This document shows, one piece after another, positions 1-64,000 of a stretch of 64,000 bases of DNA. A program made the position numbers and the translations under genes. The notes under the pieces are model-generated. The model was not told the origin of the DNA, searched no databases, and was given only the letters and a program-made list of their open reading frames with translations. This stretch comes from a virus (taxonomy: Duplodnaviria; Heunggongvirae; Uroviricota; Caudoviricetes), in the IMG/VR virus record IMGVR_UViG_3300011339_000564, positions 14,318-78,317 of that record; one strand, written 5' to 3'. Numbering within the stretch: the stretch's first letter is position 1; each line of letters opens with the position of its first letter.

Positions 1-378
1 TTTGGAGCGTCAACGTCTGTCTTTGGAAGCGCACAAAACATTAACCAATCAACCGGAAATCAATCAGTACTCACGGGAGCCGCACCAACAAATGCCGCCA
101 GCGGAGCAGACGTATTAGTAGCAAATGATAACACAGATTGGATTAACAAAAAATGGCGTCCAGTTATGGGTTGGGTGTATATGTTAACTTGCACTATGGA
201 CTTTGTTGTATTCCCTATATTATGGAGTTTACTGCAAGCATTGAGTAAAGGTAGCGTTACTATGCAATGGCAACCATTAACATTACAAGGTGCTGGTCTT
301 TACCATATTGCTATGGGTGCAGTTCTTGGTATTGCGGCTTATGGGCGTACTAAAGAAAAGATTGAAGGTAAATCATAA
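1..378 (+). CDS. Partial CDS (5' end outside window) with a membrane-anchored C-terminus
   Basis: Frame 1 is open from nt 1 to the stop at 376-378; the track lists only the part from the internal ATG at 166. The C-terminus (WINKKWRPVMGWVYMLTCTMDFVVFPILW...) has two hydrophobic helices. Confidence 0.5.
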   Translation, partial: FGASTSVFGSAQNINQSTGNQSVLTGAAPTNAASGADVLVANDNTDWINKKWRPVMGWVYMLTCTMDFVVFPILWSLLQALSKGSVTMQWQPLTLQGAGLYHIAMGAVLGIAAYGRTKEKIEGKS

Positions 379-444
379 GTAACACTATGATAATAGATGA
401 AGTTGACCATTTGCGGTAATGGAACAATTAACTAGAAAACTAGT

Positions 445-473
445 TTGACAATTTTAATTGTATAGTATATAAT
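445..473 (+). promoter_or_regulatory. sigma70-type promoter TTGACA-17-TATAAT; leaderless transcript predicted
   Basis: TTGACA at 445-450 and TATAAT at 468-473. The ATG at 481 lies only 7 nt after the -10 element. Confidence 0.6.
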
Positions 474-480
474 ATATGTT

Positions 481-849
481 ATGCATATTTTGTCAACTCA
501 ATTAAAATTCACCAAAGAACAAATACTTGAATTTGGTAAAATAACCGGAGACTCGGGGCCTATACATAGCATTGATTTAATAGTACAAGGCGGATTAATT
601 ATAAGTTGTTTACCAAAAATTCTAAATGATATTATGACTAGAGATAATATTGATGAAGGTTATACTCATAGTGTTAGTATGATTTTAGAAGCAAAATTTA
701 GAAACAAATTGCCAGCCGATACATTAGTTACTGTTGATTTTATCCGCGAAGATACTACCAAATTAATTTCCAGATTTAGTTGGCGTGTATATAGTGTAGA
801 TACTGAATATTGTTTTGGTAAATGGGTAATTTACAAAGCTAAACGTTGA
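481..849 (+). CDS. MaoC-like hot-dog fold dehydratase/thioesterase domain protein
   Basis: FGKITGDSGPIHS...IVQGGLI matches the MaoC dehydratase pattern (F..sGD.nPiH....ivhG). 122 aa. Confidence 0.5.
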   Translation: MHILSTQLKFTKEQILEFGKITGDSGPIHSIDLIVQGGLIISCLPKILNDIMTRDNIDEGYTHSVSMILEAKFRNKLPADTLVTVDFIREDTTKLISRFSWRVYSVDTEYCFGKWVIYKAKR

Positions 850-857
850 CTTGATTA

Positions 858-1661
858 ATGGATCATTATGTAACTTTAGGGGTAAACAAAAATGCTACCC
901 CGGACGATATTAAAAAAGCATATCGCAAACTGGCAAGTAAACATCATCCCGATAAAGGGGGCGATACCGCAACGTTTCAACAAATTGAAGAAGCATATCG
1001 TATTCTCAGTGATCCACAACAACGTCAACAATATGACAATCCAATGCCACAAGGCTTTGGGCAGAATTTTAATTTTAACGGTGGACCTGATATCTTCCAA
1101 GACTTTATGAGTCAGGTGTTTAGGCAACAACATCAGCAACATCAACACCGCCAGAGACAAAAACCAGTATTTAGAACCACAGTAACTGTAACACTTGAAC
1201 AGTCATACAAAGGTGAAGAGCAAGTTATCAGACTACAAACACCTACACTTACACATGCGGCAAATATTCAAACTCCGAAAGGGGTTCATAATGGTGACCA
1301 AGTTAAATTTGATAATATCATACAAGAGGCAAGTCTTATTGTAGAGTTTAAAATTATACCACATTTAAAATATGATAGAAATGGAAATGACTTGTTATCA
1401 AATCACCCGATATCAATATTAGATTTAATTACAGGGACATCGTTTGAGTTTACTACTATTTCAGGTAAAACATTTGAAGTTACAGTTAAACCTAAAACGC
1501 AACCATTTATACAATTAAAAATTACAGGACAAGGTATGCCCATACATGGAACCAATCAGTTTGGCGACCAAATAATCTTGTTAAAACCCTATATACCTGA
1601 TATAATTGACGAATCAATTATTAACAGCATTCTACAATCTAAAAATAAGGAATCAATATGA
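858..1661 (+). CDS. J-domain co-chaperone (DnaJ/CbpA-like, no zinc finger)
   Basis: J-domain with HPD motif ([15 protein letters not shown]...QQRQQYD) and a DnaJ C-terminal beta-sandwich region. There is no Cys-rich zinc finger. Confidence 0.9.
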
Positions 1662-3919
1662 CAAATTCTCCGGAAATAGAAAACATTATCGAACAATCGA
1701 TTGAGTATGCCAAACAACGTAAACATCAATATGTTACAGTTGAACACTTACTTCTTGCATTAATTAATCATCCATCTTTTACTAAATGCGTAGTTGGCTT
1801 TGGCATAGATGTTGAGTCAATGTCACACGAAATCACTGGTTATTTAGATAGCTTACACGCTATTGTTTATACTGAAACTGAAGTAGTTCCACGCAAAACA
1901 AGTAGTTTAGAACGGGTTATGAATCGTTCTGTCACTCAGGTTCTATTCACCGGACGTAGACAAGTTACTACTATTGATTTGTATCTAAGTATTGCAAGTG
2001 AAGGTAACAGTCACGCACATTATTTCATGCTCAAATACGGTATGCAAAAGAATGAGTTTGTTGCGTACTGGCAAAAACACTATAAGAATGAAGGCGCCGG
2101 CAATCTTACTGAAAATCAAGCAGATGAAATTCTTGAAGAATATACTATTAACCTAAGTGAACTTGCTAGTCAAGGTAAACTTGAACCATTGATTGGTCGT
2201 GCAAAAGAACTTGATGATATTATCAATGTGCTTGCTAAACGATTTAAATCAAATGTATTGATGGTGGGTGATCCGGGTGTAGGTAAAACTGCTATTGCCG
2301 AAGGTCTTGCACAAATGATGCACGACAAACAAGTGCCTGAATTTTTAGAAGGTCATCAACTATATTCATTAGAAGTTGGTTCATTACTTGCCGGCAGCAA
2401 ATATCGCGGGGACTTTGAAGAAAAAGTCAAAGCCATTATCGATGCATTGAATACTAAAAAGAAAGCTATTTTATTCATTGACGAAGCACATACTATGCAA
2501 GGTGCAGGTTCAAGCTCCAATGGTAGTGTTGACTTTGCTAATATGATTAAACCAGCAATTACTAAAGGCACATTGAAAGTTATTGCTAGTACTACTTGGG
2601 AAGAATACTACGAAAGTTTTGAGAAGGATCGTGCATTAATGCGTAGATTCTATCGTGTCTCAATTGATGAACCAAGCAACGAATCTACTGTTCGAATTCT
2701 TTCTGGACTAAGCACACGATTGAATGACTTTCATAGTGTTGAAATTCAAGAAGATGCAATTAAAGCATCAGTTGAAATGTCAACACGATACATTCACGAC
2801 CGAAAAAATCCTGATAAAAGTATTGACTTATTGGATGCGGCTTGTGCTAAACAACGTGTTGCAGGTAATAAAGGTGCACATATTACTAAAGACTTAGTGT
2901 TTGACCAAGTAGAGAAGTTTACGGGAGTTCCTGCAGATAAGATGAAGGGTGATAATTTTGACCTTATCAATAACCTTGAGATTAATATCAAAGGTAAATT
3001 ATATGGTCAAGATGAAACCGTTCAGCAAGTGTTAGAACGTATCTATGTTAACTTTGCTGGTATCGGTAATGATACTAAACCAACAGGTAGTTTCTTGTTT
3101 TTAGGCCCAACAGGTACAGGTAAAACAGAATTGGCTAAGTTGTTAAGTAAGAACCTTGACATGCCATTGCTCAAATATGATATGAGTGAATACGGAGAAA
3201 AACATTCAGTATCTAGTTTGATCGGTCCGCCCCCTGGTTATGTTGGCTTCGGTGACAGTCAAGTCGGTGGTGGCCGTTTAATCAACGACTTAAGTAAGAA
3301 CCCACATGCTATCATGTTGTTTGATGAAGTTGAAAAAGCACACCCTGATATATTTAACATCTTCTTACAGATGTTAGACGAAGGTACTATTACAGGAAGT
3401 AATGGTAAGAAGGTTAACTGTAAGAATGCTATTATCATTATGACTAGTAACTTAGGTAGTGCCGATGGTGAGCGCAATAACATTGGTTTTGGATCACAAG
3501 ACAAGCAAGGAGAAGATGATAAAGCATTGAAAGAATTCTTTAAGCCAGAATTCAGAAATCGTGTTGATTTGATTTGCAAGTTTAACAAACTTGATAGCTT
3601 GGCTATTAAGAAAATTGTTATTAAGTTTACTGAAGATTTGAAAAAATCATTAATTGAAAAACACAATATCAATTTAGTATTGACAGAACCAGTAGTTGAG
3701 TATCTAGCTGAACAAGGGTATGACAAGAAAATGGGTGCTAGACCACTAGCACGTAAGATTGACGAATTGATTCGTGTACCACTGAGTAAAAAAGTATTGT
3801 TTGAACGCATTAAAAATGCTACTATTACTGCCAACATTGTTGGTGACACTATTGATTTTGCAGTGACACACAAATTAACAGCTAAGGTGAATGACGATGG
3901 CATTATTGAGGTCAGTTGA
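1658..3919 (+). CDS. clpA: ClpA-like AAA+ unfoldase
   Basis: Clp N-domain and two AAA+ modules (Walker A GDPGVGKT and GPTGTGKT). 753 aa with no ClpB middle domain. [11 protein letters not shown] aligns with the ClpA IGL ClpP-docking loop. ATGA overlap with the upstream J-domain gene. Confidence 0.85.
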
Positions 3920-4631
3920 AAATATACCCGGTGTTAATTTTTATGAACATCGGGATCAGCTTTATTATAACAAATATGAATATAGAGCTAGATTTTATCT
4001 AGTGGGAGTTCGGTATACATGGTATATCAAAGATAATATTCAGGAACTAGTTGACAAATTAAATGGCCCTGCAATAGGCTACAGCTACAGTTACATAAAT
4101 GGAGAAACCAATAGAGATGAGATTAAAGAAAATATTCCTAAATTAAAGAAATTTTTACACTGGCGTAACGAAATTAAAAAGAAGAAAAATTCTACTATAA
4201 GAGTTGAGCATAATACTGTTGCGGTGTTCAGTAATGATTTACAAGAATTACACGACATTACAAATATTATTCCTGATATTGAAATAGATATCACACAAGC
4301 ACAAACATCTAATTTTGTTGGGGTTAGGTATTTTGTGCGTAAACCAAAACATAGTTATAGAGTTTATTTAAAATCTAGGCGTATTGAGGGTTCATTTGCT
4401 AAGGATTTACATGAATTGTTTAAAAAGAACAAAAAGTTGTATCCATGCAATTCGCTTAAACATTGGGCTAAGGGTAGTGCAAGCAATACTAATATGTGGA
4501 GGTATCGTTTTAGTAGTGCTACTCACTTTATTGACTATGATGATGAGAGCACCTTAAGCTATCTAGCAATATTGCACGGAGATATGCTTGGAAAACGCTA
4601 TAAATTAGAAAAACGTCCTGATCCTATCTAA
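3891..4631 (+). CDS. Hypothetical protein
   Basis: 246-aa ORF in the same-strand operon, overlapping the clpA-like 3' end. No motif recognised. Confidence 0.55.
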   Translation: MTMALLRSVENIPGVNFYEHRDQLYYNKYEYRARFYLVGVRYTWYIKDNIQELVDKLNGPAIGYSYSYINGETNRDEIKENIPKLKKFLHWRNEIKKKKNSTIRVEHNTVAVFSNDLQELHDITNIIPDIEIDITQAQTSNFVGVRYFVRKPKHSYRVYLKSRRIEGSFAKDLHELFKKNKKLYPCNSLKHWAKGSASNTNMWRYRFSSATHFIDYDDESTLSYLAILHGDMLGKRYKLEKRPDPI

Positions 4632-4633
4632 AA

Positions 4634-4642
4634 TGATAAATA
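4634..4642 (+). promoter_or_regulatory. TGATAAATA motif (candidate T4-late-type promoter element)
   Basis: Exact 9-mer in the intergenic region 25 nt upstream of the ATG at 4667. T4 late promoters have the consensus TATAAATA. Confidence 0.3.
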
Positions 4643-4666
4643 CTCTAATAAAATGGAGTATTTACC

Positions 4667-4831
4667 ATGGCAAAGATTGTCGAAGATGTATTAGTCATCA
4701 AATTCAGTAAAATCGTTAAGGACAGCGAAGAAGGTTCTCCTATCGCTGGTTCTGATGTTCAAGCCGCATTAGAGCAAGTAGCACAGGAACTAGTTGGTTC
4801 GGGTGTTGTTGTTGAGGTTGTTCAAGCATGA
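4667..4831 (+). CDS. Small hypothetical protein (54 aa, below the track cutoff)
   Basis: ATG at 4667 preceded by GGAG. Translation MAKIVEDVLVIKFSKIV...VVEVVQA. The stop overlaps the ATG at 4828 (ATGA). Confidence 0.45.
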   Translation: MAKIVEDVLVIKFSKIVKDSEEGSPIAGSDVQAALEQVAQELVGSGVVVEVVQA

Positions 4832-5202
4832 GCCAAACTACAACATTAATACTGTTGCCGCAAACTACATACCAGAATCCAGGTAACGGAGCACCTTACA
4901 CAGTTGTAGGGAACGCTCAACCAGCCGCTGCCTACTATCTAGGTAACAGAGACTTGCAAACAGTTAATCTTAGTTTAACTAACATGACAGGTAATATTGT
5001 AATTCAAGCTACACTATCAAATCCAGCAACACTTGATAGTCAATGGTTTGATGTATATGAATTAGATGCAAATGCTAATTCATCCGGCGATAACTCAAAC
5101 GCACAAACATATACAAATATAACAGGTAACTTTGTTTATATGAGAGCAAAGATTGTAGACTTCCAAGCTGGAGGCGTTAATTTTGTTAAGCTAAGTTATT
5201 AA
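4828..5202 (+). CDS. Hypothetical protein (possible virion protein)
   Basis: 124-aa ORF, translationally coupled. Rich in Asn/Thr/Gln with a beta-rich appearance. Confidence 0.55.
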   Translation: MSQTTTLILLPQTTYQNPGNGAPYTVVGNAQPAAAYYLGNRDLQTVNLSLTNMTGNIVIQATLSNPATLDSQWFDVYELDANANSSGDNSNAQTYTNITGNFVYMRAKIVDFQAGGVNFVKLSY

Positions 5203-5203
5203 T

Positions 5204-6487
5204 ATGAAACAAATTGTCATTATGCCGGGAGGCTTTCATCCATTTCATGCAGGGCACGCCGCACTATATCAAAGTGCAGTGAAAGCATTTCCGAGTGCAG
5301 AAGTATATGTTGCCGCTACCAATGACACAAAAACAAGACCTTTCCCCTTTAATATCAAAGAAAAACTAGCAAAACTTGCTGGCGTAGCTCCTGGACATTT
5401 TGTACAAGTTAAAAGTCCTTTTAAAGCAGAAGAAATCACAAGTCAATATAATCCAGAAGAAGATGTATTAATTTTTGTGCGTAGTGAAAAAGATAGAACA
5501 GAACAACCTAAACCAGGTGGCACAAAGAAAGATGGTACACCTGCTTACTTTCAACCATGGACCGGTAAGAATTTACAGCCATTCAGTAAACATGCTTACA
5601 TTGCTTACTTACCAACTGTAGAGTTTGGACCTGGAATTCAGAGTGCGACTGAGATTCGCAACATGTGGCCTAAACTAAACGATAAGCGCAAGACTGCATT
5701 GGTTATGAGTTTATATCCGATAACACAGACAAATCCTAAACTTGCCGCTAACGTTGTTAAGATGTTAGATATAGGCATGGGTGAACGACAAGGTGTGGCG
5801 GAGGATAAAGAATCCGATCCAGTCACAAGTGCTGTATTAAATTTCTATAAGCCAGTAATAAATGATATCCACAAAGAAAAACTACCAGACTATGTTGACC
5901 AAGCTCGTGGATTGTTACAGAAAACAAATGATCCTGATATTCGTAGTAAATTAGTTGATATCTTTAAAAAGGGTAAAGAAAATCCATATATTCAAGGTGG
6001 CATTGTTACTACCGTTGGTGCAGTATTAGCCGGTGGTATATTAACTACAGCACAGAAGATGGGACTAAGCCCTGCACAAACTAACTTAGCATTACAAGCA
6101 ATATTGAATACAGTTATTCCTACAGTTGTTTCACGTATCAATGGTAAAAACTGGAGTGATACAATTAAGTATACATTAGCAAGTGCAGGTATAGGTACAG
6201 GTATTGCCGGCGCAAGTTTAGTAGAAAACGATCCTTGGGGAGATCAAGGTAACTTTGCAGGTGATCGACACGTTGATATTGGTGGAATTTTTACTAGACC
6301 TAAATTAGGTGTAGGTGATATGGTTAAAGTAAATGCAGGTCATTTCAAAGGCATCGGAGAGATATCAGAAATTAAAGGTGACCGTGCAGAAGTTTGGATG
6401 GACAGCTATGCTAAATCCTTCATGTTTGATTTATCTGACCTAGTAAAGTATATACCCGAATCCATAGATTACTTAGAAGAAAAATAA
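5204..6487 (+). CDS. HxGH nucleotidyltransferase domain fused to a Gly/Ala-rich hydrophobic region and a KOW-like C-terminus
   Basis: N-terminal MPGGFHPFHAGH (cytidylyl/adenylyltransferase HxGH signature), a central QGVAED motif, hydrophobic G/A-rich segments, and C-terminal VGDMVKVNAGHFKGIGEISEIKGDRAEV. Confidence 0.6.
   Translation: MKQIVIMPGGFHPFHAGHAALYQSAVKAFPSAEVYVAATNDTKTRPFPFNIKEKLAKLAGVAPGHFVQVKSPFKAEEITSQYNPEEDVLIFVRSEKDRTEQPKPGGTKKDGTPAYFQPWTGKNLQPFSKHAYIAYLPTVEFGPGIQSATEIRNMWPKLNDKRKTALVMSLYPITQTNPKLAANVVKMLDIGMGERQGVAEDKESDPVTSAVLNFYKPVINDIHKEKLPDYVDQARGLLQKTNDPDIRSKLVDIFKKGKENPYIQGGIVTTVGAVLAGGILTTAQKMGLSPAQTNLALQAILNTVIPTVVSRINGKNWSDTIKYTLASAGIGTGIAGASLVENDPWGDQGNFAGDRHVDIGGIFTRPKLGVGDMVKVNAGHFKGIGEISEIKGDRAEVWMDSYAKSFMFDLSDLVKYIPESIDYLEEK
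5789..5805 (+). repeat. Copy of the dispersed GC-rich motif CAAGGTGTGGCGGA(G/A)G (encodes QGVAE)
   Basis: CAAGGTGTGGCGGAGGA; one of six copies in the window. Confidence 0.8.
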
Positions 6488-6538
6488 TTTGACCCCCTCG
6501 ATAGAGTGTAAATATCTTTATCTTAACAAGAGGACCAA

Positions 6539-7435
6539 ATGGCAACTAAGAAAACCAAAAAAACTGAAGAAAAAACTGTACCCGTAGAAAAGGTACAGGA
6601 AATCGCTGAACAAGCGGCACAAGAACAGCAACAAGCCCCGCAACAGGGTCAAGTTCAAGTTAATGTTGACTTTCTAAAAACTACCCGTGTGCACATTGCT
6701 ATGCCATGTTACGGTGGTATGTTGACAGAATCAACATTTATGTCATTCATCAAGTGGGCTAACACAGCCCGTCAACTTGGTATTGACTGGACATTAGAAA
6801 CAATGGTTAACGAATCATTGATTAGCCGAGCACGTAATACACTAACTGCAAAGTTCTTGGACATGCCAGACGCTACTCACTTGTTCTTTGTTGACGCTGA
6901 CATTGGCTGGGAACCCTGGCATCTATTAGTTCTATTGAACCGTGATGTTGATGTTATTGGTGGACTATATCCAATGAAGACTATGCCTATTAAATGGGTA
7001 GTTAATGGTTTTGAAGGTGCAGAAGAAGGCACTGATGGCCTACAGGAAGTATCTAAAGCAGGTACCGGTTTCTTACTAATGAAGAAGCATGTATTTGACA
7101 AATTGAAGTCTCATCCTGCAGTTAAGCAGTATAAGAACGACATTGGTTTAGATCCAAGATTTGACCAACACTTAAAGACTTACTTTGATACAGCAGTTCG
7201 TCAGAATCGTTACTACAGTGAAGACTGGACATTCTGTGAAAACTGGCGTGATATAGGTGGTAAGATTTGGGTTGACAAGCGTGTACTATTACGTCACAGC
7301 GGCTCATATGTTTTCTGCCAAGAGAACCAAGAACACTTGATGAAGACTATTGGACCCATGTACGTAGACCAATTGACTCAACAAGGTATTAAGCTAGTTG
7401 ACAAAGACGGCAACGAAGCTAAAATCAACAAATAA
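6539..7435 (+). CDS. GT-A fold (GT2-like) glycosyltransferase, putative
   Basis: IAMPCYGG..., SRARN, a FFVDADIGW DxD-like motif, and YSEDWTFCENW...HSG. Confidence 0.5.
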   Translation: MATKKTKKTEEKTVPVEKVQEIAEQAAQEQQQAPQQGQVQVNVDFLKTTRVHIAMPCYGGMLTESTFMSFIKWANTARQLGIDWTLETMVNESLISRARNTLTAKFLDMPDATHLFFVDADIGWEPWHLLVLLNRDVDVIGGLYPMKTMPIKWVVNGFEGAEEGTDGLQEVSKAGTGFLLMKKHVFDKLKSHPAVKQYKNDIGLDPRFDQHLKTYFDTAVRQNRYYSEDWTFCENWRDIGGKIWVDKRVLLRHSGSYVFCQENQEHLMKTIGPMYVDQLTQQGIKLVDKDGNEAKINK

Positions 7436-7438
7436 AAC

Positions 7439-7466
7439 AAAGCCCCGAAAGGGGCTTTTGTTTGAT
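7439..7466 (+). terminator. Rho-independent terminator
   Basis: AAAGCCCC-GAAA-GGGGCTTT hairpin followed by TTTTGTTT, 4 nt after the stop at 7433-7435. Confidence 0.8.
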
Positions 7467-7471
7467 AAATA
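7463..7471 (+). promoter_or_regulatory. TGATAAATA motif (candidate late promoter element)
   Basis: Exact 9-mer just upstream of the ATG at 7476. Confidence 0.3.
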
Positions 7472-7475
7472 CACT

Positions 7476-8792
7476 ATGAATTTAAAAGAACTTGATTCCT
7501 TTCGCATCTCTGACGCTATTAGTTTCCATGACAAATTGAACCCTAAGTTATGGAATAATACACGGTTGCGTCCTGAAGTAAAACAACAACTATTAATAAT
7601 AGCAGAAGATTTTTTAGAAGAATTAGGTATTAGTGGATTAGATGTAATAGACATGACTGTATCTGGTTCTAATGCCGCATTTAGTTATACACCCAACAGC
7701 GACCTAGACTTACACATATTAGTTGATATGAGTAAGTTGCCAAATGATGAAGTTTACAGAGAATTATTTACAGCAAAAAAATCATTATACAATGACAGCC
7801 ACGACATAAAAATACACGGGATACCAGTAGAGTTATATGTACAAGACGCCAGAGAACCAGTCGTAAGTCTAGGTGAGTACAGTCTCACAAATGATAACTG
7901 GCTTAAAATCCCATCAAAACGCAGAGCCAATTTTGACCAAACCGCCACCAAGACGAAATATGAAAAGTTATTAACATTAATAGAGCTAGCCCTCAAATCT
8001 AGAAAATACAGTAAAGTAAGTAACATAGCTAAAACAATTAAAAGATATAGACAATCAGGATTAGATAAGGGTGGCGAGTTTGGTCCTGAAAATCTAGCAT
8101 ACAAAGCATTAAGAGCACAGGGTTACATTACTAAGTTATACGATTTGCGTGACAAGTTACATAGTGAGAAGTTAACTATTGAAACGATGTACCAGCCCAT
8201 AAACGATGACTATGATCCAAATGGTCCTCCTCCAGGTCCCGAGTTTAAACCAACTATGCCTAAAGGTACTGTTAAAGTAGACGTAAGTGATGTATATGAT
8301 TGGTATAAGTTAGGACAACATATTAGTAATCTTAAGGGTCTAGGTAAGCACGACTTTGGTAGTGGACCTCCTAGTACTATTTTTTCATTTGGTGATGAAG
8401 ATACAGAACACCAGTACATTAAAGATTTAGAGAAGACCGGATTAACGACAACTGATATTGATCCAGTTGATCCCAAGCAACCCAAGGGTATGAAGCGTCA
8501 GAAAGTTGATCCTACATATAACGTCAATGAATACAACACTATGCAATTTGCGGCTGAAAAAACACCAGCAACAAACCCATATGGTGGTCTTAAAGATAAT
8601 CAATTTCGAGGAAGTATGTCAGAAGCAAGTGGATATATACCTTCAGAAAAACAAAAAAATGATCCTCGTTTTAGTACAGCATTGACAGTGGATGTTCATC
8701 CTGATTCAATCAAAAAGAACGCAAAAGCATTTGGATGGCTCACTAGCAGAGCCGGAATCCCTCCTACAGCGAAAGCAAACGGCAAAATCTGA
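7476..8792 (+). CDS. Pol-beta superfamily nucleotidyltransferase domain protein with a CTS-like N-terminus and a disordered C-terminal half
   Basis: The start was moved from 7398 to the ATG at 7476 because the longer ORF runs through the terminator. VSGSNAAFSYTPNSDLDLHILVD matches the GS...DxD NTase signature. N-terminus is MNLKELDSF. Confidence 0.55.
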   Translation: MNLKELDSFRISDAISFHDKLNPKLWNNTRLRPEVKQQLLIIAEDFLEELGISGLDVIDMTVSGSNAAFSYTPNSDLDLHILVDMSKLPNDEVYRELFTAKKSLYNDSHDIKIHGIPVELYVQDAREPVVSLGEYSLTNDNWLKIPSKRRANFDQTATKTKYEKLLTLIELALKSRKYSKVSNIAKTIKRYRQSGLDKGGEFGPENLAYKALRAQGYITKLYDLRDKLHSEKLTIETMYQPINDDYDPNGPPPGPEFKPTMPKGTVKVDVSDVYDWYKLGQHISNLKGLGKHDFGSGPPSTIFSFGDEDTEHQYIKDLEKTGLTTTDIDPVDPKQPKGMKRQKVDPTYNVNEYNTMQFAAEKTPATNPYGGLKDNQFRGSMSEASGYIPSEKQKNDPRFSTALTVDVHPDSIKKNAKAFGWLTSRAGIPPTAKANGKI

Positions 8793-8841
8793 TGGTAAAA
8801 AATTCTCTTTTGACTAAATATAAGTATCAAGGGAATTTTCT

Positions 8842-9087
8842 ATGCCAATTGCGAATAGCTATAATAATACACCAAACGTAGTTTTAGGTCCTCCAACTAG
8901 TTCTCCACCTACAGTTGATCCGGGCGCGGCTACAGGAACTAACCCAATAGTTAGAAGACCAACTCCTACAATATCATCTAATACTGAAGTAGCAAGTAAT
9001 GCTATTCCTGAAGCAGTTCCTACTCCGACTGTTAATCTTCCCACCGCAACTAACACAACAATATTGAAGTTGTGGAAAACAGCATAA
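8842..9087 (+). CDS. Hypothetical Pro/Thr-rich protein
   Basis: 81-aa ORF on the + strand with AAGGGA upstream. An antisense ORF (8859-9233) shares the same wobble positions, so the strand is not certain. Confidence 0.35.
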   Translation: MPIANSYNNTPNVVLGPPTSSPPTVDPGAATGTNPIVRRPTPTISSNTEVASNAIPEAVPTPTVNLPTATNTTILKLWKTA

Positions 9088-9130
9088 TAAACTAACAAGT
9101 TTGGTGGAATTCCTTGTCTATATAGATTTT

Positions 9131-9139
9131 TGATAAATA
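9131..9139 (+). promoter_or_regulatory. TGATAAATA motif (candidate late promoter element)
   Basis: Exact 9-mer 23 nt upstream of the ATG at 9163, flanked by two GGAATTCC palindromes (9105-9112 and 9152-9159). Confidence 0.3.
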
Positions 9140-9162
9140 CTATATAATATTGGAATTCCATC

Positions 9163-9942
9163 ATGCGTTTTACAGAAATATCAGAATCTACAACATCAGG
9201 CTCAGTATCTACTGTAGCAATGCCACTAGGCAAAACTCAAACACGTACTCAAGTATCTGGTTTAGAACCCGTGAAAAAAGTAATGGGCGGCACTGCTAAG
9301 AAAAAAGGTCCATATGGAAATAGTCTTACTGAAGGTGCTATGAAGCAACTTTCAATGGATCTTAAAGAGTTAAAAGACGAAGAATTCAAAAAGAAATATA
9401 ATATGACTAAGCAGGAAGCCCGTACTGAATTATCTGCAAAGCCTGAACCCATCAAAGAAGCAGAACTATCTGAAGATGATATCATATTAGTTCCAGGACA
9501 GGGACGCAAAATGAAAACTGGATTTGTACCGCATGGTCAAAGTCGTGTAGACCATGAAGTAGAAATGGCACGTAGTGATTTATTCAGTGCGGCAAAGAAC
9601 GCTAAACAAGTATATGAAATGATTCATAGTGTATCTGAAGATGAGGGTCTTGAGGGCTGGGTACAAGAAAAGATTATCAAAGCCAACGACTACCTAAATA
9701 CAGTACGTGAATACTTAGAAGGTAAACAAATTCAACAAGAAGCTAGTAGTCTTACATATGAAGGTAAGATTGACTTTGCCAAAAAGATACAAAAGAATGT
9801 AGATAAGAGTAACAAAGCAGTAGTAAAGACTAGAAAAGAAGTTGGTGCAAGAATTGCTGATATTGGTGCAGGCGGCAAAGAACACAATGTTAAAACTGAC
9901 AAAGCGTGGGACGATGCACAAAAAGCAAAGAAAGCAAAATAA
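9163..9942 (+). CDS. Hypothetical protein with a CTS-like N-terminus (candidate capsid-internal protein)
   Basis: N-terminus MRFTEISES. Charged and low in complexity. 259 aa. Confidence 0.55.
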   Translation: MRFTEISESTTSGSVSTVAMPLGKTQTRTQVSGLEPVKKVMGGTAKKKGPYGNSLTEGAMKQLSMDLKELKDEEFKKKYNMTKQEARTELSAKPEPIKEAELSEDDIILVPGQGRKMKTGFVPHGQSRVDHEVEMARSDLFSAAKNAKQVYEMIHSVSEDEGLEGWVQEKIIKANDYLNTVREYLEGKQIQQEASSLTYEGKIDFAKKIQKNVDKSNKAVVKTRKEVGARIADIGAGGKEHNVKTDKAWDDAQKAKKAK

Positions 9943-9943
9943 A

Positions 9944-12900
9944 ATGAGCAATATTCTACAAGGCTTAAACGAAACACAAAAACATGACGGTGTATTCTTG
10001 TTAACAGAATCTCGTACATACAAGTTATGGGAGAGTGCTGGACAAAAGATTAGTGAAGCACAACTAACTGCCGATCAGATTAATCAAATCTTTAAACAAG
10101 TTGAACAAGGTGCTACTGCCGCAGGTGGTAATCGTACAATGCTCGGTAAAGGTAAAGACGCAGCCGGCGCAGTAAAGCAAGCATATGATGATTTGGTGAG
10201 TAAAGCACAGAACTCAGGACCTATTAAAGGTGTTGATGCGATGTACGACAAAGCCGCCGAAAAATTAAAACAAGCAACTGGTGGCGATCAGGGTGTAATG
10301 AAATATGTACAGAAATATCGTGACTTTGCTAAAGAACACCCAGTAGCACAAGGTTTAATATATTCAGCATTAATTGCAGCCGCTGGTATCAGTGGTGCAG
10401 GTATTGGTGGTGCAGCCGCACTAGGTTTGTTTAAGATGGTAGACAAATTGTTACAGGGTGAGAAGTTTAGTACTGCTGTAGGTAAAGGCGTAACTACTGG
10501 TGCAATGGCTTATGGTGCAAGTAAAGTTGGTGATCTTTTCAAAGGTTCACCGCAAGGCGCACCTACTACTGCTGGATCAGACGCTACCGCAGGTGCGGCA
10601 CAAGATACATTGTCTGCGACTAGACAAGCAGTGGAAAAAGAAGCTATGGATGCCATTAAGTCTAGAATTGCCAATGGAGAAATAGCACCCGGCGATCAAG
10701 GTGCCATACGATATTTGGCATACAAAATGCTAGCTGGATCATGTATGCCGCCGCCGTCTATAGAAACTTCTGTAGAAAAATTAATAACACGATCTATGGG
10801 TGATGTAGGAACTAGCGCAACTAATACAGTGTCCGGCACATTGTCAGGTGTTACCGGAGAACAGATGGCTAGTCATCCTGCATACCAAGCAATGATTCAA
10901 AAGTTTGGCAATACACCCGGCGCTCGTCAGGCGGCTATGGCTGCTGCCAAGTCAGCAATTCTTAAGGGACAAGTCAATGAAAGTATCAATTTATCAGAAT
11001 CTCAAATCTTTCTATTGATAGGTAAGATTGTTGAACGTCAACGTAAACTTGACGAAGGCATCATGGATACACTTAAAGGCGCCGCAGGTAAAGCCGCCGA
11101 TTGGGCACAAACTAAAGGAACTAATTTAACAACTAAAGTTACTGCTGACAAATTATTACAAGCGTGGAAGAAAGCTGGTAGTCCAACAGATAGTTTAGAT
11201 GTTGCAAGCATTATTCAAAAAGCTGGTGTACCATCTGATTCAATCAAACAAGTATACACTACAATGCAAATACCTTTTGCAGGTGAAAAAGGTGCAGGTG
11301 CGAGTACAAAACGTAATATAGATGTTGATCCATCAAGTGTTGCACCAGCCGCTCCAACAAGTACACCCACTGCTTCTGCACCGTCAGCTACAGCAAATGC
11401 GCCGGCGGCAGATGCATCACAGCCTGCTACGGCCGCAACTGGCTCTTTAGCACAAGCACAAGAACTCATTGCAAAATTAGATCCAGAAACTAAAACAAAA
11501 CTTATATCAACATTGAAACAAGAGTTGAGTGTAGCTGAAAGTCGAATCAATGAATTATCTAATGAAAAATTAGGACAATACAAAAAAGCCGCAAGTGCTG
11601 ACGCTACTGCCGCTGACAAAGCAGGTGACTATAAGCGTGGTGATAAACGTTTCAGTGGTATTGTTCGTGCAACTAACAAACAGTTTGCTAATGATACTAA
11701 AAAACATGGTCAGCAAGGTGTGGCGGAAGGCTTAGAGCAATCATTATCGTCAATGGTAAGACAAGATCAGACTGAGCGGAATGAGTATGCAACCTTTGTA
11801 AAATCACAAGCAGGTGGTGATTGGTCCAAAGGGGCTAAAATGTATGCTCAACTCAAAAAAAGACCCATCGATGATATATTTGGTGATGCAATAAGATTAA
11901 ACCAGTTTATGAAAATGAAGTTTGATTTTGATAAATTTACCAATGAAGATTGGGACAATTATTGGTTGTTAGCACAGCATTGTGATAATAATCGTGACTT
12001 TCAAAAGAATGCTTTATCAATAATTAAAAAATATCAAGGTACAGATCATTCGCACTACAAATATCTATACGATAGAATCAGTATGGGTCTAACTGGTAAA
12101 CAGAAATACGGAACACAGAATATTAAAGAGCAAGGCGTGGCAGAAGGCTTCCCTCATGATGTTGACCATATGCCGGGTCCTGTGATTCGCAATGCTGATA
12201 TGACTACAGATAATGTCAAGACCAAAGACAAAGCAGAATGGGACAGAGCCACTGATAGCATCAACGCACGGGTGTTTGATGATATGAGTGAATTTCGCAC
12301 TGACAACAACGGTGAAACAGTTGTCGGTGATAGCGCAGTTTGGGCCAAGTGGGACAATGCTACACAAACAGGTTGGTTCAATGCCAAAGGTCGCCCATTA
12401 AAGCCTTGGCCTGTTAAAGAGCAAGGTGTGGCGGAAGGTGATGGGCCAAGATATATTGATAACATAATGAACCAGTATAAGGCAGGCTTGCCTGGCCAAA
12501 ACCCGGCGGCCTTATCTAAACCAACTAGAGCAGTTGATGCCAGAGGTCGCACACAAGAACAATGGGCACAATTAGTTAGGAGCAAGTTTCCGGGTGCTAA
12601 AATTACACAGGCTAAAATGATTGACGGGCCTATGCAAGCAACCTTACCTGATGGTAGAAAACTTGGATGGAAAAAAGTTGAACAAATTGATGAAATTATT
12701 GATCCTAGCACAAAGATGGCATGGGCATTACGCCACATCGCCGGGTTCCTTACTAGATTATTTCCTTACGCAGTGGGCGCCGGAACTTTGTGGGCAGCCA
12801 GTGGACTGTTGGCCCCACTAGTGGCTGCATCCGGTGGAGTGGCCGCGGCAATTTCTGCATTAGGCGGTTCAATGGGATCAGCTACAGGCGCGGCTGCAGG

Positions 12901-13795
12901 AGCAGTTGGCGGTGCCAGTATAATGCAAATTATTAAAAACTTATTTGCCGCAGACGAGAATAGTATACAAGCAGGAATTAAAAAGTGGGTAGAAAGACAA
13001 GTAGGTGACGAAGCCGATGTACAAGAATTTTTACTAACTCATGCCAAAGCCGCATATGACGGTAAACCTGGTTTCCGTTGGAGGGCTAAAGAGTGGCCTG
13101 TTAAATTAAGTAAAGATCAAGCAGAAGCATATTTAGAAAAGAAAGATAAATCTTGGCTTGATTATGAAAAGCAAAAAATAATCGATGCTGAAAAAGCGAA
13201 GGCTGAAAAAGATAAAGAAGGTATGATGGAAGAACAACTTGATGAACTAAATTGCTGGTCAGGTTACCATAGAGTTGCCGGCACTAAAGCAGGCTTTCCA
13301 GGTAGTTGTGCTAAAAATAAAACAAATGAATCAGAACATAAATGCCCACATTGCGGTGGCGAGATGGTTAGTGAAGAACTAATGAATGAAAAGAAAGATG
13401 CTTGCTACTATAAAGTAAAGAGCCGTTATAAAGTATGGCCAAGTGCTTATGCTAGTGGTGCGTTAGTTAAGTGCCGTAAGAGTGGTGCTGATAGCTGGGG
13501 CAACGGTGGAAAGAAGAATGAAGGTTCTATACTAGAAGGTATTAACCGAGCAGACGAAAGTTTGCATGATTGGTTTAATAAAGAAAAGTGGGTTCGCATG
13601 GATACTAAAGGAAAGATTAAAGGTCCGTGTGCTAGAGAACCAGGAGAAGGTAAACCTAAATGTTTACCTCAAGCAAAGGCACATAGTTTAGGCAAAAAAG
13701 GTCGTGCAAGCGCGGCTGCTAGAAAACGCAGAGAAGATCCCAATCCAGAACGTAGTGGTAAAGCCATCAATGTTAATACTAAAAAGAAAGACTAA
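9944..13795 (+). CDS. Giant modular protein (1283 aa), candidate virion-internal or ejection polyprotein
   Basis: Start set at the ATG at 9944, 1 nt after the upstream stop (the track start at 9842 overlaps the upstream gene). It has three QGVAEG motifs, an EGMMEEQLDELN motif, G/A-rich hydrophobic segments, an Ala/Pro/Thr low-complexity linker, and a Cys-rich basic C-terminus (CPHCGG...). Confidence 0.7.
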   Translation: MSNILQGLNETQKHDGVFLLTESRTYKLWESAGQKISEAQLTADQINQIFKQVEQGATAAGGNRTMLGKGKDAAGAVKQAYDDLVSKAQNSGPIKGVDAMYDKAAEKLKQATGGDQGVMKYVQKYRDFAKEHPVAQGLIYSALIAAAGISGAGIGGAAALGLFKMVDKLLQGEKFSTAVGKGVTTGAMAYGASKVGDLFKGSPQGAPTTAGSDATAGAAQDTLSATRQAVEKEAMDAIKSRIANGEIAPGDQGAIRYLAYKMLAGSCMPPPSIETSVEKLITRSMGDVGTSATNTVSGTLSGVTGEQMASHPAYQAMIQKFGNTPGARQAAMAAAKSAILKGQVNESINLSESQIFLLIGKIVERQRKLDEGIMDTLKGAAGKAADWAQTKGTNLTTKVTADKLLQAWKKAGSPTDSLDVASIIQKAGVPSDSIKQVYTTMQIPFAGEKGAGASTKRNIDVDPSSVAPAAPTSTPTASAPSATANAPAADASQPATAATGSLAQAQELIAKLDPETKTKLISTLKQELSVAESRINELSNEKLGQYKKAASADATAADKAGDYKRGDKRFSGIVRATNKQFANDTKKHGQQGVAEGLEQSLSSMVRQDQTERNEYATFVKSQAGGDWSKGAKMYAQLKKRPIDDIFGDAIRLNQFMKMKFDFDKFTNEDWDNYWLLAQHCDNNRDFQKNALSIIKKYQGTDHSHYKYLYDRISMGLTGKQKYGTQNIKEQGVAEGFPHDVDHMPGPVIRNADMTTDNVKTKDKAEWDRATDSINARVFDDMSEFRTDNNGETVVGDSAVWAKWDNATQTGWFNAKGRPLKPWPVKEQGVAEGDGPRYIDNIMNQYKAGLPGQNPAALSKPTRAVDARGRTQEQWAQLVRSKFPGAKITQAKMIDGPMQATLPDGRKLGWKKVEQIDEIIDPSTKMAWALRHIAGFLTRLFPYAVGAGTLWAASGLLAPLVAASGGVAAAISALGGSMGSATGAAAGAVGGASIMQIIKNLFAADENSIQAGIKKWVERQVGDEADVQEFLLTHAKAAYDGKPGFRWRAKEWPVKLSKDQAEAYLEKKDKSWLDYEKQKIIDAEKAKAEKDKEGMMEEQLDELNCWSGYHRVAGTKAGFPGSCAKNKTNESEHKCPHCGGEMVSEELMNEKKDACYYKVKSRYKVWPSAYASGALVKCRKSGADSWGNGGKKNEGSILEGINRADESLHDWFNKEKWVRMDTKGKIKGPCAREPGEGKPKCLPQAKAHSLGKKGRASAAARKRREDPNPERSGKAINVNTKKKD
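11714..11731 (+). repeat. Copy of the dispersed motif CAAGGTGTGGCGGAAGGC (QGVAEG)
   Basis: Contains the exact 16-mer core AAGGTGTGGCGGAAGG. Confidence 0.85.
12131..12148 (+). repeat. Copy of the dispersed motif (CAAGGCGTGGCAGAAGGC, QGVAEG)
   Basis: Two synonymous mismatches to the core. Shares the extended TTAAAGAGCAAGG context with the copy at 12422. Confidence 0.8.
12422..12439 (+). repeat. Copy of the dispersed motif CAAGGTGTGGCGGAAGGT (QGVAEG)
   Basis: Contains the exact 16-mer core. Confidence 0.85.
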
Positions 13796-13804
13796 AGGAC
13801 AATA

Positions 13805-14245
13805 ATGTTATCAGATAATCTAAAAGTACTTTTAGCTAGTACACAAAGTTTTGCTATTAAAACACAAAACTTTCATTGGAATGTTGAGGGGAGTAATTTT
13901 CCACAGTATCATGCATTTTTTGATACGTTATACGGTGATGTAAGTGCTACTATCGATCCTATCGCTGAATATATCAGAATATTAGGTGCTTACACACCCG
14001 GCAGTTTACAACGTTATGCTGAACTAAGTATCATTCAAGACCAAATCAAAATCCCACGTGCTCAACTAATGTTTGCTGAATCACTACAAGATTGTGAAAA
14101 AATGAGTGAATTAGTCGTTGCTATGTTTGACGAAGCAACAAACGAACGTCAGCAAGGCATTGCTAATTACATGGCTGAACTACAAGACCTATACGGTAAG
14201 AAAGCATGGTTCATTCGTTCTACATTGAAAACAGAACGTGAGTAA
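13805..14245 (+). CDS. dps: Dps-family ferritin-like DNA-protection protein
   Basis: KTQNFHWNVEGSNFPQYHAFFDTLY...IDPIAEYIRILG matches the Dps signature (fHWnv.G..F...H..f...y...D.iAEri..lG). Confidence 0.8.
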   Translation: MLSDNLKVLLASTQSFAIKTQNFHWNVEGSNFPQYHAFFDTLYGDVSATIDPIAEYIRILGAYTPGSLQRYAELSIIQDQIKIPRAQLMFAESLQDCEKMSELVVAMFDEATNERQQGIANYMAELQDLYGKKAWFIRSTLKTERE

Positions 14246-15515
14246 ATTAGAATTTACCCAGAAAGAATGGGAAAAGATAGAAAATAACGGGACTTATTGT
14301 CCCGGTTTATTTAACAGCAAATACATAGAAACTGACGGTGGACTGAGAGCATGTTGTGTTCAAGATTTAAAAGGTGAACATTATACAAATACAGAATCCT
14401 ATAACACCACTTCGTTAAAACAAGCCAGACAAAATTCATTATCAGGGATTAAAGATTCCAGTTGCGCTAGATGTTGGGAAAATGAATCATTAAACACCAG
14501 ATCATATAGACAAGGTCTAGTAGAGTCTGCTATTCACTGGAAAAGTAAAATCAAAGATAATATAAATGTTGACTATTCCATCACAGAACCCACCATAGAC
14601 TACTTAGACATTAGATTTGATAATATCTGTAATTTAAGATGTAGATATTGCAGTACTATTTTTAGTTCTAGTTGGAGACACGAAACTGAGTTACTAGAAA
14701 AAGAATTACCAATATTTAAATATATAAAAAGAAGATCAGTAGATACAAAAATATTGAATAGTGTAACCGATATTGACACGATATTAGCTGACCTTAGAAC
14801 AGTTAAAAAAATATTTTTTGCGGGTGGCGAGCCATTAGTAAACGATAAACATTATGAAGTGTTAGAATATCTAATAGATAATAATAGAACCAACATTGAA
14901 ATAACGTATAATACTAATTTTACAAACATTAAAAAAGTTATTCCTTATTGGAAAAAGTTTTCAAACATACACGTGGGTGCAAGTTTAGATGCAAATTATA
15001 AAAGAGGAGAATACATTCGTAAAAATCTCGTATGGGACCAGATTGTAGAAAATAGAAAATTAATGATTGCCGAAGTTCCTCATGTTCAATTTGAAATAAA
15101 TGCGTCAATGAGTATATTGAATGCGTATAATGTAGTAGATTTTCATAAAGAATGGATTAATGATAAATTAATTGGACCTTTTGATTTAACTGCATGGAAT
15201 TTTGTATCTAAACCTGAACATTATGATATTAGGAATTTACCTGACCATCATAAGATTAAATTAAAAGAAATATATCAAACTCATATTGATTGGTTAAACT
15301 CCCTCACATCAGGCAATGATATTAAGTTTAAAAGTAAAAATGATTCTAGTTTTGCTATTCAATCATATCAAGGTATAATTAATAGGTTAAATTTAAGTAG
15401 AAATTCATCTTTTGACAAATTTTGGGAATTTGACAAATGGTTAGATAATAATAGAGATGAAAACTTTTTTGATGTGTTTCCTGAGTATGAGGACTTTGCT
15501 AGATATTTTAGCTAA
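14238..15515 (+). CDS. Radical SAM enzyme with an N-terminal Cys-rich (SPASM/twitch-like) segment
   Basis: CNLRCRYC is a CxxxCxxC motif. An N-terminal YCPGLFNSKYIETDGGLRACC...SCARCW resembles a SPASM-type auxiliary cluster motif. GTG start overlapping the dps stop. Confidence 0.7.
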   Translation: MSKLEFTQKEWEKIENNGTYCPGLFNSKYIETDGGLRACCVQDLKGEHYTNTESYNTTSLKQARQNSLSGIKDSSCARCWENESLNTRSYRQGLVESAIHWKSKIKDNINVDYSITEPTIDYLDIRFDNICNLRCRYCSTIFSSSWRHETELLEKELPIFKYIKRRSVDTKILNSVTDIDTILADLRTVKKIFFAGGEPLVNDKHYEVLEYLIDNNRTNIEITYNTNFTNIKKVIPYWKKFSNIHVGASLDANYKRGEYIRKNLVWDQIVENRKLMIAEVPHVQFEINASMSILNAYNVVDFHKEWINDKLIGPFDLTAWNFVSKPEHYDIRNLPDHHKIKLKEIYQTHIDWLNSLTSGNDIKFKSKNDSSFAIQSYQGIINRLNLSRNSSFDKFWEFDKWLDNNRDENFFDVFPEYEDFARYFS

Positions 15516-15544
15516 ATATTATTATAAGAACAATAGAGAGTAAC

Positions 15545-15982
15545 ATGAAAAAAATTATAACAACAATACTATTGGCATTAGCCACTGTAACATATGCACA
15601 GAAAACACCTCAAGGTGTTACATACGATGCAAACATCATTAAAGTAAGTGACGGTGACACTATTGTTATTGCCGCACCTTTTTTACCAGCTCCATTAAAG
15701 CCACAGTTAGCAGTTAGAATATTTGGTGTTGACACCCCTGAAAAAGGATTCAGAGCTAAATGTGAATCAGAAAATCAACGTGGTTTAGCCGCTAGCGAGT
15801 TTACTAAGAAACTCGTAGGTGCTAGTCAGAAGCGTCAAGTGATATTATATGATTGGGATAAGTTTGGCGGCCGTGTCTTGGGTGACATTATATTAGACGG
15901 CAAAAGCCTACGACAACAATTGATTGCTAATGGCTTTGCCCGTGAGTATTTTGGTGAAGCCAAGCAATCTTGGTGTAATTAA
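15545..15982 (+). CDS. Secreted thermonuclease (SNase-like)
   Basis: Signal peptide MKKIITTILLALATVTYAQ. VSDGDTIVI and RIFGVDTPE are staphylococcal-nuclease motifs. Confidence 0.8.
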   Translation: MKKIITTILLALATVTYAQKTPQGVTYDANIIKVSDGDTIVIAAPFLPAPLKPQLAVRIFGVDTPEKGFRAKCESENQRGLAASEFTKKLVGASQKRQVILYDWDKFGGRVLGDIILDGKSLRQQLIANGFAREYFGEAKQSWCN

Positions 15983-16707
15983 TTCTTAGTATAAACAAAG
16001 TATAATCTATCGTTATTGTCTTTCTTAAAGGTATCTAACTTTAGATTGTATTTCTCAGCAAACTCATTTACAACTTCAAAGCTCCAAGGGAAGATTTCTA
16101 CATAAGGTCCATTTTTGTGAGGAATTCCTGGATTGGCTCGTAGATAAAATTTTCCACCTACCTTTAGCAAACTAACACAGTGTTCAAATCGTGTTTCAAT
16201 CTCATCTTTGCTATTGAAGTTAATTGAACCAAGAGCCAGAATTACATCGTGTGATTCTGGTTTTACTTTGTACTCTAATATATCAACTTCATAATCAGCT
16301 TGATTATTGTATGGATCAATGCCAATCAGATTCTGAATGCGACCCTTGAATGGGTGATATCCGCAACCAACATCAAGTACTTTTTCTGGGTTTAGTTTGT
16401 TAACTTCATCAGCTAGTTCCCAACCAGTGTGTTCATAGTCACCTGTGCGTGGTTTCCAAATCTCACTAAAAAAACGTAAGATATAACGTTCACTTAAGTC
16501 ATGTACAATTTCTTTTAATGTACCCACATAGTCGCAGGGTAGACTTAATTCAGCTTCCACCGCGTTTTTAAACTTGCTATATCGTGCAGGAGTCCAGGGT
16601 AAGTCTTGGACAATAGTGTTTTCATCAATAGAAATTTTGGAATACTTAGGTAAATTAAACGCAAGTTCTAAATTTTCCTTGACTAACTTAAAAATTTTTG
16701 TGTTCAT
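15979..16707 (-). CDS. Class I SAM-dependent methyltransferase
   Basis: VLDVGCGYHPF is motif I. Isolated minus-strand gene, convergent with the nuclease gene by a 4-nt overlap. Confidence 0.7.
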   Translation of the reverse strand: MNTKIFKLVKENLELAFNLPKYSKISIDENTIVQDLPWTPARYSKFKNAVEAELSLPCDYVGTLKEIVHDLSERYILRFFSEIWKPRTGDYEHTGWELADEVNKLNPEKVLDVGCGYHPFKGRIQNLIGIDPYNNQADYEVDILEYKVKPESHDVILALGSINFNSKDEIETRFEHCVSLLKVGGKFYLRANPGIPHKNGPYVEIFPWSFEVVNEFAEKYNLKLDTFKKDNNDRLYFVYTKN

Positions 16708-16787
16708 AGTAATTTTTTCTATATTTTGTAAATTTTTATGCCAAATGGAATAAATATATGTTCATCATATTTATTATCGGAGGACAG

Positions 16788-17747
16788 ATGAGAAAACTTT
16801 TAGTATTATTAGCATTTATACCGTTAGTTGCTTTTGCTTGGCAACCAACAAAACCTGTAACAGTTATATTCCCAAATGGCCCGGGAGCAGGAAATGAAAT
16901 ATCATTTCGTATTGTAGCAGAGATTGTAGAAAAACAAACTGGTGCAAAATTTGTACCTGAATATAGGCCGGGAGCTGATGGCAATATAGCTATCAATCAC
17001 TTTGTAACAGTTCCTACTGATGGGCACACTATCAGTGTTCCGGCATGTCAGTCAAATTGGGTCACCCCTGAAGTGTGGTATCCAAAGGTAATCAAGTATA
17101 ACCCAATGGATTTAGAACCCATTGCTAATATTGCACGTAGTCCATTAGCATTCTGGGCGCATCCTAGCAGTAAGATTAATACTCCCGAAGAACTAGTAGC
17201 CGCTATTCGCAAAAAAGAGCGCCCTATTACAATAGCAATAGGTGGCGGCGGTCATAAGTTAGCAGTTGAATATCTTGCTGCCAAACTAAATGTACCGGGC
17301 GGTGATCGAATAGAAACAGCTATGTATAAAGGTCCAGCACAAGCGTTATTAGATGTAATGGGAGGTCACGTTGAATTTGGAGTGACCCCGGTTGCTGTTG
17401 GATACCCTCACGTACAAACAGGAAAACTAAAGTTAATTGGTATTGCTGATACTAGACCATTGCCTGGATTAGAAACAGCACCATTGATGAATAAGGCAGC
17501 ACCTGGATTAAGCATACATGGTTGCTGGAATATAGTTCTACCTCCCAATACCCCGCAGGATATACAAAAATGGTATGCTGAACACTTTGTTCCTGCAATA
17601 CGTAGCGCGGAAGCAGGCGCTAAATTCAAAGAAAACATGATGTACATTACACCCGAAGAACATAGCCCAGCAGGTGTTCGTGCTAGTATGTCGAGACTAC
17701 AGCAAGTTTGGCAACCGATTGCTAGAAGAATAGATCCTAATAAATGA
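16788..17747 (+). CDS. Bug/TctC-family periplasmic solute-binding protein
   Basis: Start set at the ATG at 16788 behind GGAGGA. Signal peptide MRKLLVLLAFIPLVAFA. PTKPVTVIFPNGPGAGNEISFRIVAE...YRPGADGNIA...PTDGHTI matches the tripartite tricarboxylate receptor family pattern. Confidence 0.75.
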   Translation: MRKLLVLLAFIPLVAFAWQPTKPVTVIFPNGPGAGNEISFRIVAEIVEKQTGAKFVPEYRPGADGNIAINHFVTVPTDGHTISVPACQSNWVTPEVWYPKVIKYNPMDLEPIANIARSPLAFWAHPSSKINTPEELVAAIRKKERPITIAIGGGGHKLAVEYLAAKLNVPGGDRIETAMYKGPAQALLDVMGGHVEFGVTPVAVGYPHVQTGKLKLIGIADTRPLPGLETAPLMNKAAPGLSIHGCWNIVLPPNTPQDIQKWYAEHFVPAIRSAEAGAKFKENMMYITPEEHSPAGVRASMSRLQQVWQPIARRIDPNK

Positions 17748-18319
17748 AAATAGGTTTATCAATGGAGATGACCCGCAAGTTGCGTGATACGTGGCATGCG
17801 GCTATCAATTACGAATGGTATGACTTTTTATCAGAGCATGATACTGTTCCTTTATCCTGTCATGGAAAAGTTCCGCAGACAGATGAGTTTGACTTAATCA
17901 TATTGGCAGGTGGTAATGACATGCACGGCATTAAAACATGGCGTGACAATCATTATCCAATACGTGACCACTATGAGCATAGTTTGATTCAACAATGTTT
18001 GTTAACTAACACCCCTGTTGCTGGCATATGCAGAGGAGCTCATTTTATCAATCATGTTATGGGTGGCACACATAAGTTAATGGATCACCCATACGACAAT
18101 GTTAAAGTTCAATTGCCTCAGTTTGAAGTAACTTGCCATCACACAATTCAACTTGATACATTAGCTCCTGGCTTTGAAGTGTTACAACAAGATAAAAATG
18201 GTATTGTTGAATTAGCAGTAAATAAATCACAACGTATGTTAGGTATTGGTTGGCATCCAGAACGTGAAGTTAACAAACATACTAGACAATACATTTTAGA
18301 TTTGATTAAGGACTTATGA
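17744..18319 (+). CDS. Class I glutamine amidotransferase / peptidase C26-like
   Basis: GICRGAHFIN is the nucleophile elbow (GxCxG). GIGWHPE holds the catalytic His. Confidence 0.7.
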   Translation: MKIGLSMEMTRKLRDTWHAAINYEWYDFLSEHDTVPLSCHGKVPQTDEFDLIILAGGNDMHGIKTWRDNHYPIRDHYEHSLIQQCLLTNTPVAGICRGAHFINHVMGGTHKLMDHPYDNVKVQLPQFEVTCHHTIQLDTLAPGFEVLQQDKNGIVELAVNKSQRMLGIGWHPEREVNKHTRQYILDLIKDL

Positions 18320-18936
18320 AATACATATTTGTAGCAGGTGCACCGGGCAGTAAGTGGAGTAGTGTGGTAAAGAACATTTACTATAGCCCTAGTGTTGACC
18401 AATCAGACTATAGTGATGATAGAACATATTATCACGATGCCAGTGGTAAGTTGGAGTTGATGCATCTAGGTGCATACTATGATCCTGGTATGGAGTTTGG
18501 TAAATTGTTTCACAGACTACCTATGTATGACAAAGAAACATTAGAACGTGACTTTGATGAAGCATTTACTGGTGAAGGTGTTCGTATTATTAAGTCACAC
18601 GTGTTTAGTAATCACATTGACTATATCAAAGAAACATGGCCTGAATGTCCATTAGTTCTGGTGCATCGTCCCGATGACGCATGTTTAGGATGGTGGGTGA
18701 AGTGCGGGCATTTCAACATCACATACCCTGACTATAGTGAATATTATCAGAACTTGAAAGTAATGGCTGAAAAGATTAAAGAACAGAATCAGGGTATTAT
18801 CAAAGCAACATATAAGTATCCAGGTCGAGCACCATTAACTAATCACATGCTGTGTAAGATGCTAAATATAGAACTACCACCGAGTGAGTATGAACAAAAT
18901 TACGGTGTATCAAACATAAGGGTAACAGTAATATGA
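18316..18936 (+). CDS. Sulfotransferase-like P-loop protein (tentative)
   Basis: GAPGSKWSS (like the 5'-PSB loop), IIKSHVF (like K-[ST]-H) and LVHRPDDACLGWW (like the 3'-PB RxxxD) resemble sulfotransferase motifs. Confidence 0.35.
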   Translation: MKYIFVAGAPGSKWSSVVKNIYYSPSVDQSDYSDDRTYYHDASGKLELMHLGAYYDPGMEFGKLFHRLPMYDKETLERDFDEAFTGEGVRIIKSHVFSNHIDYIKETWPECPLVLVHRPDDACLGWWVKCGHFNITYPDYSEYYQNLKVMAEKIKEQNQGIIKATYKYPGRAPLTNHMLCKMLNIELPPSEYEQNYGVSNIRVTVI

Positions 18937-19619
18937 TAAGCAGTTGGGAACAAAGTAAGAAAAAAAGTAATTATCATTTTGATAATTTCAAAAATGATTT
19001 ACAAGTTGACAAAGTAACTAAGTTGGGTAAGATAGTTGCAGACTACAGTGAGGATGTTAAACATGCAATAGAATCTTCAAAGCCAGCAACATGGCGTACA
19101 CGTGGTGCAGTGGGTAAAACAAGACCTGAAGAAGAATTAGCCGCAGAAGACTATGATTTGGAACAATTTGGTTATGGTAAAGATTATCAAATCACTCACT
19201 TAAATTGGGAAATAACTCCTAACTTGAAAAAGATTAGTGATTTGTTCGGTCTATCAGATTGCATGGAACGTATACATGTTCAAAAGCCCGGTGAAGTTTG
19301 GAATCTGCATTTAGATAAATTAGAGAAGTGGGCACCCGATTCACCTTGGACAGTCATGCGTGTGCAAGTAGCATTGACTGATTGGGAGCAAGGTCATTTC
19401 TGGAGTTATGGTAATTACAATCATCAGCAATGGCATGCAGGCGATGTGACAACATTTGACTGGCATAATTTACCACATTGTACTGCAAATGCAGGACATA
19501 ACCCTAGAGTCACGTTTCAATTAACTGGTGTTATTACTGAAAAAACTAAAGAGTTTTTAAGTAGATTAAAGAGATTTGATAATTATACCTTGAATTTGTC
19601 AGAGAATTCTTGGTTCTGA
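18933..19619 (+). CDS. Cupin-type Fe(II)/2OG dioxygenase, Asp/Asn beta-hydroxylase (LpxO/AspH)-like (tentative)
   Basis: KPGEVWNLHLD (HxD), W.AGDVTTFDW..LPHCTANAGHNPRVTFQL matches the AspH family pattern. Confidence 0.45.
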   Translation: MISSWEQSKKKSNYHFDNFKNDLQVDKVTKLGKIVADYSEDVKHAIESSKPATWRTRGAVGKTRPEEELAAEDYDLEQFGYGKDYQITHLNWEITPNLKKISDLFGLSDCMERIHVQKPGEVWNLHLDKLEKWAPDSPWTVMRVQVALTDWEQGHFWSYGNYNHQQWHAGDVTTFDWHNLPHCTANAGHNPRVTFQLTGVITEKTKEFLSRLKRFDNYTLNLSENSWF

Positions 19620-19712
19620 ACACACCTTAGGACCGGTACTTGTTACCGCGGTGTAGCCGGCTGCTGGCTTGACGTATGAATTCGCTACTCAGAAGTCTAA
19701 AGTGAGCTTTAA

Positions 19713-19721
19713 TGATAAATA
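19713..19721 (+). promoter_or_regulatory. TGATAAATA motif (candidate late promoter element)
   Basis: Exact 9-mer 20 nt upstream of the ATG at 19742. Confidence 0.3.
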
Positions 19722-19741
19722 GTATACAAAGGACATTTATT

Positions 19742-19981
19742 ATGAAAGAACATATCTACACATCATCCAAAGGAGAGAGTTTTTTATCATGGGATGATTG
19801 GGCACTCCAAACACTAAACGAAAGTGATTTGAGTGTTTATCTTAGCCCCCAAGTAGAAGGTTCAACATTATCTGCTGATAAATTGGCTTTATATGCACGT
19901 TGGGTAGACGAAGAACAAATATTAACACACGTTGTTAAAGAAGATGATGTTATAATACAACAATCAAATGCACTCAAGTAA
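19742..19981 (+). CDS. Hypothetical protein
   Basis: ORF MKEHIYTSSKGESF... The alternative ATG at 19712 lies inside the TGATAAATA motif, so the downstream start is preferred. Confidence 0.5.
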   Translation: MKEHIYTSSKGESFLSWDDWALQTLNESDLSVYLSPQVEGSTLSADKLALYARWVDEEQILTHVVKEDDVIIQQSNALK

Positions 19982-20540
19982 TTTTATTACAGAATCTGCC
20001 GTAGATGAGTTAGCAAAAAAACTACCCTCATTGACTAAACACGACTATGATACCATTGATACATTAATGAGAAGTATTGCCAGTAGACATAGCATGAGTG
20101 GTAATGCATTACATGATTTGTTTGTAAAAAAATATAAAAGAACACCCGATAACTGGATTAAACATAAATTAGACGAAGGTGATGATTCAGATTTGCAACA
20201 AGAAGTTGATAAATTCTGCGATTGGGCATGTAAACGATTGCATATAAAATCTAAACCTGAAATTGAACTCAGTATGGATACTGAAGAAGCACAAAATAAT
20301 CATCATACAGGTGGTCATCAAATGGGCGCTGATAGTATTTGGGTATATGTAAATAATCGTAACCTAGTTGATATACTACGCACAGTATTTCATGAATTGG
20401 TTCATGTGCGCCAAGGTGAATTAGATATGATTAAGCCGGGTGATAGTTACCCAGGTAGCCCAATTGAAGCAATGGCAGATATGCTTGCGGGCAAATACAT
20501 CAAAATTTATGGTGAACAGAACCATCATATCTTTCAATAA
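19968..20540 (+). CDS. HExxH metallopeptidase-like protein with a CTS-like N-terminus
   Basis: The FHELVHVRQ HExxH motif and the N-terminus MHSSNFITES (compare MRAKEFITEG at 41773). Confidence 0.5.
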   Translation: MHSSNFITESAVDELAKKLPSLTKHDYDTIDTLMRSIASRHSMSGNALHDLFVKKYKRTPDNWIKHKLDEGDDSDLQQEVDKFCDWACKRLHIKSKPEIELSMDTEEAQNNHHTGGHQMGADSIWVYVNNRNLVDILRTVFHELVHVRQGELDMIKPGDSYPGSPIEAMADMLAGKYIKIYGEQNHHIFQ

Positions 20541-20560
20541 TTGATTATTTGTGCTATAAT
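20532..20560 (+). promoter_or_regulatory. Extended -10 promoter (TGcTATAAT); leaderless transcript predicted
   Basis: TGCTATAAT at 20552-20560, a weak -35 TTTCAA at 20532-20537, and the ATG at 20567 six nt after the -10. Confidence 0.45.
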
Positions 20561-20566
20561 GCACAG

Positions 20567-21163
20567 ATGATTAAGATTACAGTTCCATTACCCAAACAAA
20601 TTACTGTTGCATGTAGCGGCGGTGTTGATAGTATGGCTGTAGTTGACTTTCTAAGTCGCAAACACGATGTAACTATTGCCCATTTTAATCATAGAACACA
20701 AAACGGTGAACGTGCCGCCCAATTTGTTTCTGGGTATTGTGGTGATAATAATATTCCTATGCTATACGGATCACCTCGCAGTGAACGCGGAACAAAAGAA
20801 TCAATGGAAGAATATTGGCGCAGAGAACGATATGAATTCCTAAGCGAATTAGGACCGGTCATCACTTGTCATCATCTGGATGACTGTGTTGAGACATATG
20901 TTTGGTCTAGTTTACATGGTACAGCCAAAGTTATCCCACTCACTCGCAAAAATGTATTGCGCCCATTTTTAACTACACGTAAGAGTGAATTTGTTCGATG
21001 GTGTGAACAACATAAAGTTCCTTGGATTGAGGACGAATCAAACAAAGATACCAAATACACAAGAAATTACATTCGCAACGAAATGATGCCACATATATTG
21101 AAAGTCAATCCGGGCATTCATACTTTGGTCAAGAAGATTGTAGAAGGTAAGCAAAATACTTGA
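20567..21163 (+). CDS. tilS: TilS-like PP-loop ATPase, catalytic domain only
   Basis: ACSGGVDSMAVV PP-loop, HFNH, RRERYEF, CHHLDDCVETYVW, LRPFL, WIEDESN..TKYTRNYIRNEMMP. Together these match the N-terminal domain of tRNA(Ile)-lysidine synthase. At 198 aa it lacks the C-terminal tRNA-binding domains. Confidence 0.7.
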   Translation: MIKITVPLPKQITVACSGGVDSMAVVDFLSRKHDVTIAHFNHRTQNGERAAQFVSGYCGDNNIPMLYGSPRSERGTKESMEEYWRRERYEFLSELGPVITCHHLDDCVETYVWSSLHGTAKVIPLTRKNVLRPFLTTRKSEFVRWCEQHKVPWIEDESNKDTKYTRNYIRNEMMPHILKVNPGIHTLVKKIVEGKQNT

Positions 21164-21188
21164 CTTCTCTACGCAAGCCAAGTACAAT
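21160..21188 (+). promoter_or_regulatory. sigma70-type promoter TTGACT-17-TACAAT
   Basis: The -35 at 21160-21165 contains the tilS-like stop TGA (21161-21163). The -10 is at 21183-21188. AAGGAG RBS precedes the ATG at 21212. Confidence 0.55.
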
Positions 21189-21211
21189 AACTAATTATTT
21201 AAGGAGAAACT

Positions 21212-21478
21212 ATGTCAGATTATAACAGAACCTTTAACGGTGAGGCAAAAATTAAACTAACTCAACTAGTAAATGAGGGCATGACAGTCCTACATGAGAT
21301 TGATACATTGAATGGTGGATTGAATGACACTATTAAAGCAGTCGCAGAAGAACTTGAAATCAAGGCTTCTACTTTGAAGAAAGCAATTAAAATTGCTCAC
21401 AAAGCAAGTCTCGGTCAGACTAACAAAGACCACGATGAACTCAACACTATCTTGGAAACTGTGGGCAAAACACTTTGA
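21212..21478 (+). CDS. Hypothetical protein
   Basis: 88-aa ORF with a strong AAGGAG RBS, immediately upstream of the polymerase gene. Confidence 0.6.
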   Translation: MSDYNRTFNGEAKIKLTQLVNEGMTVLHEIDTLNGGLNDTIKAVAEELEIKASTLKKAIKIAHKASLGQTNKDHDELNTILETVGKTL

Positions 21479-24183
21479 GTTACGTTGACGCTATTCATAG
21501 TAGGGATGAAGACCGTATCTACGTGGTAGAACGTGATAAGAATGGCGTACGCCAGTATAAAGAATATCCTACTAACTATGTGTTGTATTACCCTGACCAC
21601 AAGGGTAAACATCGTAGTATCTATGGCAATCCAGTTAGTCGTTTCAGTACACGCAAACGCACCGAGTTTGAAAAAGAAAAGCGCATCCACTCAGGTAAAA
21701 CATTGTTTGAATCTGATATCAATGTAGTCTTTCGTTGTCTAAGCGAAAACTATCTTAAAGTTGATGCACCTAACCTTCATACTTGCTTCTTTGACATTGA
21801 AGTGGACTTTGATCCAGTCAAAGGATTCAGTCCTACAAGTGATCCATTCAATCCCGTAACTGCTATCAGTTGTTACTTAGATTGGCTTGACCAATGTATT
21901 ACATTAGTTATTGCTCCTAAGCACATGACCACTGAGACTGCGTGGGAAATAGTTAGAGAGTTTCCTAATTGTTTTCTTTGCAATAACGAAAAGGAAATGT
22001 TTGATACATTCTTTGAATTAATTGAAGATGCTGATGTATTAACTGGCTGGAACTCAGAAGGATACGATATTCCATATATGGTCAATCGTGTTACTAGAGT
22101 AATGAGTAAAGATGATACACGCAAGTTTTGCTTGATGGGTCAGCTTCCTAAACCTCGTGAGTACGAACGATTTGGTAAGAAAGAAATGACTTACGATTTA
22201 GTCGGTAGAATTCACCTTGACTATTTACAACTTTACAAAAAGTATAACTATGAATCTCGACATTCATATAAGTTAGATGCTATCGGTGAGATGGAAGTTG
22301 GTGAAAACAAAACACAATATGAAGGTACTCTTGACCAGTTGTATAACAAAGACTTTAAAAAGTTCATTGAATACAATAGGCAAGATACAATGTTGTTGGT
22401 GAAGATTCACAACAAACTTAAGTTTTTAGAATTAGCTAATCAACTTGCACACGAAAATACAGTACTGCTTCCAACAGTAATGGGTTCAGTGGCAATGATT
22501 GAGATGGCAATTTTTAATGAGGCCCACGAACGTGGGTTAGTTGTCCCAGATAAAAAACGAAAGGTTGAAAATGCAGAAGAAATCCAGCAGGCAGCAGGTG
22601 CCTATGTTGCTACGCCCAAAAGAGGTATGCACGAATGGGTCGGCGCCGTCGACATTAACTCGCTCTATCCCTCGGTTATTCGTGCCGTCAACATGGGAGG
22701 AGAAACGATTGTCGCACAAGTCAGACAAACATTAACCGATCACTACATAAAAGAAAAGGGTCGTAATCTTGCTGAAGGAAAGAAATATTTCAAAGAAGGT
22801 GATGAAGATGTGACTGGTGCTATATTATGGGAGAACTTGTTCGGCTCATTAGAATATACTGCTATTATGAACCAAGAGCGTGGCACAATGCTTACTGTAG
22901 ATTACGAAGATGGTCGTAGTGAAGAAATGAGTGCGGCAGAAGTATGGAAGATGATTTTTGATAGTCACAAACCCTGGATGCTCTCTGCAAACGGAACAAT
23001 CTTCACATATGAAAAAGAAGGTGTTGTTCCTGGTCTACTCACACGCTGGTATACAGAACGTAAAGTAATTCAAAAACAAGCAAAAGAAGCATATGGCACA
23101 GATATGTATGATTATTACGACAAGCGACAACTAGTTCGTAAGATTTTATTGAACTCCGCGTATGGTGCATTGTTGAACGAACATTGTCGTTTCTATGATA
23201 AGCGCATTGGTCAAAGTGTTACATTGAGTGGGCGTCAAATCGTGCGACACATGATGAGTACAATCAATGAATCAGTAACTGGTGATTATAATCACGAAGG
23301 TCCTGCAATTGTTTATGGTGATACTGACTCATGTTATTTCACAGCATATCCTATTCTTAAACAGCAAATTGAGAGTGGCGAACTAACTTGGGATAAAGAA
23401 ACTTGTATCGGATTGTATGATGGCATCGCTGACCAAGCTAATGAATCGTTCCCTGCATTTATGGAACGTGCATTTCATGCACCTCGCAAGAATGGTGAGA
23501 TTATTAAAGCTGGTCGTGAACTGATCGGTGATCGTAGTATCTTTATCACTAAGAAACGTTATGCTATTAACATCTTTGACAAAGAGGGCAAGCGTAAAGA
23601 TAAAGACGGTGCTCTTGGTGATATCAAAGCTATGGGTCTTGACTTGAAACGTGCTGATACACCTAAGTATGTACAAGAATTCTTAATGGATGTGCTTGAG
23701 ATGGTTCTTCAACGAGGTAAAAATCGTGAGGATGTAATTGAACGTGTTAAGGAATTTAAACGTGTTATGGTAGCACAGGACAGCTGGACTAAAGGTTCTC
23801 CTAAATCAGTTAATAATTTAACTAAGCATACACAAATATTTGACAAAACAGGTAAGTGTGGTGTTGGTCACGCACGTGCCGCAATCAATTGGAACTATCT
23901 ACGCAGAATGAATGGGGACAACTACAGTCAACAAATTGTTGATGGTATGAAAATTATTGTATGTAAACTTAAATCTAACCCATTAGGCTTTAATAGTATT
24001 GCTTATCCGGTTGATGAATTACGATTGCCTACATGGTTCAAAGAATTACCATTTGACGATAGTGCAATGGAATCAACATTGGTTGATGAAAAGATTGACA
24101 ACTTGCTTGGTGTTCTTAATTGGGACATTAAGAGTAACATTGATGTTAAATCTACGTTTGATGACTTATTCAGTTTCGGTTAA
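21475..24183 (+). CDS. Family B DNA polymerase (T4 gp43-like)
   Basis: Exo I FFDIEVD. Pol motif A DINSLYPSVI, motif B KILLNSAYGAL, motif C YGDTDS. TTG start overlapping the upstream stop. Confidence 0.95.
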   Translation: MSYVDAIHSRDEDRIYVVERDKNGVRQYKEYPTNYVLYYPDHKGKHRSIYGNPVSRFSTRKRTEFEKEKRIHSGKTLFESDINVVFRCLSENYLKVDAPNLHTCFFDIEVDFDPVKGFSPTSDPFNPVTAISCYLDWLDQCITLVIAPKHMTTETAWEIVREFPNCFLCNNEKEMFDTFFELIEDADVLTGWNSEGYDIPYMVNRVTRVMSKDDTRKFCLMGQLPKPREYERFGKKEMTYDLVGRIHLDYLQLYKKYNYESRHSYKLDAIGEMEVGENKTQYEGTLDQLYNKDFKKFIEYNRQDTMLLVKIHNKLKFLELANQLAHENTVLLPTVMGSVAMIEMAIFNEAHERGLVVPDKKRKVENAEEIQQAAGAYVATPKRGMHEWVGAVDINSLYPSVIRAVNMGGETIVAQVRQTLTDHYIKEKGRNLAEGKKYFKEGDEDVTGAILWENLFGSLEYTAIMNQERGTMLTVDYEDGRSEEMSAAEVWKMIFDSHKPWMLSANGTIFTYEKEGVVPGLLTRWYTERKVIQKQAKEAYGTDMYDYYDKRQLVRKILLNSAYGALLNEHCRFYDKRIGQSVTLSGRQIVRHMMSTINESVTGDYNHEGPAIVYGDTDSCYFTAYPILKQQIESGELTWDKETCIGLYDGIADQANESFPAFMERAFHAPRKNGEIIKAGRELIGDRSIFITKKRYAINIFDKEGKRKDKDGALGDIKAMGLDLKRADTPKYVQEFLMDVLEMVLQRGKNREDVIERVKEFKRVMVAQDSWTKGSPKSVNNLTKHTQIFDKTGKCGVGHARAAINWNYLRRMNGDNYSQQIVDGMKIIVCKLKSNPLGFNSIAYPVDELRLPTWFKELPFDDSAMESTLVDEKIDNLLGVLNWDIKSNIDVKSTFDDLFSFG

Positions 24184-24191
24184 ATTGCTCA

Positions 24192-24220
24192 TTGACATTT
24201 GCAATAAATGCCATTATAAT
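24192..24220 (+). promoter_or_regulatory. sigma70-type promoter TTGACA-17-TATAAT
   Basis: TTGACA at 24192-24197 and TATAAT at 24215-24220, upstream of the ATG at 24265. Confidence 0.6.
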
Positions 24221-24264
24221 ACACAACATAACTACCTAAATAGTACTATACATAAAGGAAAAAC

Positions 24265-24993
24265 ATGAAAGACTATCTTAAAGACTTAATCGACCATACA
24301 CATGGTCTTGGTATTGATTTGATTAAAATCACAGGTACCGACACAGAAACACAATTCAATGCTATTGCAGAAGATAAAAGTGTTATTGTTAGTGGAACAT
24401 TTAAAAACCCAATTCACGATTTCATCGGTGTATTTGGTATGCCTAACTTAAGCAAACTAAAAACAATCGTTGGCTTTGATGAGTATGATGAACATGCTAA
24501 AATCAATGTGTCTAAAACACAACGTGACGGTGAAGATGTTCCCGGAGCAATTCACTTTGAAACAAAGGCAGGTGACTTCATTAATGACTATCGTTTGATG
24601 TATAGAACAGTTGTTGAAGAAAAGATTAAATCTGTTGGCTTTAAAACTCCACCATGGAACGTTAGCTTTGAGCCTACTATTGCTGGCATTCAACGTTTGA
24701 AAAAACAAGCAAGTGCTAATAGCGAAGAAGAACATTTTGTTGCAAAAACTGACGGTGATGACTTGAAATACTATTTTGGTGACCCATCAACACACAGTGG
24801 TAGTTTTGTGTTTCATCCACAAGTAGGTGGTACATTATCTAAGAGTTGGTACTGGCCTGTTAAACAGGTTATTGGCATCATGGATCTAGTCGGTGATAAA
24901 ATTGTTCGTATCAGTGATGCTGGTGCAACAGAAATTATTGTTGATAGTGGTTTAGCTACATATTGCTATAGACTCCCAGCACAAGCAAAATGA
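24265..24993 (+). CDS. Possible sliding clamp (gp45-like); otherwise hypothetical
   Basis: 242 aa, directly downstream of the polymerase gene. Size and beta-rich pattern fit a T4-type clamp, but no decisive motif was seen. Confidence 0.35.
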   Translation: MKDYLKDLIDHTHGLGIDLIKITGTDTETQFNAIAEDKSVIVSGTFKNPIHDFIGVFGMPNLSKLKTIVGFDEYDEHAKINVSKTQRDGEDVPGAIHFETKAGDFINDYRLMYRTVVEEKIKSVGFKTPPWNVSFEPTIAGIQRLKKQASANSEEEHFVAKTDGDDLKYYFGDPSTHSGSFVFHPQVGGTLSKSWYWPVKQVIGIMDLVGDKIVRISDAGATEIIVDSGLATYCYRLPAQAK

Positions 24994-25382
24994 TAGACTA
25001 TATACATGGTGGCGAGTATCTTAATGTTGTTAGTAACAAAGGTGCTCAGCCTTATATCAATATGAGTAGTACTCAGCCCATGATTGGTGCATTGTCTTAT
25101 GACCATAGTAGTCAACATATGAAAGTATATGATGGTAATGGGTGGATGACTATTGGCGGTGGCAGTGCTACTGTCAATCTAGCACCAAATGCTATCAATA
25201 TTTTAAAGTGGGCTGAACAGAAAATGCTAGAAGAAGCCGAGCGCAACAAATTAGCAGAAACAACCCCCGCTATTAGAGATTTGATGGACCAGATAAAAGA
25301 AAAAGAAGAACAGATAAAAATGGTCATGACTTTAATTAAAAGTACTGGTAATGATGCAATTAAACCCTCAATGGTACCCTAA
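24990..25382 (+). CDS. Hypothetical protein
   Basis: 130-aa ORF with ATGA/TAATG coupling on both sides. Confidence 0.55.
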   Translation: MIDYIHGGEYLNVVSNKGAQPYINMSSTQPMIGALSYDHSSQHMKVYDGNGWMTIGGGSATVNLAPNAINILKWAEQKMLEEAERNKLAETTPAIRDLMDQIKEKEEQIKMVMTLIKSTGNDAIKPSMVP

Positions 25383-26935
25383 TGGAACAAGATAATCTAT
25401 CAGCAAAACAAAACCCAGAGTGGGCATTGTTCTTACCCGCAGTTAGTAGTTTTTATATTAGTGGTTTGGGTAAGCAACGTAAAGGTGAGGAGTACTTTGA
25501 TAAGGCTCGTATCCCTACTCAGTTCAACGGTGATGTTGAGAAATTAAATTTCTTAAACAGTAGTGAAGGTCTCTATTATTATAAATGGGGCTTGTACAGT
25601 GCTGGTCACGCTAACTTAGATACTACTAAAGACGATGCTAGTGAATCAATCATTAGAGAACGTGAAGAAGGTACATTTATGTTGGGTGACAGTGGTGGAT
25701 TTCAGATTCTTAAAGGTCAATGGCCAGCAGACTGGAAAGATCCTAACTGCCCACGTGCTATGATTAAGCGTAAAGCTGTGTTGAATTGGATGGATACATA
25801 TATGGATTATGGTATGTGTTTAGATATCCCAAGTCAATCACTAACAACGTTTGGCATGAAAGATAAGAATGGTAATAGTCTGCATGGTATCAGTACTATT
25901 GAAGAAGCTATTACTGCCACTCACATTAACAACGAATACTTTATTAAGAATCGTAATGGGAAATGTAAGTTCTTAAATGTACTTCAAGGTCGTAATCATG
26001 GTCAGTCGGAAGACTGGTACAATGAAATGAAGAAGTACTGTGATCCAAACGTATATCCGGACAATCATTTCAATGGCTGGGCATTCGGTGGTCAGAACAA
26101 GATTGATGTACACTTGATGTTAACACGTATGGTTGATATTATCCATGATGGATTGTTGGTAGAAGGTAAACATGATTTGATTCATTGTTTGGGTACAAGT
26201 ATCTTAGAGTATGCGGTATTGTTTACTGATATTCAAAAAGCTATACGTAAATATCATAACTCAAAACTTCAGATTACATTTGACTGTGCTAGTCCATTTT
26301 ATAGTGCGGCTAAAGGATTAGCATATTTCAATACTAACATTGAGCATAATAAAAAATGGTCATACAGTATGGAAAAGACTGCTGAAAAGAAAAGTTATGC
26401 TAATGATACACGTAAATACCGTGATGCTGTGTTAGCAGAAGGCATCCATAAACTCTTTACAGATAGTCCAGTTACTGATAAACTACTACTTAAGGACATG
26501 TGTTATCGTGGTCAAGGGTTCATAGGACAACATGGTAAAGAAACTAAAACTAGTTGGGATACATTAAGTTACACATTGATTCAAAGTCATAATGTTTGGA
26601 TGCATATGAATGCAGTTCAAGAGGCTAATCGTCAATATGAAACAGGTATTACTCCTAAAATGCTTATTCATAAATTTGAAGGTAGTAAGTTTTTTGGTGA
26701 AATAGTTGATGAAATTTTCTCAAAGAAAACTAAACAAGAAGCTATTGACTTGATTGATTATCATCGTAGTTATTGGATGCAATTTCAATCAGGTAGTCAG
26801 GGTATTAGTGGTAAGCGTACAGTTAATGCTATGACAATGTTTGACCAATTATTTGAAGTAAATACAGATGAACCGGAAGTTGATGAAGTCATTGAGGACA
26901 GTGATGATGAAATTTTCAAAGTACTAGGAGAATAA
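25382..26935 (+). CDS. dpdA: TGT-superfamily transglycosylase, DpdA-like (DNA 7-deazaguanine insertion)
   Basis: GDSGGFQILKG and ITFDCASPF correspond to the two catalytic Asp motifs of tRNA-guanine transglycosylases (DSGGFQ, FDC). No CxCxxC zinc site was seen. 517 aa. Confidence 0.7.
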   Translation: MEQDNLSAKQNPEWALFLPAVSSFYISGLGKQRKGEEYFDKARIPTQFNGDVEKLNFLNSSEGLYYYKWGLYSAGHANLDTTKDDASESIIREREEGTFMLGDSGGFQILKGQWPADWKDPNCPRAMIKRKAVLNWMDTYMDYGMCLDIPSQSLTTFGMKDKNGNSLHGISTIEEAITATHINNEYFIKNRNGKCKFLNVLQGRNHGQSEDWYNEMKKYCDPNVYPDNHFNGWAFGGQNKIDVHLMLTRMVDIIHDGLLVEGKHDLIHCLGTSILEYAVLFTDIQKAIRKYHNSKLQITFDCASPFYSAAKGLAYFNTNIEHNKKWSYSMEKTAEKKSYANDTRKYRDAVLAEGIHKLFTDSPVTDKLLLKDMCYRGQGFIGQHGKETKTSWDTLSYTLIQSHNVWMHMNAVQEANRQYETGITPKMLIHKFEGSKFFGEIVDEIFSKKTKQEAIDLIDYHRSYWMQFQSGSQGISGKRTVNAMTMFDQLFEVNTDEPEVDEVIEDSDDEIFKVLGE

Positions 26936-26936
26936 T

Positions 26937-27146
26937 ATGCCATATAAAAGCCGTATTAAAACATTAGAAGAATCACATAGATTAGTAGAAAATCAACTTT
27001 TTCAATTAGAAAAATCAAATGGTGATCCTGAAAAAATTAAAAAGTTGAGAGAGGCTAAGGAAAAGTATTTCACTGAATTACGTGCAATGAATCGGGCTCA
27101 ATGGGATCATGACCATGAAACTGTAGATTTGAACGATGACCGATGA
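26937..27146 (+). CDS. Small coiled-coil protein (DUF465/YdcH-like, tentative)
   Basis: IKTLEESHRLVENQLFQLEK...IKKLREAKEKYFTELRAM. Confidence 0.4.
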   Translation: MPYKSRIKTLEESHRLVENQLFQLEKSNGDPEKIKKLREAKEKYFTELRAMNRAQWDHDHETVDLNDDR

Positions 27147-27711
27147 TATTAAATTAATTCCCAATATACTAAAACCAGAGGTAGAGTGGGATATTAATAA
27201 ACGAGTTATTGTTATTGATAACGCAATTAGCCCGGATATGTGTGATAGTATTATTAATTTTGCAACTGATAGAGTAGCAAAAGGAGTAAACAAATATCCA
27301 CATGTATTTGGTATTAGTTTTCATTCATGTCTACTTCAGTTAGAACATGAAGTTCATCAATTGTTGCAACCAATATGGCAACAATCAATTAATCAATTGG
27401 GATTTGATATTGATTTCGTTGAACCATATGAAGTTAAAAAGTATACTTCTAAAGATTTCTTTGGTAAACACGTAGATAATTACTACAGTTTGACCAAAGA
27501 CATAGACAGAAAGATAACAATGAGTGTACAATTGACTGACAAATCAGAATATACTGGTGGTGAGCTATTAGTGTTAGGTAGAGACATGGGTGCTAAGTCT
27601 AAAGGTAGCGTCACTGTGTTTCCTAGCATTTTTTCACATGAAGTAAAACCCATTACTTTTGGTACACGATGGTCATTAATAAGTTGGGCTTGGGGCCCTT
27701 ATTGGAAATAA
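27136..27711 (+). CDS. Fe(II)/2-oxoglutarate dioxygenase (prolyl 4-hydroxylase-like)
   Basis: GKHVDNY (HxD), FPSIFSHEV (distal His) and GTRWSLISW (Arg-x-Ser). Confidence 0.65.
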   Translation: MTDDIKLIPNILKPEVEWDINKRVIVIDNAISPDMCDSIINFATDRVAKGVNKYPHVFGISFHSCLLQLEHEVHQLLQPIWQQSINQLGFDIDFVEPYEVKKYTSKDFFGKHVDNYYSLTKDIDRKITMSVQLTDKSEYTGGELLVLGRDMGAKSKGSVTVFPSIFSHEVKPITFGTRWSLISWAWGPYWK

Positions 27712-27712
27712 C

Positions 27713-28165
27713 ATGGAACAACATATTCAAGCAGAAACAGAAAAACGAGTACGCATTAAGCATCATGCAAAGCGTATGATTTTCGTAACATTTCAAAAAG
27801 AGGGTATTCATATGTACCCGGCGGCGGCAACAGATCCAGCACTCGCAACGGGTGATGAATATGATGTTCGCTTTTTAGGAACTCCACATCGTCACATCTT
27901 TCACTTTAACGTGGCGATTGAAGTATTTCACAACGACAGGGATATTGAATTCATTCAATTTAAACGCTGGTTAGAGAATCTCTATAAAGGCGGTACACTT
28001 GAATTGAATTACAAGAGTTGTGAAATGATTAGTGATGACCTCTATGAAGTTATTGCTACTCGCTATCCCGATCGTAACATTGAGATTACCGTCAGTGAAG
28101 ATGGTGAGAACGGTGCTACGATTTATTACAACACAATTAGACCTTATCTTTCAACCGCTATTTAA
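27713..28165 (+). CDS. Hypothetical protein (weak resemblance to the PTPS/QueD T-fold)
   Basis: GTPHRHIFHFNVAIEV...DIEFIQFKRWLENL...LELNYKSCE is loosely reminiscent of the HGH..v.v.v / Df..lk / LdH..LN pattern. Not decisive. Confidence 0.3.
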   Translation: MEQHIQAETEKRVRIKHHAKRMIFVTFQKEGIHMYPAAATDPALATGDEYDVRFLGTPHRHIFHFNVAIEVFHNDRDIEFIQFKRWLENLYKGGTLELNYKSCEMISDDLYEVIATRYPDRNIEITVSEDGENGATIYYNTIRPYLSTAI

Positions 28166-28177
28166 AGGATTATCAAA

Positions 28178-28384
28178 ATGGCAAAACCAACATTTCAAAC
28201 TAACCCACGTGTTCATCAAATATTTGAGGACTTGGAAAAGTATCTTGAATTCTGTCAAGAGTATGGATATAAGTATAATGAGGCAGACCTCTATGACCAA
28301 CGCAGTTATGTGTTTCGTCAGTTTGCAAAATGCATGACAGGTAAGCCTGCAAAAAATCAATGGACAGAACACTCACGTCCATGA
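28178..28384 (+). CDS. Hypothetical protein
   Basis: 68-aa ORF with ATGA overlap to the next gene. Confidence 0.5.
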   Translation: MAKPTFQTNPRVHQIFEDLEKYLEFCQEYGYKYNEADLYDQRSYVFRQFAKCMTGKPAKNQWTEHSRP

Positions 28385-29133
28385 AGATAGTATTAGTAAC
28401 TGGTGGATTTGATCCATTACACAGCGGTCATATTGAATATTTCAAAGCCGCAAAACAACTCGGTGTCAAGTTAGTTGTCGGGGTAAACAGTGATGCATGG
28501 TTGGCTCGTAAAAAGGGCCAACCTTTTATGCCTAGCATTGAGCGTATGTCAATAATTGAAAATTTAAAAATGGTAGATCATTGTGTTATCTTTAATGATG
28601 ATGATGGTTCTAGTATTGAAGCTATCAATAATGTAAAGATGATGTATCCTGATTCTGAAATCATCTTTGCTAATGGAGGGGATAGAACATCAGCCAACAT
28701 TCCAGAAATGATCTTTGATGATGTAGAATTTGTTTTTGGTGTAGGTGGCGAGAATAAAATGAACAGTAGTTCATGGATACTACGTGAATGGAAACAACCT
28801 AAAACATTGCGGCAATGGGGTTATTATCGTATACTACATGATGTGCCCGGGACTAAAGTAAAAGAACTAACAGTAGAATCTGGAAAGAGTTTGAGTTTAC
28901 AACGACACAAACATAGAGCAGAATACTGGCATGTATCAGAGGGAAGATGTGCAGTAGAACAAAGAATGCCTAATGGCTATCAACTACCTACTCTAGAATT
29001 AGATACACTAAGTCAAATAGTTATTCCTATGAATGATTGGCATAGGCTATACAATCCGTTTGATGTCCCATGTAGAATTATTGAAGTTCAATATGGTACT
29101 ATGTGCGAAGAAGAAGATATAGAACGCAAATGA
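28381..29133 (+). CDS. Bifunctional-looking HxGH nucleotidyl(cytidylyl/adenylyl)transferase with a C-terminal cupin (type II mannose-6-P isomerase-like)
   Basis: Start at the ATG at 28381 (ATGA overlap). VTGGFDPLHSGHIEYF. C-terminal WGYYRIL...VKELTVESGKSLSLQRHKHRAEYWHVSEG. Confidence 0.7.
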   Translation: MKIVLVTGGFDPLHSGHIEYFKAAKQLGVKLVVGVNSDAWLARKKGQPFMPSIERMSIIENLKMVDHCVIFNDDDGSSIEAINNVKMMYPDSEIIFANGGDRTSANIPEMIFDDVEFVFGVGGENKMNSSSWILREWKQPKTLRQWGYYRILHDVPGTKVKELTVESGKSLSLQRHKHRAEYWHVSEGRCAVEQRMPNGYQLPTLELDTLSQIVIPMNDWHRLYNPFDVPCRIIEVQYGTMCEEEDIERK

Positions 29134-29858
29134 ATCGTGCTATCTGTGCCCCGTGCGGTGGTTTAATGAATCATGTCAGATGGTTAACATTAATGTCATC
29201 TGAATTTAAACTTCCTTTTAAAGGTAAGTTAGAATTTATGAAGGGTGTTTACGCTACCAACAGATCGCCATTTGTATGGTTAAAAAATGAATATTTTTAT
29301 AGGGAACGACCTTTTATAAAGGATTTGGTATTTGGAACTCATCACATTGAAGACTGCCTAACATTAGAAAGTCCTAGAAAAATTTTAATATTGGTTCCTT
29401 CCCCTGAATTAAGTTTCACCCATTATTTAAAGTTTAATCCATCATTGAATGGATTATTAAAACTACGAATCAATCAGCCCTACCTTACAGTAGAAGATAT
29501 AAAAAATCTGTATTTGCTTGGCATTTCGGATCACAATTACCGTAATAAGTTGCATGATACCTCAACTAATGATATAATTACTTCAAATATTGATAAATTA
29601 TATACTAATAGAGAATTAGATGTGGACACGTATCGTACTATAACTGATTTTTTTGAGATATCAAATGAATACAACTTAGCAAATGAAGTTCACAATATGT
29701 GGTTTGATTTACAAGAACATGGTAAAAAATTAATGCTAACACTCTCAGAAAACGCAAAAGATGTAGAGAATTATTGGAGATTGAATCATATTGAAGCAAT
29801 CAACCAATCTGATTATAATATTGCACTTAAACTTATTAAAGAGACATACGGAGAATAA
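29130..29858 (+). CDS. Hypothetical protein
   Basis: Start at the ATG at 29130 (ATGA overlap). 242 aa with no motif recognised. Confidence 0.5.
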   Translation: MNRAICAPCGGLMNHVRWLTLMSSEFKLPFKGKLEFMKGVYATNRSPFVWLKNEYFYRERPFIKDLVFGTHHIEDCLTLESPRKILILVPSPELSFTHYLKFNPSLNGLLKLRINQPYLTVEDIKNLYLLGISDHNYRNKLHDTSTNDIITSNIDKLYTNRELDVDTYRTITDFFEISNEYNLANEVHNMWFDLQEHGKKLMLTLSENAKDVENYWRLNHIEAINQSDYNIALKLIKETYGE

Positions 29859-31058
29859 ATGAAAACATTATATTATATGGGACTAGAACCCTACAAAGCA
29901 CGTTACACTCTACAGTTACAAGAGTGGAATGAACGGGTCTTTAAACAACGTGGTATTAACTATGTCATTGTACCCGGTGAAACACTAACTAATGACCAAG
30001 CTATTGTAACTGGTCAAGTACTAGATGCACATGGTCGTACATACTTTGGTATGAGTCAACTTATGAATCTAGTTAAGATGATGAAGCAAGGTGAAGTAGG
30101 TGCAGGTGATATCGTATACTTTGAAGATATGTTTCAGCCGGGCATTGAGTCATTGCCATACATTATGAAACAGATTCCGATCACAAGTCGTCCTAAGATT
30201 TTTGTTCGCTGTTTAGCACAAAGTATTGACCCAGATGACTTTGTTCATGTCTGGGGTATGAGTGAATTCATGGGTCACTATGAGAAGATGGTTGATTCGT
30301 TTGTTGATGGTGTGCTTGCTAGTAACGAAGAAATGGTAATGCACATGAAGATTGCGGGTTGGAAAGCTCCTATCTATAATATATCAGGTCTAGCATTTGG
30401 TAAAGATGAAGTTCGTAGTCGTATTAATAATAATATTAAACCCTTTGATGAACGTAAAATGCGTATTGCTTTTAGTGCAAGATGGGACCAAGAGAAACAA
30501 CCTGACTTCTACATGGATGTGATTGAAGAATTCTTTAATCGGTATGGTGAGAAGGATCGTCACGGTATATATCGTGGTGTAGAATTTTGTGTATTCAGTG
30601 GTAGCAAATTAAAAAGCAATAACGATAGTTATATGAAACGCACACACGACTTTCAAGGTCGTGGATTGTTGACAGTTTATGAAGACTTGGACAAGAATGC
30701 ATATTATGAATTATTAAATGATACCAGAGTATTGTTTAATTGTGCATTACAAGATTGGGTAAGTAATACAGTTAGTGAAGCAGATAGTTTGGGTTGTAAT
30801 GTGTTGTATCCAGCATATCGCAGTTTTCCAGAAACGTTTGCAAACGACTATACAAGAATGTATGCGCCCTGGTCAGTTGAAGATGCGGCAATAAAGTTGT
30901 ATAATATGTTACATCAGCCACATATAAATCAAGGAAAGATTAGTGATTGGACTGATGGTACTATTGATAGAATCTGTGATATCTTAGAAGGTAAGGGACA
31001 ACAATGGTTGCGTATGGACAAAGATTATCGCAAACATACTAGAGAAAATAAATACTAA
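29859..31058 (+). CDS. Putative GT-B fold glycosyltransferase (tentative)
   Basis: 399 aa. C-terminal half RIAFSARWDQEKQPDFYMDV...SEADSLGCNVLYP is GT-B-like. Length and the N-terminal pattern (MKTLYYMGLE...) recall T4 alpha-glucosyltransferase, but this is unverified. Confidence 0.35.
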   Translation: MKTLYYMGLEPYKARYTLQLQEWNERVFKQRGINYVIVPGETLTNDQAIVTGQVLDAHGRTYFGMSQLMNLVKMMKQGEVGAGDIVYFEDMFQPGIESLPYIMKQIPITSRPKIFVRCLAQSIDPDDFVHVWGMSEFMGHYEKMVDSFVDGVLASNEEMVMHMKIAGWKAPIYNISGLAFGKDEVRSRINNNIKPFDERKMRIAFSARWDQEKQPDFYMDVIEEFFNRYGEKDRHGIYRGVEFCVFSGSKLKSNNDSYMKRTHDFQGRGLLTVYEDLDKNAYYELLNDTRVLFNCALQDWVSNTVSEADSLGCNVLYPAYRSFPETFANDYTRMYAPWSVEDAAIKLYNMLHQPHINQGKISDWTDGTIDRICDILEGKGQQWLRMDKDYRKHTRENKY

Positions 31059-31070
31059 AAGGAGAAAATT

Positions 31071-31760
31071 ATGTTTGAAACAACTTATACAGATAATGTA
31101 AATTACCGTTCTGCTAGCGAAATTAACTCAGCAATGGGCCGTGTTTATGGTCACATGAGTCTAGCTGTCATTGTATCAATGTTAGTTAGCTATTTTGTAG
31201 GCTCTAGTCCAGAGTTACTACAATTCTTTTTTACAGGTGTATTGAAATGGATTGTGATCTTTGCCCCATTAGCGGCAATATTTGGTGTTGCTATGGTCCT
31301 AGGTAACAACCCTAGTAAGGGCGTAGCACAACTATGTTTACATGGATTTGCCGCACTAATGGGATTAAGTTTTGCTACAATCTTTGCTGTATTCAACATG
31401 GGTAGTATTGTAAGCTCATTTATGGGAGCAGCCATATTGTTTGGCGTTATGAGTGGCTATGGTTATTTTACTAAACAAAGTTTAGACAGTCTTGGCAAGT
31501 TTATGTTTGTTGGATTGATTGCAATAGTTATTGCCAGCATTGTCAATATCTTTATCGGCAGTACCGTAATGCAAATGGTTATCAGTGCGTTGGCTATCAT
31601 TATCTTTTTAGGATTGACTGCTTACGACACACAAAAGATTCGTGAAGAATTAAGTCTAGAAACCAGTGATAGTGCAGAAGTACGCGGTGCATTAACATTG
31701 TACATGGACTTCATTAATTTGTTTATTAACCTCTTACAACTATTTGGTGATAGGAAATAA
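31071..31760 (+). CDS. BAX inhibitor-1/YccA family membrane protein
   Basis: MGRVYGHMSLAVIVSML N-terminal pattern, about 7 hydrophobic helices, and C-terminal LTLYMDFINLFINLLQLFG. Confidence 0.8.
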   Translation: MFETTYTDNVNYRSASEINSAMGRVYGHMSLAVIVSMLVSYFVGSSPELLQFFFTGVLKWIVIFAPLAAIFGVAMVLGNNPSKGVAQLCLHGFAALMGLSFATIFAVFNMGSIVSSFMGAAILFGVMSGYGYFTKQSLDSLGKFMFVGLIAIVIASIVNIFIGSTVMQMVISALAIIIFLGLTAYDTQKIREELSLETSDSAEVRGALTLYMDFINLFINLLQLFGDRK

Positions 31761-31762
31761 TC

Positions 31763-32179
31763 ATGGCAACATGGATATTAAAAACACTGCACAAAAAGAG
31801 TGCATATGAAAGACAGCATTGGTACAAAGATGGTAAAGAAATCATCCGTGAAGAAGGTTACCGTTGGGGCACATTTTACTGTGAAAGTGATGAGAAACCT
31901 GATATTGACCTAACTAATGATGATGGTTATGAAATTGGTCAAGATGAGTATGAGTGGGAGCTTGATAGCCTCGATGACGGTTGTTGGGCTGATTGGGAAT
32001 TCCCCGATGACATGAGTGAAGAAGAACAAGAAGAAATTCAAAATGCTTGGGATGAAAATTATTTTGAAGGCATGGAAGAATTAGGTTGGAGTTGCGATGA
32101 TACAGATTATATCTTGCAAGGTCCGTTAGAATTATCAGATGAAGATGGTAATGTAGTAGGTTCTGGTGATACAGAATAA
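31763..32179 (+). CDS. Highly acidic hypothetical protein (paralog of 32575-33060)
   Basis: Shared blocks with the paralog: L.KKS, YRWG, DWEF.DD..E.EQ.EI, and a Trp/Asp-rich C-terminus. Confidence 0.6.
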   Translation: MATWILKTLHKKSAYERQHWYKDGKEIIREEGYRWGTFYCESDEKPDIDLTNDDGYEIGQDEYEWELDSLDDGCWADWEFPDDMSEEEQEEIQNAWDENYFEGMEELGWSCDDTDYILQGPLELSDEDGNVVGSGDTE

Positions 32180-32202
32180 GTTCATTTCAAATAGGAGAAA
32201 AC

Positions 32203-32397
32203 ATGAGCGCACAAAATGATATCGAAACAAGTTTGGCAGCATACAACGCTGAAAACGATAAGTTTAACAAAGGAAATGCAGCCGCAGGTACACGTGCCCG
32301 CAAAGCATTAGCAGAACTAGCTAAAGCAGTTAAGGCTCGCCGTAACGAAATTACAGCAGAAAAAGCCGCACGTGCTGAAGCAAAGGTAAAGGCTTAA
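32203..32397 (+). CDS. Hc1-like histone H1-type DNA-binding protein
   Basis: KGNAAAGTRARKALAELAKAVKARRNEI parallels the chlamydial Hc1 N-terminal domain (KGNKAAAQRVRTESIKLEKIAKVYRKES). Basic Ala/Lys tail. Confidence 0.55.
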   Translation: MSAQNDIETSLAAYNAENDKFNKGNAAAGTRARKALAELAKAVKARRNEITAEKAARAEAKVKA

Positions 32398-32398
32398 T

Positions 32399-32572
32399 AT
32401 GACCTGCAGAGGCTATGATAGCAGGGCAATTAAATTGCCAAAAGAGATAAAATGCAGAGCGGCAACTATTTTAGATAATCATCAGCGAGGTGAATTTATA
32501 CGTAGTTGGGTAGCAATATATAAAGAGGCCGCACATTCAAGGGGCTCCAATAAAAAACATTCTAAGGATTAA
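32399..32572 (+). CDS. Small hypothetical protein (57 aa, below the track cutoff)
   Basis: The ATG at 32399 is 1 nt after the upstream stop. Translation MTCRGYDSRAIKLPKEIKCRAATILDNHQRGEF... The stop lies 2 nt before the next ATG. Confidence 0.4.
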   Translation: MTCRGYDSRAIKLPKEIKCRAATILDNHQRGEFIRSWVAIYKEAAHSRGSNKKHSKD

Positions 32573-32574
32573 TA

Positions 32575-33060
32575 ATGGCTAATGTCTACTGTATTAAACC
32601 ACTAGAGAAGAAAAGTATTAGCTGGCGGGTAGAAATGTACCGTGAGAATAGTGACGGATCTTTCAGTTGGTTTAATATGGAAGAATTATATCGTTGGGGT
32701 CAGGGTTTTATTGAAGAAGACCTTGATTGCAACCTGCCTTGGAAAGGTTCTAACTCTGCACATTGCAAAACAGATGCAGGTTGGGGATGTGAGTTTGAAG
32801 ATTCTATCAGTATTGACTGGGAATTTTCAGACGATATCACAGAATTGGAACAACAAGAAATTAAAGAATCATACTATGATGGTGGCGCGGCTTGGTTGTT
32901 TGACGGTGAACATGATTGGCAAACTGAAGATGATTATGTCATAGTCTTGGCGCCCTTTAGTGTTGACTATGCTAGTGACAACGGTGATATAATCACTGAG
33001 AACGTAGAATTAAAAGAACGTCCACCATTAGACCCAAATGCGGCATGGCCTTTTTCTTAA
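32575..33060 (+). CDS. Highly acidic hypothetical protein (paralog of 31763-32179)
   Basis: See 31763-32179. ISIDWEFSDDITELEQQEIKESYYDGG. Confidence 0.6.
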   Translation: MANVYCIKPLEKKSISWRVEMYRENSDGSFSWFNMEELYRWGQGFIEEDLDCNLPWKGSNSAHCKTDAGWGCEFEDSISIDWEFSDDITELEQQEIKESYYDGGAAWLFDGEHDWQTEDDYVIVLAPFSVDYASDNGDIITENVELKERPPLDPNAAWPFS

Positions 33061-33144
33061 ACAAACACACACTAAGATAAATAAAGATGTAACACAAAGG
33101 TTACAAAATTTCAAAACAAAAACCATCACAAAGGAAGGTTATCT

Positions 33145-33825
33145 ATGAGTTATAATAAAACAAAAACAGATCCAGAGTTGGGTCAACGAGTACACGAACA
33201 TCTAGTTAAGATGGGTGTTGAAACTCCCACTAATCCAAACAACTATGACCGTAAAGAAAAGATAGATCATATTGAAGCGCATTTTACACACATTATGCGT
33301 ATCTTGGGTCTTGACTTAACAGACGATAGTTTGATTGAAACCCCTAAGCGTGTTGCCAAGATGTATGTCAACGAAATCTTTTGGGGACTTGACTATGACG
33401 CATTCCCTAAATGTACAACAGTTGACAACAAGATGCAATACAACGAAATGGTTGTAGAGCGTAATGTTAACGTTCAATCTAACTGCGAACATCATTTTGT
33501 AGTCATCGATGGACTAGCTACTGTAGCTTATGTCCCTAAACAAAAAGTTCTAGGGCTTAGTAAGATAAACCGTATCGTAGAATATTTTAGCAAAAGGCCT
33601 CAAATCCAAGAGAGGTTAACAGAGCAAATTTTTCACACCTTACAGTTCATCCTTGAAACAGAAGATGTTGCAGTTATGATTGATGCACAACACTATTGTG
33701 TAAAATCACGTGGTGTAGAAGATACGGGATCTAGTACTGTTACTTGTCGTTTAGGTGGCGGTTTCAAATCAGATCCTGCGGCAAGACAAGAGTTTTTACA
33801 GATTGCTAACAAAGGTTGCAAATGA
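33145..33825 (+). CDS. folE: GTP cyclohydrolase I (FolE type 1)
   Basis: SNCEHHFVVIDG and RPQIQERLTEQI match the FolE active-site motifs. 226 aa. Confidence 0.9.
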   Translation: MSYNKTKTDPELGQRVHEHLVKMGVETPTNPNNYDRKEKIDHIEAHFTHIMRILGLDLTDDSLIETPKRVAKMYVNEIFWGLDYDAFPKCTTVDNKMQYNEMVVERNVNVQSNCEHHFVVIDGLATVAYVPKQKVLGLSKINRIVEYFSKRPQIQERLTEQIFHTLQFILETEDVAVMIDAQHYCVKSRGVEDTGSSTVTCRLGGGFKSDPAARQEFLQIANKGCK

Positions 33826-33953
33826 TTATTACAATATTAGTTACAATAGCAGTAATAATAGCTATTGTTATAATGATTGCTACGATGCCAAATGCTAGTA
33901 GATGTAACGGAGACTGCAATCAAGGTCGTAACTGTACTTGTAGGGAGCAATAA
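33822..33953 (+). CDS. Small membrane peptide with a Cys-rich tail (43 aa)
   Basis: ATGA overlap with the folE stop. Translation MIITILVTIAVIIAIVIMIATMPNASRCNGDCNQGRNCTCREQ. Confidence 0.4.
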   Translation: MIITILVTIAVIIAIVIMIATMPNASRCNGDCNQGRNCTCREQ

Positions 33954-34171
33954 TGGCACTGATATATAAAGAAGTAGAAGTTGATATTGATCTGAGCGAT
34001 TTTGATACTGACGAATTAGTTGAAGAATTGGAAAACCGTGGCTCAGGTGTTATGGACTACGATGACGGCAAGGAAGTACTACAGTCGATTTACGAAAAAC
34101 GTAGACTTGGACAAGACTATCAGCAAGAACTAGACCAATTAATTTGGTTAGGATTAGGGAGAGTTGTATGA
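33953..34171 (+). CDS. Hypothetical acidic protein
   Basis: 72-aa ORF, translationally coupled. Confidence 0.5.
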
Positions 34172-34362
34172 TGAAATTTAAATTAGGTGACATGGTTAAA
34201 AAAGTGTCTGGTTCACAATGGCATGGAAAAGTAGTTGGTACATACTCAACTGAGTTAACGCCTGAAGGATATGCAGTTGAGAGTCATACAGAAAAAGGTT
34301 CTGTACAAATATACCCTGCAAAGGCTCTTGAGTTATGGGAGTTGAATAATGGGATTTCGTAA
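34168..34362 (+). CDS. dfrB: Type II (R67/DfrB-like) dihydrofolate reductase
   Basis: Start at the ATG at 34168 (ATGA overlap). [52 protein letters not shown] aligns along its length with R67 DHFR ([52 protein letters not shown]), including the VQIY pore motif. Confidence 0.8.
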
Positions 34363-34585
34363 ACAAATGGACTACAATGCAGTACATCATCAAATCTATA
34401 TGAGTGGTGTAGAATTACATAGTAATTACAATGATGGTTACAATCAGTTTGAAATCAAAAAAGATTTACATCGTATCAAGTGGTTGTTAGATGAGATTAT
34501 GGCTGACAGCCCTACATTTGCAGGGGAAGACGAATTCTTAAAAGAACATGAACAAACTAAGATGTGGAGAACTCTTTCAAAATGA
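34349..34585 (+). CDS. Hypothetical protein
   Basis: 78-aa ORF, overlap-coupled on both sides. Confidence 0.5.
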
Positions 34586-35055
34586 TTTTCAATCACATTA
34601 AAAAACTCAAACAAGATGGAAAGAAGATAGGTATTACTTTTAGTACATTCGACCTACTTCACGCAGGTCATATTGCTATGTTAAGTGAAGCAAAAAATCA
34701 TTGTGATTATCTTATTTGTGGATTACAAACTGACCCCACGATTGATCGACCTGAAACAAAGAATAAACCCATTCAAAGTATCGTAGAACGACAGATTCAA
34801 CTTGCGGCTTGCCGCTATGTCGATGAAGTTGTTGTTTATCAAACTGAACAGGACCTTATTGACTTGTTACTTATTCTACCACTAGATGTTCGCATTTTGG
34901 GTGTAGAGTATGCAGATAAAGACTTTACCGGAAGATATGAAGGTAGTGAGCGTGGCATTGAAATTGTATTCAATGGTCGTGACCACAGTTTCAGCAGTAG
35001 TAGTTTACGAAAACGGGTAGCTGATGCCCAGATTATTAACGTTCTTAATAAATAA
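34582..35055 (+). CDS. HxGH cytidylyltransferase-family protein (TagD/RfaE-domain II-like)
   Basis: Start at the ATG at 34582 (ATGA overlap). GITFSTFDLLHAGHIAMLSEAK...YVDEVVVY. Confidence 0.7.
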   Translation: MIFNHIKKLKQDGKKIGITFSTFDLLHAGHIAMLSEAKNHCDYLICGLQTDPTIDRPETKNKPIQSIVERQIQLAACRYVDEVVVYQTEQDLIDLLLILPLDVRILGVEYADKDFTGRYEGSERGIEIVFNGRDHSFSSSSLRKRVADAQIINVLNK

Positions 35056-35083
35056 CTATAGCGGTCTTTGGACATCATCCCGC

Positions 35084-35112
35084 TTTACAAATTCTGCTGC
35101 CTATGCTATAAT
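35084..35112 (+). promoter_or_regulatory. sigma70-type promoter TTTACA-17-TGcTATAAT
   Basis: TTTACA at 35084-35089 and TATAAT at 35107-35112 with an extended TG. AGGAG RBS before the ATG at 35130. Confidence 0.55.
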
Positions 35113-35129
35113 CAACATAGGAGAAATTC

Positions 35130-35612
35130 ATGGCAAACAAAAAATTCTTTTCAACAAAGACATACAGACAAATAGGTCCTGTCGCTTATCGTCAATGGCG
35201 TGCTGACAGTCATTGTAACTTAATTCATGGCTATGCTATGAGTTTTCACTTTGAGTTTGAGGCTGATACGTTAGACGCACGTAACTGGGTAACTGACTTC
35301 GGTGGATTACGACCTCTCAAAGATAAACTAGAAGAATGGTTTGACCATACATTACTAGTTGCACAAGATGACCCAATGCGTGAACATCTATTAGAACTAG
35401 GTCGTTTAAAGCTAGCTAAAATTACAGAAGTAGAACGTACTGGGTGTGAAGGTATTTCTGACTTTTTATATGAATACATTAACACAATTTTTTTGCCTAA
35501 CTGCGGTAGTGAAGAAGCTAAACGTGTATGGTGCTGTAGAGTAGAAGTCCGCGAGACTGATAGTAACATGGCAGGACGTAGTGGTCATAGGGAAGATAGA
35601 GAGTTTGAATAA
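35130..35612 (+). CDS. queD: 6-carboxy-5,6,7,8-tetrahydropterin synthase (QueD/PTPS family)
   Basis: HCNLIHGYAMSFHFEFE, DFGGLRPLKDKLEEWFDHTLL and the small T-fold size (160 aa). Confidence 0.7.
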   Translation: MANKKFFSTKTYRQIGPVAYRQWRADSHCNLIHGYAMSFHFEFEADTLDARNWVTDFGGLRPLKDKLEEWFDHTLLVAQDDPMREHLLELGRLKLAKITEVERTGCEGISDFLYEYINTIFLPNCGSEEAKRVWCCRVEVRETDSNMAGRSGHREDREFE

Positions 35613-36235
35613 TGTTAGAAACAATTTGCGATACATTAGTTGAAGCATATAAACGCAACTGGATTACCAGTCGTGATGGCAATGTAAGTATTCGTCATCA
35701 TGATCGGGATCATTTTTACATCACACCCAGTGGTGTGCGTAAGCAGACAATGCAACCGGATCAGTTTAAGAAGATTCGTATTGTTGGTAGTATGTTATGG
35801 GAAGAGCAACCATACACTGATATCAGTGCTAATCTTAAACCGTCAGGTGAGCTACCACTACACCTCGGACTACAGCGAAAAATGGGACAGCACAATAATG
35901 ATGTTAGAGTAGTAGTACATTTACATCCCACATACTGTGTTGCCGCTATGCACCGCGGCATTGAGTTGAGTAGTCTGGCTAATGACTTTCCTGAACTCAG
36001 TCGCTATACTAGCGTGGCACCCAATGTGGGTGATGTGCCTCCTATTAGCCAGGAACTTGCAGACCGCTGTCATGAAAATTTGGGACTAGATAAGAATGGT
36101 ACTATTGCTTATGACATTGTAGGTATCAAAGGTCACGGTGTGGTCGCTATAGATACTAGCCCATGGAGGGCTTTTGAACATATTGAACGATTAGAACATA
36201 TTTGTCAAATCGTATTAGCATCAGGGAAATATTAA
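35612..36235 (+). CDS. Class II aldolase/adducin-domain protein (epimerase/aldolase/dehydratase family)
   Basis: SRDGNVSIRH, YITPSGV, and VVVHLHPTY metal-binding His motifs. Confidence 0.7.
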   Translation: MLETICDTLVEAYKRNWITSRDGNVSIRHHDRDHFYITPSGVRKQTMQPDQFKKIRIVGSMLWEEQPYTDISANLKPSGELPLHLGLQRKMGQHNNDVRVVVHLHPTYCVAAMHRGIELSSLANDFPELSRYTSVAPNVGDVPPISQELADRCHENLGLDKNGTIAYDIVGIKGHGVVAIDTSPWRAFEHIERLEHICQIVLASGKY

Positions 36236-36236
36236 A

Positions 36237-36650
36237 ATGTTAGACTGTATAATTATAGGTGATAGCATTGCAGTTGGTACAGCTATGGCTCGTCCAGAGT
36301 GTGTAAGTTATTCAAAAGGCGGCTGGAACAGTTGGCAATGGAACAAGGATTACTTAGCCAAAGCCTCTGCTCAACCTGCTCAAACTATAATCATTAGTCT
36401 TGGAGCCAACGACCACAAGGGTGTTAAGACTGAGCTTGAGTTACGTAAAATGCGAGAAGCAGTTAAGGGCCAGCGTGTGTTTTGGATCGATCCAGGTCAA
36501 GACCGTAAACCTATTCCACACGATGCAATTATTCGCATTGCTAAAGAATATGGTGATACAGTATTGCCTAGGCCAAAGAATCATATGAGTGCTGACGGAG
36601 TACATCCAACTGGTCGAGGTTATAAGATTTTAGGAGAGATGGCAAAATGA
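36237..36650 (+). CDS. SGNH/GDSL-family hydrolase
   Basis: IIIGDSIAVG (block I, GDS), SLGANDH (block III) and DGVHP (block V). Confidence 0.6.
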   Translation: MLDCIIIGDSIAVGTAMARPECVSYSKGGWNSWQWNKDYLAKASAQPAQTIIISLGANDHKGVKTELELRKMREAVKGQRVFWIDPGQDRKPIPHDAIIRIAKEYGDTVLPRPKNHMSADGVHPTGRGYKILGEMAK

Positions 36651-37282
36651 GTTATATTGTAGGATCATTACCTCCTATTAAGTGTTGGATAAAACGTGAA
36701 TTTCTTTACAACTTTGAAAAAGGTCACGGAGAATTAGAACCTGCCATATGGGTAAGTCTTAAAGCATTACGTGGACAAGTGTTTCGTATTGAATCATTAT
36801 TACCCAATTACGGAGCACTCTACGATAAACTGCCCATTCATGCCTATGTATGGCAAGACAACTACACAGGCAATCTACCTATAGATACTTTACAACTCTG
36901 GGACTGCATGGGTTATCGCTTTACTATCATTGAAAAAATAGGTTTACGTAATCTAGGTGTTAAGTTCTTGGGCAAAGATAAAGAATGGCATCACGGAACT
37001 TATTTATTTACAGTAGATTTTTGTGCTGATGGAATGGATGTAGATACAGGTTTTACTGAAGTAGCAGAAGAACACAAGTCGTTTAATTTTATTAGATTAG
37101 AAAATGGACAGTTTGCTTGTCAACCCAATAATCGATGTTTGTGGTACGACCAAAGTTTGATTTCAGGTACAGTGAAATTTCCAGACTTTAAAGCCGCACA
37201 GACCATATTTACAGTAGATGGTACTCGCAAGTGGAGTGCAGGAGATGATTGGTTTTATTCTATTGAGGAAAAAAATGAATAG
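36647..37282 (+). CDS. Hypothetical protein
   Basis: 211-aa ORF with ATGA coupling. Confidence 0.55.
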   Translation: MSYIVGSLPPIKCWIKREFLYNFEKGHGELEPAIWVSLKALRGQVFRIESLLPNYGALYDKLPIHAYVWQDNYTGNLPIDTLQLWDCMGYRFTIIEKIGLRNLGVKFLGKDKEWHHGTYLFTVDFCADGMDVDTGFTEVAEEHKSFNFIRLENGQFACQPNNRCLWYDQSLISGTVKFPDFKAAQTIFTVDGTRKWSAGDDWFYSIEEKNE

Positions 37283-37466
37283 TTTAGAAAAAATATGGGC
37301 TAGAGCAACTGGTCATTTAATGGGTAACACTGATGATGATAGACCCGATGTACCTATTCTTACTTTACGAGAAGCAAGAATTGCATTGTTCCTAAAAACT
37401 TTCTGGATTATACTACATGTGATAACATGTTGTTTCATCATAGCAAATACATTACGTCATTGGTAA
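37275..37466 (+). CDS. Small membrane protein
   Basis: Start at the ATG at 37275. C-terminal TM segment FLKTFWIILHVITCCFIIANTL. Confidence 0.45.
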   Translation: MNSLEKIWARATGHLMGNTDDDRPDVPILTLREARIALFLKTFWIILHVITCCFIIANTLRHW

Positions 37467-37469
37467 AAT

Positions 37470-37667
37470 ATGAACAAAAAAATTACAGAACTATGGGAAC
37501 AGGCCGCTCAACGAGATGACTTACTAGACGAAAAACGGTATGAGCATTTTGCTGAATTATTAATTAGAGATTGTGCAAAACAAGTTAATCATCTGGCTAA
37601 ACAAGGTGGCGGAACTTGGGGCGAAGTCATTCTAGAAAACTACAATATAAGTGTATATAAAAAATGA
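37470..37667 (+). CDS. Member of the small 'FAELIVREC' paralog family
   Basis: MNKKITELWEQAA...HFAELLIRDCAKQV. Divergent C-terminus. Confidence 0.55.
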   Translation: MNKKITELWEQAAQRDDLLDEKRYEHFAELLIRDCAKQVNHLAKQGGGTWGEVILENYNISVYKK

Positions 37668-38512
37668 GTCATTTAAAAGTATCAGAATTATTTTACAGTA
37701 TCCAGGGAGAAGGTCGCTATATGGGAGTGCCAAGTATTTTCCTAAGAACATATGGATGCAATTTTACATGCGGTGGCTTCGGTATGCCTAAGGGAGAAAT
37801 GAGTAATGAGAGAGATGTTATCGCAATTAAAGCAGAAGATTATACAGATTATAAATCCTTACCACTTGTCAGTACTGGATGTGATAGTTACGCATCTTGG
37901 GACCCTCGCTTTAAACATCTTAGTCCTGTTATCTCTACCGATTCTATTGCTGACAGTATTATGGATATACTTCCTCACAAGCGTTGGATGGATGAACATC
38001 TTGTTATTACAGGTGGTGAACCTTTGCTTGGATGGCAAAGAGCGTATCCAGACTTACTTTCAAACGAGAAAATGAGAGCATTGAAAGAGATTACATTTGA
38101 AACTAATGGCACACAAGAACTAAGTAAAGACCTTACTAACTATCTTCATCAATGGAAGATCAGCCGTGAAAATAACGCACTTACATTCAGTGTGAGTCCT
38201 AAACTTAGTATCAGCGGTGAGAAGTGGGAAGAAGCAATATGTCCACAAGTTGTTCGTCAATATGAAAGTGTTGGCTTTGTATATCTTAAATTTGTTATTG
38301 CTACTAAAGAAGATGCGATTGAGGCAGATAAAGCAGTTAAAGAATTTCGTACAGCTGGATTCAGAGGTCCAATATACTTCATGCCATGCGGTGGTGTAGA
38401 AAGTATCTATAATTTAAATGCTAGAAATGTTGCTATTGAAGCAATGAATCGTGGCTATCGCTATAGTGATAGATTACAGGTGCCTCTATTTAAAAATGAA
38501 TGGGGGACATAA
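37664..38512 (+). CDS. queE: 7-carboxy-7-deazaguanine synthase (QueE, radical SAM) with atypical Cys spacing
   Basis: ELFYSIQGEGRYMGVPSIFLRTYGCNFTC is the QueE N-terminal signature. The third Cys of CxxxCxxC is missing locally, and the next Cys (GCDSYASWDP) lies 36 residues later. VITGGEPLL. Confidence 0.75.
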   Translation: MSHLKVSELFYSIQGEGRYMGVPSIFLRTYGCNFTCGGFGMPKGEMSNERDVIAIKAEDYTDYKSLPLVSTGCDSYASWDPRFKHLSPVISTDSIADSIMDILPHKRWMDEHLVITGGEPLLGWQRAYPDLLSNEKMRALKEITFETNGTQELSKDLTNYLHQWKISRENNALTFSVSPKLSISGEKWEEAICPQVVRQYESVGFVYLKFVIATKEDAIEADKAVKEFRTAGFRGPIYFMPCGGVESIYNLNARNVAIEAMNRGYRYSDRLQVPLFKNEWGT

Positions 38513-38715
38513 TGACAGAAACAAAAAAACGCACAGTGGTAAGGATGCTTACCTATAGATTGACAGCATGGTTATTCACAATCTTTTGGACTTATCTGTT
38601 TACAGGTAATCTAGGTAACTCAGCCGGCTTTGCTACTGCATTACATATATTATTAAGTATAGACTATTACATTCACGAACGCATTTGGTTGAGAATCAAA
38701 TGGGGTAAGGAATAA
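38512..38715 (+). CDS. DUF2061-like small membrane protein
   Basis: Start at the ATG at 38512 (TAATG). MLTYRLTAW...TG...DYYIHERIW pattern. Confidence 0.45.
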   Translation: MTETKKRTVVRMLTYRLTAWLFTIFWTYLFTGNLGNSAGFATALHILLSIDYYIHERIWLRIKWGKE

Positions 38716-38716
38716 T

Positions 38717-38941
38717 ATGCCATTAGATCAAGTCCAATCATATGATTACTTTTATGACAAATTGATAGGTACTGAACTTAAGTTTACTTGGCTACCCCAA
38801 ACTTGTGACATATCAGGTAAGCGTATTTGGTTAAAGTATGGGTATAGGATGACTAGGATGATTACTGGACCGGGCACACCTGTCTTTGAGTATAGATGGC
38901 ACGATAAGAATACCCATATTATATGGAAACTAAAAAGGTGA
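38717..38941 (+). CDS. Hypothetical protein
   Basis: 74-aa ORF. Confidence 0.5.
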   Translation: MPLDQVQSYDYFYDKLIGTELKFTWLPQTCDISGKRIWLKYGYRMTRMITGPGTPVFEYRWHDKNTHIIWKLKR

Positions 38942-38945
38942 ATAT

Positions 38946-39125
38946 ATGTATGAATTAAGATATCTTGTCCGAAACGGTTGGGATGGACCTGAACAAGTGT
39001 TACAATATAGAACTCAACATGAAGTAACAGACTATAGTGGCACAGATCCTAAAACAGGTGGATTCATTAGAAAAATAGAATGGACTGAATGGAAGTATGT
39101 CCCCACCGTAGATGAAACAAAATGA
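38946..39125 (+). CDS. Small hypothetical protein (59 aa, below the track cutoff)
   Basis: MYELRYLVRNGWDGPEQVLQYRTQHE... The stop overlaps the ATG at 39122 (ATGA). Confidence 0.45.
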   Translation: MYELRYLVRNGWDGPEQVLQYRTQHEVTDYSGTDPKTGGFIRKIEWTEWKYVPTVDETK

Positions 39126-40471
39126 AATTATACGATAAACGAATTGCTTTTTTGATTAGTGACCAACATTTTATACCGCATGGTGGTATAGGTAGTTTTG
39201 CTAAAGGCTTTACTGAGATGTGTGGTCGTATCGGGTGGAAGGTTGATATTATATTAGACAAAGCACCTACTAATTTATTCAGTGATTTAATTATTAGTCT
39301 AGGTGCTAACATTGTTTACCCTGATGAACCACTACGATACAGTGACCATACTGCTACGTTTGCATTTAGCGATACTATCAACTTTGAAAAGATTATCAAC
39401 TTCCGTAAAGCAATATTAAAAGCATTTGAAACAAATGTATACGACATGATTGTGTGTAATACACAAGAGGCAATGACTGCTAGTTATGCCATGACGGTTA
39501 ACAAGTATATACCTGTTGTATTCTATACTCATTTGCACAGTATGATTTTTCGTGAAAGTCAAGGTAGTGATGTATTTTTAGACAGCTATCACAATTTCTA
39601 TAACAAACATATGGAGTTTACTGATATCATTATAGGCACACAAAGTCAAAAGAACATTGACGAACTAACTAAGTTTGGTGCAACTAACTGTCAGTTATTG
39701 CGTATGCCAATGAGTGAACGTGGTCTATTAGAACGATACAATGGATCTAAGAAGGGTGTACTATTCATTGGACGATGGGAAGAAGGTAAGAACCCTGAAG
39801 CATATATTCGTGTAATGAAAGAATGTAAATTACCATGTAAGGTAATGACAAATAGTAACGGTGCAAAAAAGTTTGAGAAGGCATTCAGTGACGCAGGTAT
39901 TACTGATTATGAAATCAAAGCCGGTATTACTGGACAAGAGAAAGTAGATTTTGTTCGTGGTGCTAATGTATTCTTTATGCCCAGCCTTCGTGAAAACTAT
40001 CCATTTGCATTTTTAGAATGTCTTGGTCATATGCCTTGTGTTGTGCTTGATAATCAAGATTGGTCAGACAACTTTGAGCGAGAATACTATCATCAAGTTT
40101 CAATTGGTTCAGCAGCCGACATGATTAAAACATTGTATGGCACAAATCAATTATCTTCAGTATTAGACTATGTGAAACAATTAGATGATGAGGTAGCTCA
40201 AGGTTGGATTACATTCTTAGATAATTTTGCAGGCAAGCGTAGCAACACAAATGCCGCAAAGATTAATACATATGATACAGTTAAGTATAGTGATTATATC
40301 AAGGATTTAAATCGTACACATTTAGCACGTGAGGACTTTGAAAGCGTACTCGCAAACAAATATAAGTTTTTAAATGTCTGCTACACAGATAGTGACACTT
40401 ACCTAAGCAAAGACCCAACATATAAACCAGTCGAGGAAGAAACAGCATTAAGTCTGTTTGAAGGATTATGA
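39122..40471 (+). CDS. GT-B (GT4-like) glycosyltransferase
   Basis: HGGIGSFAKG N-terminal motif, FIGRWEEGKNP, and RENYPFAFLECLGHMPCVV (the E-x7-E region). Confidence 0.7.
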   Translation: MKLYDKRIAFLISDQHFIPHGGIGSFAKGFTEMCGRIGWKVDIILDKAPTNLFSDLIISLGANIVYPDEPLRYSDHTATFAFSDTINFEKIINFRKAILKAFETNVYDMIVCNTQEAMTASYAMTVNKYIPVVFYTHLHSMIFRESQGSDVFLDSYHNFYNKHMEFTDIIIGTQSQKNIDELTKFGATNCQLLRMPMSERGLLERYNGSKKGVLFIGRWEEGKNPEAYIRVMKECKLPCKVMTNSNGAKKFEKAFSDAGITDYEIKAGITGQEKVDFVRGANVFFMPSLRENYPFAFLECLGHMPCVVLDNQDWSDNFEREYYHQVSIGSAADMIKTLYGTNQLSSVLDYVKQLDDEVAQGWITFLDNFAGKRSNTNAAKINTYDTVKYSDYIKDLNRTHLAREDFESVLANKYKFLNVCYTDSDTYLSKDPTYKPVEEETALSLFEGL

Positions 40472-41298
40472 AAAAAGTTTTAATTACAGGTAACTCAGGT
40501 TACATTGGCAGTCATCTAAGTAAGATGTTAATGGATACAATGAAATATGAAGTTCATGGATTAGATATCCGTGACCCGCAATATGCATTGAATAGATTTT
40601 ATCGTCAAGATATCAATAGACAATTTTCATTAGATGAAGAATTTGATGCAGTCATTCACTTAGCCGCATTAGTTAATGTAGGTGAAAGTGAACAGATACC
40701 CATTCAATATTATATCACTAACTTAAATGGCACAATGAATGTCATTAACAAAGTAAAGACTAAAAACTTTATATTTGCAAGTACGGGTGCCGCAGTTGGT
40801 TGCGAAAGTGCTTATGGTATCAGTAAACGTGCCGCAGAAGATGTAGTCAAAGAATACTGCACACATCACAATAAAAAAGATTATACTATCTTTAGATTTT
40901 ATAATGTGATTGGTACTACCGTTGTTCCACCTACAAATCCAGATGGATTAATGTATAACTTAATGAAAGCACGTGAAACAGGTGAGTTTACTATCTTCGG
41001 TAATGACTATGACGTTAGTGATGACGGTACATGTGTGCGTGATTATGTACATGTGAATGAAATTTGTGACTCATTAGCACAGGCTATCGAAAAGCCTAGT
41101 AACCAAATTGAATCATTGGGTCACGGAGTGGGATGGACAGTTAAAGAGATTGTCGATGAGTTTCAAAAAGTCAATCACGTTGACTTTGAAGTAAAATACG
41201 GCCCAAGAAGAAAGGGTGATCTTGCTAGTTCTGTACTAGAAGATGTTTCACCCTATATGCGTAATCTATATACTATGGATGAGTTGCTTAAGGTTTAA
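40468..41298 (+). CDS. NAD-dependent sugar epimerase/dehydratase (GalE-like SDR)
   Basis: VLITGNSGYIGSHL Rossmann motif and the YGISKRAAE catalytic YxxxK. Confidence 0.8.
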   Translation: MKKVLITGNSGYIGSHLSKMLMDTMKYEVHGLDIRDPQYALNRFYRQDINRQFSLDEEFDAVIHLAALVNVGESEQIPIQYYITNLNGTMNVINKVKTKNFIFASTGAAVGCESAYGISKRAAEDVVKEYCTHHNKKDYTIFRFYNVIGTTVVPPTNPDGLMYNLMKARETGEFTIFGNDYDVSDDGTCVRDYVHVNEICDSLAQAIEKPSNQIESLGHGVGWTVKEIVDEFQKVNHVDFEVKYGPRRKGDLASSVLEDVSPYMRNLYTMDELLKV

Positions 41299-41299
41299 T

Positions 41300-41773
41300 T
41301 TATAGACCAATCTTGGGTGGATACATTGGGCCAGACTTTATTCGTTCACCACCGTCAAAGTAACTAATTTCTACTGGTAATTCTTTCCAGCCTAATCTAT
41401 GTGCAGCCATGATACGATGATTACCTTCGTTTACCCAGGCACTGCCATCATAGGCCACATTGATAAAAGGTTTGTATTCTTCACTAGAGTGTGAATGTAA
41501 TGGTAGCTTGCCGGTGTCCTTCATTATTTTCATAATTGCAATAAGATCACCTTGACGCACATTTTGTTGTTCGTTTCGCATACCGGGTATTTGTCTTAGT
41601 AAGTTAACAGGAATTTCAACTTTTCTGACAGTAGCAGTTGTCTTTCCCATGTAGGGCAAACCATTACGATCAGGACTTTTTTGCTTGGCATACGCAATAG
41701 CATCGTTTAGCCATTCCTCATTAGGCACATCAACACTAAGTGTTCCTTCAGTTATAAATTCTTTTGCTCTCAC
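41300..41773 (-). CDS. ParB/sulfiredoxin-fold domain protein with a CTS-like N-terminus
   Basis: N-terminus MRAKEFITEG. VEIPVNLLRQIPGMR...DGSAWVNEGNHRIMAAHRLGWKELPV matches the ParB N-terminal domain pattern (DG....eGnHR..Aa..lG). Confidence 0.5.
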   Translation of the reverse strand: MRAKEFITEGTLSVDVPNEEWLNDAIAYAKQKSPDRNGLPYMGKTTATVRKVEIPVNLLRQIPGMRNEQQNVRQGDLIAIMKIMKDTGKLPLHSHSSEEYKPFINVAYDGSAWVNEGNHRIMAAHRLGWKELPVEISYFDGGERIKSGPMYPPKIGL

Positions 41774-42444
41774 ATTGATCCTTTAGAATTAACAAACCAG
41801 GGGTCAACTATAACTAATTCTCCATTACTACGTTGCATGACATTTTCGGTGTGCAAGTCCCAACCAAATTTGTTTATTCTACCCGATTGATATAATAGTT
41901 TCATTACACTAAACAAGGTAGCATACGTCTTATAAAAAGTAACACCTTGCTGTGTCATTGCATTATCTATAAGTTTAGCCATTTTAGATGATATTGGGCT
42001 AGAGAAGAATTTCCAAGTTTCAGGATCAGTTAGTGAAGGTAAGATTTGTTGCCAAGTCTCACCTGTAACAGCATAGTCACTTAATATCCAGACCATTGCT
42101 TCTTCAACACTGTTCTTTTTAATAGGCTGAAGATGTTCCATGTCAATTTGTATGTAATCCTCACCGGCAATATCGATTGTATTCATTTCATTAAATATAG
42201 GTAAACAAGAAATCTCAGGATGATTTTCACAGAATTCGTAAAACTTTTTAAATACTTTTTCAGCGTGACCACTAGGATCATCTGGCATTAATATTTTAAT
42301 CACATGACTAGTATCTTTAGCCCATACTCTTGCATCAGCTCCGCTACCAATATGTTTGTAACCTAGTGATTTTAAATGCGCGGCAATTTCTTTGAAGGCT
42401 GGTCCTGTTGCAGCCTCATCTACTGCAAATTCATTGGCTCTCAT
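41770..42444 (-). CDS. Protein kinase-like (APH/choline kinase-like) fold protein with a CTS-like N-terminus
   Basis: N-terminus MRANEFAVDEA. IGSGADARVW (Gly loop), HVIKIL (Lys), DLHTENVM (catalytic loop) and LVIVDPW. Confidence 0.5.
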   Translation of the reverse strand: MRANEFAVDEAATGPAFKEIAAHLKSLGYKHIGSGADARVWAKDTSHVIKILMPDDPSGHAEKVFKKFYEFCENHPEISCLPIFNEMNTIDIAGEDYIQIDMEHLQPIKKNSVEEAMVWILSDYAVTGETWQQILPSLTDPETWKFFSSPISSKMAKLIDNAMTQQGVTFYKTYATLFSVMKLLYQSGRINKFGWDLHTENVMQRSNGELVIVDPWFVNSKGSM

Positions 42445-42623
42445 TTCTTGCGACCCCTAAACCCTACTGGCATCTGCAAATCATTAACGGGAAACATTGC
42501 TTTGAACCACTCATCAGTACCAGGCTTAGCAGTAATTTTGCTACGGTCTATAGGCACAGAAGATGTAGGTTTTCCTCTATGGTCGGTAACTCCTGCAAGT
42601 CTTTTAAGTTGATCTATGTTCAT
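42441..42623 (-). CDS. Small hypothetical protein
   Basis: 60 aa, MNIDQLKRLAGV..., overlap-coupled within the minus-strand operon. Confidence 0.5.
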   Translation of the reverse strand: MNIDQLKRLAGVTDHRGKPTSSVPIDRSKITAKPGTDEWFKAMFPVNDLQMPVGFRGRKK

Positions 42624-43174
42624 AGACTCTTACCCCAGCGTGTGTTAATCACATTCCAGTTGATAATCTTCCACTGTTCAGCCAAATACTTTTTCTTATC
42701 AGCACCGTAGTCTAATATCCACGCATGTTCCCACCAATCAACTAATAACAATATATCATTGCGTACTTCATGGTTCTTAATTGTTTTAATTTTACCATCA
42801 GTTGCTAAATATACCCACCCACTACCTTGTATCTTCATTGCTTCAGTTTCAAACTGTGACTTCATATTATCGTATGAGCCAAAATGTTTGTTAATAAAGC
42901 CCATCATGGGGCCGTTTGGATTGTTTTTATTTCTTACTTCACGGAACTGAGGGAACAATGTATTATGTAAGAATGCACCTGCATAGTTAAATTCTTTATC
43001 TCCGATATCTTTGTTATATCTTTCAGCATAGCCATGTGCTAACTTGCCATAGTGTAAGTCTATAGTGTCTACCGACAAAACCGGACTTAGTTCTTTTGGC
43101 TCAAAATTAAGCTGAATGATTTCTATATCTTGAGGTTTTGACTTATCCTCAAGTAACTGAATTAAATCACGCAT
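42620..43174 (-). CDS. sodB: Fe/Mn superoxide dismutase
   Basis: DTIDLHYGKLAHGY, FLHNTLF, FGSYDNMKSQF, GSGWVYL, LLLVDWWEHAWILDY and INWNVI align with SodB blocks. All four metal ligands are present. Confidence 0.8.
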   Translation of the reverse strand: MRDLIQLLEDKSKPQDIEIIQLNFEPKELSPVLSVDTIDLHYGKLAHGYAERYNKDIGDKEFNYAGAFLHNTLFPQFREVRNKNNPNGPMMGFINKHFGSYDNMKSQFETEAMKIQGSGWVYLATDGKIKTIKNHEVRNDILLLVDWWEHAWILDYGADKKKYLAEQWKIINWNVINTRWGKSL

Positions 43175-44955
43175 CAGTGTTTCAATAATAATGTAGAAAT
43201 GATGTTAGGATCGTTAGCACTGATATCACCTTCACCGGGTGCAACGATAACATTGTACTTCATACCGGCTGGTATTGATTTACGTTTAGCCATGTACTGA
43301 TTATAGTCTAATATAGAGTTGGCACTTAATCCATACTCTTTTGCAAGACGATTCTTTAGTTCAGGTAACTTATCAGGTTGTACTTGCCATTGGCCTTCTG
43401 ACCCCTTAACTAAGTTTTTCTTTTCGTCCTTAACTAATAAATCTTGGAACAAGTCATCTGGAACAATACGACTATTCTTAGTTTTATCTAAGTTAGCATC
43501 ACTTGCCTTAACTTGTTTCTCTTGTGATGTATGAGCACCTTCACTCCAATTGATAATAAAGTTAGGTGGCTTCTGACCTAATGCGGCACCAGCCATCTTT
43601 GTGTAAGCATAGAACTTAGTATCAGGATGCTTTGCAGCCATCTTTAATGCCAAGTCTAAATATTCTGGGCTGAAGAAGTCACCAGCATCATGCCAACGAA
43701 TAGTAGTTTGCCAACCTTTAGGGAATTTCTTATCACCCTTTTGACCAGCTTGTTCTTCTTTGCTAATCTCACTACTTAATTGATTGAAGAACCCGTCTGG
43801 ATCATTCAATAGATATGTTAATATTCTTCCGTCACTTTGCCATGCGTTCTTAAACTGAATTTTTCCGCCCTTCATAGCAAAACAATCTATTTTACATGAG
43901 CCTGCGCCCGGGCATGTATTAACAATGATTAGTTTATTTGTTTGTTCGTCTAGTGCAATACCAGTCAATGCCGCAAAGCCAACGTTGAAGAATTGTTCAA
44001 ACTCTCCGTTACTATGCTTCATCTTTTCGTTTTGCTTTAGTAATGATTTAGGGCGTTGTGACAATGTTTTCTTAACTGCATCCTCATCATATGTTGCACC
44101 ATCTGGACCTAAGTATTCAACTACACTACTACGGTGGATATAAGGCATTTTGTATCTATCTGTTTTTGTTTTACCAGATACATATTTTTCATTACCCTTT
44201 TTATCTACCTTAACATTACCTGCTTTGTCTGTATCAGGAGTACCAACAATACGTTTCATGTAATCTTGGAACTCATCGCCACCAAACTCACGGCTACTTG
44301 CTGGCAGTTTAGTTGCTTCTTCTAAGCCAGATAGTTTGCGAATTCTATCTAAGCCTTCCGCCACACCTTCATTTGCACTTTGACTAGCCAATTTATAAAT
44401 ATACGCAGTACCGTTGGGTAATAGATACGTAGTATAATTTCCTATACCCCTCTCACCCATTTGAGCCTGTTGAATTGTTATCATTTTTGCGCCGCGCGGC
44501 GTTGGGCCATCATTAGGTACCAGCATACCTTTATATTCTTTGCCTCCATGGTGCACAACTATACCAGTGTCGCTTCGTTCTACTTTTTCTGCTGTATCAA
44601 CATTTTGATTTGGCATCTGACCACCAGATTTTTCTGCACTGGCTTGAAATCCTTGTTGAGCCATTTGTTGTGCGGCACTAGGTGACATTTGGCCATCAGC
44701 ACCAAGACTAACTCTTGCGTGTGCAGAGCCAGCTGACCCTAACGCACCCATTGCACCTAATGCCATTGCACCTGTTGCGGCTGCTTTTTTCCAATTAATT
44801 TCGTCAAGTTGCTCTTCCGTCATACCTTCTTCTGATTCTTCATCGGGCATATCACCCGCTTTAGTAACGAATTGCTGAGGTGTCATAATTTGGATGCCAC
44901 TAGGTGCTCCAGGCATTTTTGGCTCTACGCCTTCGAATAGTTCTTTGAAATTCAT
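43174..44955 (-). CDS. Large modular protein with a CTS-like N-terminus, an internal signal-peptide-like segment and a Cys-rich C-terminal domain
   Basis: N-terminus MNFKELFEG. EGMTEEQLDEINWKKAAATGAMALGAMGALGSAGSAHA. One NEGVAEG motif. The C-terminal TCPGAGSCKIDCFAMKG...IRWHDAGDF...YAYTK recalls the phage GP88-type domain (from memory, unverified). Confidence 0.6.
   Translation of the reverse strand: MNFKELFEGVEPKMPGAPSGIQIMTPQQFVTKAGDMPDEESEEGMTEEQLDEINWKKAAATGAMALGAMGALGSAGSAHARVSLGADGQMSPSAAQQMAQQGFQASAEKSGGQMPNQNVDTAEKVERSDTGIVVHHGGKEYKGMLVPNDGPTPRGAKMITIQQAQMGERGIGNYTTYLLPNGTAYIYKLASQSANEGVAEGLDRIRKLSGLEEATKLPASSREFGGDEFQDYMKRIVGTPDTDKAGNVKVDKKGNEKYVSGKTKTDRYKMPYIHRSSVVEYLGPDGATYDEDAVKKTLSQRPKSLLKQNEKMKHSNGEFEQFFNVGFAALTGIALDEQTNKLIIVNTCPGAGSCKIDCFAMKGGKIQFKNAWQSDGRILTYLLNDPDGFFNQLSSEISKEEQAGQKGDKKFPKGWQTTIRWHDAGDFFSPEYLDLALKMAAKHPDTKFYAYTKMAGAALGQKPPNFIINWSEGAHTSQEKQVKASDANLDKTKNSRIVPDDLFQDLLVKDEKKNLVKGSEGQWQVQPDKLPELKNRLAKEYGLSANSILDYNQYMAKRKSIPAGMKYNVIVAPGEGDISANDPNIISTLLLKH
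44353..44370 (-). repeat. Copy of the dispersed motif (reverse complement GAAGGTGTGGCGGAAGGC, EGVAEG)
   Basis: Contains the exact 16-mer core on the minus strand. Confidence 0.85.
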
Positions 44956-45644
44956 TTCTTGTGGTTCCTAATAAATTGTTCTGCTAGCATTACTAATTCT
45001 TGCATTTGCTCAATAGATTCACAATGCCATCTACGTAAACTCTTATTAATATTGCTGTTTGGATCACGTGCTGTTTTAGCACTTGTACGATGTTTCTTCA
45101 TACCGCGCATTCTAGCGCAAAAACTAGCACGGCGCTTTGCGTCCTTGCTACCCTTTTTAATCTTGCTTGGCTTTTTAGTAACTGCTGTTTGAATCTTGCT
45201 ACCAGGATGACTACGGCGATAACTACTTACAGATTTTTTACTCATCCCACCTACACGTTTGTTATTGTGCTTTGACCAATTCTCGCCTTCCGCCACACCT
45301 TGACTTAATAATTTTTTAACAGATATTGGACCTGATTGATTTTCTGCACCGGTTAAAAATTCATTTCCCCATGGGGTTATCCAACCATCAAATTCAATAT
45401 CATTGCCTTGAACCATAATATCATTATTACCATCAAGGTTTTGATATCCATTCAACTCTTTGTACCATTTTCTTAATGATTGTAACTTGTATGGACCTTT
45501 GTAGCCTTGTTTTTTCAAAATAGAAATAATTTCCGGAGTAAATCCAACTGGTTGACCCTCAGATACTTTCTCTTTTTTGCTAATAGCAATAGCGGCTTGT
45601 TGTGCTGGATTTGCGGCTTCTGTTAAAATTTCTGTTATTCTCAT
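44952..45644 (-). CDS. Hypothetical protein with a CTS-like N-terminus and a basic C-terminal domain
   Basis: N-terminus MRITEILTEAA, one SQGVAEG motif, and a basic C-terminus RRASFCARMRGMKKHR...RRWHC. Confidence 0.6.
   Translation of the reverse strand: MRITEILTEAANPAQQAAIAISKKEKVSEGQPVGFTPEIISILKKQGYKGPYKLQSLRKWYKELNGYQNLDGNNDIMVQGNDIEFDGWITPWGNEFLTGAENQSGPISVKKLLSQGVAEGENWSKHNNKRVGGMSKKSVSSYRRSHPGSKIQTAVTKKPSKIKKGSKDAKRRASFCARMRGMKKHRTSAKTARDPNSNINKSLRRWHCESIEQMQELVMLAEQFIRNHKK
45285..45302 (-). repeat. Copy of the dispersed motif (reverse complement CAAGGTGTGGCGGAAGGC, QGVAEG)
   Basis: Contains the exact 16-mer core on the minus strand. Confidence 0.85.
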
Positions 45645-45662
45645 AATGGTATCCGTAAATAG

Positions 45663-45691
45663 TTGACTTTATTGCGTAGTTGTGCTACACT
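45663..45691 (+). promoter_or_regulatory. sigma70-type promoter TTGACT-17-TGcTACACT
   Basis: TTGACT at 45663-45668 and TACACT at 45686-45691 with an extended TG. This argues that the uvdE-like gene starts at the ATG at 45721 rather than at 45682. Confidence 0.5.
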
Positions 45692-45699
45692 GTATATAT

Positions 45700-45708
45700 T
45701 ATTTATCA
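45700..45708 (-). promoter_or_regulatory. TGATAAATA motif on the minus strand (candidate late promoter for the 45644-41300 operon)
   Basis: TATTTATCA on the + strand, 56 nt upstream of the minus-strand ATG at 45644. Confidence 0.3.
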
Positions 45709-45720
45709 CTTTGGGCTTTT

Positions 45721-46749
45721 ATGTACACAAATCAATCAGTCAAACGTATCGGCTTTGCTTGCAAATGGGCAGAAATCAACAAGAAAGGTGAAATTGCTTC
45801 AGCCGAAGGTCTTAACACTGGCGGCACAACTCATGCTTGGGCAAAGCGTAATAGTCGTAATGTAGTAGAAGAAAAGATTATGGATGTTGCAAAACGCAAT
45901 ATTATGAATACACATGCACTAGTTAAACGTGTCGCTACACTAGAACCACAATTACGTATGTTGCGTCTTACTAGCGATATGCTGAGTTTTTACACACTAG
46001 ATGAATATAAAGGCTTTTGGCAAAGTAGTGATGTACAAAACAGCTTGGCTCGATGGTTTGCCCCGATCGGGGAAACAGCACGTGCCAATGATGTTCGTCT
46101 TAGTTTTCACCCTGACCAGTTTGTAGTTTTAGCAAGCGACCGTGAAGAAGTAGTAAATAAGAGTATTGAAGAATTTGAATATCATTGTGACATGGTTCGT
46201 TGGATGGGCTATGGCAAAGAGTTTCAAGACTTCAAAGTAAATGTACATATCTCGGGACGTAAAGGCCCACAAGGCATCAGGGATGTGTACAACAGATTGT
46301 CGCCAGAAGCGAGAAACACACTAACACTAGAGAATGAGGAATACACACATGGACTTACTGACTGCTTATCATTATCTGACCTCGTACCTACGGTCATGGA
46401 CATACATCACAATTGGATTCGTGAGGGAGAATATATTTCCCCCAATGATGACAACGTTAAAAAGGTTATTGATAGTTGGCGCGGTATTAGGCCTACTTTA
46501 CATTACTCCGTCAGCCGTGAAGATGTACTTGTCGGGCATTCCGGATCACAGTTACCCGATCATGGTGCGTTGATTGAATCTGGATACAGTAAGCAAAAAC
46601 TTCGGGCACATAGTGATTACTATTGGAACGAAGCTGTGAACGATTGGGCATTGACATTCATTGATAAATTTGATATGATGTGTGAATCGAAGGCAAAGAA
46701 TCTTGCCAGCTTTAAATTATTAGAGAGATATAAATGTTTGACAAAATAA
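45721..46749 (+). CDS. uvdE: UV damage endonuclease (UvdE family)
   Basis: RIGFACKW, LRLTSDMLSFYT, RLSFHPDQFVVLAS, TLENEE, MDIHHNW and LHYSVSRE match the UvdE TIM-barrel motif series. Confidence 0.7.
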   Translation: MYTNQSVKRIGFACKWAEINKKGEIASAEGLNTGGTTHAWAKRNSRNVVEEKIMDVAKRNIMNTHALVKRVATLEPQLRMLRLTSDMLSFYTLDEYKGFWQSSDVQNSLARWFAPIGETARANDVRLSFHPDQFVVLASDREEVVNKSIEEFEYHCDMVRWMGYGKEFQDFKVNVHISGRKGPQGIRDVYNRLSPEARNTLTLENEEYTHGLTDCLSLSDLVPTVMDIHHNWIREGEYISPNDDNVKKVIDSWRGIRPTLHYSVSREDVLVGHSGSQLPDHGALIESGYSKQKLRAHSDYYWNEAVNDWALTFIDKFDMMCESKAKNLASFKLLERYKCLTK

Positions 46750-47165
46750 AAAACTTATTTAAAAAGCCAGAACCTGTAAAGCCTGTACAGCAAAAGAAAC
46801 CACGACAGCCTAAAAAGAAGAAGGAAGATACACCTCTTTCAGAAAAAGAAAAAGCTACAATGGAAGGCATGCCCTATGTTAATATTCTTAAAATGGAACT
46901 AGATCCATACGATATTAATACAGGTGCATTTGAATTAGATTGGAACGATAAGTTTGTATTGAACTTAATCAAATCTGGATTTAAGATTCGTGAGGATGAT
47001 ACTGATACAATGATTGTTGAACGTTGGTTTCAAACAGTATGCCGCAATGTCGCACTAGAACTCTATGAACAGCAACAAGCTGATCCAGAGAATCGTACAA
47101 TGGCTAGTGAAATGCGTGTGGTCCGTGCTAAAGATTTGGGCGATGGCCGTACTGAGGTAAGCTAA
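46734..47165 (+). CDS. Hypothetical protein with a Lys/Pro-rich N-terminus
   Basis: 143-aa ORF overlapping the uvdE-like 3' end. Confidence 0.5.
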   Translation: MFDKIKNLFKKPEPVKPVQQKKPRQPKKKKEDTPLSEKEKATMEGMPYVNILKMELDPYDINTGAFELDWNDKFVLNLIKSGFKIREDDTDTMIVERWFQTVCRNVALELYEQQQADPENRTMASEMRVVRAKDLGDGRTEVS

Positions 47166-47191
47166 TTTACCCAAAATCTTAACGAATAAAG

Positions 47192-47220
47192 TTGACATAT
47201 ATTCCATTTAACTGTATAAT
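47192..47220 (+). promoter_or_regulatory. sigma70-type promoter TTGACA-17-TGtTATAAT
   Basis: TTGACA at 47192-47197 and TATAAT at 47215-47220. Confidence 0.6.
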
Positions 47221-47255
47221 ACTATTTCTTTCAACAACTCTTAAGGGGTAAACAA

Positions 47256-48440
47256 ATGGCTTATTTCTATAAATGGAAAAACAATAGTCAAAAACGCAAA
47301 CTTGTCCCAATCGACAATAAACTCAAACGTGAGAAGAATACCTTTAAGGTTAAGGATGTTGTTGGATTAGCAAAAGAATTGAATGATCCTTCCAATACAG
47401 GATGGCATGACAACATTGCACACTATACTGCAAACAATATTTATTTTGAACTTAACAAGCGTCCTAAGCATGACCAAATTGAATTGCGTCTGTTACTTAG
47501 TGACGAGGACATTCAACGGTTGTTAGATGGTGGACACTGTGCTGACATTTCGGCCCCGGGAGTATTTGATGAGCGCAGACTTAATCCCATTTTTGCTGTA
47601 AAATTACCTAACGAAGATTATTTTCACGTTACTGATGGCCAACACACTCTTGCAGTTATTGCTGGATTAGCACTAGCAGGTAGATTGAAACTTAATGGTA
47701 AAATCATTGAGTCAAAAGATTGGTTGAGCGTTAAGGTTGATGTGATGTATGTAGAAAGTGATAGCCTAAGTTTTGCACGTAAACACTTCCTATATATCAA
47801 TGGTGAAGGTAAGAAACCAATTGAAGAATATGATACTCATGCAGTTAATACATTATGTGTTCGTTTAGATAGTGATACTGATCCAGATTCTCTCAAAGCA
47901 GAAGAATTGCAGGCTATTGCAGAAGAATATGGTATTACTACATTACCTAAAAATCATTCTCAATCAGAAGAACCAAACGCAGTAACTCACATTAGTGGTA
48001 TGAATAAGATGACTGCTGAGGCATGGCGCTTCTTATGTGCAAATCACGCAAAATATTGGTCAAGCGAGAAAGTTGACAATGCTGAATTTGGTTTGTTTGG
48101 TGGACTGTATGAACATTGTACTAAAACTAAATCTGGAATACGTACTGATACTAAAGCATTCACTGAATTTCTCCGTGATTTTAATGCTACAGTAAAAGAA
48201 GTTTTTGTAAATCCAAATGGATTAAAGGAAGCTACTACTGAAGCATATAAAAAGTATTCACTGCAAACAGTTAAGTATGAAAAAAGTCCTGATAAAACAG
48301 TTGCATTGGCAATCGTACTAAAGATTTACAAAAAAGCAGGTGGCACACATATTGTTCCCGGAGTTATTATGGCTCACGCACAAGATGGGTACGATGTTAC
48401 TGATTTTCTTTCTGATGAAATTAAGGCAAAGTTACCATGA
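47256..48440 (+). CDS. DGQH(R)-motif ParB-like domain protein (DndB/DpdB/DUF262-like)
   Basis: YFHVTDGQHTLAVIAGLALAG resembles the DGQHR (DndB, DpdB) and DGQQR (DUF262) motifs. 394 aa. Confidence 0.45.
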   Translation: MAYFYKWKNNSQKRKLVPIDNKLKREKNTFKVKDVVGLAKELNDPSNTGWHDNIAHYTANNIYFELNKRPKHDQIELRLLLSDEDIQRLLDGGHCADISAPGVFDERRLNPIFAVKLPNEDYFHVTDGQHTLAVIAGLALAGRLKLNGKIIESKDWLSVKVDVMYVESDSLSFARKHFLYINGEGKKPIEEYDTHAVNTLCVRLDSDTDPDSLKAEELQAIAEEYGITTLPKNHSQSEEPNAVTHISGMNKMTAEAWRFLCANHAKYWSSEKVDNAEFGLFGGLYEHCTKTKSGIRTDTKAFTEFLRDFNATVKEVFVNPNGLKEATTEAYKKYSLQTVKYEKSPDKTVALAIVLKIYKKAGGTHIVPGVIMAHAQDGYDVTDFLSDEIKAKLP

Positions 48441-48859
48441 AATGGTTCTATGTTATTAAAACAAGTCACAATGACACACTAGGATTTGGAATTACTATTC
48501 ATTTGTCTAAACGATTAGTTGATGGTTATTGTAATCCTAGTGCGGCAAAACAACAATTTTCAAAATTGTATTATGGAGAAAATCTCCATATCAATCAATT
48601 AGAAAAATATATCAAACAGGTATATAGTAATAAACGATTAAACTTTACTAACACACGTACCCGTAAATTAGAATGGATAGATCCAAAATATGACATTTCA
48701 ATTGAGGATTTGATTGATACTGTTGAGGATCGTATTTTGGGCTACCCATTACCTATCAAACGTATCAGGGATAAATTCTTACCATACACCCTTGATAATC
48801 CGGATATCTTTAAAACAATCAATGAGAATCCTGATTTGTTTTTGGAACAACTCGGTTGA
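48437..48859 (+). CDS. Hypothetical protein (weak GIY-YIG-like N-terminus)
   Basis: WFYVIKTSHNDTLGFGITIHLSKRL is loosely similar to GIY...YIGxT...R. Not decisive. Confidence 0.3.
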   Translation: MKWFYVIKTSHNDTLGFGITIHLSKRLVDGYCNPSAAKQQFSKLYYGENLHINQLEKYIKQVYSNKRLNFTNTRTRKLEWIDPKYDISIEDLIDTVEDRILGYPLPIKRIRDKFLPYTLDNPDIFKTINENPDLFLEQLG

Positions 48860-48884
48860 CAACATCTAAATAGTAGTATATAAT
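48856..48884 (+). promoter_or_regulatory. sigma70-type promoter TTGACA-17-TATAAT; leaderless transcript predicted
   Basis: The -35 at 48856-48861 contains the upstream stop TGA (48857-48859). The -10 is at 48879-48884 and the ATG at 48891 follows 6 nt later. Confidence 0.6.
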
Positions 48885-48890
48885 AGACAC

Positions 48891-49889
48891 ATGAAATACG
48901 CACTCATTGACACAGCAAATACATTCTTCCGTGCCCGTCACATTGCATCACGTAATAGTGATACATGGGAAAAGATCGGCATGGCCCTACACTTGACATT
49001 GGCAAGTACTAATCAAATTGTTCGCAAGTTTGGTGTGGATCACGTTGTGTTTTGTTTAGAGGGTCGTAGCTGGCGCAAAAGTTTCTACGAGCCATACAAG
49101 AAAAATCGCATTGTTGATACACTATCACAAACAGAAGCCGAGATTGAAGAAAATAAAATGTTCTGGGAGACGTATGAAGTATTTACAAATTTTTTACGTG
49201 AGAAAACTAATGTTAGTGTCCTTCGTCATGCTGAGGCTGAGGCTGATGACTTAATTGCACGTTTCATTCACTTGCATCCCGATGATGAACATTTTATTAT
49301 CAGTAGCGATAGCGACTATGTGCAATTGATTACCGAAAATGTAAAACAATATAATGGGGTAGCTAATCAACTGATTACGTTAGATGGTTACTTTGATGAC
49401 AAGGGTAAGATTGTCAAAGATAAGAAAACTAAAGAACCCAAGCTACTAGAAGATCCACAATATTTGCTATTTAAAAAATGTATGCGGGGTGATGGTACTG
49501 ACAATGTGTTTAGTGCTTATCCTGGTGTGCGTGAGAAAGGTAGCAAGAATAAAGTTGGCTTGATGGAAGCATATGCTGATAGAGAAAAACAGGGCTACCA
49601 GTGGAACAATCTACTACTTCAACGCTGGCTAGACCATAATGGAGTAGAACATCGTGTACGTGAGGATTATGAACGTAATCGTATACTAATTGATTTGACT
49701 GCACAACCTCAGGATATCAAAGACAAGGTTGATGCTAGTATCATTGAGGGTGTTCGTACAACTACTACCCCTCAAGTTGGTATTCACTTTATGCGATTCT
49801 GTGGCAAATATGAGTTGACTAAGATTAGTGAACAAGCAGAAACATATGCGAAATGGTTGAATAGTCCTTACATGGGAAGTTTAGTATGA
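48891..49889 (+). CDS. 5'-3' exonuclease / flap endonuclease (T4 RNase H-like)
   Basis: LIDTANTFFRARH, AEAEADDLIA, ISSDSDYVQL, and an H3TH-like GDGTDNV. Confidence 0.8.
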   Translation: MKYALIDTANTFFRARHIASRNSDTWEKIGMALHLTLASTNQIVRKFGVDHVVFCLEGRSWRKSFYEPYKKNRIVDTLSQTEAEIEENKMFWETYEVFTNFLREKTNVSVLRHAEAEADDLIARFIHLHPDDEHFIISSDSDYVQLITENVKQYNGVANQLITLDGYFDDKGKIVKDKKTKEPKLLEDPQYLLFKKCMRGDGTDNVFSAYPGVREKGSKNKVGLMEAYADREKQGYQWNNLLLQRWLDHNGVEHRVREDYERNRILIDLTAQPQDIKDKVDASIIEGVRTTTTPQVGIHFMRFCGKYELTKISEQAETYAKWLNSPYMGSLV

Positions 49890-50092
49890 ATGAAATAATT
49901 AAAGAACTAATGAAACATGCCGGTACTGATACTAGTGGTAAATGGATGGGTGTAGAACACGCTGAAAAGTTCACCGAATTGATTGTGCAGGAATGTGCTG
50001 ATGTTCTATTAAAGTGGAAGGGTGAACCCTTTCCATTTGATGAAGACCTTGCGGCAAGTCTAATTAAAGAACATTTCGGAGTTGGATCGTGA
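49886..50092 (+). CDS. Member of the small 'FAELIVREC...HFGVEE' paralog family
   Basis: MNEIIKELMKHAG...KFTELIVQECADV...KEHFGVGS. Confidence 0.6.
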   Translation: MNEIIKELMKHAGTDTSGKWMGVEHAEKFTELIVQECADVLLKWKGEPFPFDEDLAASLIKEHFGVGS

Positions 50093-50292
50093 ACGAACGA
50101 ATTAAACAGATTGCAGATGACTGCGGATTGTATATTGCCTACGACAATAGAGAAGTGACTAACAAAGAGTTATCATTTTTTGCCGAGACAATCGTGCGAG
50201 AATGTATGGATGTTGTTAGTAAAGCCACTGCCAGTCCAAACGGATATCAGGCTCTTATGAAACATTTCGGAGTTGATAATGTGGGCACGTGA
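50089..50292 (+). CDS. Member of the small 'FAELIVREC...HFGVEE' paralog family
   Basis: GTG start. MNERIKQIADDCG...FFAETIVRECMDV...MKHFGVDN. Confidence 0.6.
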   Translation: MNERIKQIADDCGLYIAYDNREVTNKELSFFAETIVRECMDVVSKATASPNGYQALMKHFGVDNVGT

Positions 50293-50479
50293 ACAAAGTA
50301 TACACTATCTCAAACAGTATATTCATGCCAGGAAAACAACACCATGGGTTGTGAGTATGTGTCCCAATAGTGAAGAACGTGCTAGATGTGCTATACAATA
50401 CTTAGGTGGCATGGCCGGAGATTGGTATGGTAACCGAAATGACTGTCACTACTATTATTCTCAACAGGTAAAAGAATGA
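50279..50479 (+). CDS. Hypothetical protein
   Basis: The ATG at 50279 is preferred over the TTG at 50273. 66 aa. Confidence 0.45.
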   Translation: MWAREQSIHYLKQYIHARKTTPWVVSMCPNSEERARCAIQYLGGMAGDWYGNRNDCHYYYSQQVKE

Positions 50480-50619
50480 AACTATACAAACACAGCAACG
50501 GTAAGTCAAGTCTCTTCCCCGAGCATATCCCTAAGGGTTGGGAAGTTATGTTGAAGCCAACTACATTCGAAATTGTATGGCGTAGAATTAAATCAGGCCT
50601 ACTGCATATCAAGCGTTAA
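50476..50619 (+). CDS. Small hypothetical protein (47 aa, below the track cutoff)
   Basis: ATGA overlap with the upstream stop. Translation MKLYKHSNGKSSLFPEHIPKGWEVMLKPTTFEIVWRRIKSGLLHIKR. Confidence 0.4.
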   Translation: MKLYKHSNGKSSLFPEHIPKGWEVMLKPTTFEIVWRRIKSGLLHIKR

Positions 50620-50645
50620 TGGAACATTGGAGTATTGAAGAATGA
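50619..50645 (+). pseudogene. 8-codon mini-ORF MEHWSIEE resembling the conserved family 3' end (...HFGVEE-ATGA); possible decayed remnant
   Basis: GGAACATTGGAGTATTGAAGAATGAAC versus the family consensus GAACATTTCGGAGTTGAAGAATGAA, with the same ATGA junction to the next gene (50642). Confidence 0.3.
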
Positions 50646-50869
50646 ACTACTCATTCCCTGACAAAATTATCAAAACGATTAGGAAAGATGATCCAGACTT
50701 TCATATTGTTAATGGCATCACTATGGCACCACGTGCAGGGTTTGAGATTAGTAACAAATGTCCGAGTCAATATAAATTTATGATTATAGAAGCTATTAAC
50801 AATGGTTGGCTCAAACCCATAGCATACATGAAAGATTCTGAATATATGTGGGAAAAACTAGGAGAATAA
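50642..50869 (+). CDS. Hypothetical protein
   Basis: 75-aa ORF in the coupled operon. Confidence 0.55.
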   Translation: MNYSFPDKIIKTIRKDDPDFHIVNGITMAPRAGFEISNKCPSQYKFMIIEAINNGWLKPIAYMKDSEYMWEKLGE

Positions 50870-50870
50870 T

Positions 50871-51113
50871 ATGAATGATGAAGGACGAGAATACATTATC
50901 AATGGATTAACCCCAGCAGAAGTTAAAATGCTTGAAATAATGTGGAATATCCAATCGTCTGACGATATGGAAGATTGGTTAATGAGCCTTAGTCGTAAAA
51001 AACGTGTAATGGCGCATCGTCTTAAAATGTTGTTGCTCATTGAAATGATTGATTATGATGCAATAAAAGATTTGTCTATAGCCAAAACTTACTTGAAAAA
51101 GTTTCAATTATGA
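50871..51113 (+). CDS. Hypothetical protein
   Basis: 80-aa ORF starting 1 nt after the upstream stop. Confidence 0.55.
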   Translation: MNDEGREYIINGLTPAEVKMLEIMWNIQSSDDMEDWLMSLSRKKRVMAHRLKMLLLIEMIDYDAIKDLSIAKTYLKKFQL

Positions 51114-51574
51114 AAAAAATATTTTATGAAAAGGTAGGTCGTAGATACGTACCAGTGTACGAATACGACCAAACCATGATGGATGCTTTTCCCAAAGGTA
51201 ATCACATTGTGATGTGCTACCCAGGGGGACAAAGCCGTCGGTACAATATTGATCCCAACTATGCGGCTATGATTGCCGCAGGGCGTGTAGCTGAGGATGC
51301 TATTAGCAGTGCTATTCACAAAGCAAGCGAACTAAGTCCACAACGAACACCACTAACTAAGAGTCAACTTAAGGCTTGGCAGAACTTGGCTAAAGAGTTT
51401 GGTGAAGAGCTTTGCACCTTGCAAGGGGCAAGCACCCGAGACATTGCGGAAGCAGGCGTAAAGGCTATGATGGAAGAGGCTAATAAATTGATGTCAAATC
51501 CAGCCGCTAAAAAAGCATTCGAACATTTTCTTTTAGTGTGTGAATTAACTAAAGAACAACATGAACCTAGCTGA
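51110..51574 (+). CDS. Hypothetical protein
   Basis: 154-aa ORF with ATGA overlap. Confidence 0.55.
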   Translation: MKKIFYEKVGRRYVPVYEYDQTMMDAFPKGNHIVMCYPGGQSRRYNIDPNYAAMIAAGRVAEDAISSAIHKASELSPQRTPLTKSQLKAWQNLAKEFGEELCTLQGASTRDIAEAGVKAMMEEANKLMSNPAAKKAFEHFLLVCELTKEQHEPS

Positions 51575-51839
51575 TTACTTTGATAAACATCGGTACAAGC
51601 CCAAATATGAGTTTATGGCTAGGGTAACCGGAATGCACGGAAAAATCAGATGGATTGGTAGTGTGGGTAATGACACTGTTATAAGTGAACAGCGTGGACC
51701 CGAATTACATATCCATCTAGATTTACCATTAAAGATTGACAATAGATACACAAATGTGTTAGTATGTACACATAAGGGCGTAACAAGATTAACTAATTTT
51801 GATGACGAGCCTTCAACAAAGAAAAGAAAAAAATTATGA
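51561..51839 (+). CDS. Hypothetical protein
   Basis: 92-aa ORF, overlap-coupled. Confidence 0.55.
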   Translation: MNLADYFDKHRYKPKYEFMARVTGMHGKIRWIGSVGNDTVISEQRGPELHIHLDLPLKIDNRYTNVLVCTHKGVTRLTNFDDEPSTKKRKKL

Positions 51840-52297
51840 CTAATAAAATACTAATTGCAAAACCAGTAGTACAGAACCAGTTCTGGATAGTAACAGACGG
51901 AAACGAAAAAGTCGGTAACGTATTAGCTGATGGTTCCGGGTTTGAAGTTAAACTGAATGGTAACAAAACTCATTTTAAAAATACAAATGCTATTGAGAAG
52001 CAAACTAAAATTGAATTCCAGAAGGTTAAGAAAGAAAAAGTTAAAAAAGATATTCCTTTCAGTGAATACCCAACAACTAAAAAGGTATATAATTCTATCT
52101 TAGATATCAAACGTAAGATTCACTTGTTTACAAAGACACCAAAAAGTAAGTGTTATTATGCCGCAGGATGGTATATTGTTAGTCAGGGTAGTGAACCTAC
52201 TATAGAATTTTGCCCTAAATATATCTTTATTCAGCGTTATGACTACGTTGGTCCATTTAAAACAGAAGATGAAGCAAAAGACTTGATAAATATCTAA
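51836..52297 (+). CDS. Hypothetical protein
   Basis: 153-aa ORF with ATGA overlap. Confidence 0.55.
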   Translation: MTNKILIAKPVVQNQFWIVTDGNEKVGNVLADGSGFEVKLNGNKTHFKNTNAIEKQTKIEFQKVKKEKVKKDIPFSEYPTTKKVYNSILDIKRKIHLFTKTPKSKCYYAAGWYIVSQGSEPTIEFCPKYIFIQRYDYVGPFKTEDEAKDLINI

Positions 52298-52494
52298 TGA
52301 TTCAAATTAAGCGGTTTATTGAGAGAGTATCGTTAATTGAGGGGCGCCAAGGTAAGGATGTGGTTATTCCAGTATCTGACGCTAGAGGCCTACGTGATGA
52401 ATTATCTAAGCTATTAGCAGACCACTATGAAATGAAAAAGGATTCCCCGAATGAGGTAATTCAAGTTCAAGTAACCGGGGGAACATTTAAATGA
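52297..52494 (+). CDS. Hypothetical protein
   Basis: 65-aa ORF with TAATG overlap. Confidence 0.5.
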   Translation: MIQIKRFIERVSLIEGRQGKDVVIPVSDARGLRDELSKLLADHYEMKKDSPNEVIQVQVTGGTFK

Positions 52495-52784
52495 GTAGAA
52501 CACAACCAAAAGTCTTACTAGAATTAGTAGATAAAGTAACATACAAGTGCGATCAGATTGTTGAAGCAAGTGGCATCTGGGCTGTATTCTATGATGGACA
52601 ACCAATTAATCTAAAATCACAACATTACTTAGATAACGAGGCTACACCCAAGTATAAGAAGACAAGTTTTAGTAATCCCGGTCACGCAAGAAACTTATGT
52701 AGAAAATTAAACGCACAATTTAAATCTGATAAATTTACTGTCGTGTTTATGAATAATGGTACTATTGTGTACCCCAATGAGTGA
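52491..52784 (+). CDS. Hypothetical protein
   Basis: 97-aa ORF with ATGA overlap. Confidence 0.55.
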   Translation: MSRTQPKVLLELVDKVTYKCDQIVEASGIWAVFYDGQPINLKSQHYLDNEATPKYKKTSFSNPGHARNLCRKLNAQFKSDKFTVVFMNNGTIVYPNE

Positions 52785-53169
52785 TAGCAAATCAAATAAG
52801 CAACGTATCACTGAGGCTGTACTTAAACAGTTGCCGCCCACAGATCAACCTATAGATAAAATAATTAACGAATGGTGGTTCACTAGATCCAGTGAGGGAC
52901 TACGATTATCTGCCATTGGTGATTTAAGTTTTCGTCACGCACAAATAGAATTCTTTAATCTCCCATTAAAAATTACTCAGGACAATTGGCATAAGTTTAT
53001 AGTTGATTGTAGTAAGAAGATTAAATGTCCATATTACTTTGGTGTCAATAAAAATGAATTAAAAGAAAAAGAGGCATACATAAGATTGTATGACAGTAAA
53101 ATTGCTATGATGATACAATTATATGGGGATATACACAGTTATTTAGAATCAGTAAAGGCAAGAAAATGA
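52777..53169 (+). CDS. Hypothetical protein
   Basis: The ATG at 52777 (MSDSKSNKQ...) is preferred over the upstream non-ATG start at 52756. Confidence 0.5.
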   Translation: MSDSKSNKQRITEAVLKQLPPTDQPIDKIINEWWFTRSSEGLRLSAIGDLSFRHAQIEFFNLPLKITQDNWHKFIVDCSKKIKCPYYFGVNKNELKEKEAYIRLYDSKIAMMIQLYGDIHSYLESVKARK

Positions 53170-53333
53170 CAGAAGAAAAGAAAAGTAAAAATCCGTTTAT
53201 TAATTTAGCTAATGCCGCTAAGAAAGATAGTAAGCATCCTGGATTAGGTAAAGCTCCTAAATCACAAGGACCTAAACCAACTAAGGGTAACGGTGGTGCA
53301 ACGGTTGTTCGTAGAAGCGGTCGCGGTGGTTAA
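53166..53333 (+). CDS. Small basic Gly/Lys-rich protein (55 aa, below the track cutoff)
   Basis: ATGA overlap. Translation MTEEKKSKNPFINLANAAKKDSKHPGLGKAPKSQGPKPTKGNGGATVVRRSGRGG. Confidence 0.45.
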   Translation: MTEEKKSKNPFINLANAAKKDSKHPGLGKAPKSQGPKPTKGNGGATVVRRSGRGG

Positions 53334-53818
53334 TACCATCTACCTTCATTACGCATACGTTTAATGAGAGTTAGATAAGTGCTACATACACCATAGCATT
53401 TTAATTGCACAGTACTAAACAAACTACGGTCATCTATTTCGGGAAGAAAGATAATACTAGTATTGTTTATAGCAACAGTACCCGGAGTGATTAGTTTCCC
53501 ACTACTTGTAGTAACTGGGGTACTCTCAGTAGCATCGGGAAACCAAAAGTAATTAGGATATAATTTACTCGGTTGAGTAGTTAACCAAGTTTGCATGTCT
53601 GTATTTCTAGCGTTGATCCAAAAACGTACACCTTGTAGATATTTTTCGGTCACTTCAGTAGTTGGTTCAAAACTACCCAAATATAGTTTTCCATCTACTC
53701 TCCAAACATCTACCATGCAGGAATATCCGGCGTTGAATGCTTTTCCTATTTGTGCTGGGGTATTAGCATCTTCAAAATTTTGGCTATCAAAGATACCCTG
53801 GTAAGATATATATAACAT
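53330..53818 (-). CDS. Hypothetical protein (weak GDPD/PLC-like pattern)
   Basis: 162-aa isolated minus-strand ORF. ANTPAQIGKAFNAGYSCMVDVWRVDGKLYLG loosely recalls ENT..af..A...G...iE.Dv....dg, but the catalytic residues are not evident. Confidence 0.45.
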   Translation of the reverse strand: MLYISYQGIFDSQNFEDANTPAQIGKAFNAGYSCMVDVWRVDGKLYLGSFEPTTEVTEKYLQGVRFWINARNTDMQTWLTTQPSKLYPNYFWFPDATESTPVTTSSGKLITPGTVAINNTSIIFLPEIDDRSLFSTVQLKCYGVCSTYLTLIKRMRNEGRWY

Positions 53819-53916
53819 AATATGTATTTATGTCAACGGAATACATAGCTGCCGCGTTATATATATGTAGACACAAAAAATGTTGTTCTACTTTCATTAA
53901 CATAAAGGAAATCAAA

Positions 53917-54237
53917 ATGAAACAACTTATCGCTCTATTTGCCGCTGTTGCAGTTGGCACCGCTTTTGCTCAAGCTCCTGCTAAAAAGGAAGAAGCCAAG
54001 CCAGCCGCGGCTGCTCCTGCTAAAAAGGAAGAAGCCAAGCCAGCCGCGGCTGCTCCTGCTCCAGCTAAAGCAACAGCGCCGGCTGCACCTGCTAAAGCAG
54101 AAGCACCAAAAGAAGAAATGAAATTAGCTAAGAAGAAAGAAGACAAAAAAGCTGATGCCACTAAAAGTGAAGCAAAGCCTGCTAGTCCAGCGCCAGCAAA
54201 AGCTGACGATAAAAAAGCCGAAGCTCCTAAGAAGTAA
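53917..54237 (+). CDS. Secreted Lys/Ala/Pro-rich repeat protein
   Basis: Start set at the ATG at 53917 behind AAGGAA. Signal peptide MKQLIALFAAVAVGTAFAQ followed by APAKKEEAKPAAA repeats. Confidence 0.6.
   Translation: MKQLIALFAAVAVGTAFAQAPAKKEEAKPAAAAPAKKEEAKPAAAAPAPAKATAPAAPAKAEAPKEEMKLAKKKEDKKADATKSEAKPASPAPAKADDKKAEAPKK
53974..54060 (+). repeat. 39-bp perfect tandem repeat (2 full copies plus a 9-nt partial third) inside the CDS
   Basis: GCTCCTGCTAAAAAGGAAGAAGCCAAGCCAGCCGCGGCT at 53974-54012 and again at 54013-54051. Confidence 0.9.
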
Positions 54238-54520
54238 TCCATATAGGCTCACTGCAATTAGAATCTGGGGTTTCGATCCCAATAAGGTTCTAGTTGATGA
54301 TGAGGATATATTAGTTAATTCCCGTCGTATCATATTAAAGATTAAAACTTCTTTAGATAATGATGTGGAATTAACTGATTATGTCAAGTTAAGATTGTTT
54401 CTGGCCAGAGAAATGGCTATGTCAAAATATAGAGAAATCTATCAGACGGCATAAATATACATGAAGTTATGAGTTCTTCATAAAAACTCAATTTTTAAAC
54501 ACACACATAGGAGATATAAA

Positions 54521-54796
54521 ATGTTTAACACAGCAACTTACGCCTTTATTGACGGCGTTTCAGACTTCAAAAAGAAATTCGTAGAACAAACAGTTCAACA
54601 CGATGGCATCAAAACAGCATTAAACGGTTTTGTTGATGCACAATCAAAATACACAAAAGCAGCCGCAGATGCAGGAATGCAATCTATGATGGCTATGGGT
54701 ATGATTTTTAGTAGCAAAGAATTCTACACACAATTAGCTGACCAGTATAAAGCAATGGTTCCTGCTTTCAACGCTAAAAAAGCTAAGGCTAAGTAA
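54521..54796 (+). CDS. Hypothetical protein
   Basis: 91-aa ORF with a GGAG RBS and an Ala/Lys tail. Confidence 0.55.
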   Translation: MFNTATYAFIDGVSDFKKKFVEQTVQHDGIKTALNGFVDAQSKYTKAAADAGMQSMMAMGMIFSSKEFYTQLADQYKAMVPAFNAKKAKAK

Positions 54797-54798
54797 TT

Positions 54799-54963
54799 AT
54801 GAAACTTTTAGGAATGCTAATAGCGTTCCTAGGTTTCTCTACAGACACCTACGGAACTGAGTTGGAAAAATATATAGTCGGCCGAAATCCACAAGATGTA
54901 GGTGACATTGAACGATTAACATACGAGTTCCATCGCAAACAATCTGATTGGAGATTTCTATGA
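54799..54963 (+). CDS. Small hypothetical protein (54 aa, below the track cutoff)
   Basis: Translation MKLLGMLIAFLGFSTDTYGTELEKYIVGRNPQ..., starting 2 nt after the upstream stop. Confidence 0.35.
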   Translation: MKLLGMLIAFLGFSTDTYGTELEKYIVGRNPQDVGDIERLTYEFHRKQSDWRFL

Positions 54964-55169
54964 ACACACTTAAACAACTTTTTAACAGCCTACTAGAGGC
55001 AATACAATCTATCAAAGACTACAAAGCGAGTAAAATGAAATGAATCAATGGCAACCTATGACTGACGAAGATTGGGAATGGGTTAATCATGGTACATTAC
55101 CAAAACCGGTTGACATCCCAGTCAAAACAAACTATAATTAACACACATACACTTTTTTAAGGAAATAAA

Positions 55170-55445
55170 ATGACAGACTTTACACCAAAATTGCCAGAAG
55201 TTAAATTTAACAAAAATGGCTACGAACTACGTACAGATATTTTAGCTATGGCTAAAGATGTTGTTCAACAAGAATATCAAATGAAATTTCAAGGTTGGGA
55301 ACTAACAGCAAAACGTGATGAGAAAACAGGTCAACTAGTAACAACAGTTGGTATGCCTGAGTTTCCAGGTCTAGATAAGGTCCTTGAAACTGCTGAAAAA
55401 ATGTACGGCTTTGTAAATCAAGGTCAAACACAATCTAAGAAGTAA
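55170..55445 (+). CDS. Hypothetical protein
   Basis: 91-aa ORF with an AAGGAAA RBS. Confidence 0.6.
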   Translation: MTDFTPKLPEVKFNKNGYELRTDILAMAKDVVQQEYQMKFQGWELTAKRDEKTGQLVTTVGMPEFPGLDKVLETAEKMYGFVNQGQTQSKK

Positions 55446-55455
55446 TTCTTAACAT

Positions 55456-55480
55456 GAAGGCTCTTTGTGAGCCTTCCTTT
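55456..55480 (+). terminator. Hairpin terminator candidate
   Basis: GAAGGCTC-TTTGT-GAGCCTTC (8-bp stem) followed by CTTT. The ATG at 55454 used by the track lies inside this stem. Confidence 0.45.
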
Positions 55481-55485
55481 ACGGC

Positions 55486-55493
55486 TATAAATA
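55486..55493 (+). promoter_or_regulatory. TATAAATA (exact T4 late promoter consensus octamer)
   Basis: Located 5 nt upstream of the ATG at 55499. Confidence 0.3.
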
Positions 55494-55498
55494 ATTTT

Positions 55499-56122
55499 AT
55501 GAAATATCATATTTTAGGAAGACCGGGCGGAAGCAGACCACTAGTATCAACTATTTTTAATATGATGGGATACAATTCGTATTACGGCTCTTTAGATAAA
55601 CCCAATGACAATGATACAGCAATATTAATAACATATCAATACGATATGTTCGCATGGGTAATGACCTCTAGATACGTTGAAGATATATTATACAATTATA
55701 ATTTAGGTAATAAAGAAAACTTTAATCATTGGCTTACTCACTATGTGGGTCCAGGCACACCGTCAACCCCAGATGATATCAGCATGAGTGATTGGGCGGC
55801 GCACGTAGTGAACAGTTATAAACACATAGGAATGTTTGCTCCTTTAAACGGTATCTATGAAGATTTAGAATTATATTGTAAAGATTCAAAATGTATGCGA
55901 CACGAATTGCCGTTAGAATTAATTGTAGATAGTCCAAATCAGGCTATAATTAGGATAGAAGAAATTACAGAAAAAGTTATGGATCAACAAATTAAGAATT
56001 TTTTCTTAAAAGAAGTTGAGAAACAAAAAATATTACTTTCTCCATGGATGGATGATTACTATAAAGCAAAAGAAAAATCCACAGACAGTTATCTGTGGCT
56101 TAAAAAGCAATCCTCAATTTGA
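55499..56122 (+). CDS. Hypothetical protein
   Basis: Start moved to the ATG at 55499 (MKYHILGRPGGS...), downstream of the hairpin. Confidence 0.5.
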   Translation: MKYHILGRPGGSRPLVSTIFNMMGYNSYYGSLDKPNDNDTAILITYQYDMFAWVMTSRYVEDILYNYNLGNKENFNHWLTHYVGPGTPSTPDDISMSDWAAHVVNSYKHIGMFAPLNGIYEDLELYCKDSKCMRHELPLELIVDSPNQAIIRIEEITEKVMDQQIKNFFLKEVEKQKILLSPWMDDYYKAKEKSTDSYLWLKKQSSI

Positions 56123-56147
56123 CATAAATTCCAAATAGTGTTACAAT
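56119..56147 (+). promoter_or_regulatory. sigma70-type promoter TTGACA-17-TGtTACAAT; leaderless transcript predicted
   Basis: The -35 at 56119-56124 contains the upstream stop TGA (56120-56122). The -10 is at 56142-56147 and the ATG at 56154 follows 6 nt later. Confidence 0.55.
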
Positions 56148-56153
56148 AAGGGT

Positions 56154-57455
56154 ATGAAAAAATTTATACTCATACTATCTATTGTTCTATCCGGTTGTGG
56201 GGGCGGTGGTGGCACCAGTACTGGCGATAGTTCGCAGGCAGTATCAGTAAAATCAACGTGTACCCTTGCTGTAAATTCAAATACAGTTCCACAATCATAT
56301 TATGGCACTAATTCAATACCCACACCATTATCAAAATTTGATAATACTATTCTAAGAGGTATTGGTCTTAAAGATTATCATCCTAGATTTAATCTGGCAA
56401 ATACAAATTGCACTCAAGATGAACATTCCAGATTACTATATCAAAAAACACTAGACAGATTAAAACTATTAAACGTAGATTATGTTGAAGTATATCAATA
56501 TGGCCCGGTAGTTGATTTTAATGCTACTACTTGGGTAGTAGATAAATCTACATGGCAAATACCAGAAAGTGAATTGATCTGGTTTATTAAAGAGGCTAAT
56601 AGTAGAAACATTAAAGTAAATATTATTTGGCAATTATGGCCAACTGATAGTAAAGGTAATACTATAAATTCAAGTTATGATATGTCAGAAGCGGAAATGT
56701 TAAAAGTATTGCGGGGATGGCATAATATTATTGTAGATTTAGCTAAGTTTGGTGGTAGTAATGGTTTGAATATATTAACCGTACATTGGAATGCATTTCA
56801 TTTTCCAGTAACTAACAAATATAAAGAATCTGCCACCTTAGAATTTTTATCAATCATTAATGATGTGCGACAACATTTTAATGGTAAATTATTTATGGGA
56901 GCATCGCCTGTATTTTTTGATAAGAGAATTGTTGAAAAGGTCGATGGTATTATTATTCCATTAACTCCTAGTAATTGGTCTAGAAATGATGATATTAATA
57001 TATCTGTCAGTTTGTTAAAAAGCCGATATTTAGATAATATATTAGGAAAAGCATTAGAACTTTCTATGGCTACTGGATTAGATTTAAAAAGTATTCCGGT
57101 TATCTGGGATTTTAATATTCAGAGCAGAGATAAAGCATTGAGTGAAGGTTGGGTAGAAGATGGATTTTGTATTAAAGAAGGTGGCGATGGTGCCCCTGTA
57201 AGTTGGGGTAATCCTGAATGTGCCAAACAAATGAATTATATAACCGATTTTAGTATTCAAGCATTAGCTATTGAAGGTGCATTTCAGGCTATTAAAGAAC
57301 AAACATTAATTAAAACATATGGTATTAACTTTAGTACTAGTTATTGGCATACTGATACGTTAGTACCCGGGCAAGAAGGCTTTCCCAACTTGTCGCAATC
57401 TATTCGAGGAAAACCTGCTGAGAATGTAGTCAAACATTGGTTCTCCAAAAATTGA
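56154..57455 (+). CDS. Lipoprotein, possible TIM-barrel glycoside hydrolase-like
   Basis: Lipobox LSGC followed by a GGGGG linker. 433 aa. The enzymatic assignment is not supported by a clear motif. Confidence 0.6.
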   Translation: MKKFILILSIVLSGCGGGGGTSTGDSSQAVSVKSTCTLAVNSNTVPQSYYGTNSIPTPLSKFDNTILRGIGLKDYHPRFNLANTNCTQDEHSRLLYQKTLDRLKLLNVDYVEVYQYGPVVDFNATTWVVDKSTWQIPESELIWFIKEANSRNIKVNIIWQLWPTDSKGNTINSSYDMSEAEMLKVLRGWHNIIVDLAKFGGSNGLNILTVHWNAFHFPVTNKYKESATLEFLSIINDVRQHFNGKLFMGASPVFFDKRIVEKVDGIIIPLTPSNWSRNDDINISVSLLKSRYLDNILGKALELSMATGLDLKSIPVIWDFNIQSRDKALSEGWVEDGFCIKEGGDGAPVSWGNPECAKQMNYITDFSIQALAIEGAFQAIKEQTLIKTYGINFSTSYWHTDTLVPGQEGFPNLSQSIRGKPAENVVKHWFSKN

Positions 57456-57480
57456 CAATAAATGGGTATTGTGCTATAAT
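57452..57480 (+). promoter_or_regulatory. sigma70-type promoter TTGACA-17-TGcTATAAT
   Basis: The -35 at 57452-57457 contains the upstream stop TGA (57453-57455). The -10 is at 57475-57480. Confidence 0.6.
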
Positions 57481-57512
57481 AGAATCTTAAACAGTAAAGA
57501 AAAGGAAACGAA

Positions 57513-57785
57513 ATGTCAGCACTCACAGAATACACATTGGAAATTTACAAAACTGACAAGCGTACCAAAGAAGGTAAGCGTTTGGTTTCAAAGCAAGATT
57601 TTGCACCAGTAACAGTAGACTACATTAATGCCGTTGCAGACGGTAAGCGTAGGTTGGGTTTTGTTGTTGAAGTGTTCGAAACCTTTGTTACCCGCAAAAA
57701 CTTGATGGCAGGTAAGTCATTCCAAGAACGTTATGACACCCCTTACTTTTGTTCACCAAGTTCCGAATCTTACTGGTCAATGTAA
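57513..57785 (+). CDS. Hypothetical small protein (early-gene cassette 1)
   Basis: 90-aa ORF with an AAGGAAA RBS. Confidence 0.6.
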   Translation: MSALTEYTLEIYKTDKRTKEGKRLVSKQDFAPVTVDYINAVADGKRRLGFVVEVFETFVTRKNLMAGKSFQERYDTPYFCSPSSESYWSM

Positions 57786-57788
57786 AGG

Positions 57789-57817
57789 TTGACAGTAATT
57801 GGATTTGGGTATATAAT
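57789..57817 (+). promoter_or_regulatory. sigma70-type promoter TTGACA-17-TATAAT
   Basis: TTGACA at 57789-57794 and TATAAT at 57812-57817. Confidence 0.6.
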
Positions 57818-57848
57818 ACTTGTATTGACTTGATTAAAGGACTACAAA

Positions 57849-58115
57849 ATGGCTAAGAAAATCTCTATCAAAGTGTTTGCAGACCCCGGACATGCTTGGG
57901 CACGTTTTCCCAAAGCAAAATTGGTCAGTCTCGGTATTGCTGACAAAATTAGTACTTATAGTTACATGAATGGTTCCAATGCATTCTTGGAAGAGGACTG
58001 TGATTTGTCTGTATTGCTGGTTGCTCTCCGTAATCGTGGCTATGAGATTAAATTTAACGAAAGTCACACAAACCGTCAAAGCAAAATCCGCAATTATTTT
58101 ACCTACAAGGCTTGA
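57849..58115 (+). CDS. Hypothetical small protein (early-gene cassette 2)
   Basis: 88-aa ORF. Confidence 0.6.
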   Translation: MAKKISIKVFADPGHAWARFPKAKLVSLGIADKISTYSYMNGSNAFLEEDCDLSVLLVALRNRGYEIKFNESHTNRQSKIRNYFTYKA

Positions 58116-58140
58116 CAATAAATCACTTTGGGTATATAAT
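58112..58140 (+). promoter_or_regulatory. sigma70-type promoter TTGACA-17-TATAAT
   Basis: The -35 at 58112-58117 contains the upstream stop TGA (58113-58115). The -10 is at 58135-58140. Confidence 0.6.
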
Positions 58141-58174
58141 AGAGTCTTATTCAGTCAAACAACAGGAGTTAAAA

Positions 58175-58378
58175 ATGGGTCTCGAAAAAGACGTTCTCGC
58201 TAAGGTTGCTAGTGTTATCGGTGATGACAAATCTGCCGCGTTTGAATATGGTACTTTGTTTGTTATGTGTGAAGAAAGTCAGGCCCGTTCAGTGTTTCAC
58301 AAACTGAGCAAAGACTACGGTTTTGGTAAAGTACGTGTTTCTAAAACCCCCTTTGAATATGCTTTTGATTTTGTTTAA
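58175..58378 (+). CDS. Hypothetical small protein (early-gene cassette 3)
   Basis: Start at the ATG at 58175 behind AGGAG. The track start at 58112 lies inside the promoter. Confidence 0.55.
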   Translation: MGLEKDVLAKVASVIGDDKSAAFEYGTLFVMCEESQARSVFHKLSKDYGFGKVRVSKTPFEYAFDFV

Positions 58379-58387
58379 GGAGTAATC

Positions 58388-59041
58388 ATGGCTCGCTATC
58401 AAAAACCCGTTCTCAATATCCCTGCTGAAAACGTCTGGGGTGCGGCATGTCAGGCACAACGCATTAACGGTGCCTATGTTAAACTGAGTGTGTTGACAGA
58501 GGCTGACAAGACAGAGAACAAATTGTCCAATCGTCAACTGGTCGAAAGTTTCATGGTTGACCCTAGCTTGATTACCGAAGAAGATATGGAGCAAGGTAAA
58601 AAAGTTCGTGCATTTTATCAGGCATTCACTTTCAAAATCTTGCAAGGCAAACGATTGAATGAATTTGACAACACCGCAATGTTGCTTGCCAATCGTGATG
58701 TTATTACTGGTAGTTATGATGTTGCGGTTATTGCTAGTTTGCCAAGTTGCTATGAGCGTGGTATGAAACGTCAAACAGCAGACCAACGTGTTAATTTTGC
58801 TAGCGGTGGATTTGTGGGTTCAGTTGGTGATAAAGTTTCAACTACTATTGAAGTATTGAAATCTGTATTCTCAATGAAATGGGGCACACACTATGTTACC
58901 GGCATCACTAGTGATGACCAAGTAGTGTTCTTTGCTTACAAAAGTGAATTACCAATTGGTAAGATATATGATATTTATGGTACTGTTAAAGCACACCGAG
59001 ATAACACTACCCAACTTAATCGTGTAAAGGTTATTGTATGA
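58388..59041 (+). CDS. Hypothetical protein
   Basis: 217-aa ORF with a GGAG RBS. Confidence 0.6.
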   Translation: MARYQKPVLNIPAENVWGAACQAQRINGAYVKLSVLTEADKTENKLSNRQLVESFMVDPSLITEEDMEQGKKVRAFYQAFTFKILQGKRLNEFDNTAMLLANRDVITGSYDVAVIASLPSCYERGMKRQTADQRVNFASGGFVGSVGDKVSTTIEVLKSVFSMKWGTHYVTGITSDDQVVFFAYKSELPIGKIYDIYGTVKAHRDNTTQLNRVKVIV

Positions 59042-59325
59042 ACGAACGAATTCGACAACTGGCTCTACAGGCTGATGAATATGCTGAACAAACTGTTCAT
59101 TATTATATGGGTCAGTTTGATGGATTGACTTGGGAAGGCAAAATCAAACAAACAAGAGATACAAAGTTCGCCGAGTTGATTGTTAGGGAATGTATTGACA
59201 AGATTACAACTTATGATTTGGTTCCAGGTCATTCAGCCAAATGGGAAGATATCTACGATATCCATACTAGGCTGCTACAAGACTTAGGTGAAGAATTGAA
59301 AGAACATTTCGGAGTTGAAGAATGA
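59038..59325 (+). CDS. Member of the small 'FAELIVREC...HFGVEE' paralog family
   Basis: MNERIRQLALQADEY...KFAELIVRECIDK...KEHFGVEE. Confidence 0.65.
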   Translation: MNERIRQLALQADEYAEQTVHYYMGQFDGLTWEGKIKQTRDTKFAELIVRECIDKITTYDLVPGHSAKWEDIYDIHTRLLQDLGEELKEHFGVEE

Positions 59326-59549
59326 ATACAGAATTGATTCAGAAATTGAAGTCACAATGTATCTTCCGTGAAATGCGTGGTACTACTGCGTTTAACAGTT
59401 ATATGGTAGATCGGTTTGATAGTGAAAAGTTTGCAGAACTGATTGTACGAGAGTGTGACCGTTATGCCCGTAGTGTATGGGAACATGGTCCATTGTTAGG
59501 TAAGGATTTGTTAATACATTTTGGAATTGAGGAGATGAGTGATGAGTAA
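59322..59549 (+). CDS. Member of the small 'FAELIVREC...HFGVEE' paralog family
   Basis: MNTELIQKLKSQC...KFAELIVRECDRY...IHFGIEE. Confidence 0.6.
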   Translation: MNTELIQKLKSQCIFREMRGTTAFNSYMVDRFDSEKFAELIVRECDRYARSVWEHGPLLGKDLLIHFGIEEMSDE

Positions 59550-59670
59550 ATTAATTATTGGTTTTATTCTTGGTATTGTTGTATCAACGGTTGGCTTTAG
59601 TGGCATCGCTAGAATGGCTGATAAAGGCGTAGACAAGGTTAAAGAAGTAACCATCGAACAAGCAAAGTGA
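59542..59670 (+). CDS. Small membrane peptide (42 aa)
   Basis: Translation MSKLIIGFILGIVVSTVGFSGIARMADKG..., overlapping the upstream 3' end. Confidence 0.4.
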   Translation: MSKLIIGFILGIVVSTVGFSGIARMADKGVDKVKEVTIEQAK

Positions 59671-59699
59671 AATTTAAACGTAAACAGGTGGAGGATAAA

Positions 59700-60122
59700 A
59701 TGGGACTAGATATGTATGCTTATGTTGCCAGCAGAAAAGGTCAGTATGATGAATTCCATGAAAAGGCTGAATGGGATGAGACTATAAAAGATTTTACCTC
59801 TCCTATCAGTAAGCCATTGGAGATTGCTTATTGGCGTAAGCATCCTAACTTGCATGGTTGGATGGAACAACTATGGGAACGCAAAGGCAAACCCGGTGCA
59901 GGCCCTAAAGAAATATTCAATGGCATTGAATTGGAACTGACATGGGATGATTTGGATGAGCTTGAACGAGCTATTCTCCGTGGTCAACTCCCGGATACTC
60001 AAGGTTTCTTTTTTGGTAAACCAGCAGATAATCGTTATTATGAACAAGACCTAGAGTTTGTAGACAACGCTAAGGCGGAAGTGTTTTTGGGATTGAAAGT
60101 ATTTTACAACAGTAGTTGGTAA
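59700..60122 (+). CDS. Hypothetical protein
   Basis: Start at the ATG at 59700 behind GGTGGAGG (the track GTG at 59667 is less likely). Translation MGLDMYAYVASRKG...YWRKHPNLHGWM. Confidence 0.55.
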   Translation: MGLDMYAYVASRKGQYDEFHEKAEWDETIKDFTSPISKPLEIAYWRKHPNLHGWMEQLWERKGKPGAGPKEIFNGIELELTWDDLDELERAILRGQLPDTQGFFFGKPADNRYYEQDLEFVDNAKAEVFLGLKVFYNSSW

Positions 60123-60229
60123 TGTATATTACAAATAAATATCATTCAATTAAGTTGCCATATAGTGAAGATTTATTAGAATGGCTGATTGAAACATATC
60201 CTAAATCAGAATATAGAGTAGTAAAATGA
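60122..60229 (+). CDS. Very small ORF (35 aa), uncertain
   Basis: TAATG and ATGA overlaps link it to both neighbouring genes. Translation MYITNKYHSIKLPYSEDLLEWLIETYPKSEYRVVK. Confidence 0.3.
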   Translation: MYITNKYHSIKLPYSEDLLEWLIETYPKSEYRVVK

Positions 60230-60564
60230 ACGAAAATATTAAAGCAGGTGGAGACATTCACGCAGGTGATGGTGGTTACTCTATTGGCACCAAAGAAAAA
60301 TATGATGAATTTGTGAAGAATAGGAATCGTATGAACGACCGAATTCGACAACTTATAGAGCAAGCTACGGATACTATAGAAATTGTTAATCCAGATACTG
60401 GAATCACTCATTATCGTGAGTTTTTTGATAAGGAAAAATTTGCCGAGTTGATTGTGTGGGAATGTATGGAACAGGTTTGGTATAGTCGTGAAGATAGTAT
60501 CAACGGCAATGTTTCCGAAGTTATCAAAGACAGGATTAAGAAACATTTCGGAGTTGAAGAATGA
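60226..60564 (+). CDS. Member of the small 'FAELIVREC...HFGVEE' paralog family (N-terminally extended)
   Basis: ...MNDRIRQLIEQATD...KFAELIVWECMEQ...KKHFGVEE. Confidence 0.6.
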   Translation: MNENIKAGGDIHAGDGGYSIGTKEKYDEFVKNRNRMNDRIRQLIEQATDTIEIVNPDTGITHYREFFDKEKFAELIVWECMEQVWYSREDSINGNVSEVIKDRIKKHFGVEE

Positions 60565-60956
60565 ACTTAACAAAATACAGTAAAAACAAAATGTTGCAAA
60601 CATTTGCACGTTGGGAAGTTCCCAAAGAGTTTGTTGAACCTTTCTATAACTATCTAGTCTGGGGATTTAGGCCAGGTAGTTGTTTTGAAGCAATACTGGC
60701 TAATGATTTTGCCAAGGCAATCTCACGTAGTCATCCTAGTAATACTATAGAAGCGTACAAAGCCTTGGTAGGTTGGATTGACAGCACAGTACCGAAAGTA
60801 GCACGTGGCAGTCATAAACAGATTCTGCTTTGGTCTAGTATTGATGAAGAACAACGTAGAAGTATTTTAGAAGAACATCGCTTGATCTTCACCAGCAAGG
60901 AAGAAGTTATGTTGATTCTAAAAGATGAACGTATAGTTGAACCACACTTATATTAA
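60561..60956 (+). CDS. Hypothetical protein
   Basis: 131-aa ORF with ATGA overlap. Confidence 0.55.
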   Translation: MNLTKYSKNKMLQTFARWEVPKEFVEPFYNYLVWGFRPGSCFEAILANDFAKAISRSHPSNTIEAYKALVGWIDSTVPKVARGSHKQILLWSSIDEEQRRSILEEHRLIFTSKEEVMLILKDERIVEPHLY

Positions 60957-60996
60957 GGTAACATAATCACTAACTAAATATGCTACTAGGTGTAGT

Positions 60997-61230
60997 ATGT
61001 TCCACAAATTGTTTAAAGATGTAATTATAATAATATTATCAATATTAGCAATATACTTTTGGTTGGGAAATGAAACAGAATATTATGAATATGATAACTC
61101 CGATGATGTTACCATTGAATATAAATGTAGTGTAATTAAAGAATACCAACATGTTCCAGCCGAAGTTCTTAAGGAATGTAGGAAACGGAAAAACGTACCC
61201 GAAGATATTGACGATAAAACAGCAGTGTGA
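60997..61230 (+). CDS. Small membrane protein
   Basis: N-terminal TM segment VIIIILSILAIYFWLG. 77 aa. Confidence 0.5.
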   Translation: MFHKLFKDVIIIILSILAIYFWLGNETEYYEYDNSDDVTIEYKCSVIKEYQHVPAEVLKECRKRKNVPEDIDDKTAV

Positions 61231-61236
61231 TATAAT
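61208..61236 (+). promoter_or_regulatory. sigma70-type promoter TTGACG-17-TGaTATAAT
   Basis: TTGACG at 61208-61213 and TATAAT at 61231-61236. The upstream stop TGA (61228-61230) sits in the extended -10. Confidence 0.55.
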
Positions 61237-61265
61237 ATAACATATTATTAACTTAAGGAATTTTC

Positions 61266-62603
61266 ATGTCAGCATCGTGGATTCGTAAACTAAATGAATC
61301 AGACAGCCGCCTTCACAAGGAAGACGTAATCAAACAAGCATTAGAGGCAAGTGTCCTTGGTAGCACAAATGCTATTAATTTCCTCTCATTCACTAAAGCC
61401 TGTTATAACCCGTATGTAACATTTGGTGTTCGTCAAATACCAGAACTGGTAGGGATCACTAACGCAGAAAATCCCTGGGAAGAATTTAATGAGTTGATGT
61501 TACAACTTAGTCAACGTAGATTGACTGGTCATGCCGCACGTGATGCTATTCAAAGTATGGCTGAACGTTTTGATAGTGACGAATGGAATACATTCTTAGC
61601 ACCTGTATTGCGTAGAGACTTACGTGCAGGCATTAGCGACAAAACAATCAATAAAATTTGTAAGAAAACAGATTATGAAATTCCAATCTTTGGTTGTCAA
61701 TTAGCGACCAACAGTGAAGGTCGTCCTGAGATGAAAGGCATCAAACGTCTTGAACCTAAGTTAGACGGTGTTCGCATGTTGATGATGGTCATCCCAAGCG
61801 ATTTTGGTGATGTGACTATTATCTGTTTTAGTCGCAATGGCAAACAGTTTGATAACTTCATTGACATTGAAAAACAAGTGCGTGATAATTGGGTCAAGAT
61901 GGTTCGCAAGGCCGCAACGTCAAACTTGAGTATGGGATTTGTACTTGATGGTGAAGTGATTGGTAATAGTTTCCAAGAACTAATGCGACAAGCCCGCCGC
62001 AAGACTGATGTACGAGCAGAAGATAGTGTCTATAATGTGTTTGACATTTTACCTCTAGATGCTTTCCGTGAAGGTCATTGGAATGCTCAACTTGAAAAGC
62101 GCATCAAAATCTTAGATGACATGCGCCCGATCATTGATACTATGCCTAATGTCGAATTGCTTCCGCACATCATGGTTGACCTTGATACGGCCGCAGGTAA
62201 GGATCAACTTGAACGCTATGCCAAAGATAATGTGAACGCAGGGTTTGAGGGCATTATGATTAAAGAATTAGAAGCACCATATATCTGTAAGCGTAGTACA
62301 GATTGGATGAAATGGAAACCTACGATTACAGTAGACTTGGAGGTAGTAGGTGTTGAAGAAGGAACTGGTAGAAATTTGGGAAGACTTGGAGCACTTGTTT
62401 GTCATGGAGTTGACGACGGGAAAGAAATTACAGTCAATGTGGGTAGTGGCTTTAGTGATACTGATAGAGATGACTATTGGACTAACCGTAATTTGGTCAT
62501 TGGTCGTACTGCTGAAGTCCTGTGTGATGTGATTACACAGAACCAAGATGGAACATACAGTTTACGTTTTCCTCGATTTGTTAGATTTAGGGATGACAAA
62601 TGA
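61266..62603 (+). CDS. ATP-dependent DNA ligase
   Basis: Motif I LEPKLDGVRM (KxDG), motif IV FEGIMIK, motif V DWMKWKP, and an OB-domain C-terminus. Confidence 0.85.
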   Translation: MSASWIRKLNESDSRLHKEDVIKQALEASVLGSTNAINFLSFTKACYNPYVTFGVRQIPELVGITNAENPWEEFNELMLQLSQRRLTGHAARDAIQSMAERFDSDEWNTFLAPVLRRDLRAGISDKTINKICKKTDYEIPIFGCQLATNSEGRPEMKGIKRLEPKLDGVRMLMMVIPSDFGDVTIICFSRNGKQFDNFIDIEKQVRDNWVKMVRKAATSNLSMGFVLDGEVIGNSFQELMRQARRKTDVRAEDSVYNVFDILPLDAFREGHWNAQLEKRIKILDDMRPIIDTMPNVELLPHIMVDLDTAAGKDQLERYAKDNVNAGFEGIMIKELEAPYICKRSTDWMKWKPTITVDLEVVGVEEGTGRNLGRLGALVCHGVDDGKEITVNVGSGFSDTDRDDYWTNRNLVIGRTAEVLCDVITQNQDGTYSLRFPRFVRFRDDK

Positions 62604-62776
62604 TTAAAGTAGTATTTGCATTCATTGTTATTTTTGCACTATTCTTTTTGGGCATCAAAACTATCAGAAATATGTCCGGTAAAGATGCATTGGCATTGAC
62701 AAAAATAGTAGGTTATAGTATACTATGTTCACTACTGACGATTGCGATATTAATTTCAATCGTTGTTATTTTTTAA
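62600..62776 (+). CDS. Small two-TM membrane protein (58 aa)
   Basis: ATGA overlap with the ligase stop. Translation MIKVVFAFIVIFALFFLG...ILCSLLTIAILISIVVIF. Confidence 0.45.
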   Translation: MIKVVFAFIVIFALFFLGIKTIRNMSGKDALALTKIVGYSILCSLLTIAILISIVVIF

Positions 62777-62874
62777 GGACTATAATATGTTTCCTGACTT
62801 TCTTATTAGACCTTTGTATTTTATACTTGGGTTTGTTTTTTGTTTTTTTCTTTTTGTAAAAGGTATTATCTAAA

Positions 62875-63672
62875 ATGATTCGCTCTATTAAAATTGGTTT
62901 TGTTCTCACCGCAGTTGCACTGGTTAGTGCATGTACTCGCATTGAGACTGGTGAGGTTGGTGTACGTGTTGGTTTTGATAAACAAGTGCAAAGTGGTGAA
63001 CTCTTACCCGGCTCATTTAATCAAACCTTTATTGGTGACGTTCTTACATTTCCAATCAAAGACGTTAATGTTAAACTGGATGATATGACTCCAGTTGCTA
63101 AAGATAACAGCACCATGAAAGACTTTGATGCTGTGGTTATCTATAACATCAATCAAGCACAGGTTGCTGAATTGTACTCAACTAAGAGTCAAGCATTCCA
63201 CGCTCGGCATAACGGTGATATTTACTTGATGTACAACTATATTGTTCAAGCTACACGTAATGCTATCTACAAAGAAGCACGTAAGTATGAAGCACTGGAT
63301 ATGGCAGACAATCGCCAGGCTATGGAACAGGCAATTAAAGAACAAGTTCAAAAGTCACTAGCTGATGAAAAACTTGACGGTAGTTTAATTATTGGACAGG
63401 TATTGATTCGAAATATTGTACCTGCAGATTCAGTTGTTGCTAGTGCAAATGAGTTGGTTCGTGCTAAGAATGAATTGAAACAAAAAGAAGTTGAAGTTAA
63501 GACAGCAAAGATGGAAGCTGAACGTATGCAAGCATTGAGTAATCAAGGTGCTCAAAGTATTGCTTACATGCAAGCGCAGGCCATGATGAATATTTCTGAA
63601 GGTATTAAGAACGGCAAGGTGCAGACTATTGTTGTTCCAAGTAACTTCAATGCATTGATGATGAGCAGGTAA
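62875..63672 (+). CDS. SPFH/Band 7 (prohibitin/HflKC-like) lipoprotein
   Basis: Lipobox LVSAC, an SPFH-domain pattern, and a C-terminal coiled coil (KNELKQKEVEVKTAKMEAERMQA). Confidence 0.75.
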   Translation: MIRSIKIGFVLTAVALVSACTRIETGEVGVRVGFDKQVQSGELLPGSFNQTFIGDVLTFPIKDVNVKLDDMTPVAKDNSTMKDFDAVVIYNINQAQVAELYSTKSQAFHARHNGDIYLMYNYIVQATRNAIYKEARKYEALDMADNRQAMEQAIKEQVQKSLADEKLDGSLIIGQVLIRNIVPADSVVASANELVRAKNELKQKEVEVKTAKMEAERMQALSNQGAQSIAYMQAQAMMNISEGIKNGKVQTIVVPSNFNALMMSR

Positions 63673-63681
63673 TAAAAATAG

Positions 63682-63716
63682 GGGAGATTCTCTCCCTTAT
63701 TCCTTAATTTTTGAAA
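63682..63716 (+). terminator. Rho-independent terminator candidate
   Basis: GGGAGA-TTC-TCTCCC hairpin followed by a T-rich tract (TTATTCCTTAATTTTT). Confidence 0.55.
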
Positions 63717-63726
63717 GGACCATATT

Positions 63727-64000
63727 ATGGTAACAATCGTTAAACATGAATGGCATCAACATGATAGACAATATGCTATTGAACTTGATGAAGCACTATT
63801 GAGTGAGATTTATCCCGACAAGGAAGAAGATGAGATTAAAGTAATACTAGATGGTATTGCTGATGGCACATATGATTATGAAGATGTTATTAATGATGCC
63901 TATGAGAATGACGTAGAGATTGAATGGGAGTTTCAATATGATGATTGTTGGACTGACCGCAAAGGTGGTTACGATGTTACATACGAACTAGGTGATGAGG
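63727..64000 (+). CDS. Partial CDS (3' end outside window), acidic protein
   Basis: ATG at 63727, open to the window edge. VEIEWEFQYDDCWTD weakly recalls the acidic WEF paralogs at 31763 and 32575. Confidence 0.5.
   Translation, partial: MVTIVKHEWHQHDRQYAIELDEALLSEIYPDKEEDEIKVILDGIADGTYDYEDVINDAYENDVEIEWEFQYDDCWTDRKGGYDVTYELGDE

Follow-up and report, generated by a model that had tools for sequence, protein, structure and literature searches.

A T7K-like kinase and a ParB/sulfiredoxin-fold protein with a T4-like leader: candidate injected effectors of an uncultured jumbo phage

Introduction

Two neighboring genes of an uncultured phage, one encoding a protein with kinase motifs and the other a protein with a ParB-like signature, begin with almost the same six residues, and the locus raises the question of what this shared N-terminus is for and whether the two proteins form a unit. 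The genes lie on the minus strand of a 64,000-nt stretch of an IMG/VR phage record (hereafter the window), in an analyzed locus at 41300-45644. The source is a giant (jumbo), uncultured phage of the T4 superfamily, and the isolate nearest to the window's DNA polymerase is Sinorhizobium phage Phosso (49%).

Both domain types have precedents. The kinase of phage T7, gp0.7 (T7K), a hyperpromiscuous Ser/Thr/Tyr kinase, has a broad anti-defense role, in which many bacterial defenses are disarmed by mass phosphorylation, and its preference for nucleic-acid-binding proteins as targets depends on its DNA-binding C-terminal domain (PMC13645617). Kinase and ParB domains also both figure in the published inventory of domains from which phage polyvalent proteins are built, and such proteins, found in phages and conjugative elements, have been proposed to travel with the DNA (Iyer et al., 2017, PMC5512222).

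Organization of the Locus

The kinase and ParB-like genes are the final two of a six-gene operon with leader-like starts across its length. From first gene to last, all on the minus strand, it reads:

44952..45644, minus strand: DUF6321 protein, 230 aa, start MRITEILTE, first gene of the operon (Pfam PF19846, E 5e-11)
43174..44955, minus strand: GP88-family protein, 593 aa, start MNFKELFE (Pfam PF17338, E 1e-23)
42620..43174, minus strand: Fe/Mn superoxide dismutase (SOD) with N-terminal extension MRDLIQLLE (Pfam Sod_Fe_C, E 4e-24)
42441..42623, minus strand: 60-aa ORF, start MNIDQLKRLAGV, called as a gene on independent contigs
41770..42444, minus strand (42444->41770): T7K-like protein kinase gene, 224 aa, ATG start (ORF call, PHROG 15752, AF2, hhalign)
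41300..41773, minus strand (41773->41300): stand-alone ParB/sulfiredoxin-fold gene, 157 aa, GTG start (ORF call, AF2, Foldseek)

The ORF calls place a 4-nt overlap between the last two genes, in the sequence aatGTGA, where the GTG start of the ParB-like gene shares nucleotides with the TGA stop of the kinase gene. This overlap and a common MRA(N/K)EF start had been pointed out in a first-pass annotation, and both are present, the start as MRANEF in the kinase and MRAKEF in the ParB-like protein. Since all six operon genes overlap by 1-4 nt, the overlap is not special to the pair. At least 21 contigs, drawn from several samples, carry the exact kinase protein inside the same six-gene operon. 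Among the other products, the C-terminal domain of the DUF6321 protein has homologues in T4-like cyanophages, one of them annotated as a structural protein, and the LKRLAG motif of the 60-aa ORF is enriched (18 vs. 1.55). Genes for replication and for sugar and nucleotide metabolism surround the operon; head genes do not adjoin it and are absent from the 64-kb window. The window shows no enrichment of the T4 late promoter TATAAATA (2 found vs. ~8 expected), which therefore gives no information on timing.

A Minimal Kinase Related to T7K

Four motifs mark the kinase domain:

42331..42351, minus strand: Gly-rich ATP loop IGSGADA (G35 and D37 invariant)
42292..42303, minus strand: VIKI with the beta3 lysine K50 (invariant; aligns with T7K VIKV)
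41836..41862, minus strand: catalytic loop WDLHTENVM (D196, H198, and N201 invariant; T7K counterpart FDMHSGNIM)
41794..41811, minus strand: IVDPWF, with D214-P-W in the place of DFG (D214, P215, and W216 invariant; T7K counterpart ITDPV)

These motifs had been read at first pass as the core of a protein kinase/APH fold, and structure prediction and fold search agree: the AF2 model (pLDDT 81.9) is a bilobal protein kinase-like fold with an N-lobe beta-sheet, an alphaC helix, and a catalytic core. Across 50 homologues, with identity down to 43%, G35, D37, K50, E103, D196, H198, N201, and D214 are invariant, and the protein kinase-like motif set as a whole (G33/G35, K50, D196, N201, D214) is invariant or nearly so. 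The three residues singled out beforehand for a conservation check, the Lys of VIKI (K50), the Asp of DLH (D196), and, in the ParB-like protein, the Arg of GNHR (R120), all proved invariant in homologues. The kinase has no C-lobe and ends 8 residues past IVDPWF and 10 past D214, a trait shared with the Pfam family Kinase-PolyVal (PF18762), in which the C-terminal kinase subdomain is lost and nothing extends beyond the DFG equivalent. The match to PF18762 itself is below the 27-bit gathering threshold (18.1 bits, E 0.003). This family was nevertheless among the few weak matches in 11 of 11 proteins scanned and the best match in 8 of them, and a precomputed PF18762 match exists for 7 of 120 kinase homologues. 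Homologous kinase domains occur inside proteins of 1100-1900 aa. Sequence searches of the PDB with the kinase and ParB-like profiles were uninformative.

Several comparisons point to T7K. The kinase matches PHROG 15752 (T7 gp0.7-type kinase) over residues 4-216 (E 3.9e-11), and hhalign pairs it with T7 gp0.7 at 78% probability (E 1.7e-5) over the N-lobe only. Blastn and standard tblastn against 50,697 phage records gave no match, and the weak, coherent tblastn matches in these records (residues 28-215) were only to T7-like 'protein kinase' genes. In the motif alignment, WDLHTENVM..NGELVIVDPW of the window kinase stands against FDMHSGNIM..NGDVPYITDPV of T7K. T7K has DPV (213-215) replacing DFG (PMC13645617), and D214-P215-W216 aligns with it, the third residue being W rather than V. 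The two phage-encoded kinases thus have in common the VIK lysine, a D-[LM]-H-[ST]-x-N-[IV]-M loop, D-P-[VW] at almost the same residue number, and a kinase domain that finishes soon after it. They differ in that identity is only ~22-25%, that the window kinase has a leader resembling the T4 capsid-targeting sequence and T7K has none, that a shut-off/DNA-binding C-terminal domain of the T7K type is not present in the window kinase, and that the latter belongs to a jumbo T4-superfamily phage rather than to an Autographiviridae-type early region. On these alignments the window kinase is a distant relative of T7K and, by analogy, would act as a minimal Ser/Thr/Tyr kinase that phosphorylates host proteins, including defense proteins. 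A jumbophage kinase, that of Salmonella phage Munch, has been cited as a T7K relative (PMC13645617), but was rejected as a model: it has DYG and not DPW, is leaderless and differently built, and is undetected by the profile of the window-kinase family. The Munch kinase is an early gene, and the strict leader described below is absent from the first 50 kb of Munch.

A Stand-Alone ParB/Srx-Fold Protein

The downstream ORF contains AYDGSAWVNEGNHRIMAAHRLG, which includes the first of two conserved elements:

41402..41428, minus strand: EGNHRIMAA, ParB/Srx nucleotide-binding motif with the invariant Arg (E116, G117, N118, H119, R120, I121, and A124 invariant)
41555..41572, minus strand: EQQNVR, second invariant acidic/basic pair, E68 and R73 (by conservation)

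Its AF2 model is confident (pLDDT 92.6), and the top ~40 Foldseek matches are sulfiredoxin (Srx), Noc, ParB, PadC, and SerK/SbnI (probability 0.9-1.0, E from 2e-3). With the invariant GNHR arginine, this bears out the ParB N-terminal signature, and thus the ParB/Srx fold, that had been proposed from the sequence. In 53 homologues E68, R73, and E116-G-N-H-R120 are invariant. [quoted passage not shown] It differs from the superfamily, including Osa, by an additional N-terminal helix and hairpin (residues 12-60), by its own invariant E68/R73 pair, and by the lack of a DNA-binding or dimerization domain. No Pfam model matches it, even with family members scanned singly; the DdrB-like ParB family (PF18763) gave 0 matches for the window protein and 1 in the 53 family members (E 0.05). 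Blastn and standard tblastn against the 50,697 phage records returned only Dolichospermum phage Dfl-JY45, and at E<=1e-3 the domain family counts 1006 representative clusters. The protein is predicted to bind NTPs as a stand-alone enzyme of the ParB/Srx fold, and may act as an NTP-dependent nickase/nuclease or as an Srx/SerK-like phosphotransferase.

The Shared N-Terminal Leader

Both proteins start with a short leader and a candidate cleavage site (↓):

42415..42444, minus strand: kinase leader MRANEFAVDE, predicted cleavage after E10 (VDE↓A) (pLDDT <50; conservation)
41747..41773, minus strand: ParB-like leader (GTG)MRAKEFITE, predicted cleavage after E9 (ITE↓G) (pLDDT <50; conservation)

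The leaders are predicted to be disordered (AF2 pLDDT below 50 for residues 1-9 of the kinase and 1-8 of the ParB-like protein), and in kinase homologues E10 is nearly invariant and A11 invariant. The consensus is M-R-A-x-E-F-I-T-E↓[A/G/S], ~9-10 residues long. A strict pattern, ^M[RK]xx[ED][FILV]x(1-3)[ED], is found at 184 of 1776 gene starts in 80 related loci plus the window (~10%) vs. 23 of 9402 internal Met positions, a ~42-fold enrichment. Its shorter form M[RK]xx[ED][FILV] begins 183 of 240 homologues of the kinase or ParB-like family. Where additional domains have been inserted, they follow the leader, which remains at the very N-terminus; in ParB-like homologues it is kept whatever comes next. 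Synonymous codons vary widely across 208 distinct DNA sequences of the leader, which indicates that the constraint is on the peptide. Within the window the strict leader is on only 4 of 102 genes, with no replication genes among them. In the wider families, 25 of 26 giant polyvalent relatives >1000 aa have no leader.

The best-studied counterparts are in T4, whose capsid-targeting sequence (CTS) is MKTYQEFIAE (PMC8442874) and whose head protease gp21 cuts after E in I/LxE (PMC12991175). MRAKEFITE of the window phage is close to this CTS, and the corresponding sequence of T4 gp24 is MAKINELLRE↓S. As in T4 IPI/IPII/IPIII, Alt, and gp24, the leader is an N-terminal stretch of ~10 residues ending in [LI]xE, and, as with the T4 internal proteins, one such leader is common to many unrelated proteins. 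The candidate site in the kinase also resembles the T4 gp23 site FLTE65↓AEIGG. Similar sites occur at domain boundaries: of 34 unique internal junctions, which are not statistically independent, 31 have an [LIVM]xE↓A-E motif ahead of the kinase core ([LIVM]xE background at P3-P1, 1.6%), and [LIVM]xE sites also lie before most ParB-like domains. The EAE before the kinase core could belong to the domain instead of to a cleavage site. From these resemblances, we infer that the leader is a T4-CTS-like head-targeting signal that a gp21-type protease could remove.

Head Genes and Head Protease in Related Phages

Four related loci (L106-L109) have T4-like portal, gp21-like protease, scaffold, and gp23-like capsid genes; the protease has 34% identity and retains the catalytic residues H85 and S140. 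In L106 these head genes lead straight into a run of at least seven leader-tagged genes, among them a ParB-like gene and a kinase-containing gene. The nearest isolate to this protease is again Phosso (55%), and leader-like N-termini occur in the Phosso head module. A gp21-type protease is thus carried on contigs of leader-tagged homologues and by Phosso, as it is by T4, and from these relatives it may be expected in the genome of the window phage, the window itself being without a head module. In 79 other loci picked only for a gp21-like protease, the strict leader was on 8 of 869 genes and there were no kinase or ParB-like genes, which indicates that the tight head-module linkage of L106-L109 is not general. 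The contig names of these 79 loci matched none of the contigs fetched for the kinase and ParB-like searches.

These observations bear on the first alternative, that the proteins are not packaged at all: the leader would serve translation initiation or coupling, act as a stability tag, or direct cytoplasmic assembly, and the enzymes would act in the producing cell. The non-structural surroundings of the operon and the scarcity of the leader near head modules in general count against packaging and fit this alternative, as does the fact that T7K and the Munch kinase are ordinary, leaderless early proteins. It does not account for the constraint on the peptide rather than the RNA, for a leader that ends in a gp21 site and has close counterparts in the T4 CTS and gp24 propeptide, for the same site at domain junctions inside proteins, where the start of translation plays no part, or for the run of tagged genes right after the L106 head genes. 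We regard this alternative as unlikely. The targeting or injection role that had been guessed for the leader at first pass is strengthened by the T4 comparison and the related contigs, and it is still one that we infer.

Co-Occurrence of the Kinase and ParB-Like Families

A second alternative, proposed in the first-pass annotation, is that the two proteins are a two-component effector. On this view the ParB/Srx domain would steer the kinase to its targets or regulate it, perhaps as a substitute for the DNA-binding C-terminal domain that T7K requires for its target preference and that the window kinase lacks. The families do recur together. The other family was found in 18 of 80 kinase loci and 21 of 80 ParB-like loci (~25%), adjacency or fusion occurs in both orders, and there are nine same-ORF fusions, with direct ParB-kinase tandems joined by ~10-aa linkers in four sets of loci (L014, L026, L028, and L041/42). 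Directly upstream of the kinase there are also three more types of domain that bear a ParB-type xGxHR motif (18 DGNHR, 3 EGWHR, and 2 canonical ParB_N, the last with Pfam E 2e-5). The DGNHR domain matches the ParB-like profile over just 26 columns (30% probability), and because these cover the motif only, the case for a ParB nature goes no further than the motif. The segments were compared by clustering the stretch directly upstream of the kinase, which replaced single-linkage clustering of neighbor genes, where shared domains had produced one giant component.

Separate occurrence dominates, however. Of 150 ParB-like representatives, only 4 have the kinase as well; 108 of 211 kinase domains stand alone, and the commonest N-terminal partner of the kinase is a DUF6934/GNAT-like domain (37 cases) and not ParB. 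Dps-like genes (19 loci) and SOD genes (12 loci) are neighbors of the kinase at a similar frequency. Because many loci are related to one another, shared ancestry explains part of the co-occurrence. The fusion linkers contain [LIVM]xE and resemble protease sites, so that fusion need not mean joint action; the domains may be cut apart. The counts thus speak against the dedicated pair that had been proposed, a two-protein machine of kinase and ParB-like protein is weakly supported, and we consider it improbable.

A genuine genome-partition ParB beside an aminoglycoside or small-molecule kinase, to which weak PHROG matches to 'ParB-like partition protein' (E 8e-4) and the APH enzymes among the kinase's Foldseek matches might point, was rejected as very improbable: the 157-aa ParB-like protein is a single Srx-like N-domain with no Pfam ParB_N match, HTH, or dimerization domain, the six operon genes and the two next to the pair showed no ParA-like gene, and polyvalent proteins as long as 4374 aa contain the ParB-like domain.

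Discussion

The reading that we favor, and hold to be somewhat probable, is that the kinase and the ParB-like protein are pre-made effectors, packaged in the head and injected, and that they are single-domain versions of polyvalent-protein modules. In this mechanism the disordered leader would recruit each protein to the prohead's scaffolding core, a head protease of the T4 gp21 type would remove it at I/L/V-x-E, and the mature enzyme would be kept in the DNA-filled head and enter the host with the DNA, before phage gene expression. The operon products would then be cargo of the phage head, and the kinase and ParB-like protein independent modules of a combinatorial effector repertoire, often co-selected without an obligate complex. 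The comparison with T4 has its limits: the cargo here would be enzymes (kinase, ParB/Srx, SOD, GNAT-like, and NTase) and multi-domain fusions, whereas T4 has small, basic internal proteins, and for the uncultured jumbo phage packaging and cleavage are predictions.

The relationship to polyvalent proteins, including those with PF18762 and PF18763, is one of shared vocabulary: a kinase without a C-lobe, ParB/Srx, GNAT, and NTase domains, and both window proteins have homologues that form part of 1100-4400-aa proteins. Each window protein is by contrast single-domain, where polyvalent proteins, and many of the homologues, have at least two effector domains per polypeptide, and both window proteins fall short of the Pfam thresholds. 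The pair had not been recognized as a described module. This holds in part: the domains are known from polyvalent proteins and the kinase is related to T7K, but no description was found of the leader-tagged, stand-alone form. The word 'leader' is absent from the main text of the polyvalent-protein survey, where a shared N-terminal leader is apparently undescribed (Iyer et al., 2017, PMC5512222).

A wider reading, which we put forward tentatively as a possibility, is that uncultured jumbo phages of the T4 superfamily use the portable label MRAxEFITE together with gp21-type [LIVM]xE sites to load and inject dozens of enzyme families, that the polyvalent proteins of this lineage are polyproteins cut by the head protease into single effectors, and that the kinase begins to disarm host defenses ahead of any phage transcription. 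The enzyme families in question would include promiscuous T7K-type kinases, ParB/Srx proteins, SOD, GNAT-like proteins, nucleotidyltransferases, and nucleases. In T7, T7K must be synthesized after DNA entry. If the leader does target the head, a T7K-type kinase would be delivered ready-made at the moment when host defenses first meet the phage DNA.

The ParB-like domain represents a large family (~1000 clusters at 50% identity) without a Pfam model or a known function. The leader offers a simple sequence rule for finding candidate injected effectors in metagenomic jumbo phages, and, if the favored reading is true, the leader and the cut-site-like junctions would join work on the T4 CTS and internal proteins to the comparative genomics of polyvalent proteins.

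Gene Organization

The kinase and ParB-like open reading frames of the first-pass annotation are real and located on the minus strand, and every motif quoted for them is found in the translations: the kinase has IGSGADA, VIKI, WDLHTENVM, and IVDPWF, and the ParB-like protein has AYDGSAWVNEGNHRIMAAHRLG. Their 4-nt overlap is confirmed, with the GTG start of the ParB-like gene lying over the TGA stop of the kinase gene (aatGTGA), as is the shared MRA(N/K)EF start, hereafter part of the leader. The two genes are the end of a six-gene minus-strand block (41300-45644) in which neighboring genes overlap by 1-4 nt and which is flanked by plus-strand genes.

Genes of the operon, in order of transcription
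44952-45644, minus strand: DUF6321 protein, N-terminus MRITEILTE
43174-44955, minus strand: 593-aa GP88-family protein, N-terminus MNFKELFE
42620-43174, minus strand: Fe/Mn superoxide dismutase (SOD), N-terminus MRDLIQLLE
42441-42623, minus strand: 60-aa ORF, N-terminus MNIDQLKRLAGV
42444->41770, minus strand: kinase, ATG start, 224 aa, N-terminus MRANEFAVDE
41773->41300, minus strand: ParB-like protein, GTG start, 157 aa, N-terminus MRAKEFITE

At least 21 contigs, drawn from several sequencing projects, carry the exact kinase protein within the same six-gene order, and independent gene callers predicted the same genes of the block on other contigs. A glycosyltransferase-like gene and a gene for an NAD-dependent sugar epimerase (39122-41298, plus strand) converge on the operon, their stop lying 1 nt from that of the ParB-like gene; the same neighbors are found on independent contigs.

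A New Branch of the T7 Protein Kinase Family

The kinase and ParB/Srx folds of the two proteins are nearly certain. An AlphaFold model of the kinase (pLDDT 81.9) contains an N-lobe, a helical insert, the catalytic loop, and the metal-binding Asp, in agreement with the kinase core first proposed; the model ends after this Asp, and there is therefore no C-lobe. In 50 homologues, down to 43% identity, G35, D37, K50, E103, D196, H198, N201, and D214-P-W-F are invariant, among them the Lys of VIKI (K50) and the Asp of DLH (D196) that had been singled out as catalytic. A Pfam scan of the kinase yielded no more than a sub-threshold match to Kinase-PolyVal (18 bits, cut-off 27); Kinase-PolyVal was among the weak matches in all 10 further homologues scanned. 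The whole protein is covered by a match to PHROG 15752, annotated as a T7 gp0.7-type kinase (E 3.9e-11), and the family profile matches gp0.7, the T7 protein kinase (T7K), at E 1.7e-5. When a phage collection was searched by tblastn at a relaxed threshold, T7-like "protein kinase" genes accounted for nearly all matches among the 25 listed of 75 matching records, with residues 28-215 aligned. The catalytic regions are nearly superimposable (FDMHSGNIM...NGDVPYITDPV in T7K, WDLHTENVM...NGELVIVDPW in the window kinase), whereas the C-terminal shut-off/DNA-binding domain of T7K is absent here. Homology to T7K is very likely, and the kinase is a new, leader-tagged branch of that family without the shut-off domain. 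Replacement of DFG by DPV is the hallmark of T7K, which a 2026 study showed to phosphorylate Ser, Thr, and Tyr hyperpromiscuously and thereby to disarm many bacterial defences (PMC13645617). That study also names a jumbophage kinase, from Salmonella phage Munch, which was rejected as a model, being a different, leaderless early protein.

A New Family Within the ParB/Srx Superfamily

The ParB-like model is confident (pLDDT 92.6) and its best structural neighbors all have the ParB/Srx fold (sulfiredoxin, the N-domains of Noc and ParB, PadC, and the serine kinases SerK and SbnI), which confirms the ParB-type fold. Pfam scans found no matching family for the protein itself, and only 1 of 53 family members reached E 0.05 for ParB_N or ddrB-ParB. 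E116-G-N-H-R120 is invariant among homologues, including the Arg earlier named as catalytic, and corresponds to the GxxR nucleotide motif, represented by GCHR in sulfiredoxin and DGVHR in SbnI; E68 and R73 are a second invariant pair. The protein is not a partition ParB, since it is without HTH or dimerisation domain and no ParA was found in the operon or in the two genes beside the pair. A profile search of 1.84 billion representatives returned 1006 clusters at E<=1e-3, of which 249 also pass E<=1e-30; many of the matches are domains within proteins of up to 4374 aa. The domain family is large and unannotated, and the protein represents a new family within the ParB/Srx superfamily. Its predicted chemistry could be that of an NTP-dependent nuclease or nickase, an NTPase, or an Srx/SerK-like phosphotransferase.

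The only isolate matching the domain is Dolichospermum phage Dfl-JY45, where it lies inside a 1185-aa hypothetical protein (locus L081, 11668-15225) with the leader-like start MNIVEITED; the gene adjoins one for a 2387-aa hypothetical protein.

A Leader Resembling the T4 Capsid-Targeting Sequence

M[RK]xx[ED][FILV] starts 183 of 240 homologues of the kinase or ParB-like family, with the consensus M-R-A-x-E-F-I-T-E-[S/A/G], and is kept at the extreme N-terminus regardless of insertions between leader and core. Across the kinase loci and the window, the leader starts 184 of 1776 genes, compared with 23 of 9402 internal Met positions, and synonymous codons are freely used across 208 distinct leader DNA sequences. 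It is predicted to be disordered in both models. Four of the 102 window genes carry it, none of them a replication gene.

MRAKEFITE is closely like the T4 capsid-targeting sequence (CTS), MKTYQEFIAE, and resembles the T4 N-termini of gp24 (MAKINELLRE/S, cut after E10), gp22 (MLKEQLIAE/A), and gp67 (MEGLIE/A), the slashes in the last two marking only the end of the [LI]xE motif and not known cuts. Leaders of the operon proteins end in ITE/G, VDE/A, LTE/A, LFE/G, and LLE/D, and the kinase core opens with an invariant xxE-A-E-x-G-T that matches the T4 gp23 maturation site, FLTE65/AEIGG. By its sequence, the leader is a variant of the CTS. In T4, the CTS loads internal proteins, or any fused protein, into the prohead and is then removed (PMC8442874; PMC5694885); the head protease gp21 cleaves after the Glu of I/LxE (PMC12991175), and the gp23 propeptide has 65 residues (PMC5694885). 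Of the targeting role first proposed, the conservation, the likeness to the CTS, and the gp21-type site stand; packaging itself we infer, and we somewhat favor a head-targeting, protease-cleaved signal, by which the proteins would be injected.

Both domain types are catalogued in polyvalent proteins, multi-domain effectors proposed to be delivered alongside phage or plasmid DNA (PMC5512222). The earlier view that the pair is no described module thus holds in part: a literature search found no description of the leader outside T4-like phages, nor of its use on cargo enzymes, for example a kinase.

A second short motif, [LIVM][KRQ][RK][LIM][AS]G[LIVM] ("LKRLAGV"), has 18 matches against 1.55 in shuffled sequences. 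It occurs at the N-terminus of the 60-aa ORF (42441-42623, minus strand), at residue 205 of the GP88 protein (43174-44955, minus strand), and at the extreme C-terminus (...VVEIKRLAGLN) of a scaffold-like protein in loci L106-L109 (L106, 2014-3117), and may be a second tag, binding capsid or scaffold. A leader-tagged ORF (MRFTEISE..., 9163-9942, plus strand) overlaps by 100 nt, in a different frame, a 1317-aa ORF (9842-13795, plus strand) that matches PHROGs 727 and 3477, as does the DUF6321 protein; possible readings are two genes, a frameshift, or a cargo protein of the polyvalent type. Beside DUF6321-containing proteins, T4-like cyanophage genes have the CTS-like N-termini MKNFQEFQEA (Synechococcus phage S-SSM7, L083, 1402-1767) and MRSFKQFMSE (phage Sf-FS3, L082, 4360-4680), and many marine T4-like phages may therefore carry the tag.

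Junctions and the Head Protease

Homologues carry the kinase or ParB-like core within longer proteins. [LIVM]xE directly precedes the kinase core at 31 of 34 unique junctions (PIDE/AE, GVAE/AE, NLDE/AE) against a background of 1.6%, the junctions being evolutionarily related to one another and the EAE possibly belonging to the domain itself. It also precedes the ParB-like core at most junctions (ELNE/ELRVDVP, VAE/SLRVDVP). This pattern fits putative protease sites between modules; cut-site-like junctions in polyvalent proteins were not described in the literature searched.

Loci L106-L109, chosen only for encoding a ParB-like protein, carry homologues of the T4 portal gp20, protease gp21 (34% identity), and capsid protein gp23 (31%), and their protease retains the catalytic His85 and Ser140 of gp21. 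In L106, the protease and capsid genes are separated by a coiled-coil scaffold-like gene, and at least seven leader-tagged genes directly follow the head genes, including a ParB-like gene (MRAHEFIIE/SQLRFDVP...) and a gene for an 865-aa protein (10058-12655) with a kinase and an N-terminal region resembling, as judged by eye, a Pol-beta nucleotidyltransferase. After its T7K-like kinase, this protein has a C-terminal module, ENFADGRNPQDKGDSKRY..., also seen near the N-termini of other kinase or ParB-like homologues (P0041, P0046, P0136). Among 79 further loci, selected solely by a gp21-like protease, the strict leader is on just 8 of 869 genes and there is no kinase or ParB-like gene; linkage to the head module is therefore not general, and cargo genes are usually found away from head genes, as in the window.

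The closest isolate to the L106-L109 protease is Sinorhizobium phage Phosso (55%), whose head module has the leader-like N-termini MRYNEFSKE and MRASELFEF. Phosso is also closest by the window DNA polymerase (49%), followed by Agrobacterium phage Atu_ph07 (46%) and the Klebsiella RaK2/K64-1 group (44%); the closest are jumbo phages with T4-like core genes. The window itself is part of a large phage (37% G+C), and its polymerase, a T4-type family B enzyme, is encoded alongside a ClpB-like ATPase, radical-SAM enzymes, a ligase, and nucleases. Only two copies of the T4 late-promoter consensus TATAAATA are present in the whole window, where about 8 are expected from shuffles; late promoters of this phage, if it has any, are unlike those of T4.

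Modules of One Repertoire

The first-pass annotation had suggested that the two proteins form a two-component effector. They do co-occur: the ParB-like family is found in 18 of 80 kinase loci and the kinase in 21 of 80 ParB-like loci, nine co-occurrences being same-ORF fusions and others abutting genes in either order. The ParB-like domain directly precedes the kinase in four architectures, and three other domains with ParB-type motifs lie directly upstream of it, DGNHR (18), EGWHR (3), and canonical ParB_N (2, Pfam E 2e-5). However, only its motif ties the DGNHR domain to the ParB-like profile, 108 of 211 kinase domains stand alone, and only 4 of 150 ParB-like representatives carry a kinase. 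The domain most often found upstream of the kinase is DUF6934/GNAT-like (37 cases), Dps-like, SOD, and nuclease genes lie beside it about as often as ParB-like genes, and linkers in the fusions look cleavable. A dedicated complex is thus unlikely, and the two-component effector is not well supported. We conclude that the kinase and the ParB-like protein are often co-selected modules of one repertoire rather than an established two-component machine.

The operon SOD (42620-43174, minus strand) has an N-terminal extension of 10-17 residues (MRDLIQLLED...) that ends LLE as leaders do, and 12 related loci have the same SOD beside the kinase. If an SOD were packaged in the head or injected, that would be unusual.

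Follow-up and report, generated by a model that had tools for sequence, protein, structure and literature searches.

Candidate leaderless mRNAs behind near-consensus sigma70-type promoters in an uncultured freshwater jumbo phage

Four genes of an uncultured freshwater jumbo phage are probably expressed from leaderless mRNAs, each of which would be started at the gene's own host-sigma promoter. The window analysed here is a stretch of 64,000 nucleotides (positions 14,318 to 78,317 of IMG/VR record IMGVR_UViG_3300011339_000564; Caudoviricetes), and all coordinates below refer to it and to its + strand. The ATG of each of the four genes follows the -10 hexamer of its promoter by 6 or 7 nt, and a -10-N6-ATG spacing is conserved across a large environmental clade. 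Because related phages keep this spacing, the layout is probably a real, and already known, mode of gene expression. A preliminary description of the window had proposed a subset of promoters whose predicted transcript start coincides with the ATG or adjoins it, leaving no space for a Shine-Dalgarno (SD) sequence, a geometry that is supported both in the window and in its relatives.

Results

Consensus promoters precede genes throughout the window

The window contains eight perfect copies of TTGACA-N17-TATAAT (445, 24192, 47192, 48856, 55110, 57452, 57789 and 58112), against 0.06 expected from shuffled sequence (0 of 100 shuffles reached eight), an over-representation of more than 100-fold. 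All eight are on the + strand, co-oriented with the genes, and each is located 5′ of a + strand gene. Three other sites depart from consensus by one mismatch (35084, 56119 and 61208), one reads TTGACT/TACAAT (21160), and an extended -10 is present at 20552-20560, so that about 13 promoter-like sites (eight perfect, about five near-perfect) lie 5′ of genes, with the TTGACA/TATAAT hexamers and 17 ± 1 bp spacing of the sigma70 type. In related phages the hexamers are conserved and the spacers variable, as seen for the TG, -10 and -35 elements 5′ and 3′ of a tilS-like gene. The reading of these sites as sigma70-type promoters is thus supported by their over-representation, strand specificity and position. 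The preliminary description had listed thirteen such sites, all of which were recovered at their coordinates, and its attribution of them to host RNA polymerase would hold by analogy with phage PA5oct; its remark that many carry an extended TG does not hold, as the TG is present at only about five of the 13.

All leadered promoters of the window are followed by a clear SD sequence. Six of them are perfect: 24192..24220 (44-nt leader with an SD sequence, ATG 24265), 47192..47220 (35 nt, AAGGGG, ATG 47256), 55110..55138 (31 nt, AAGGAA, ATG 55170), 57452..57480 (32 nt, SD sequence, ATG 57513), 57789..57817 (31 nt, SD sequence, ATG 57849) and 58112..58140 (34 nt, CAGGAG, ATG 58175). The small genes behind 55110, 57452, 57789 and 58112 show no paralogy among themselves (18–20% identity). 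The others are 21160..21188 (TTGACT-N17-TACAAT; 23 nt, AAGGAG, ATG 21212), which is kept with a variable spacer in about 33 of 42 distinct relatives, 35084..35112 (TTTACA-N17-TATAAT; 17 nt, AGGAG, ATG 35130) and 61208..61236 (TTGACG-N17-TGaTATAAT; 29 nt, AAGGAA, ATG 61266).

Five -35 hexamers had been reported to contain the TGA stop of the preceding gene. These stops are real, each being the end of an ORF: 21161-21163 (ORF 20549..21163), 48857-48859 (48437..48859), 56120-56122 (55454..56122), 57453-57455 (56154..57455) and 58113-58115 (57849..58115). One of them is conserved in relatives. Stops in this position are a by-product of compaction, in which a 35-bp promoter is pressed onto the end of the gene before it.

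Four genes lack room for a leader

Distances from -10 to ATG in the window fall into two classes, 6, 6, 6 and 7 nt versus 17–44 nt, with no intermediates. The short ones separate 468-473 from ATG 481 (7 nt), 20555-20560 from ATG 20567, 48879-48884 from ATG 48891, and 56142-56147 from ATG 56154 (6 nt each), exactly as the preliminary description had placed them. At these four genes the energies of the anti-SD duplex are +0.6, -1.4, +0.1 and -1.8 kcal/mol, compared with -5 to -9 kcal/mol at the leadered genes. An SD motif is present in 25 of the 35 + strand genes that are uncoupled from an upstream gene, and the four weakest anti-SD pairings are those of the four N6-7 genes (Fisher p = 0.004, with start codons curated partly by SD presence). 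The first 25–40 nt of the four predicted mRNAs have a minimum free energy of about 0, compared with a mean of -3.05 over 40 nt at other genes, and the first 50 nt fold more weakly than shuffled sequence (z +0.9 to +1.4), with the AUG unpaired.

The initiation codon is ATG in all four genes and in every relative that has the layout, and no usable alternative start was found at any of the four. Domain boundaries, a signal peptide, upstream stops and gene calls agree that these starts are correct and do not lie further downstream. They are also fixed by synonymous variation, which begins at the ATG in relatives, and independent gene calls place the start at the same ATG in two cases, the 122-aa and PP-loop genes described below.

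Taken alone, the pattern TAYAAT-N6-ATG shows no significant enrichment (5 observed, 3.8 expected). The signal is the coincidence of full promoters, verified starts, absent SD sequences and conservation, and not the bare pattern. Two other sites were considered and rejected. A TTGACA-N17-TATACT at 62696 that abuts an ATG was not added to the four leaderless candidates: it opens only a 44-aa ORF and falls within another, plausible ORF of 58 aa with two transmembrane segments. At 53830, CATAAT-N8-ATG gives way to a better start at 53917, preceded by AAAGGA.

The 122-aa gene and the DnaJ/Clp array

The perfect promoter at 445..473 stands before 481..849, which encodes a 122-aa protein of unassigned family with a putative leaderless start (its SD duplex energy is the +0.6 given above) and heads an array with DnaJ (858-1661) and a ClpA/B-like ATPase (1658-3919). 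The product had been labelled MaoC, for which we found no support, as it matches nothing in Pfam or PHROG. Relatives L164 and L166 keep TTGACA-N17-TATAAT-N6-ATG at this gene. In relatives, a further gene lies upstream of this promoter; in the window, 407..448 is a 13-codon relic of its 3′ end (PFAVMEQLTRKLV and the stop codon), and the TGA of the relic is the TGA inside the -35. Look-ups of the 122-aa and tilS-like proteins returned DNA metagenome contigs only, the ends of which are uninformative on start sites.

The PP-loop (tilS-like) gene

At 20532..20560 the -35 (TTTCAA) is weak and is followed, across a 17-nt spacer, by an extended -10 (TGcTATAAT). This promoter precedes a putative leaderless gene (20567..21163) for a tilS-like PP-loop ATPase of 198 aa. 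PF01171 covers residues 11-172, in agreement with the identity first assigned to this gene. The downstream ATG at 20633 would delete the SGGxDS motif, an in-frame upstream TTG at 20549 is excluded because an in-frame stop lies just 5′ of the ATG in 39 of 44 relatives, and the independent gene call, also of 198 aa, begins at ATG 20567. Conservation is most extensively documented here: among 44 distinct upstream sequences, 42 have TG-n-TAnnnT with the -10 exactly 6 nt from the ATG, 43 have the extended TG, the N6 occurs in 14 versions, and the gene upstream is of at least two kinds.

The flap endonuclease gene

A perfect TTGACA-N17-TATAAT (48856..48884), the -35 of which includes the TGA of a GIY-YIG-like gene (48437-48859), is followed after AGACAC by the ATG of 48891..49889, a putative leaderless gene for a flap endonuclease / 5′-3′ exonuclease (FEN) of 332 aa. 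This identity, too, stands: PF02739 matches residues 3-159, and phrog_107 also matches. An upstream start is excluded by an in-frame TAA at 48867, and the protein aligns from residue 3 with its homologues in phages PA5oct, BF and XaC1. An exact-protein look-up of FEN found no identical entry on record.

The -10-N6-ATG arrangement is kept at FEN in 22 of 45 distinct relatives, including five forms of the N-terminus (MKY, MKKY, MTYKY, MTKKY and MKQKY), all with the ATG 6 nt past the -10. Leaders of roughly 20–30 nt that lack an SD sequence are present in many other FEN relatives, in four of which an insertion of about 22 nt separates the same promoter from the ATG. Relatives with a GTG start, the sole GTG cases, are leadered and have an AGGTG SD sequence. 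The SD-less leadered relatives imply that a leadered FEN RNA can be translated even when it has no SD sequence, so that the leaderless state is not obligatory. No terminator-like site was found between the 47192 promoter and 48891, and read-through from that promoter would carry the FEN ATG internally.

The lipoprotein gene

The promoter at 56119..56147 (TTGACA-N17-TGtTACAAT), the -35 of which holds the TGA of 55454-56122, is separated by AAGGGT from the ATG of 56154..57455, a putative leaderless gene for a 433-aa lipoprotein. The signal peptide MKKFILILSIVLSGC, with its lipobox, begins at ATG 56154 and bears out both the start and the original identification as a lipoprotein. Of the four sites this one is the least clear-cut, as an AGGG lies 1 nt from the ATG, and the AAGGGT (GAGGGC in a relative) could be a badly spaced SD sequence. 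In L171 (92% identical), TTGACA-N17-TACAAT-GAGGGC-ATG is kept; in L081 (60% identical) the gene has a 27-nt leader.

Spacing across related phages

Among 139 distinct promoters from about 0.8 Mb of related contigs, -10-to-ATG distances peak at 6 nt (n=25), are nearly absent at 2–5 and 8–13 nt, and spread broadly over 14–37 nt, although sampling of the related loci was centred on the genes in question, and shared phylogeny makes many of the loci non-independent. The same promoters are flanked by different genes in different relatives: the gene reduced to the 407-448 relic is one instance, different genes lie upstream of tilS and of FEN, and in L082/L083 a 57452-like promoter is 5′ of a different gene.

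The phage and its host

The G+C content of the genome is 36–38%, and PA5oct, Serratia phage BF and Xanthomonas phage XaC1 are distant kin, PA5oct being the nearest cultured relative by FEN (49.5% identity). A megablast search of 47–52 kb of the window against GenBank phages gave 0 matches, and no tRNA genes, a possible hint to the host, were found within the window. A proteobacterial host is suggested by the distant cultured relatives only. Bacteroidota have expression signals at odds with TTGACA/TATAAT promoters and frequent AGGAG sites. A host among the Flavobacteriales, to which one contig of 2 kb in the bin of a Flavobacteriales MAG might point, was not accepted on the strength of that contig, because the promoters and frequent AGGAG sites of the phage misfit Bacteroidota signals and short contigs are often mis-binned.

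Discussion

At least some of the transcripts of this phage would arise from promoters that come close to the consensus for the host's housekeeping sigma factor, and most of these promoters would give mRNAs with leaders of 17–44 nt and an SD sequence. RNA polymerase usually starts at a purine 7–8 nt past the -10, so that at the four genes the A of the ATG, the 7th nucleotide after the -10 (8th at 481), is the predicted +1 and the predicted mRNA begins with AUG. Ribosomes may bind such a 5′-terminal AUG directly, with no need of an SD sequence. Because an SD-less internal ATG on a read-through RNA would be poorly used, the layout may also tie translation of the four genes to transcripts from their own promoters.

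Read-through RNAs must nevertheless exist: three of the four promoters lie within gene arrays with no terminator before them, so that transcripts carrying these ATGs internally are expected. It is conceivable, if rather unlikely, that the four genes are translated mainly from such longer polycistronic RNAs in an SD-independent way, by re-initiation or 70S scanning after an upstream ORF 26–32 nt away or by S1 acting on an A/U-rich stretch, in which case the overlapping promoter would act from within to boost the genes that follow, and its proximity to the ATG would be irrelevant to translation. Besides the missing terminators, the closeness of the upstream stops (only 26–32 nt from the ATG), the many coupled genes of the window that also lack an SD sequence, and the FEN relatives with SD-less leaders, in which SD-independent initiation evidently works, are in keeping with such a route. 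Yet it leaves unexplained why the 6-nt distance is fixed while the N6 sequence, the N-terminus and the upstream gene all vary, and why the layout invariably has ATG; and coupling is unlikely at 481, where the upstream gene ends 102 nt before the start. Leaderless mRNAs prefer AUG and tolerate short leaders badly (PMC8459731), which fits the exclusive use of ATG by the leaderless-type variants and the confinement of GTG to leadered relatives.

The spacing might instead be a tolerated by-product of near-identical promoter cassettes that were inserted or recombined at gene boundaries, sometimes beside a start codon. That the same promoters adjoin different genes in relatives (the 407-448 relic, tilS, FEN and L082/L083) speaks for such traffic, as does promoter-cassette recombination documented in T4-type phages (PMC2839356). 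We consider this origin improbable, since the exact spacing in 42 of 44 tilS contexts and across the FEN N-terminal indels argues for selection on the spacing itself, and the promoters here come without a stem-loop terminator. Nor does compaction force the layout: the 'extreme compaction' of the preliminary description accounts for the stops inside -35 hexamers but poorly for the leaderless arrangement, since nine other promoters in the window afford leaders of 17–44 nt and some relatives possess, at FEN, leaders of roughly 20–30 nt without an SD sequence. Mis-assigned starts, with conventional leaders elsewhere, or chance hexamers in AT-rich DNA might be suspected from the G+C content and from the chance frequency of the bare TAYAAT-N6-ATG pattern, and seem very improbable given the evidence that fixes the starts (domain boundaries, signal peptide, upstream stops, synonymous variation and gene calls) and the more than 100-fold excess of perfect promoters. 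A bolder extension of the leaderless reading is that such initiation constitutes a deliberate, evolvable regulatory class in this clade, whose genes are silent on read-through RNA and whose lineages switch among leaderless, SD-less leadered and SD-leadered states, perhaps together with a phage-induced change in the initiation machinery that favours 5′-terminal AUGs; we regard this as speculative and doubtful. The early timing and the selective translation under conditions imposed by the phage that the preliminary description had put forward would likewise be conjectural.

On the practical side, these genes show that start codons so placed in phage metagenomes are genuine, and annotation pipelines should not penalise a missing ribosome-binding site. 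A widespread environmental clade with an exact promoter-to-ATG spacing at several genes also provides a natural comparative set for the roles of spacing, AUG and an accessible 5′ end, and the conserved spacing hints that the host translates leaderless mRNAs well.

Several known systems resemble parts of this arrangement. The PeSL elements of T4-type phages are mobile cassettes composed of a strong early sigma70-like promoter and a stem-loop (PMC2839356); the present phage resembles them in its repeated near-consensus promoters at small-gene boundaries, and its relatives differ by apparent gene replacements with putative junctions at or near promoters. Unlike the PeSL elements, the promoters at 445, 48856 and 56119 have no terminator-like hairpin next to them. 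PA5oct, with 32 host-RNAP promoter sites containing TTGAC and TATAATA motifs (PMC7318152), likewise relies on sigma70 promoters of consensus-like sequence. Unlike the gene described here, the FEN genes of PA5oct, BF and XaC1 have ordinary leaders with SD sequences, and the first 50 kb of PA5oct contain no convincing promoter 6–7 nt from a start codon. In phiKZ, the one jumbo phage with a primary transcriptome mapped at single-nucleotide resolution, leaderless transcripts account for 0 of 65 start sites.

Few mRNAs are leaderless in E. coli (0.7%, PMC8459731) or in Pseudomonas (55 of 2187 start sites in P. aeruginosa PAO1, PMC8244752); the share is about 17% in Caulobacter crescentus, and in Mycobacterium such mRNAs are abundant (PMC8459731). 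These bacterial classes consist of cellular genes with mapped starts, whereas the present ones are viral and read from promoter geometry; with that difference, a leaderless-type share of about 30% of the recognisable promoters is nearer to the leaderless-rich bacteria than to E. coli or Pseudomonas.

The closest phage parallel is the cI gene of lambda, which is expressed from PRM as a leaderless mRNA, as are, similarly, 434 cI and P2 gene V. Lambda cI is cited as a leaderless mRNA (PMC9031893). The likeness extends to a host-sigma70 promoter with its start (here predicted) at the A of the AUG, the lack of an SD sequence, the AUG itself, and a phage gene in a host that is (here probably) Gram-negative. 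In the cI type, a temperate phage has a lone regulatory gene, which lysogens express at a low level from a weak, activator-dependent promoter; here, about four of 13 promoters, of consensus strength, serve enzymes, a chaperone array and a lipoprotein in a large, apparently lytic jumbo phage. Read in this way, the phage is a further case of the known class of leaderless mRNAs to which lambda cI belongs.

Phage identity and relatives

Judging from its sequence, the window is a portion of an uncultured jumbo phage that is abundant in the environment, since GenBank phages offer no nucleotide-level match, its flap endonuclease/5'-3' exonuclease (FEN; 48891..49889) resembles those of jumbo phages (46-50% identity to homologues in PA5oct (Pseudomonas), BF (Serratia), fHe-Yen9-04 (Yersinia), the pEa_SNUABM phages (Erwinia) and XaC1 (Xanthomonas)), and IMG/VR holds >590 FEN relatives, the best 80 of these at 80-97% identity, on contigs that reach 525 kb. 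The window has a G+C content of 35-42% and tightly packed + strand genes, and a 77-kb JGI contig encodes a protein identical to one window protein. The sole match in a bacterial genome collection, a contig of 2153 bp (L170; CAIUKX010000078.1) binned with an uncultured Flavobacteriales MAG, carries TTGACA-N17-TATAAT-ACACAC-ATG, the same arrangement as the leaderless type of FEN, ahead of the N-terminus MKQKYALID. This binning is a weak host clue, which conflicts with the sigma70 and Shine-Dalgarno (SD) usage of the phage; a proteobacterial host is likewise conjecture.

Promoter census in the window

Where 0.06 perfect TTGACA-N17-TATAAT sites would be expected there are eight, all of them on the + strand; sites with ≤2 mismatches number 38, compared with 19.5 expected. 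The thirteen promoter-like sites of the preliminary description correspond to the perfect and one-mismatch sites together with TTGACT/TACAAT at 21160 and an extended -10 at 20552-20560, but the extended TG ascribed to many of them is present at only about five. At four sites the start codon nearly abuts the promoter, exactly as claimed: ATG 481 (a 122-aa protein) lies 7 nt from the -10 at 468-473, and ATGs 20567 (a tilS-like PP-loop protein), 48891 (FEN) and 56154 (a lipoprotein) lie 6 nt from -10s at 20555-20560, 48879-48884 and 56142-56147, respectively. On its own, TAYAAT-N6-ATG shows no enrichment (5 observed vs. 3.8 expected). The first of these promoters had been assigned to a MaoC-DnaJ-ClpA operon, of which DnaJ and a ClpA/B-like ATPase are borne out; the 122-aa first gene has no detectable family, MaoC included.

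Around promoter 445, TTGACAA and CAATTTTAATTG recur within 445-510 as reverse complements (TTGTCAA, 490-496; CAATTAAAATTC, 499-510), and an additional promoter-like site, running from 496 to 469 on the - strand, overlaps the promoter; these inverted motifs could be an operator, a divergent promoter or a coding coincidence. At 62696-62727, TTGACA-N17-TATACT is followed directly by ATG; as this site sits inside an ORF of 58 aa (62600-62776) predicted to encode two hydrophobic stretches, the promoter is probably internal or fortuitous and does not mark a fifth leaderless gene. Elsewhere, a 162-aa ORF on the - strand (53330-53818) and another on the + strand begin 11 nt apart (53816-53832), the former being a candidate gene with TTGACA 12 nt upstream of its ATG and no SD.

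Two classes of promoter

The distance from -10 to start codon in the window is either 6, 6, 6 and 7 nt or 17-44 nt, and every gene of the longer class carries an obvious SD (AAGGAG, AGGAG, CAGGAG, AAGGAA etc.). An SD motif precedes 25 of the 35 + strand genes without translational coupling, and the weakest anti-SD pairing among those 35 belongs to exactly the four genes with the short spacing (Fisher p = 0.004, some start codons in the set having been chosen with the help of the SD sequence). The same bimodality is seen at 139 distinct strong promoters in related contigs (∼0.8 Mb), a sample biased because the loci were gathered around these very genes: 25 lie at exactly 6 nt, 2-5 and 8-13 nt are nearly empty, and a broad group spans 14-37 nt. 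Translation of leaderless mRNAs, whose 5' end coincides with the AUG, requires an exact 5' AUG and an accessible 5' end, and does not tolerate short leaders (PMC8459731). The predicted 5' ends of the four mRNAs are essentially without structure; these open 5' ends, together with the spacing and ATG use of the clade, match these requirements.

The start codons on which this layout depends are correct, with domains, signal peptide, upstream stops, alignments of relatives and gene calls in agreement. ATG 48891 is the first possible FEN start because an in-frame TAA lies at 48867, and both the Pfam 5'-3' exonuclease domain and the alignment with cultured-phage homologues begin at residue 3. The domain of the PP-loop protein starts at residue 11, and its SGGxDS motif spans the next ATG (20633); an in-frame TTG at 20549 is ruled out as the protein's start by a stop codon right before the ATG in 39/44 distinct relatives. 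The lipoprotein N-terminus, MKKFILILSIVLSGC, comprises a signal peptide and lipobox, while the alignment of the 122-aa protein with three relatives begins at residue 1. Public assemblies, whose genes were called independently, place the 122-aa and PP-loop starts at the ATGs used here, and substitutions in relatives right behind the ATGs are mostly synonymous, at third positions.

Conservation and alternative readings

Comparative evidence is the strongest part of the leaderless case. Among 44 distinct sequences upstream of tilS-like genes (80-100% protein identity, no fewer than two unrelated upstream contexts), 42 have exactly 6 nt between the end of the -10 (TATAAT, TACAAT, TATACT or TATCAT) and the ATG, and 43 have TG at -15/-14, although the 6 nt themselves take 14 forms. 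For FEN, the 6-nt spacing is kept in 22 of 45 distinct upstream sequences; N-termini read MKY, MKKY, MTYKY, MTKKY or MKQKY, each at this same distance, so the spacing is held while the N-terminus drifts. It also recurs in two of three relatives of the 122-aa gene and, with a different 6 nt (GAGGGC), in a 92%-identical relative of the lipoprotein gene. ATG is the start codon of every leaderless-type variant; those FEN relatives whose start codon is GTG have a leader, with AGGTG. The in-frame stop (TAG, TAA or TGA) abutting the tilS-like ATG in 39/44 relatives (L084-L163), where the window has a hexamer ending in CAG (20561-20566), terminates no upstream ORF that needs it and may reflect no more than a preference for T-purine-purine close to the start site.

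Among FEN relatives, leaders of ∼20-30 nt that lack an SD are common: in four (L049, L053, L054 and L056) the same promoter and AGACAC are followed by an insert of ∼22 nt before the ATG, and in others (L013-L021 and similar) the leader is A/U-rich; SD-independent initiation from a leader is therefore also viable for FEN, whose translation seems generally independent of SD sequences in this clade. At the lipoprotein site, the leaderless case is weakened by AGGG, just 1 nt away from the start codon, and by the leader present in a relative of 60% identity. No terminator was found ahead of three of the four promoters, all within gene arrays, so read-through RNAs with the same ATGs in internal position are expected. 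With these points weighed, comparative sequence evidence gives good support to leaderless initiation from the predicted transcription starts as the probable, though not certain, mechanism at the four promoter-abutted genes; the "early" timing and "selective translation" proposed for them are conjecture.

Stop codons and gene turnover at promoters

The five TGA stops described as lying inside -35 hexamers (21161-21163, 48857-48859, 56120-56122, 57453-57455 and 58113-58115) each end a real ORF. One reading frame of TTGACA includes TGA, at which any gene entering the hexamer in that frame is bound to stop, and a minimal promoter (6+17+6+6 = 35 bp) exceeds the 26-31 nt gaps at three gene-array sites, making overlap unavoidable. 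The stop at the tilS-like 3' end is kept in ∼33/42 distinct relatives, with a variable spacer and a strong AAGGAG leader after it; that upstream of FEN is not conserved, the upstream gene of relatives ending in TAA or TAG or differing altogether. These stops are a consequence of packing, not a separate mechanism.

Promoters appear, from such comparisons, to be junctions of gene mosaicism. Directly upstream of promoter 445, a 13-codon relic (407-448; PFAVMEQLTRKLV) recurs in related loci L164-L166, upstream of position 1501, as the C-terminal end (…LNRAVMEQLxxxLx) of an acidic protein of greater length, whose gene is swapped in the window for a different one (181-378); as the junction falls ∼35 nt before the -35 hexamer, the promoter and a little of its upstream flank survived the replacement. 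The leadered 57452 promoter (57452-57512) has near-identical counterparts (TTGACAATAAATGG…) in L082 (1475-1512) and L083 (1103-1140), which precede another gene (74 aa, MKSKIF…) at the leaderless spacing of 6 nt. The gene ending in the FEN -35 (48437-48859) matches GIY-YIG/MUG113 weakly (E = 2e-4 and 7e-3), is missing from that position in many relatives, and may represent an insertion of homing-endonuclease-like type beside the promoter.

Comparison with known systems

Consensus-like host promoters like those of the window were already described in PA5oct, which has 32 of them and depends on host RNA polymerase (PMC7318152). The leaderless layout of the window is not shared by the cultured relatives: ordinary leaders with an SD precede FEN in PA5oct, BF and XaC1, and where the first 50 kb of PA5oct offers convincing promoters, their leaders measure 26-52 nt. 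Leaderless transcripts numbered 0 among 65 start sites in phiKZ dRNA-seq, and 55/2187 in its host (PMC8244752); lambda cI is a known leaderless mRNA (PMC9031893), and such mRNAs account for 0.7% in E. coli, about 17% in Caulobacter and a higher share in actinobacteria (PMC8459731). As both leaderless mRNAs and consensus-like host promoters in phages are already known, the window genes would be further members; what is notable here is that ∼4 of 13 recognisable promoters are of the leaderless type, at consensus strength and with clade-wide conservation.

Follow-up and report, generated by a model that had tools for sequence, protein, structure and literature searches.

A mosaic family of small phage proteins built on three DNA-conserved anchors, the last of which may double as the ribosome-binding site of the next gene

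Six small open reading frames (ORFs) in a 64,000-nucleotide stretch of a Caudoviricetes virus record (IMGVR_UViG_3300011339_000564; the whole stretch is referred to as the window) raise the question of why their beginnings, middles and ends are alike, and whether the family spreads as a mobile leader cassette, its 3' end bringing a ribosome-binding site (RBS) and a translational coupling signal to the following gene, or the conserved junction is a recombination hotspot that generates mosaicism, the two readings put forward in a sequence-only reading. All six ORFs were present and constitute one family on the + strand, with the coordinates listed in Table 1. Each copy was recovered by a leave-one-out HMM made from the other five, at E = 6.7e-6 to 1.6e-13 in a search space of 1,657 six-frame window ORFs, where the next-best, unrelated ORF had an E of at least 0.13; no seventh copy is present within the window. 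The pattern first described for them, MN(E/D)RI...REC...HFG, is common to the family, but not without departures. Copy 1 (37470) keeps MNKKI and HFAELLIRDC and lacks HFGVEE and GGAG, its C-terminus being NISVYKK without HFGV; its stop overlaps the ATG of a QueE-like gene as ATGA, and its orthologue in a close relative (L002) is 80% identical. The R of the REC motif is replaced by Q in copy 2 (49886) and by W in copy 6, the tail of copy 3 (50089) is lengthened to HFGVDNVGT, and HFGI of copy 5 (59322) is coded GGAATT, with loss of the GGAG at that place. The family unit of the 60226 ORF begins at an internal ATG, 60331 (ATGAACGACCGAATT), and the module ahead of it opens on 5'-anchor-like sequence and recurs in other phages as a conserved module (P0003, P0072; MW202796 UOF82019.1).

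Table 1. Coordinates of the family copies, their neighbours and associated features in the window.
Feature	Coordinates	Strand	Basis or remark
Family copy 1	37470..37667	+	Divergent; leave-one-out E = 6.7e-6
Perfect sigma-70 consensus promoter	48856..48884	+	Heads unit exonuclease, copy 2, copy 3
Family copy 2	49886..50092	+	Leave-one-out HMM; GGAG at 50078-50081
Family copy 3	50089..50292	+	GTG start; leave-one-out HMM
Non-family downstream gene of copy 3	50279..50479	+	ATG inside the extended tail of copy 3
Solo junction/8-codon mini-ORF (MEHWSIEE)	50619..50647 (ORF 50619-50645)	+	Junction alignment
Perfect sigma-70 consensus promoter	58112..58140	+	Heads unit 58388, copy 4, copy 5
Family copy 4	59038..59325	+	Canonical anchors; leave-one-out HMM
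Copy 4 anchors	5' 59038-59052; middle 59167-59183; 3' 59302-59325	+	
Family copy 5	59322..59549	+	Tail lengthened to EEMSDE; leave-one-out HMM
Small hydrophobic (membrane-type) ORF	59542..59670	+	Sequence reading only; partner of re-created putative SD
N-terminal extension module of 60226 ORF (MNENIKAGGDIHAGDGGYSIGTKEKYDEFVKNRNR)	60226..60330	+	Separate from the family unit
Family copy 6 proper	60331..60564	+	Anchors; leave-one-out HMM
Copy 6 anchors	5' 60331-60345; middle 60439-60455; 3' 60541-60564	+	
Non-family downstream partner of copy 6	60561..60956	+	Starts at ATGA overlap

The members are phage proteins of about 60–110 aa that form a very large unannotated family of uncultured phages, with 8,863 representatives at 50% clustering in metagenomes, at least 7,991 matches at 90% clustering and tandem arrays in viral contigs with as many as 11 copies in 10 kb; going by record titles, the source phages are apparently mostly from freshwater. 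Every homologue comes from a metagenome assembly, and recombination is read from patterns. The structure prediction that had been suggested was run on copy 4 and gave an AF2 model of a three-helix bundle (pLDDT 86.8) with helices at residues 3–21, 32–57 and 67–91 and coil in the last four residues; the Cys is invariant across the family, and the His nearly so. The six copies had no relevant match in Pfam-A or PHROGs v4, and among 104 members none matched PHROGs and only two isolated single-member matches were obtained in Pfam. The best E in a profile search of PDB sequences was 0.09, Foldseek against PDB gave E > 2 and TM < 0.4, and the matches in BFVD were only uncharacterised proteins of uncultured phages. 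Against cultured phages, neither megablast of the region nor tblastn of a family member gave a match. The junction searched by blastn gave chance or partial matches only, among them gp028 of Rheinheimera phage Barba, which lies outside the family, and a virome genome from Manatee Spring that has the N-extension module. A bacterial or prophage origin was rejected, as only 12 loci were found in 185,579 species genomes, all on MAG contigs in freshwater-type bins and probably mis-binned phage DNA. MNERIKELAE could conceivably be a capsid-targeting sequence of the T4 internal-protein type. The genomic surroundings of the family are early/replication genes and not tail fibres; perfect sigma-70 consensus promoters number eight on the + strand of the window versus 0.06 expected, and no promoter hexamers were found in the conserved blocks inside the ORFs.

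The architecture of the family is anchor, variable cassette, anchor, variable cassette and anchor. The 5' anchor encodes MNERI at the protein start (DNA ATGAACGAACGAATT), the middle anchor encodes FAELIV.EC in helix 2 (DNA TTCGCCGAGTTGATTGT..GAATGT), and the 3' anchor encodes (K/E)HFGVEE at the protein end (DNA CATTTCGGAGTTGAAGAATGA). All three are conserved as DNA, beyond the peptide: Gly is GGA in 107/113 observed cases versus 23% in the background, Val is GTT in 98/107 versus 34%, Arg is CGA in 105/116 versus 14%, Ala is GCC in 102/132 versus 22%, Glu is GAG in 101/123 versus 27%, and Leu is TTG in 110/134 versus 25%. At identical residues, the codon identity of copies without a common cassette is 0.77–0.85 in the anchors, and that inside shared cassettes is 0.725. 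The GGA and GTT counts place the conservation of the junction beyond the need of its peptide, as had been anticipated, but the 3' junction is not alone in this. Synonymous sites vary just as little in the 5' and middle anchors, neither of which has a part in ribosome binding, so codon conservation alone is not to be credited to the RBS. In a post hoc reading of the consensus, the middle and 3' anchors both have TTCG..GAGTTGA around a 2-nt indel.

The N- and C-cassettes re-assort independently between phages, with crossovers inside the anchors. About 239 N-cassette and about 238 C-cassette clusters were observed among 427 members; unrelated C-cassettes are carried by 653 of the 939 pairs with the same N-cassette, and unrelated N-cassettes by 1,459 of the 1,927 pairs with the same C-cassette. 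C-halves with 90–100% DNA identity adjoin N-halves and flanks that are unrelated, the breakpoints lying in the anchors, and six DNA alignments display sharp identity switches at the middle anchor and at GAAGAATGAA. The window copies behave likewise: the C-half of copy 6 is about 90% DNA-identical to that of L009:7985, with N-half and flank unrelated; P0114 and P0119 pair the C-half of copy 2 with other N-halves, and P0002 pairs its N-half with another C-half; and P0028 pairs the C-half of copy 3 with another N-half. These DNA-level chimeras, with breakpoints in conserved blocks, lend direct support to the reading of the junction as a recombination hotspot giving mosaicism. No within-genome avoidance of identical cassettes was detected (1/312 and 0/312 within versus 0.3–0.4% between contigs). 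A diversity-generating retroelement was set aside on the pattern of differences alone, the cassettes differing by whole-segment replacement and length and not by A-site substitutions.

Whole units are also gained and lost at junctions between close relatives. In L002, an 80–91% identical relative, a 2.2-kb block with four extra copies separates the 37470 orthologue from QueE, and in L019 four copies occupy a site at which the window has no copy. Of the downstream partners, 41 belong to the family; about 75 do not, and these fall into about 70 unrelated clusters, so that the downstream genes do vary while the junction is conserved; the non-family partner of copy 6 had no match in Pfam or PHROG. 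At least 120 viral contigs, of 4–374 kb, contain an exact match to the 31-mer junction, and another ORF of at least 120 aa is common to only 17% of locus pairs.

The block TTCGGAGTTGAAGAATGA, claimed as a conserved DNA element of the last codons, is exact in only two copies (59308–59325 and 60547–60564), for which about 0.2 chance matches are expected with up to 3 mismatches; partial forms are present in the 49886 copy (GGAGTTGGATCGTGA, GTG start next) and the 50089 copy (GGAGTTGATAATG), the 59322 copy has a degenerate form, and the 37470 copy has none. The distance from GGAG to the next start is 7 nt from 59038 into 59322 (GGAG 59311–59314, ATG 59322), from 60226 into 60561 (GGAG 60550–60553, ATG 60561) and from 49886 into 50089 (GTG start, GTGA overlap). 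In copy 5 a new GGAG at 59531–59534, supplied by the EE codons, lies 7 nt before ATG 59542, and the GGAG of the 50089 copy (50269–50272) lies 6 nt before ATG 50279; these two window copies, which have lost the canonical junction, thus still have GGAG 6–7 nt before the next start. Beside the proposed distance of 7–8 nt, the spacing in the window variants ranges over 6–9 nt, with 6 nt in the 50089 copy and 9 nt in the mini-ORF described below. The overlap of the family stop with the next ATG as ATGA was observed at 59325/59322 and 60564/60561, while that at 50092/50089 is GTGA. Among the 133 homologues with the FG[VI] motif, Gly is GGA in 94%, the overlap is ATGA in 105 and GTGA/TTGA in 5, and a start codon stands 7 nt after GGAG in 94 as scored directly and in about 110 after the TGATG and GTG variants were re-read by eye. 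This 7-nt distance holds despite differing C-terminal tails or stop positions.

Four-nucleotide overlaps are ordinary here, occurring at 24 of the 84 same-strand window junctions, and SD-like motifs occur in 48 of 84 window genes. ATGA overlaps with a Shine-Dalgarno (SD) sequence within the gene upstream are usual in this genome; the unusual feature is that the junction forms the constant, portable end of a family that is itself mosaic. Comparative support for the RBS reading comes from the fixed spacing, the variable tail and stop and the GGAG re-created in the 59322 copy, and we infer that GGAG is the SD at which translation of the downstream cistron is initiated, or re-initiated by coupling, in which case the unstructured GVEE tail would be largely translated RBS plus spacer. 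Folding of the junction RNA compared with shuffles revealed no excess structure (z −0.06 to +0.43), and no RNA structure was found at the middle anchor. GGA is kept in 4 of about 6 homologues without a nearby downstream start, hence part of the GGA fixation is independent of RBS use. The family's own ATGAAC start gives a TGA stop to an upstream gene in a suitable frame.

The mini-ORF at 50619 appears, from its alignment, to be a start codon joined to a decayed 3' anchor. Its junction scores 34 against the consensus with two indels, where the maximum of 20 shuffles is 27 and the genuine copies 49886 and 50089 score 32 in the same alignment, in agreement with its description as a decayed copy keeping the junction. 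Its GGAG, at 50629–50632, lies 9 nt before the ATG of the gene at 50642–50869; the contigs with that gene are near-identical and show no orthologous variation at the mini-ORF.

The portable junction, the shuffled partners and the fixed GGAG spacing go a long way towards a mobile leader cassette with a putative coupling signal. The leader-cassette and hotspot readings, posed as alternatives, are each largely right and hold together. The overall explanation, which we consider probable, is a cassette family with anchor-based swapping and a 3' anchor doubling as the RBS of the next gene. The 3' anchor sets GGAG exactly 7 nt ahead of the following gene's start, usually with an ATGA overlap, and exchange would proceed by ordinary homologous recombination during co-infection via the 15–30 nt anchors. 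Such exchange via shared anchors would make each unit a plug-compatible cassette, and units could be inserted, deleted and re-assorted in tight sigma-70-driven early operons without breaking the translation of their neighbours.

It is unlikely that the 3' block is kept purely as SD, spacer and start, with mosaicism incidental and the anchors without a special role. Such an account agrees with the spacing fixed at 7 nt across variable tails, with the GGAG re-created in the 59322 copy and with the frequency of SD-like motifs (48/84 genes) and overlapping junctions in the window, but the 5' and middle anchors are fixed as much or more and use the background-rare codons CGA, GCC and GAG, breakpoints lie in the middle anchor besides the junction, and Val GTT and the spacer are fixed beyond the needs of an SD. 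Decidedly unlikely, too, is a dedicated site-specific process, be it nuclease or recombinase exchange or homing at a TTCG(N0-2)GAGTTGA-like motif, that moves the cassettes: no conserved enzyme gene was seen beside the arrays, and the likeness of TTCG..GAGTTGA in the middle and 3' anchors, to which such a process could be tied, is post hoc and could be chance. The L002 insertion does have an ORF with an Endonuclease VII domain and has left behind a duplicated QueE 5' end, but that ORF has no homologue in the other 57 loci, and a consistent link of the family with it was rejected. The process also gains from the uneven synonymous freedom within the anchors, where Phe third positions, Val of LIV and Arg of REC vary freely; this is not expected from simple homogenisation of the tract, and nucleotide constraints acting at particular sites are possible.

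Ordinary paralogy, with the blocks kept by peptide constraint and ancestry and the variable parts made by point mutation (birth-and-death evolution), is very improbable and already contradicted by the codon, mosaicism and codon-identity data. The peptide is clearly constrained, as the anchors lie on helix segments of a confidently predicted fold and the Cys is invariant, but rare-codon use in the anchors is 3–6 fold over background, and 90–100% DNA-identical cassettes stand beside unrelated ones that are unalignable and differ in length. Least credible of all is that the mosaics are metagenome-assembly chimeras formed at shared short repeats, for although every homologue stems from a short-read assembly and many genomes have the 31-mer junction in common, the middle anchor is exact over about 17 nt, a length that typical assembler k-mer sizes exceed, the genes of about 200–300 nt can be spanned by read pairs, and the same chimeras turn up independently in many contigs and sources (57 contigs for P0114, 38 for P0028).

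For the cassette family with a doubling 3' anchor, the closest analogues appear to be the PeSL (promoter-early stem-loop) cassettes of T4-type phages and the gp38 design of conserved motifs and hypervariable segments. PeSL cassettes are intergenic and transcriptional, consisting of a promoter and a terminator stem-loop (Arbiol et al. 2010, PMC2839356; PMC4122927). As in the family, short conserved expression signals recur in hyperplastic regions, between early genes that are small and non-essential (PMC2839356; PMC4122927), and recombination between copies leads to insertion, deletion and replacement of the genes between in close relatives, for which the L002 and L019 indels and the chimeras with anchor breakpoints are the counterparts. 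The window also has repeated perfect sigma-70 promoters, separate from the blocks. However, the family has neither an intergenic element with a sigma-70-like promoter nor a stem-loop terminator; its elements lie inside coding sequence, are apparently translational (SD, start, stop) and are without a stem-loop, and because they also lie mid-gene, shuffling takes place at the sub-gene level, unlike in PeSL.

In the gp38 adhesins of T-even phages, glycine-rich motifs (GRMs) separate hypervariable segments (Trojet et al. 2011, PMC3157838). The conserved motifs form the structural core with hypervariable segments between, and chimeras arise via motif exchanges (PMC3157838), much as the family alternates three anchors with two cassettes that assort independently with anchor breakpoints. 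However, gp38, present as a single copy, is an adhesin of the virion and is known to bind receptors, whereas the family members are multi-copy, tandem, early-region three-helix bundles by prediction, and neither a Pfam/PHROG match nor a sequence or fold relationship pointing to gp38 homology or an adhesin role was found. Translationally coupled overlapping pairs are marked by an ATGA-type stop/start overlap (review PMC12548453). The family is like them in its co-oriented stop/start overlap and in a putative SD, the SD-like GGAG inside the upstream ORF, a same-strand arrangement with an SD in the upstream 3' end at functional distance and an unstructured junction (PMC12548453). In ordinary coupled pairs the junction is specific to one pair, whereas in the family one junction is found with thousands of members and many unrelated genes. 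Pilin pilE/pilS is a cassette-based variation system. The C-terminal cassettes of polymorphic toxins are another (PMC3482391). In both, as in the family, conserved blocks flank variable cassettes that are swapped by homologous recombination, but toxins and pilins have one expressed locus and silent donors in one genome, whereas in the family every copy is apparently expressed, and exchange draws on the whole phage population.

It is conceivable, though on balance doubtful, that the anchors are a maintained, population-level device for combinatorial diversification, in which hundreds of N- and C-cassettes are continually recombined on a three-helix scaffold into new early binders directed at the host or against defence. 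The DNA identity of the anchors across unrelated phages of 4–374 kb would then be kept by second-order selection for exchangeability, and the ATGA/GGAG ends would be a universal plug by which any unit fits any overlapping gene junction; if true, the device would be a coding-sequence analogue of integron or PeSL cassettes across the whole virome. Our guess, as tentative, is that the members are early binders in the cytoplasm, with target specificity diversified by the two hypervariable segments, as in host takeover or anti-defence.

The family is common and yet invisible to Pfam and PHROGs, and a profile would annotate a recurrent unknown block in phage contigs. It offers an unusually clean natural case of sub-gene shuffling, with nucleotide anchors of 15–30 nt within coding sequence, one of which may double as the translation signal of the neighbouring gene. 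It makes testable the shortest homology that supports recombination in wild phage populations, the selection that maintains sequences for exchangeability, and how far the RBS of the next gene dictates the C-terminal residues of a protein. The junction design may serve synthetic operons as a portable coupling element, and if the variable cassettes are specificity determinants, the family would amount to a large natural library in which small binders share a single scaffold.

All six small ORFs singled out in the sequence-only reading were present and belong to one family, since an HMM built from the six copies matched only these among 1,657 six-frame ORFs of the window, and each omitted copy was found again in leave-one-out searches at E = 6.7e-6 to 1.6e-13 (best unrelated ORF, E >= 0.13). 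Each unit comprises three blocks conserved at the DNA level, namely the 5' (MNERI), middle (FAELIV.EC) and 3' ((K/E)HFGVEE) anchors, with variable N- and C-cassettes between them. The peptide pattern proposed earlier is borne out by the residues invariant across the six copies in alignment A1 (M1, N2, I5, the F and E of FAEL, and the Cys), but its HFGV end is absent from copy 1, and the ORF of copy 6 holds a family unit starting only at an internal ATG, where the DNA (ATGAACGACCGAATT) matches the 5' anchor. The 18-mer 3' block TTCGGAGTTGAAGAATGA is exact at 59308-59325 and 60547-60564 and only partial in the other copies. The mini-ORF at 50619-50645, previously taken for a decayed copy, indeed looks like the product of an internal deletion leaving just the start codon and 3' anchor. 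Alignment of its junction (50619-50647) to the consensus needs two indels and scores 34; 20 shuffles gave no score above 27, and two bona fide copies scored 32.

Features of the window considered in the analysis
Feature	Position	Strand	Remark
Copy 1	37470-37667	+	family ORF
Copy 2	49886-50092	+	family ORF
Copy 3	50089-50292	+	family ORF
Copy 4	59038-59325	+	family ORF
Copy 5	59322-59549	+	family ORF
Copy 6	60226-60564	+	family ORF; family unit from internal ATG 60331
ClpB-type AAA+ ATPase, 753 aa	1658-3919		phrog_4871, E = 1e-234
Second radical-SAM protein	14238-15515		
QueE-like radical-SAM enzyme	37664-38512		phrog_2076, E = 5e-53
Fe/Mn superoxide dismutase	42620-43174	-	
B-family DNA polymerase			phrog_262
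ATP-dependent DNA ligase			identified gene
5'-3' exonuclease			identified gene
Sigma-70 promoter	445-473	+	perfect consensus
Sigma-70 promoter	24192-24220	+	perfect consensus
Sigma-70 promoter	47192-47220	+	perfect consensus
Sigma-70 promoter	48856-48884	+	perfect consensus; heads operon with copies 2-3
Sigma-70 promoter	55110-55138	+	perfect consensus
Sigma-70 promoter	57452-57480	+	perfect consensus
Sigma-70 promoter	57789-57817	+	perfect consensus
Sigma-70 promoter	58112-58140	+	perfect consensus; heads operon with copies 4-5

The N-terminal 35 residues of the copy 6 ORF (60226-60330; MNENIKAGGDIHAGDGGYSIGTKEKYDEFVKNRNR) form a separate conserved module, which recurs in the homologues P0003 and P0072 and in a Manatee Spring virome genome (MW202796, UOF82019.1), in the last joined to a remnant RIKELAEQ...FGVE; the module opens with a 5'-anchor-like sequence, as if inserted through recombination at that anchor.

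The profile search returned at least 7,991 proteins, and an exhaustive search of 50%-identity representatives gave 8,863 at E <= 1e-3, of which 1,646 reach E <= 1e-10; among the matches listed, lengths were 65-158 aa and the profile match nearly always reached the protein C-terminus. The 57 IMG/VR loci fetched by the middle-anchor peptide hold 208 members, mostly in tandem arrays of up to 11 per 10 kb, and 185,579 species genomes yielded only 12 family loci, each from a MAG whose name refers to a freshwater taxon or a lake; these probably represent phage contigs. Among 104 members scanned, Pfam gave no domain for the family (two isolated single-member matches) and PHROG matched none, while a PDB sequence search found no relatives. 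The AlphaFold2 model of copy 4, predicted from 104 sequences, is a confident three-helix bundle (pLDDT 86.8, pTM 0.75) with helices at residues 3-21, 32-57 and 67-91, its terminal GVEE being coil; Foldseek matched it only to uncharacterised proteins of uncultured Caudovirales in BFVD and to nothing meaningful in the PDB.

The 3' block was analysed in 179 unique members from the 57 loci, of which 133 carry the FG(V/I) motif. Its Gly codon is GGA in 125/133 (107/113 under a stricter motif) against 23% for background ORFs from these loci, and the Val codon is GTT in 98/107 against 34%, showing conservation beyond the need of the peptide. The stop is TGA in 111/133 and overlaps the next gene as ATGA in 105/133. 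A start codon lies exactly 7 nt past GGAG in 94 of the 133 when scored directly, rising to about 110 after by-eye re-reading of TGATG and GTG variants; because this distance is kept with EE, E, KE, K and other tails behind FGV, the downstream start is more conserved relative to GGAG than the family's own stop. Two copies supply natural experiments: in copy 3 the tail is lengthened (DNVGT), yet GGAG remains 6 nt ahead of the next gene's ATG (50279), and in copy 5 a Val to Ile change removed GGAG (GGAATT), the tail was lengthened to EEMSDE, and a new GGAG formed from Glu codons (59531-59534) lies 7 nt ahead of ATG 59542. Junction RNA showed no structure beyond that of shuffles, as expected of an open initiation site. 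The fixed spacing and the re-created GGAG argue for the proposed role of the 3' end as ribosome-binding site (RBS) of the next gene; use of GGAG as Shine-Dalgarno (SD) sequence, with translational coupling, we infer from what is known of such coupling (reviewed in PMC12548453). A crude gene model with 84 same-strand junctions in the window gave 4-nt overlaps at 24 and SD-like 4-mers ahead of 48 starts, so ATGA overlaps with internal SD are the norm in this genome; overlaps of 1-20 nt occur at 37/84. Copy 1 overlaps the QueE start as ATGA, with GGAG or another obvious SD absent at 37640-37667 (AAGTGTATATAAAAAATGA), and KHFNIKIGK, the C-terminal end still found in its orthologues (P0032 cluster, 208 members), is a decayed 3' anchor.

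The conservation extends beyond the RBS region, as the 5' and middle anchors are as fixed at synonymous sites as the 3' block, with codons that are rare in the background: in the 5' anchor, Asn AAC (116/131; background 44%), Arg CGA (105/116; 14%) and Ile ATT (115/134; 50%); in the middle anchor, Ala GCC (102/132; 22%), Glu GAG (101/123; 27%) and Leu TTG (110/134; 25%). The finding is real, and the sequence-only reading was largely correct yet incomplete. Codon identity at identical residues is 0.77-0.85 in anchors of different-contig copies without a common cassette and 0.725 within truly shared C-cassettes, with saturation estimated at roughly 0.4 from background codon usage. Not all anchor positions are equally fixed: variation is free at Phe third positions, at the Val of LIV and at the Arg of REC, an unevenness that simple homogenisation leaves unexplained. 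The middle (TTCGCCGAGTTGA, e.g., 59167-59183) and 3' (TTCG--GAGTTGA, e.g., 59308-59325) anchors have 11 nt in common around a 2-nt indel, read in different frames, and this resemblance may reflect chance or a common DNA-level motif.

Mosaicism was plain to see among the homologues. The homologue P0002 joins the N-half of copy 2 to the C-half of copy 4; P0114 and P0119 carry the C-half of copy 2, P0028 that of copy 3, and P0063 and P0082 that of copy 6, all with different N-halves; and in P0099 and P0072 different C-halves follow the N-half of copy 6. Among 427 parsed members (about 239 N-cassette and 238 C-cassette clusters), C-cassette identity falls below 30% in 653/939 pairs whose N-cassettes are 70% identical or more, and shared C-cassettes accompany unrelated N-cassettes in 1,459/1,927 pairs. 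Six different-contig DNA alignments show 90-100% identity from the middle anchor through ...GAAGAATGAA, with N-half and downstream flank both unrelated, which places crossovers in the middle anchor as well as at the junction, the only site anticipated earlier. Assembly chimerism is an unlikely source of these mosaics, since the exact tract of the middle anchor is only about 17 nt and tens of independent contigs carry the same chimeras. The exact 31-mer CATTTCGGAGTTGAAGAATGAACGAACGAAT, which runs from a 3' anchor into the 5' anchor of the following copy, is present in at least 120 viral contigs, 4-374 kb long, and only 17% of locus pairs have any other ORF of at least 120 aa in common. One within-genome chimera was seen among 312 within-contig pairs (L044, 4023-4244 and 4520-4750; N-cassettes 91% identical, C-cassettes unrelated).

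Whole units are likewise portable. Downstream of the junction lie 41 family members and about 75 non-family genes in about 70 unrelated clusters, so the partners vary while the junction is kept. The relative L002 (IMGVR_UViG_3300047274_000088), 80-91% identical to window 30-40.7 kb, carries a 2.2-kb block (5195-7413) between the copy 1 orthologue and QueE (window site 37667), containing four additional family copies, a 31-aa hydrophobic ORF, small ORFans and an Endonuclease VII-domain ORF (PF02945, E = 5e-22); upstream, 50 nt of the QueE 5' end remain in duplicate, resembling the trace of an insertion associated with a nuclease. None of the other 57 loci has this endonuclease. In L019, four tandem copies occupy the interval between the orthologues of window 51552 and 51850, which is free of copies in the window itself, and relatives with a common exonuclease gene differ in the repertoires after it. 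Every unit begins ATGAAC, which gives an ORF upstream its TGA where the frame fits, and ends GGAG-N7-ATGA, which would give the next gene an SD and start, so that, judging from sequence, a unit could be inserted or removed at the overlapping junction with its neighbours undisturbed. The gains in L002 and L019 and the diversity of partners support the suggested mobile cassette, which would carry a putative coupling signal. A few unrelated small proteins ending EHLGGEE, CFGVEK or EYGVEE carry a near-identical junction (GAACATTTAGGAGGTGAAGAATGAAA), such as L195 2279-2524 (Rheinheimera phage Barba1A gp028) and partners in L021 and L005. Transfer of the terminal codons from one gene to an unrelated one is thereby hinted at, although convergence may also account for them.

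The window is 37% GC, dense in genes and nearly all plus-strand, and its QueE-like enzyme and second radical-SAM protein suggest deazaguanine chemistry. A nucleotide-level search found no cultured phage with this region; its ligase shows about 35% identity to ligases from Bacillus-group myophages. Eight perfect TTGACA-N17-TATAAT promoters were found against 0.06 expected, and because two of them head the operons of copies 2-3 and 4-5, the family genes look like early genes, presumably relying on host RNA polymerase for transcription. Promoter blocks of about 65 bp (57445-57508, 58107-58174) recur elsewhere in the relatives L003 and L053 at 83-84% identity and may be mobile promoter cassettes resembling the PeSL cassettes of T4-type phages.

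In PeSL cassettes, recombination at conserved promoter/terminator elements shuffles small early genes (PMC2839356, PMC4122927), and in gp38 adhesins, exchanges occur in or near conserved motifs that alternate with hypervariable segments (PMC3157838). The former are the closest functional counterparts of the family, and the latter design is a second one. In contrast to both, the anchors here are unstructured and lie in coding sequence, are translational and not transcriptional, and act below the level of the gene as well as on whole genes, and the proteins are unrelated; the family therefore belongs to neither system while working like both. That its proteins are diversifying early binders is a tentative guess, and a rather doubtful one. 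Overall, the evidence best supports the model of a plug-compatible family that shuffles cassettes and whose 3' end would act as a translated RBS.
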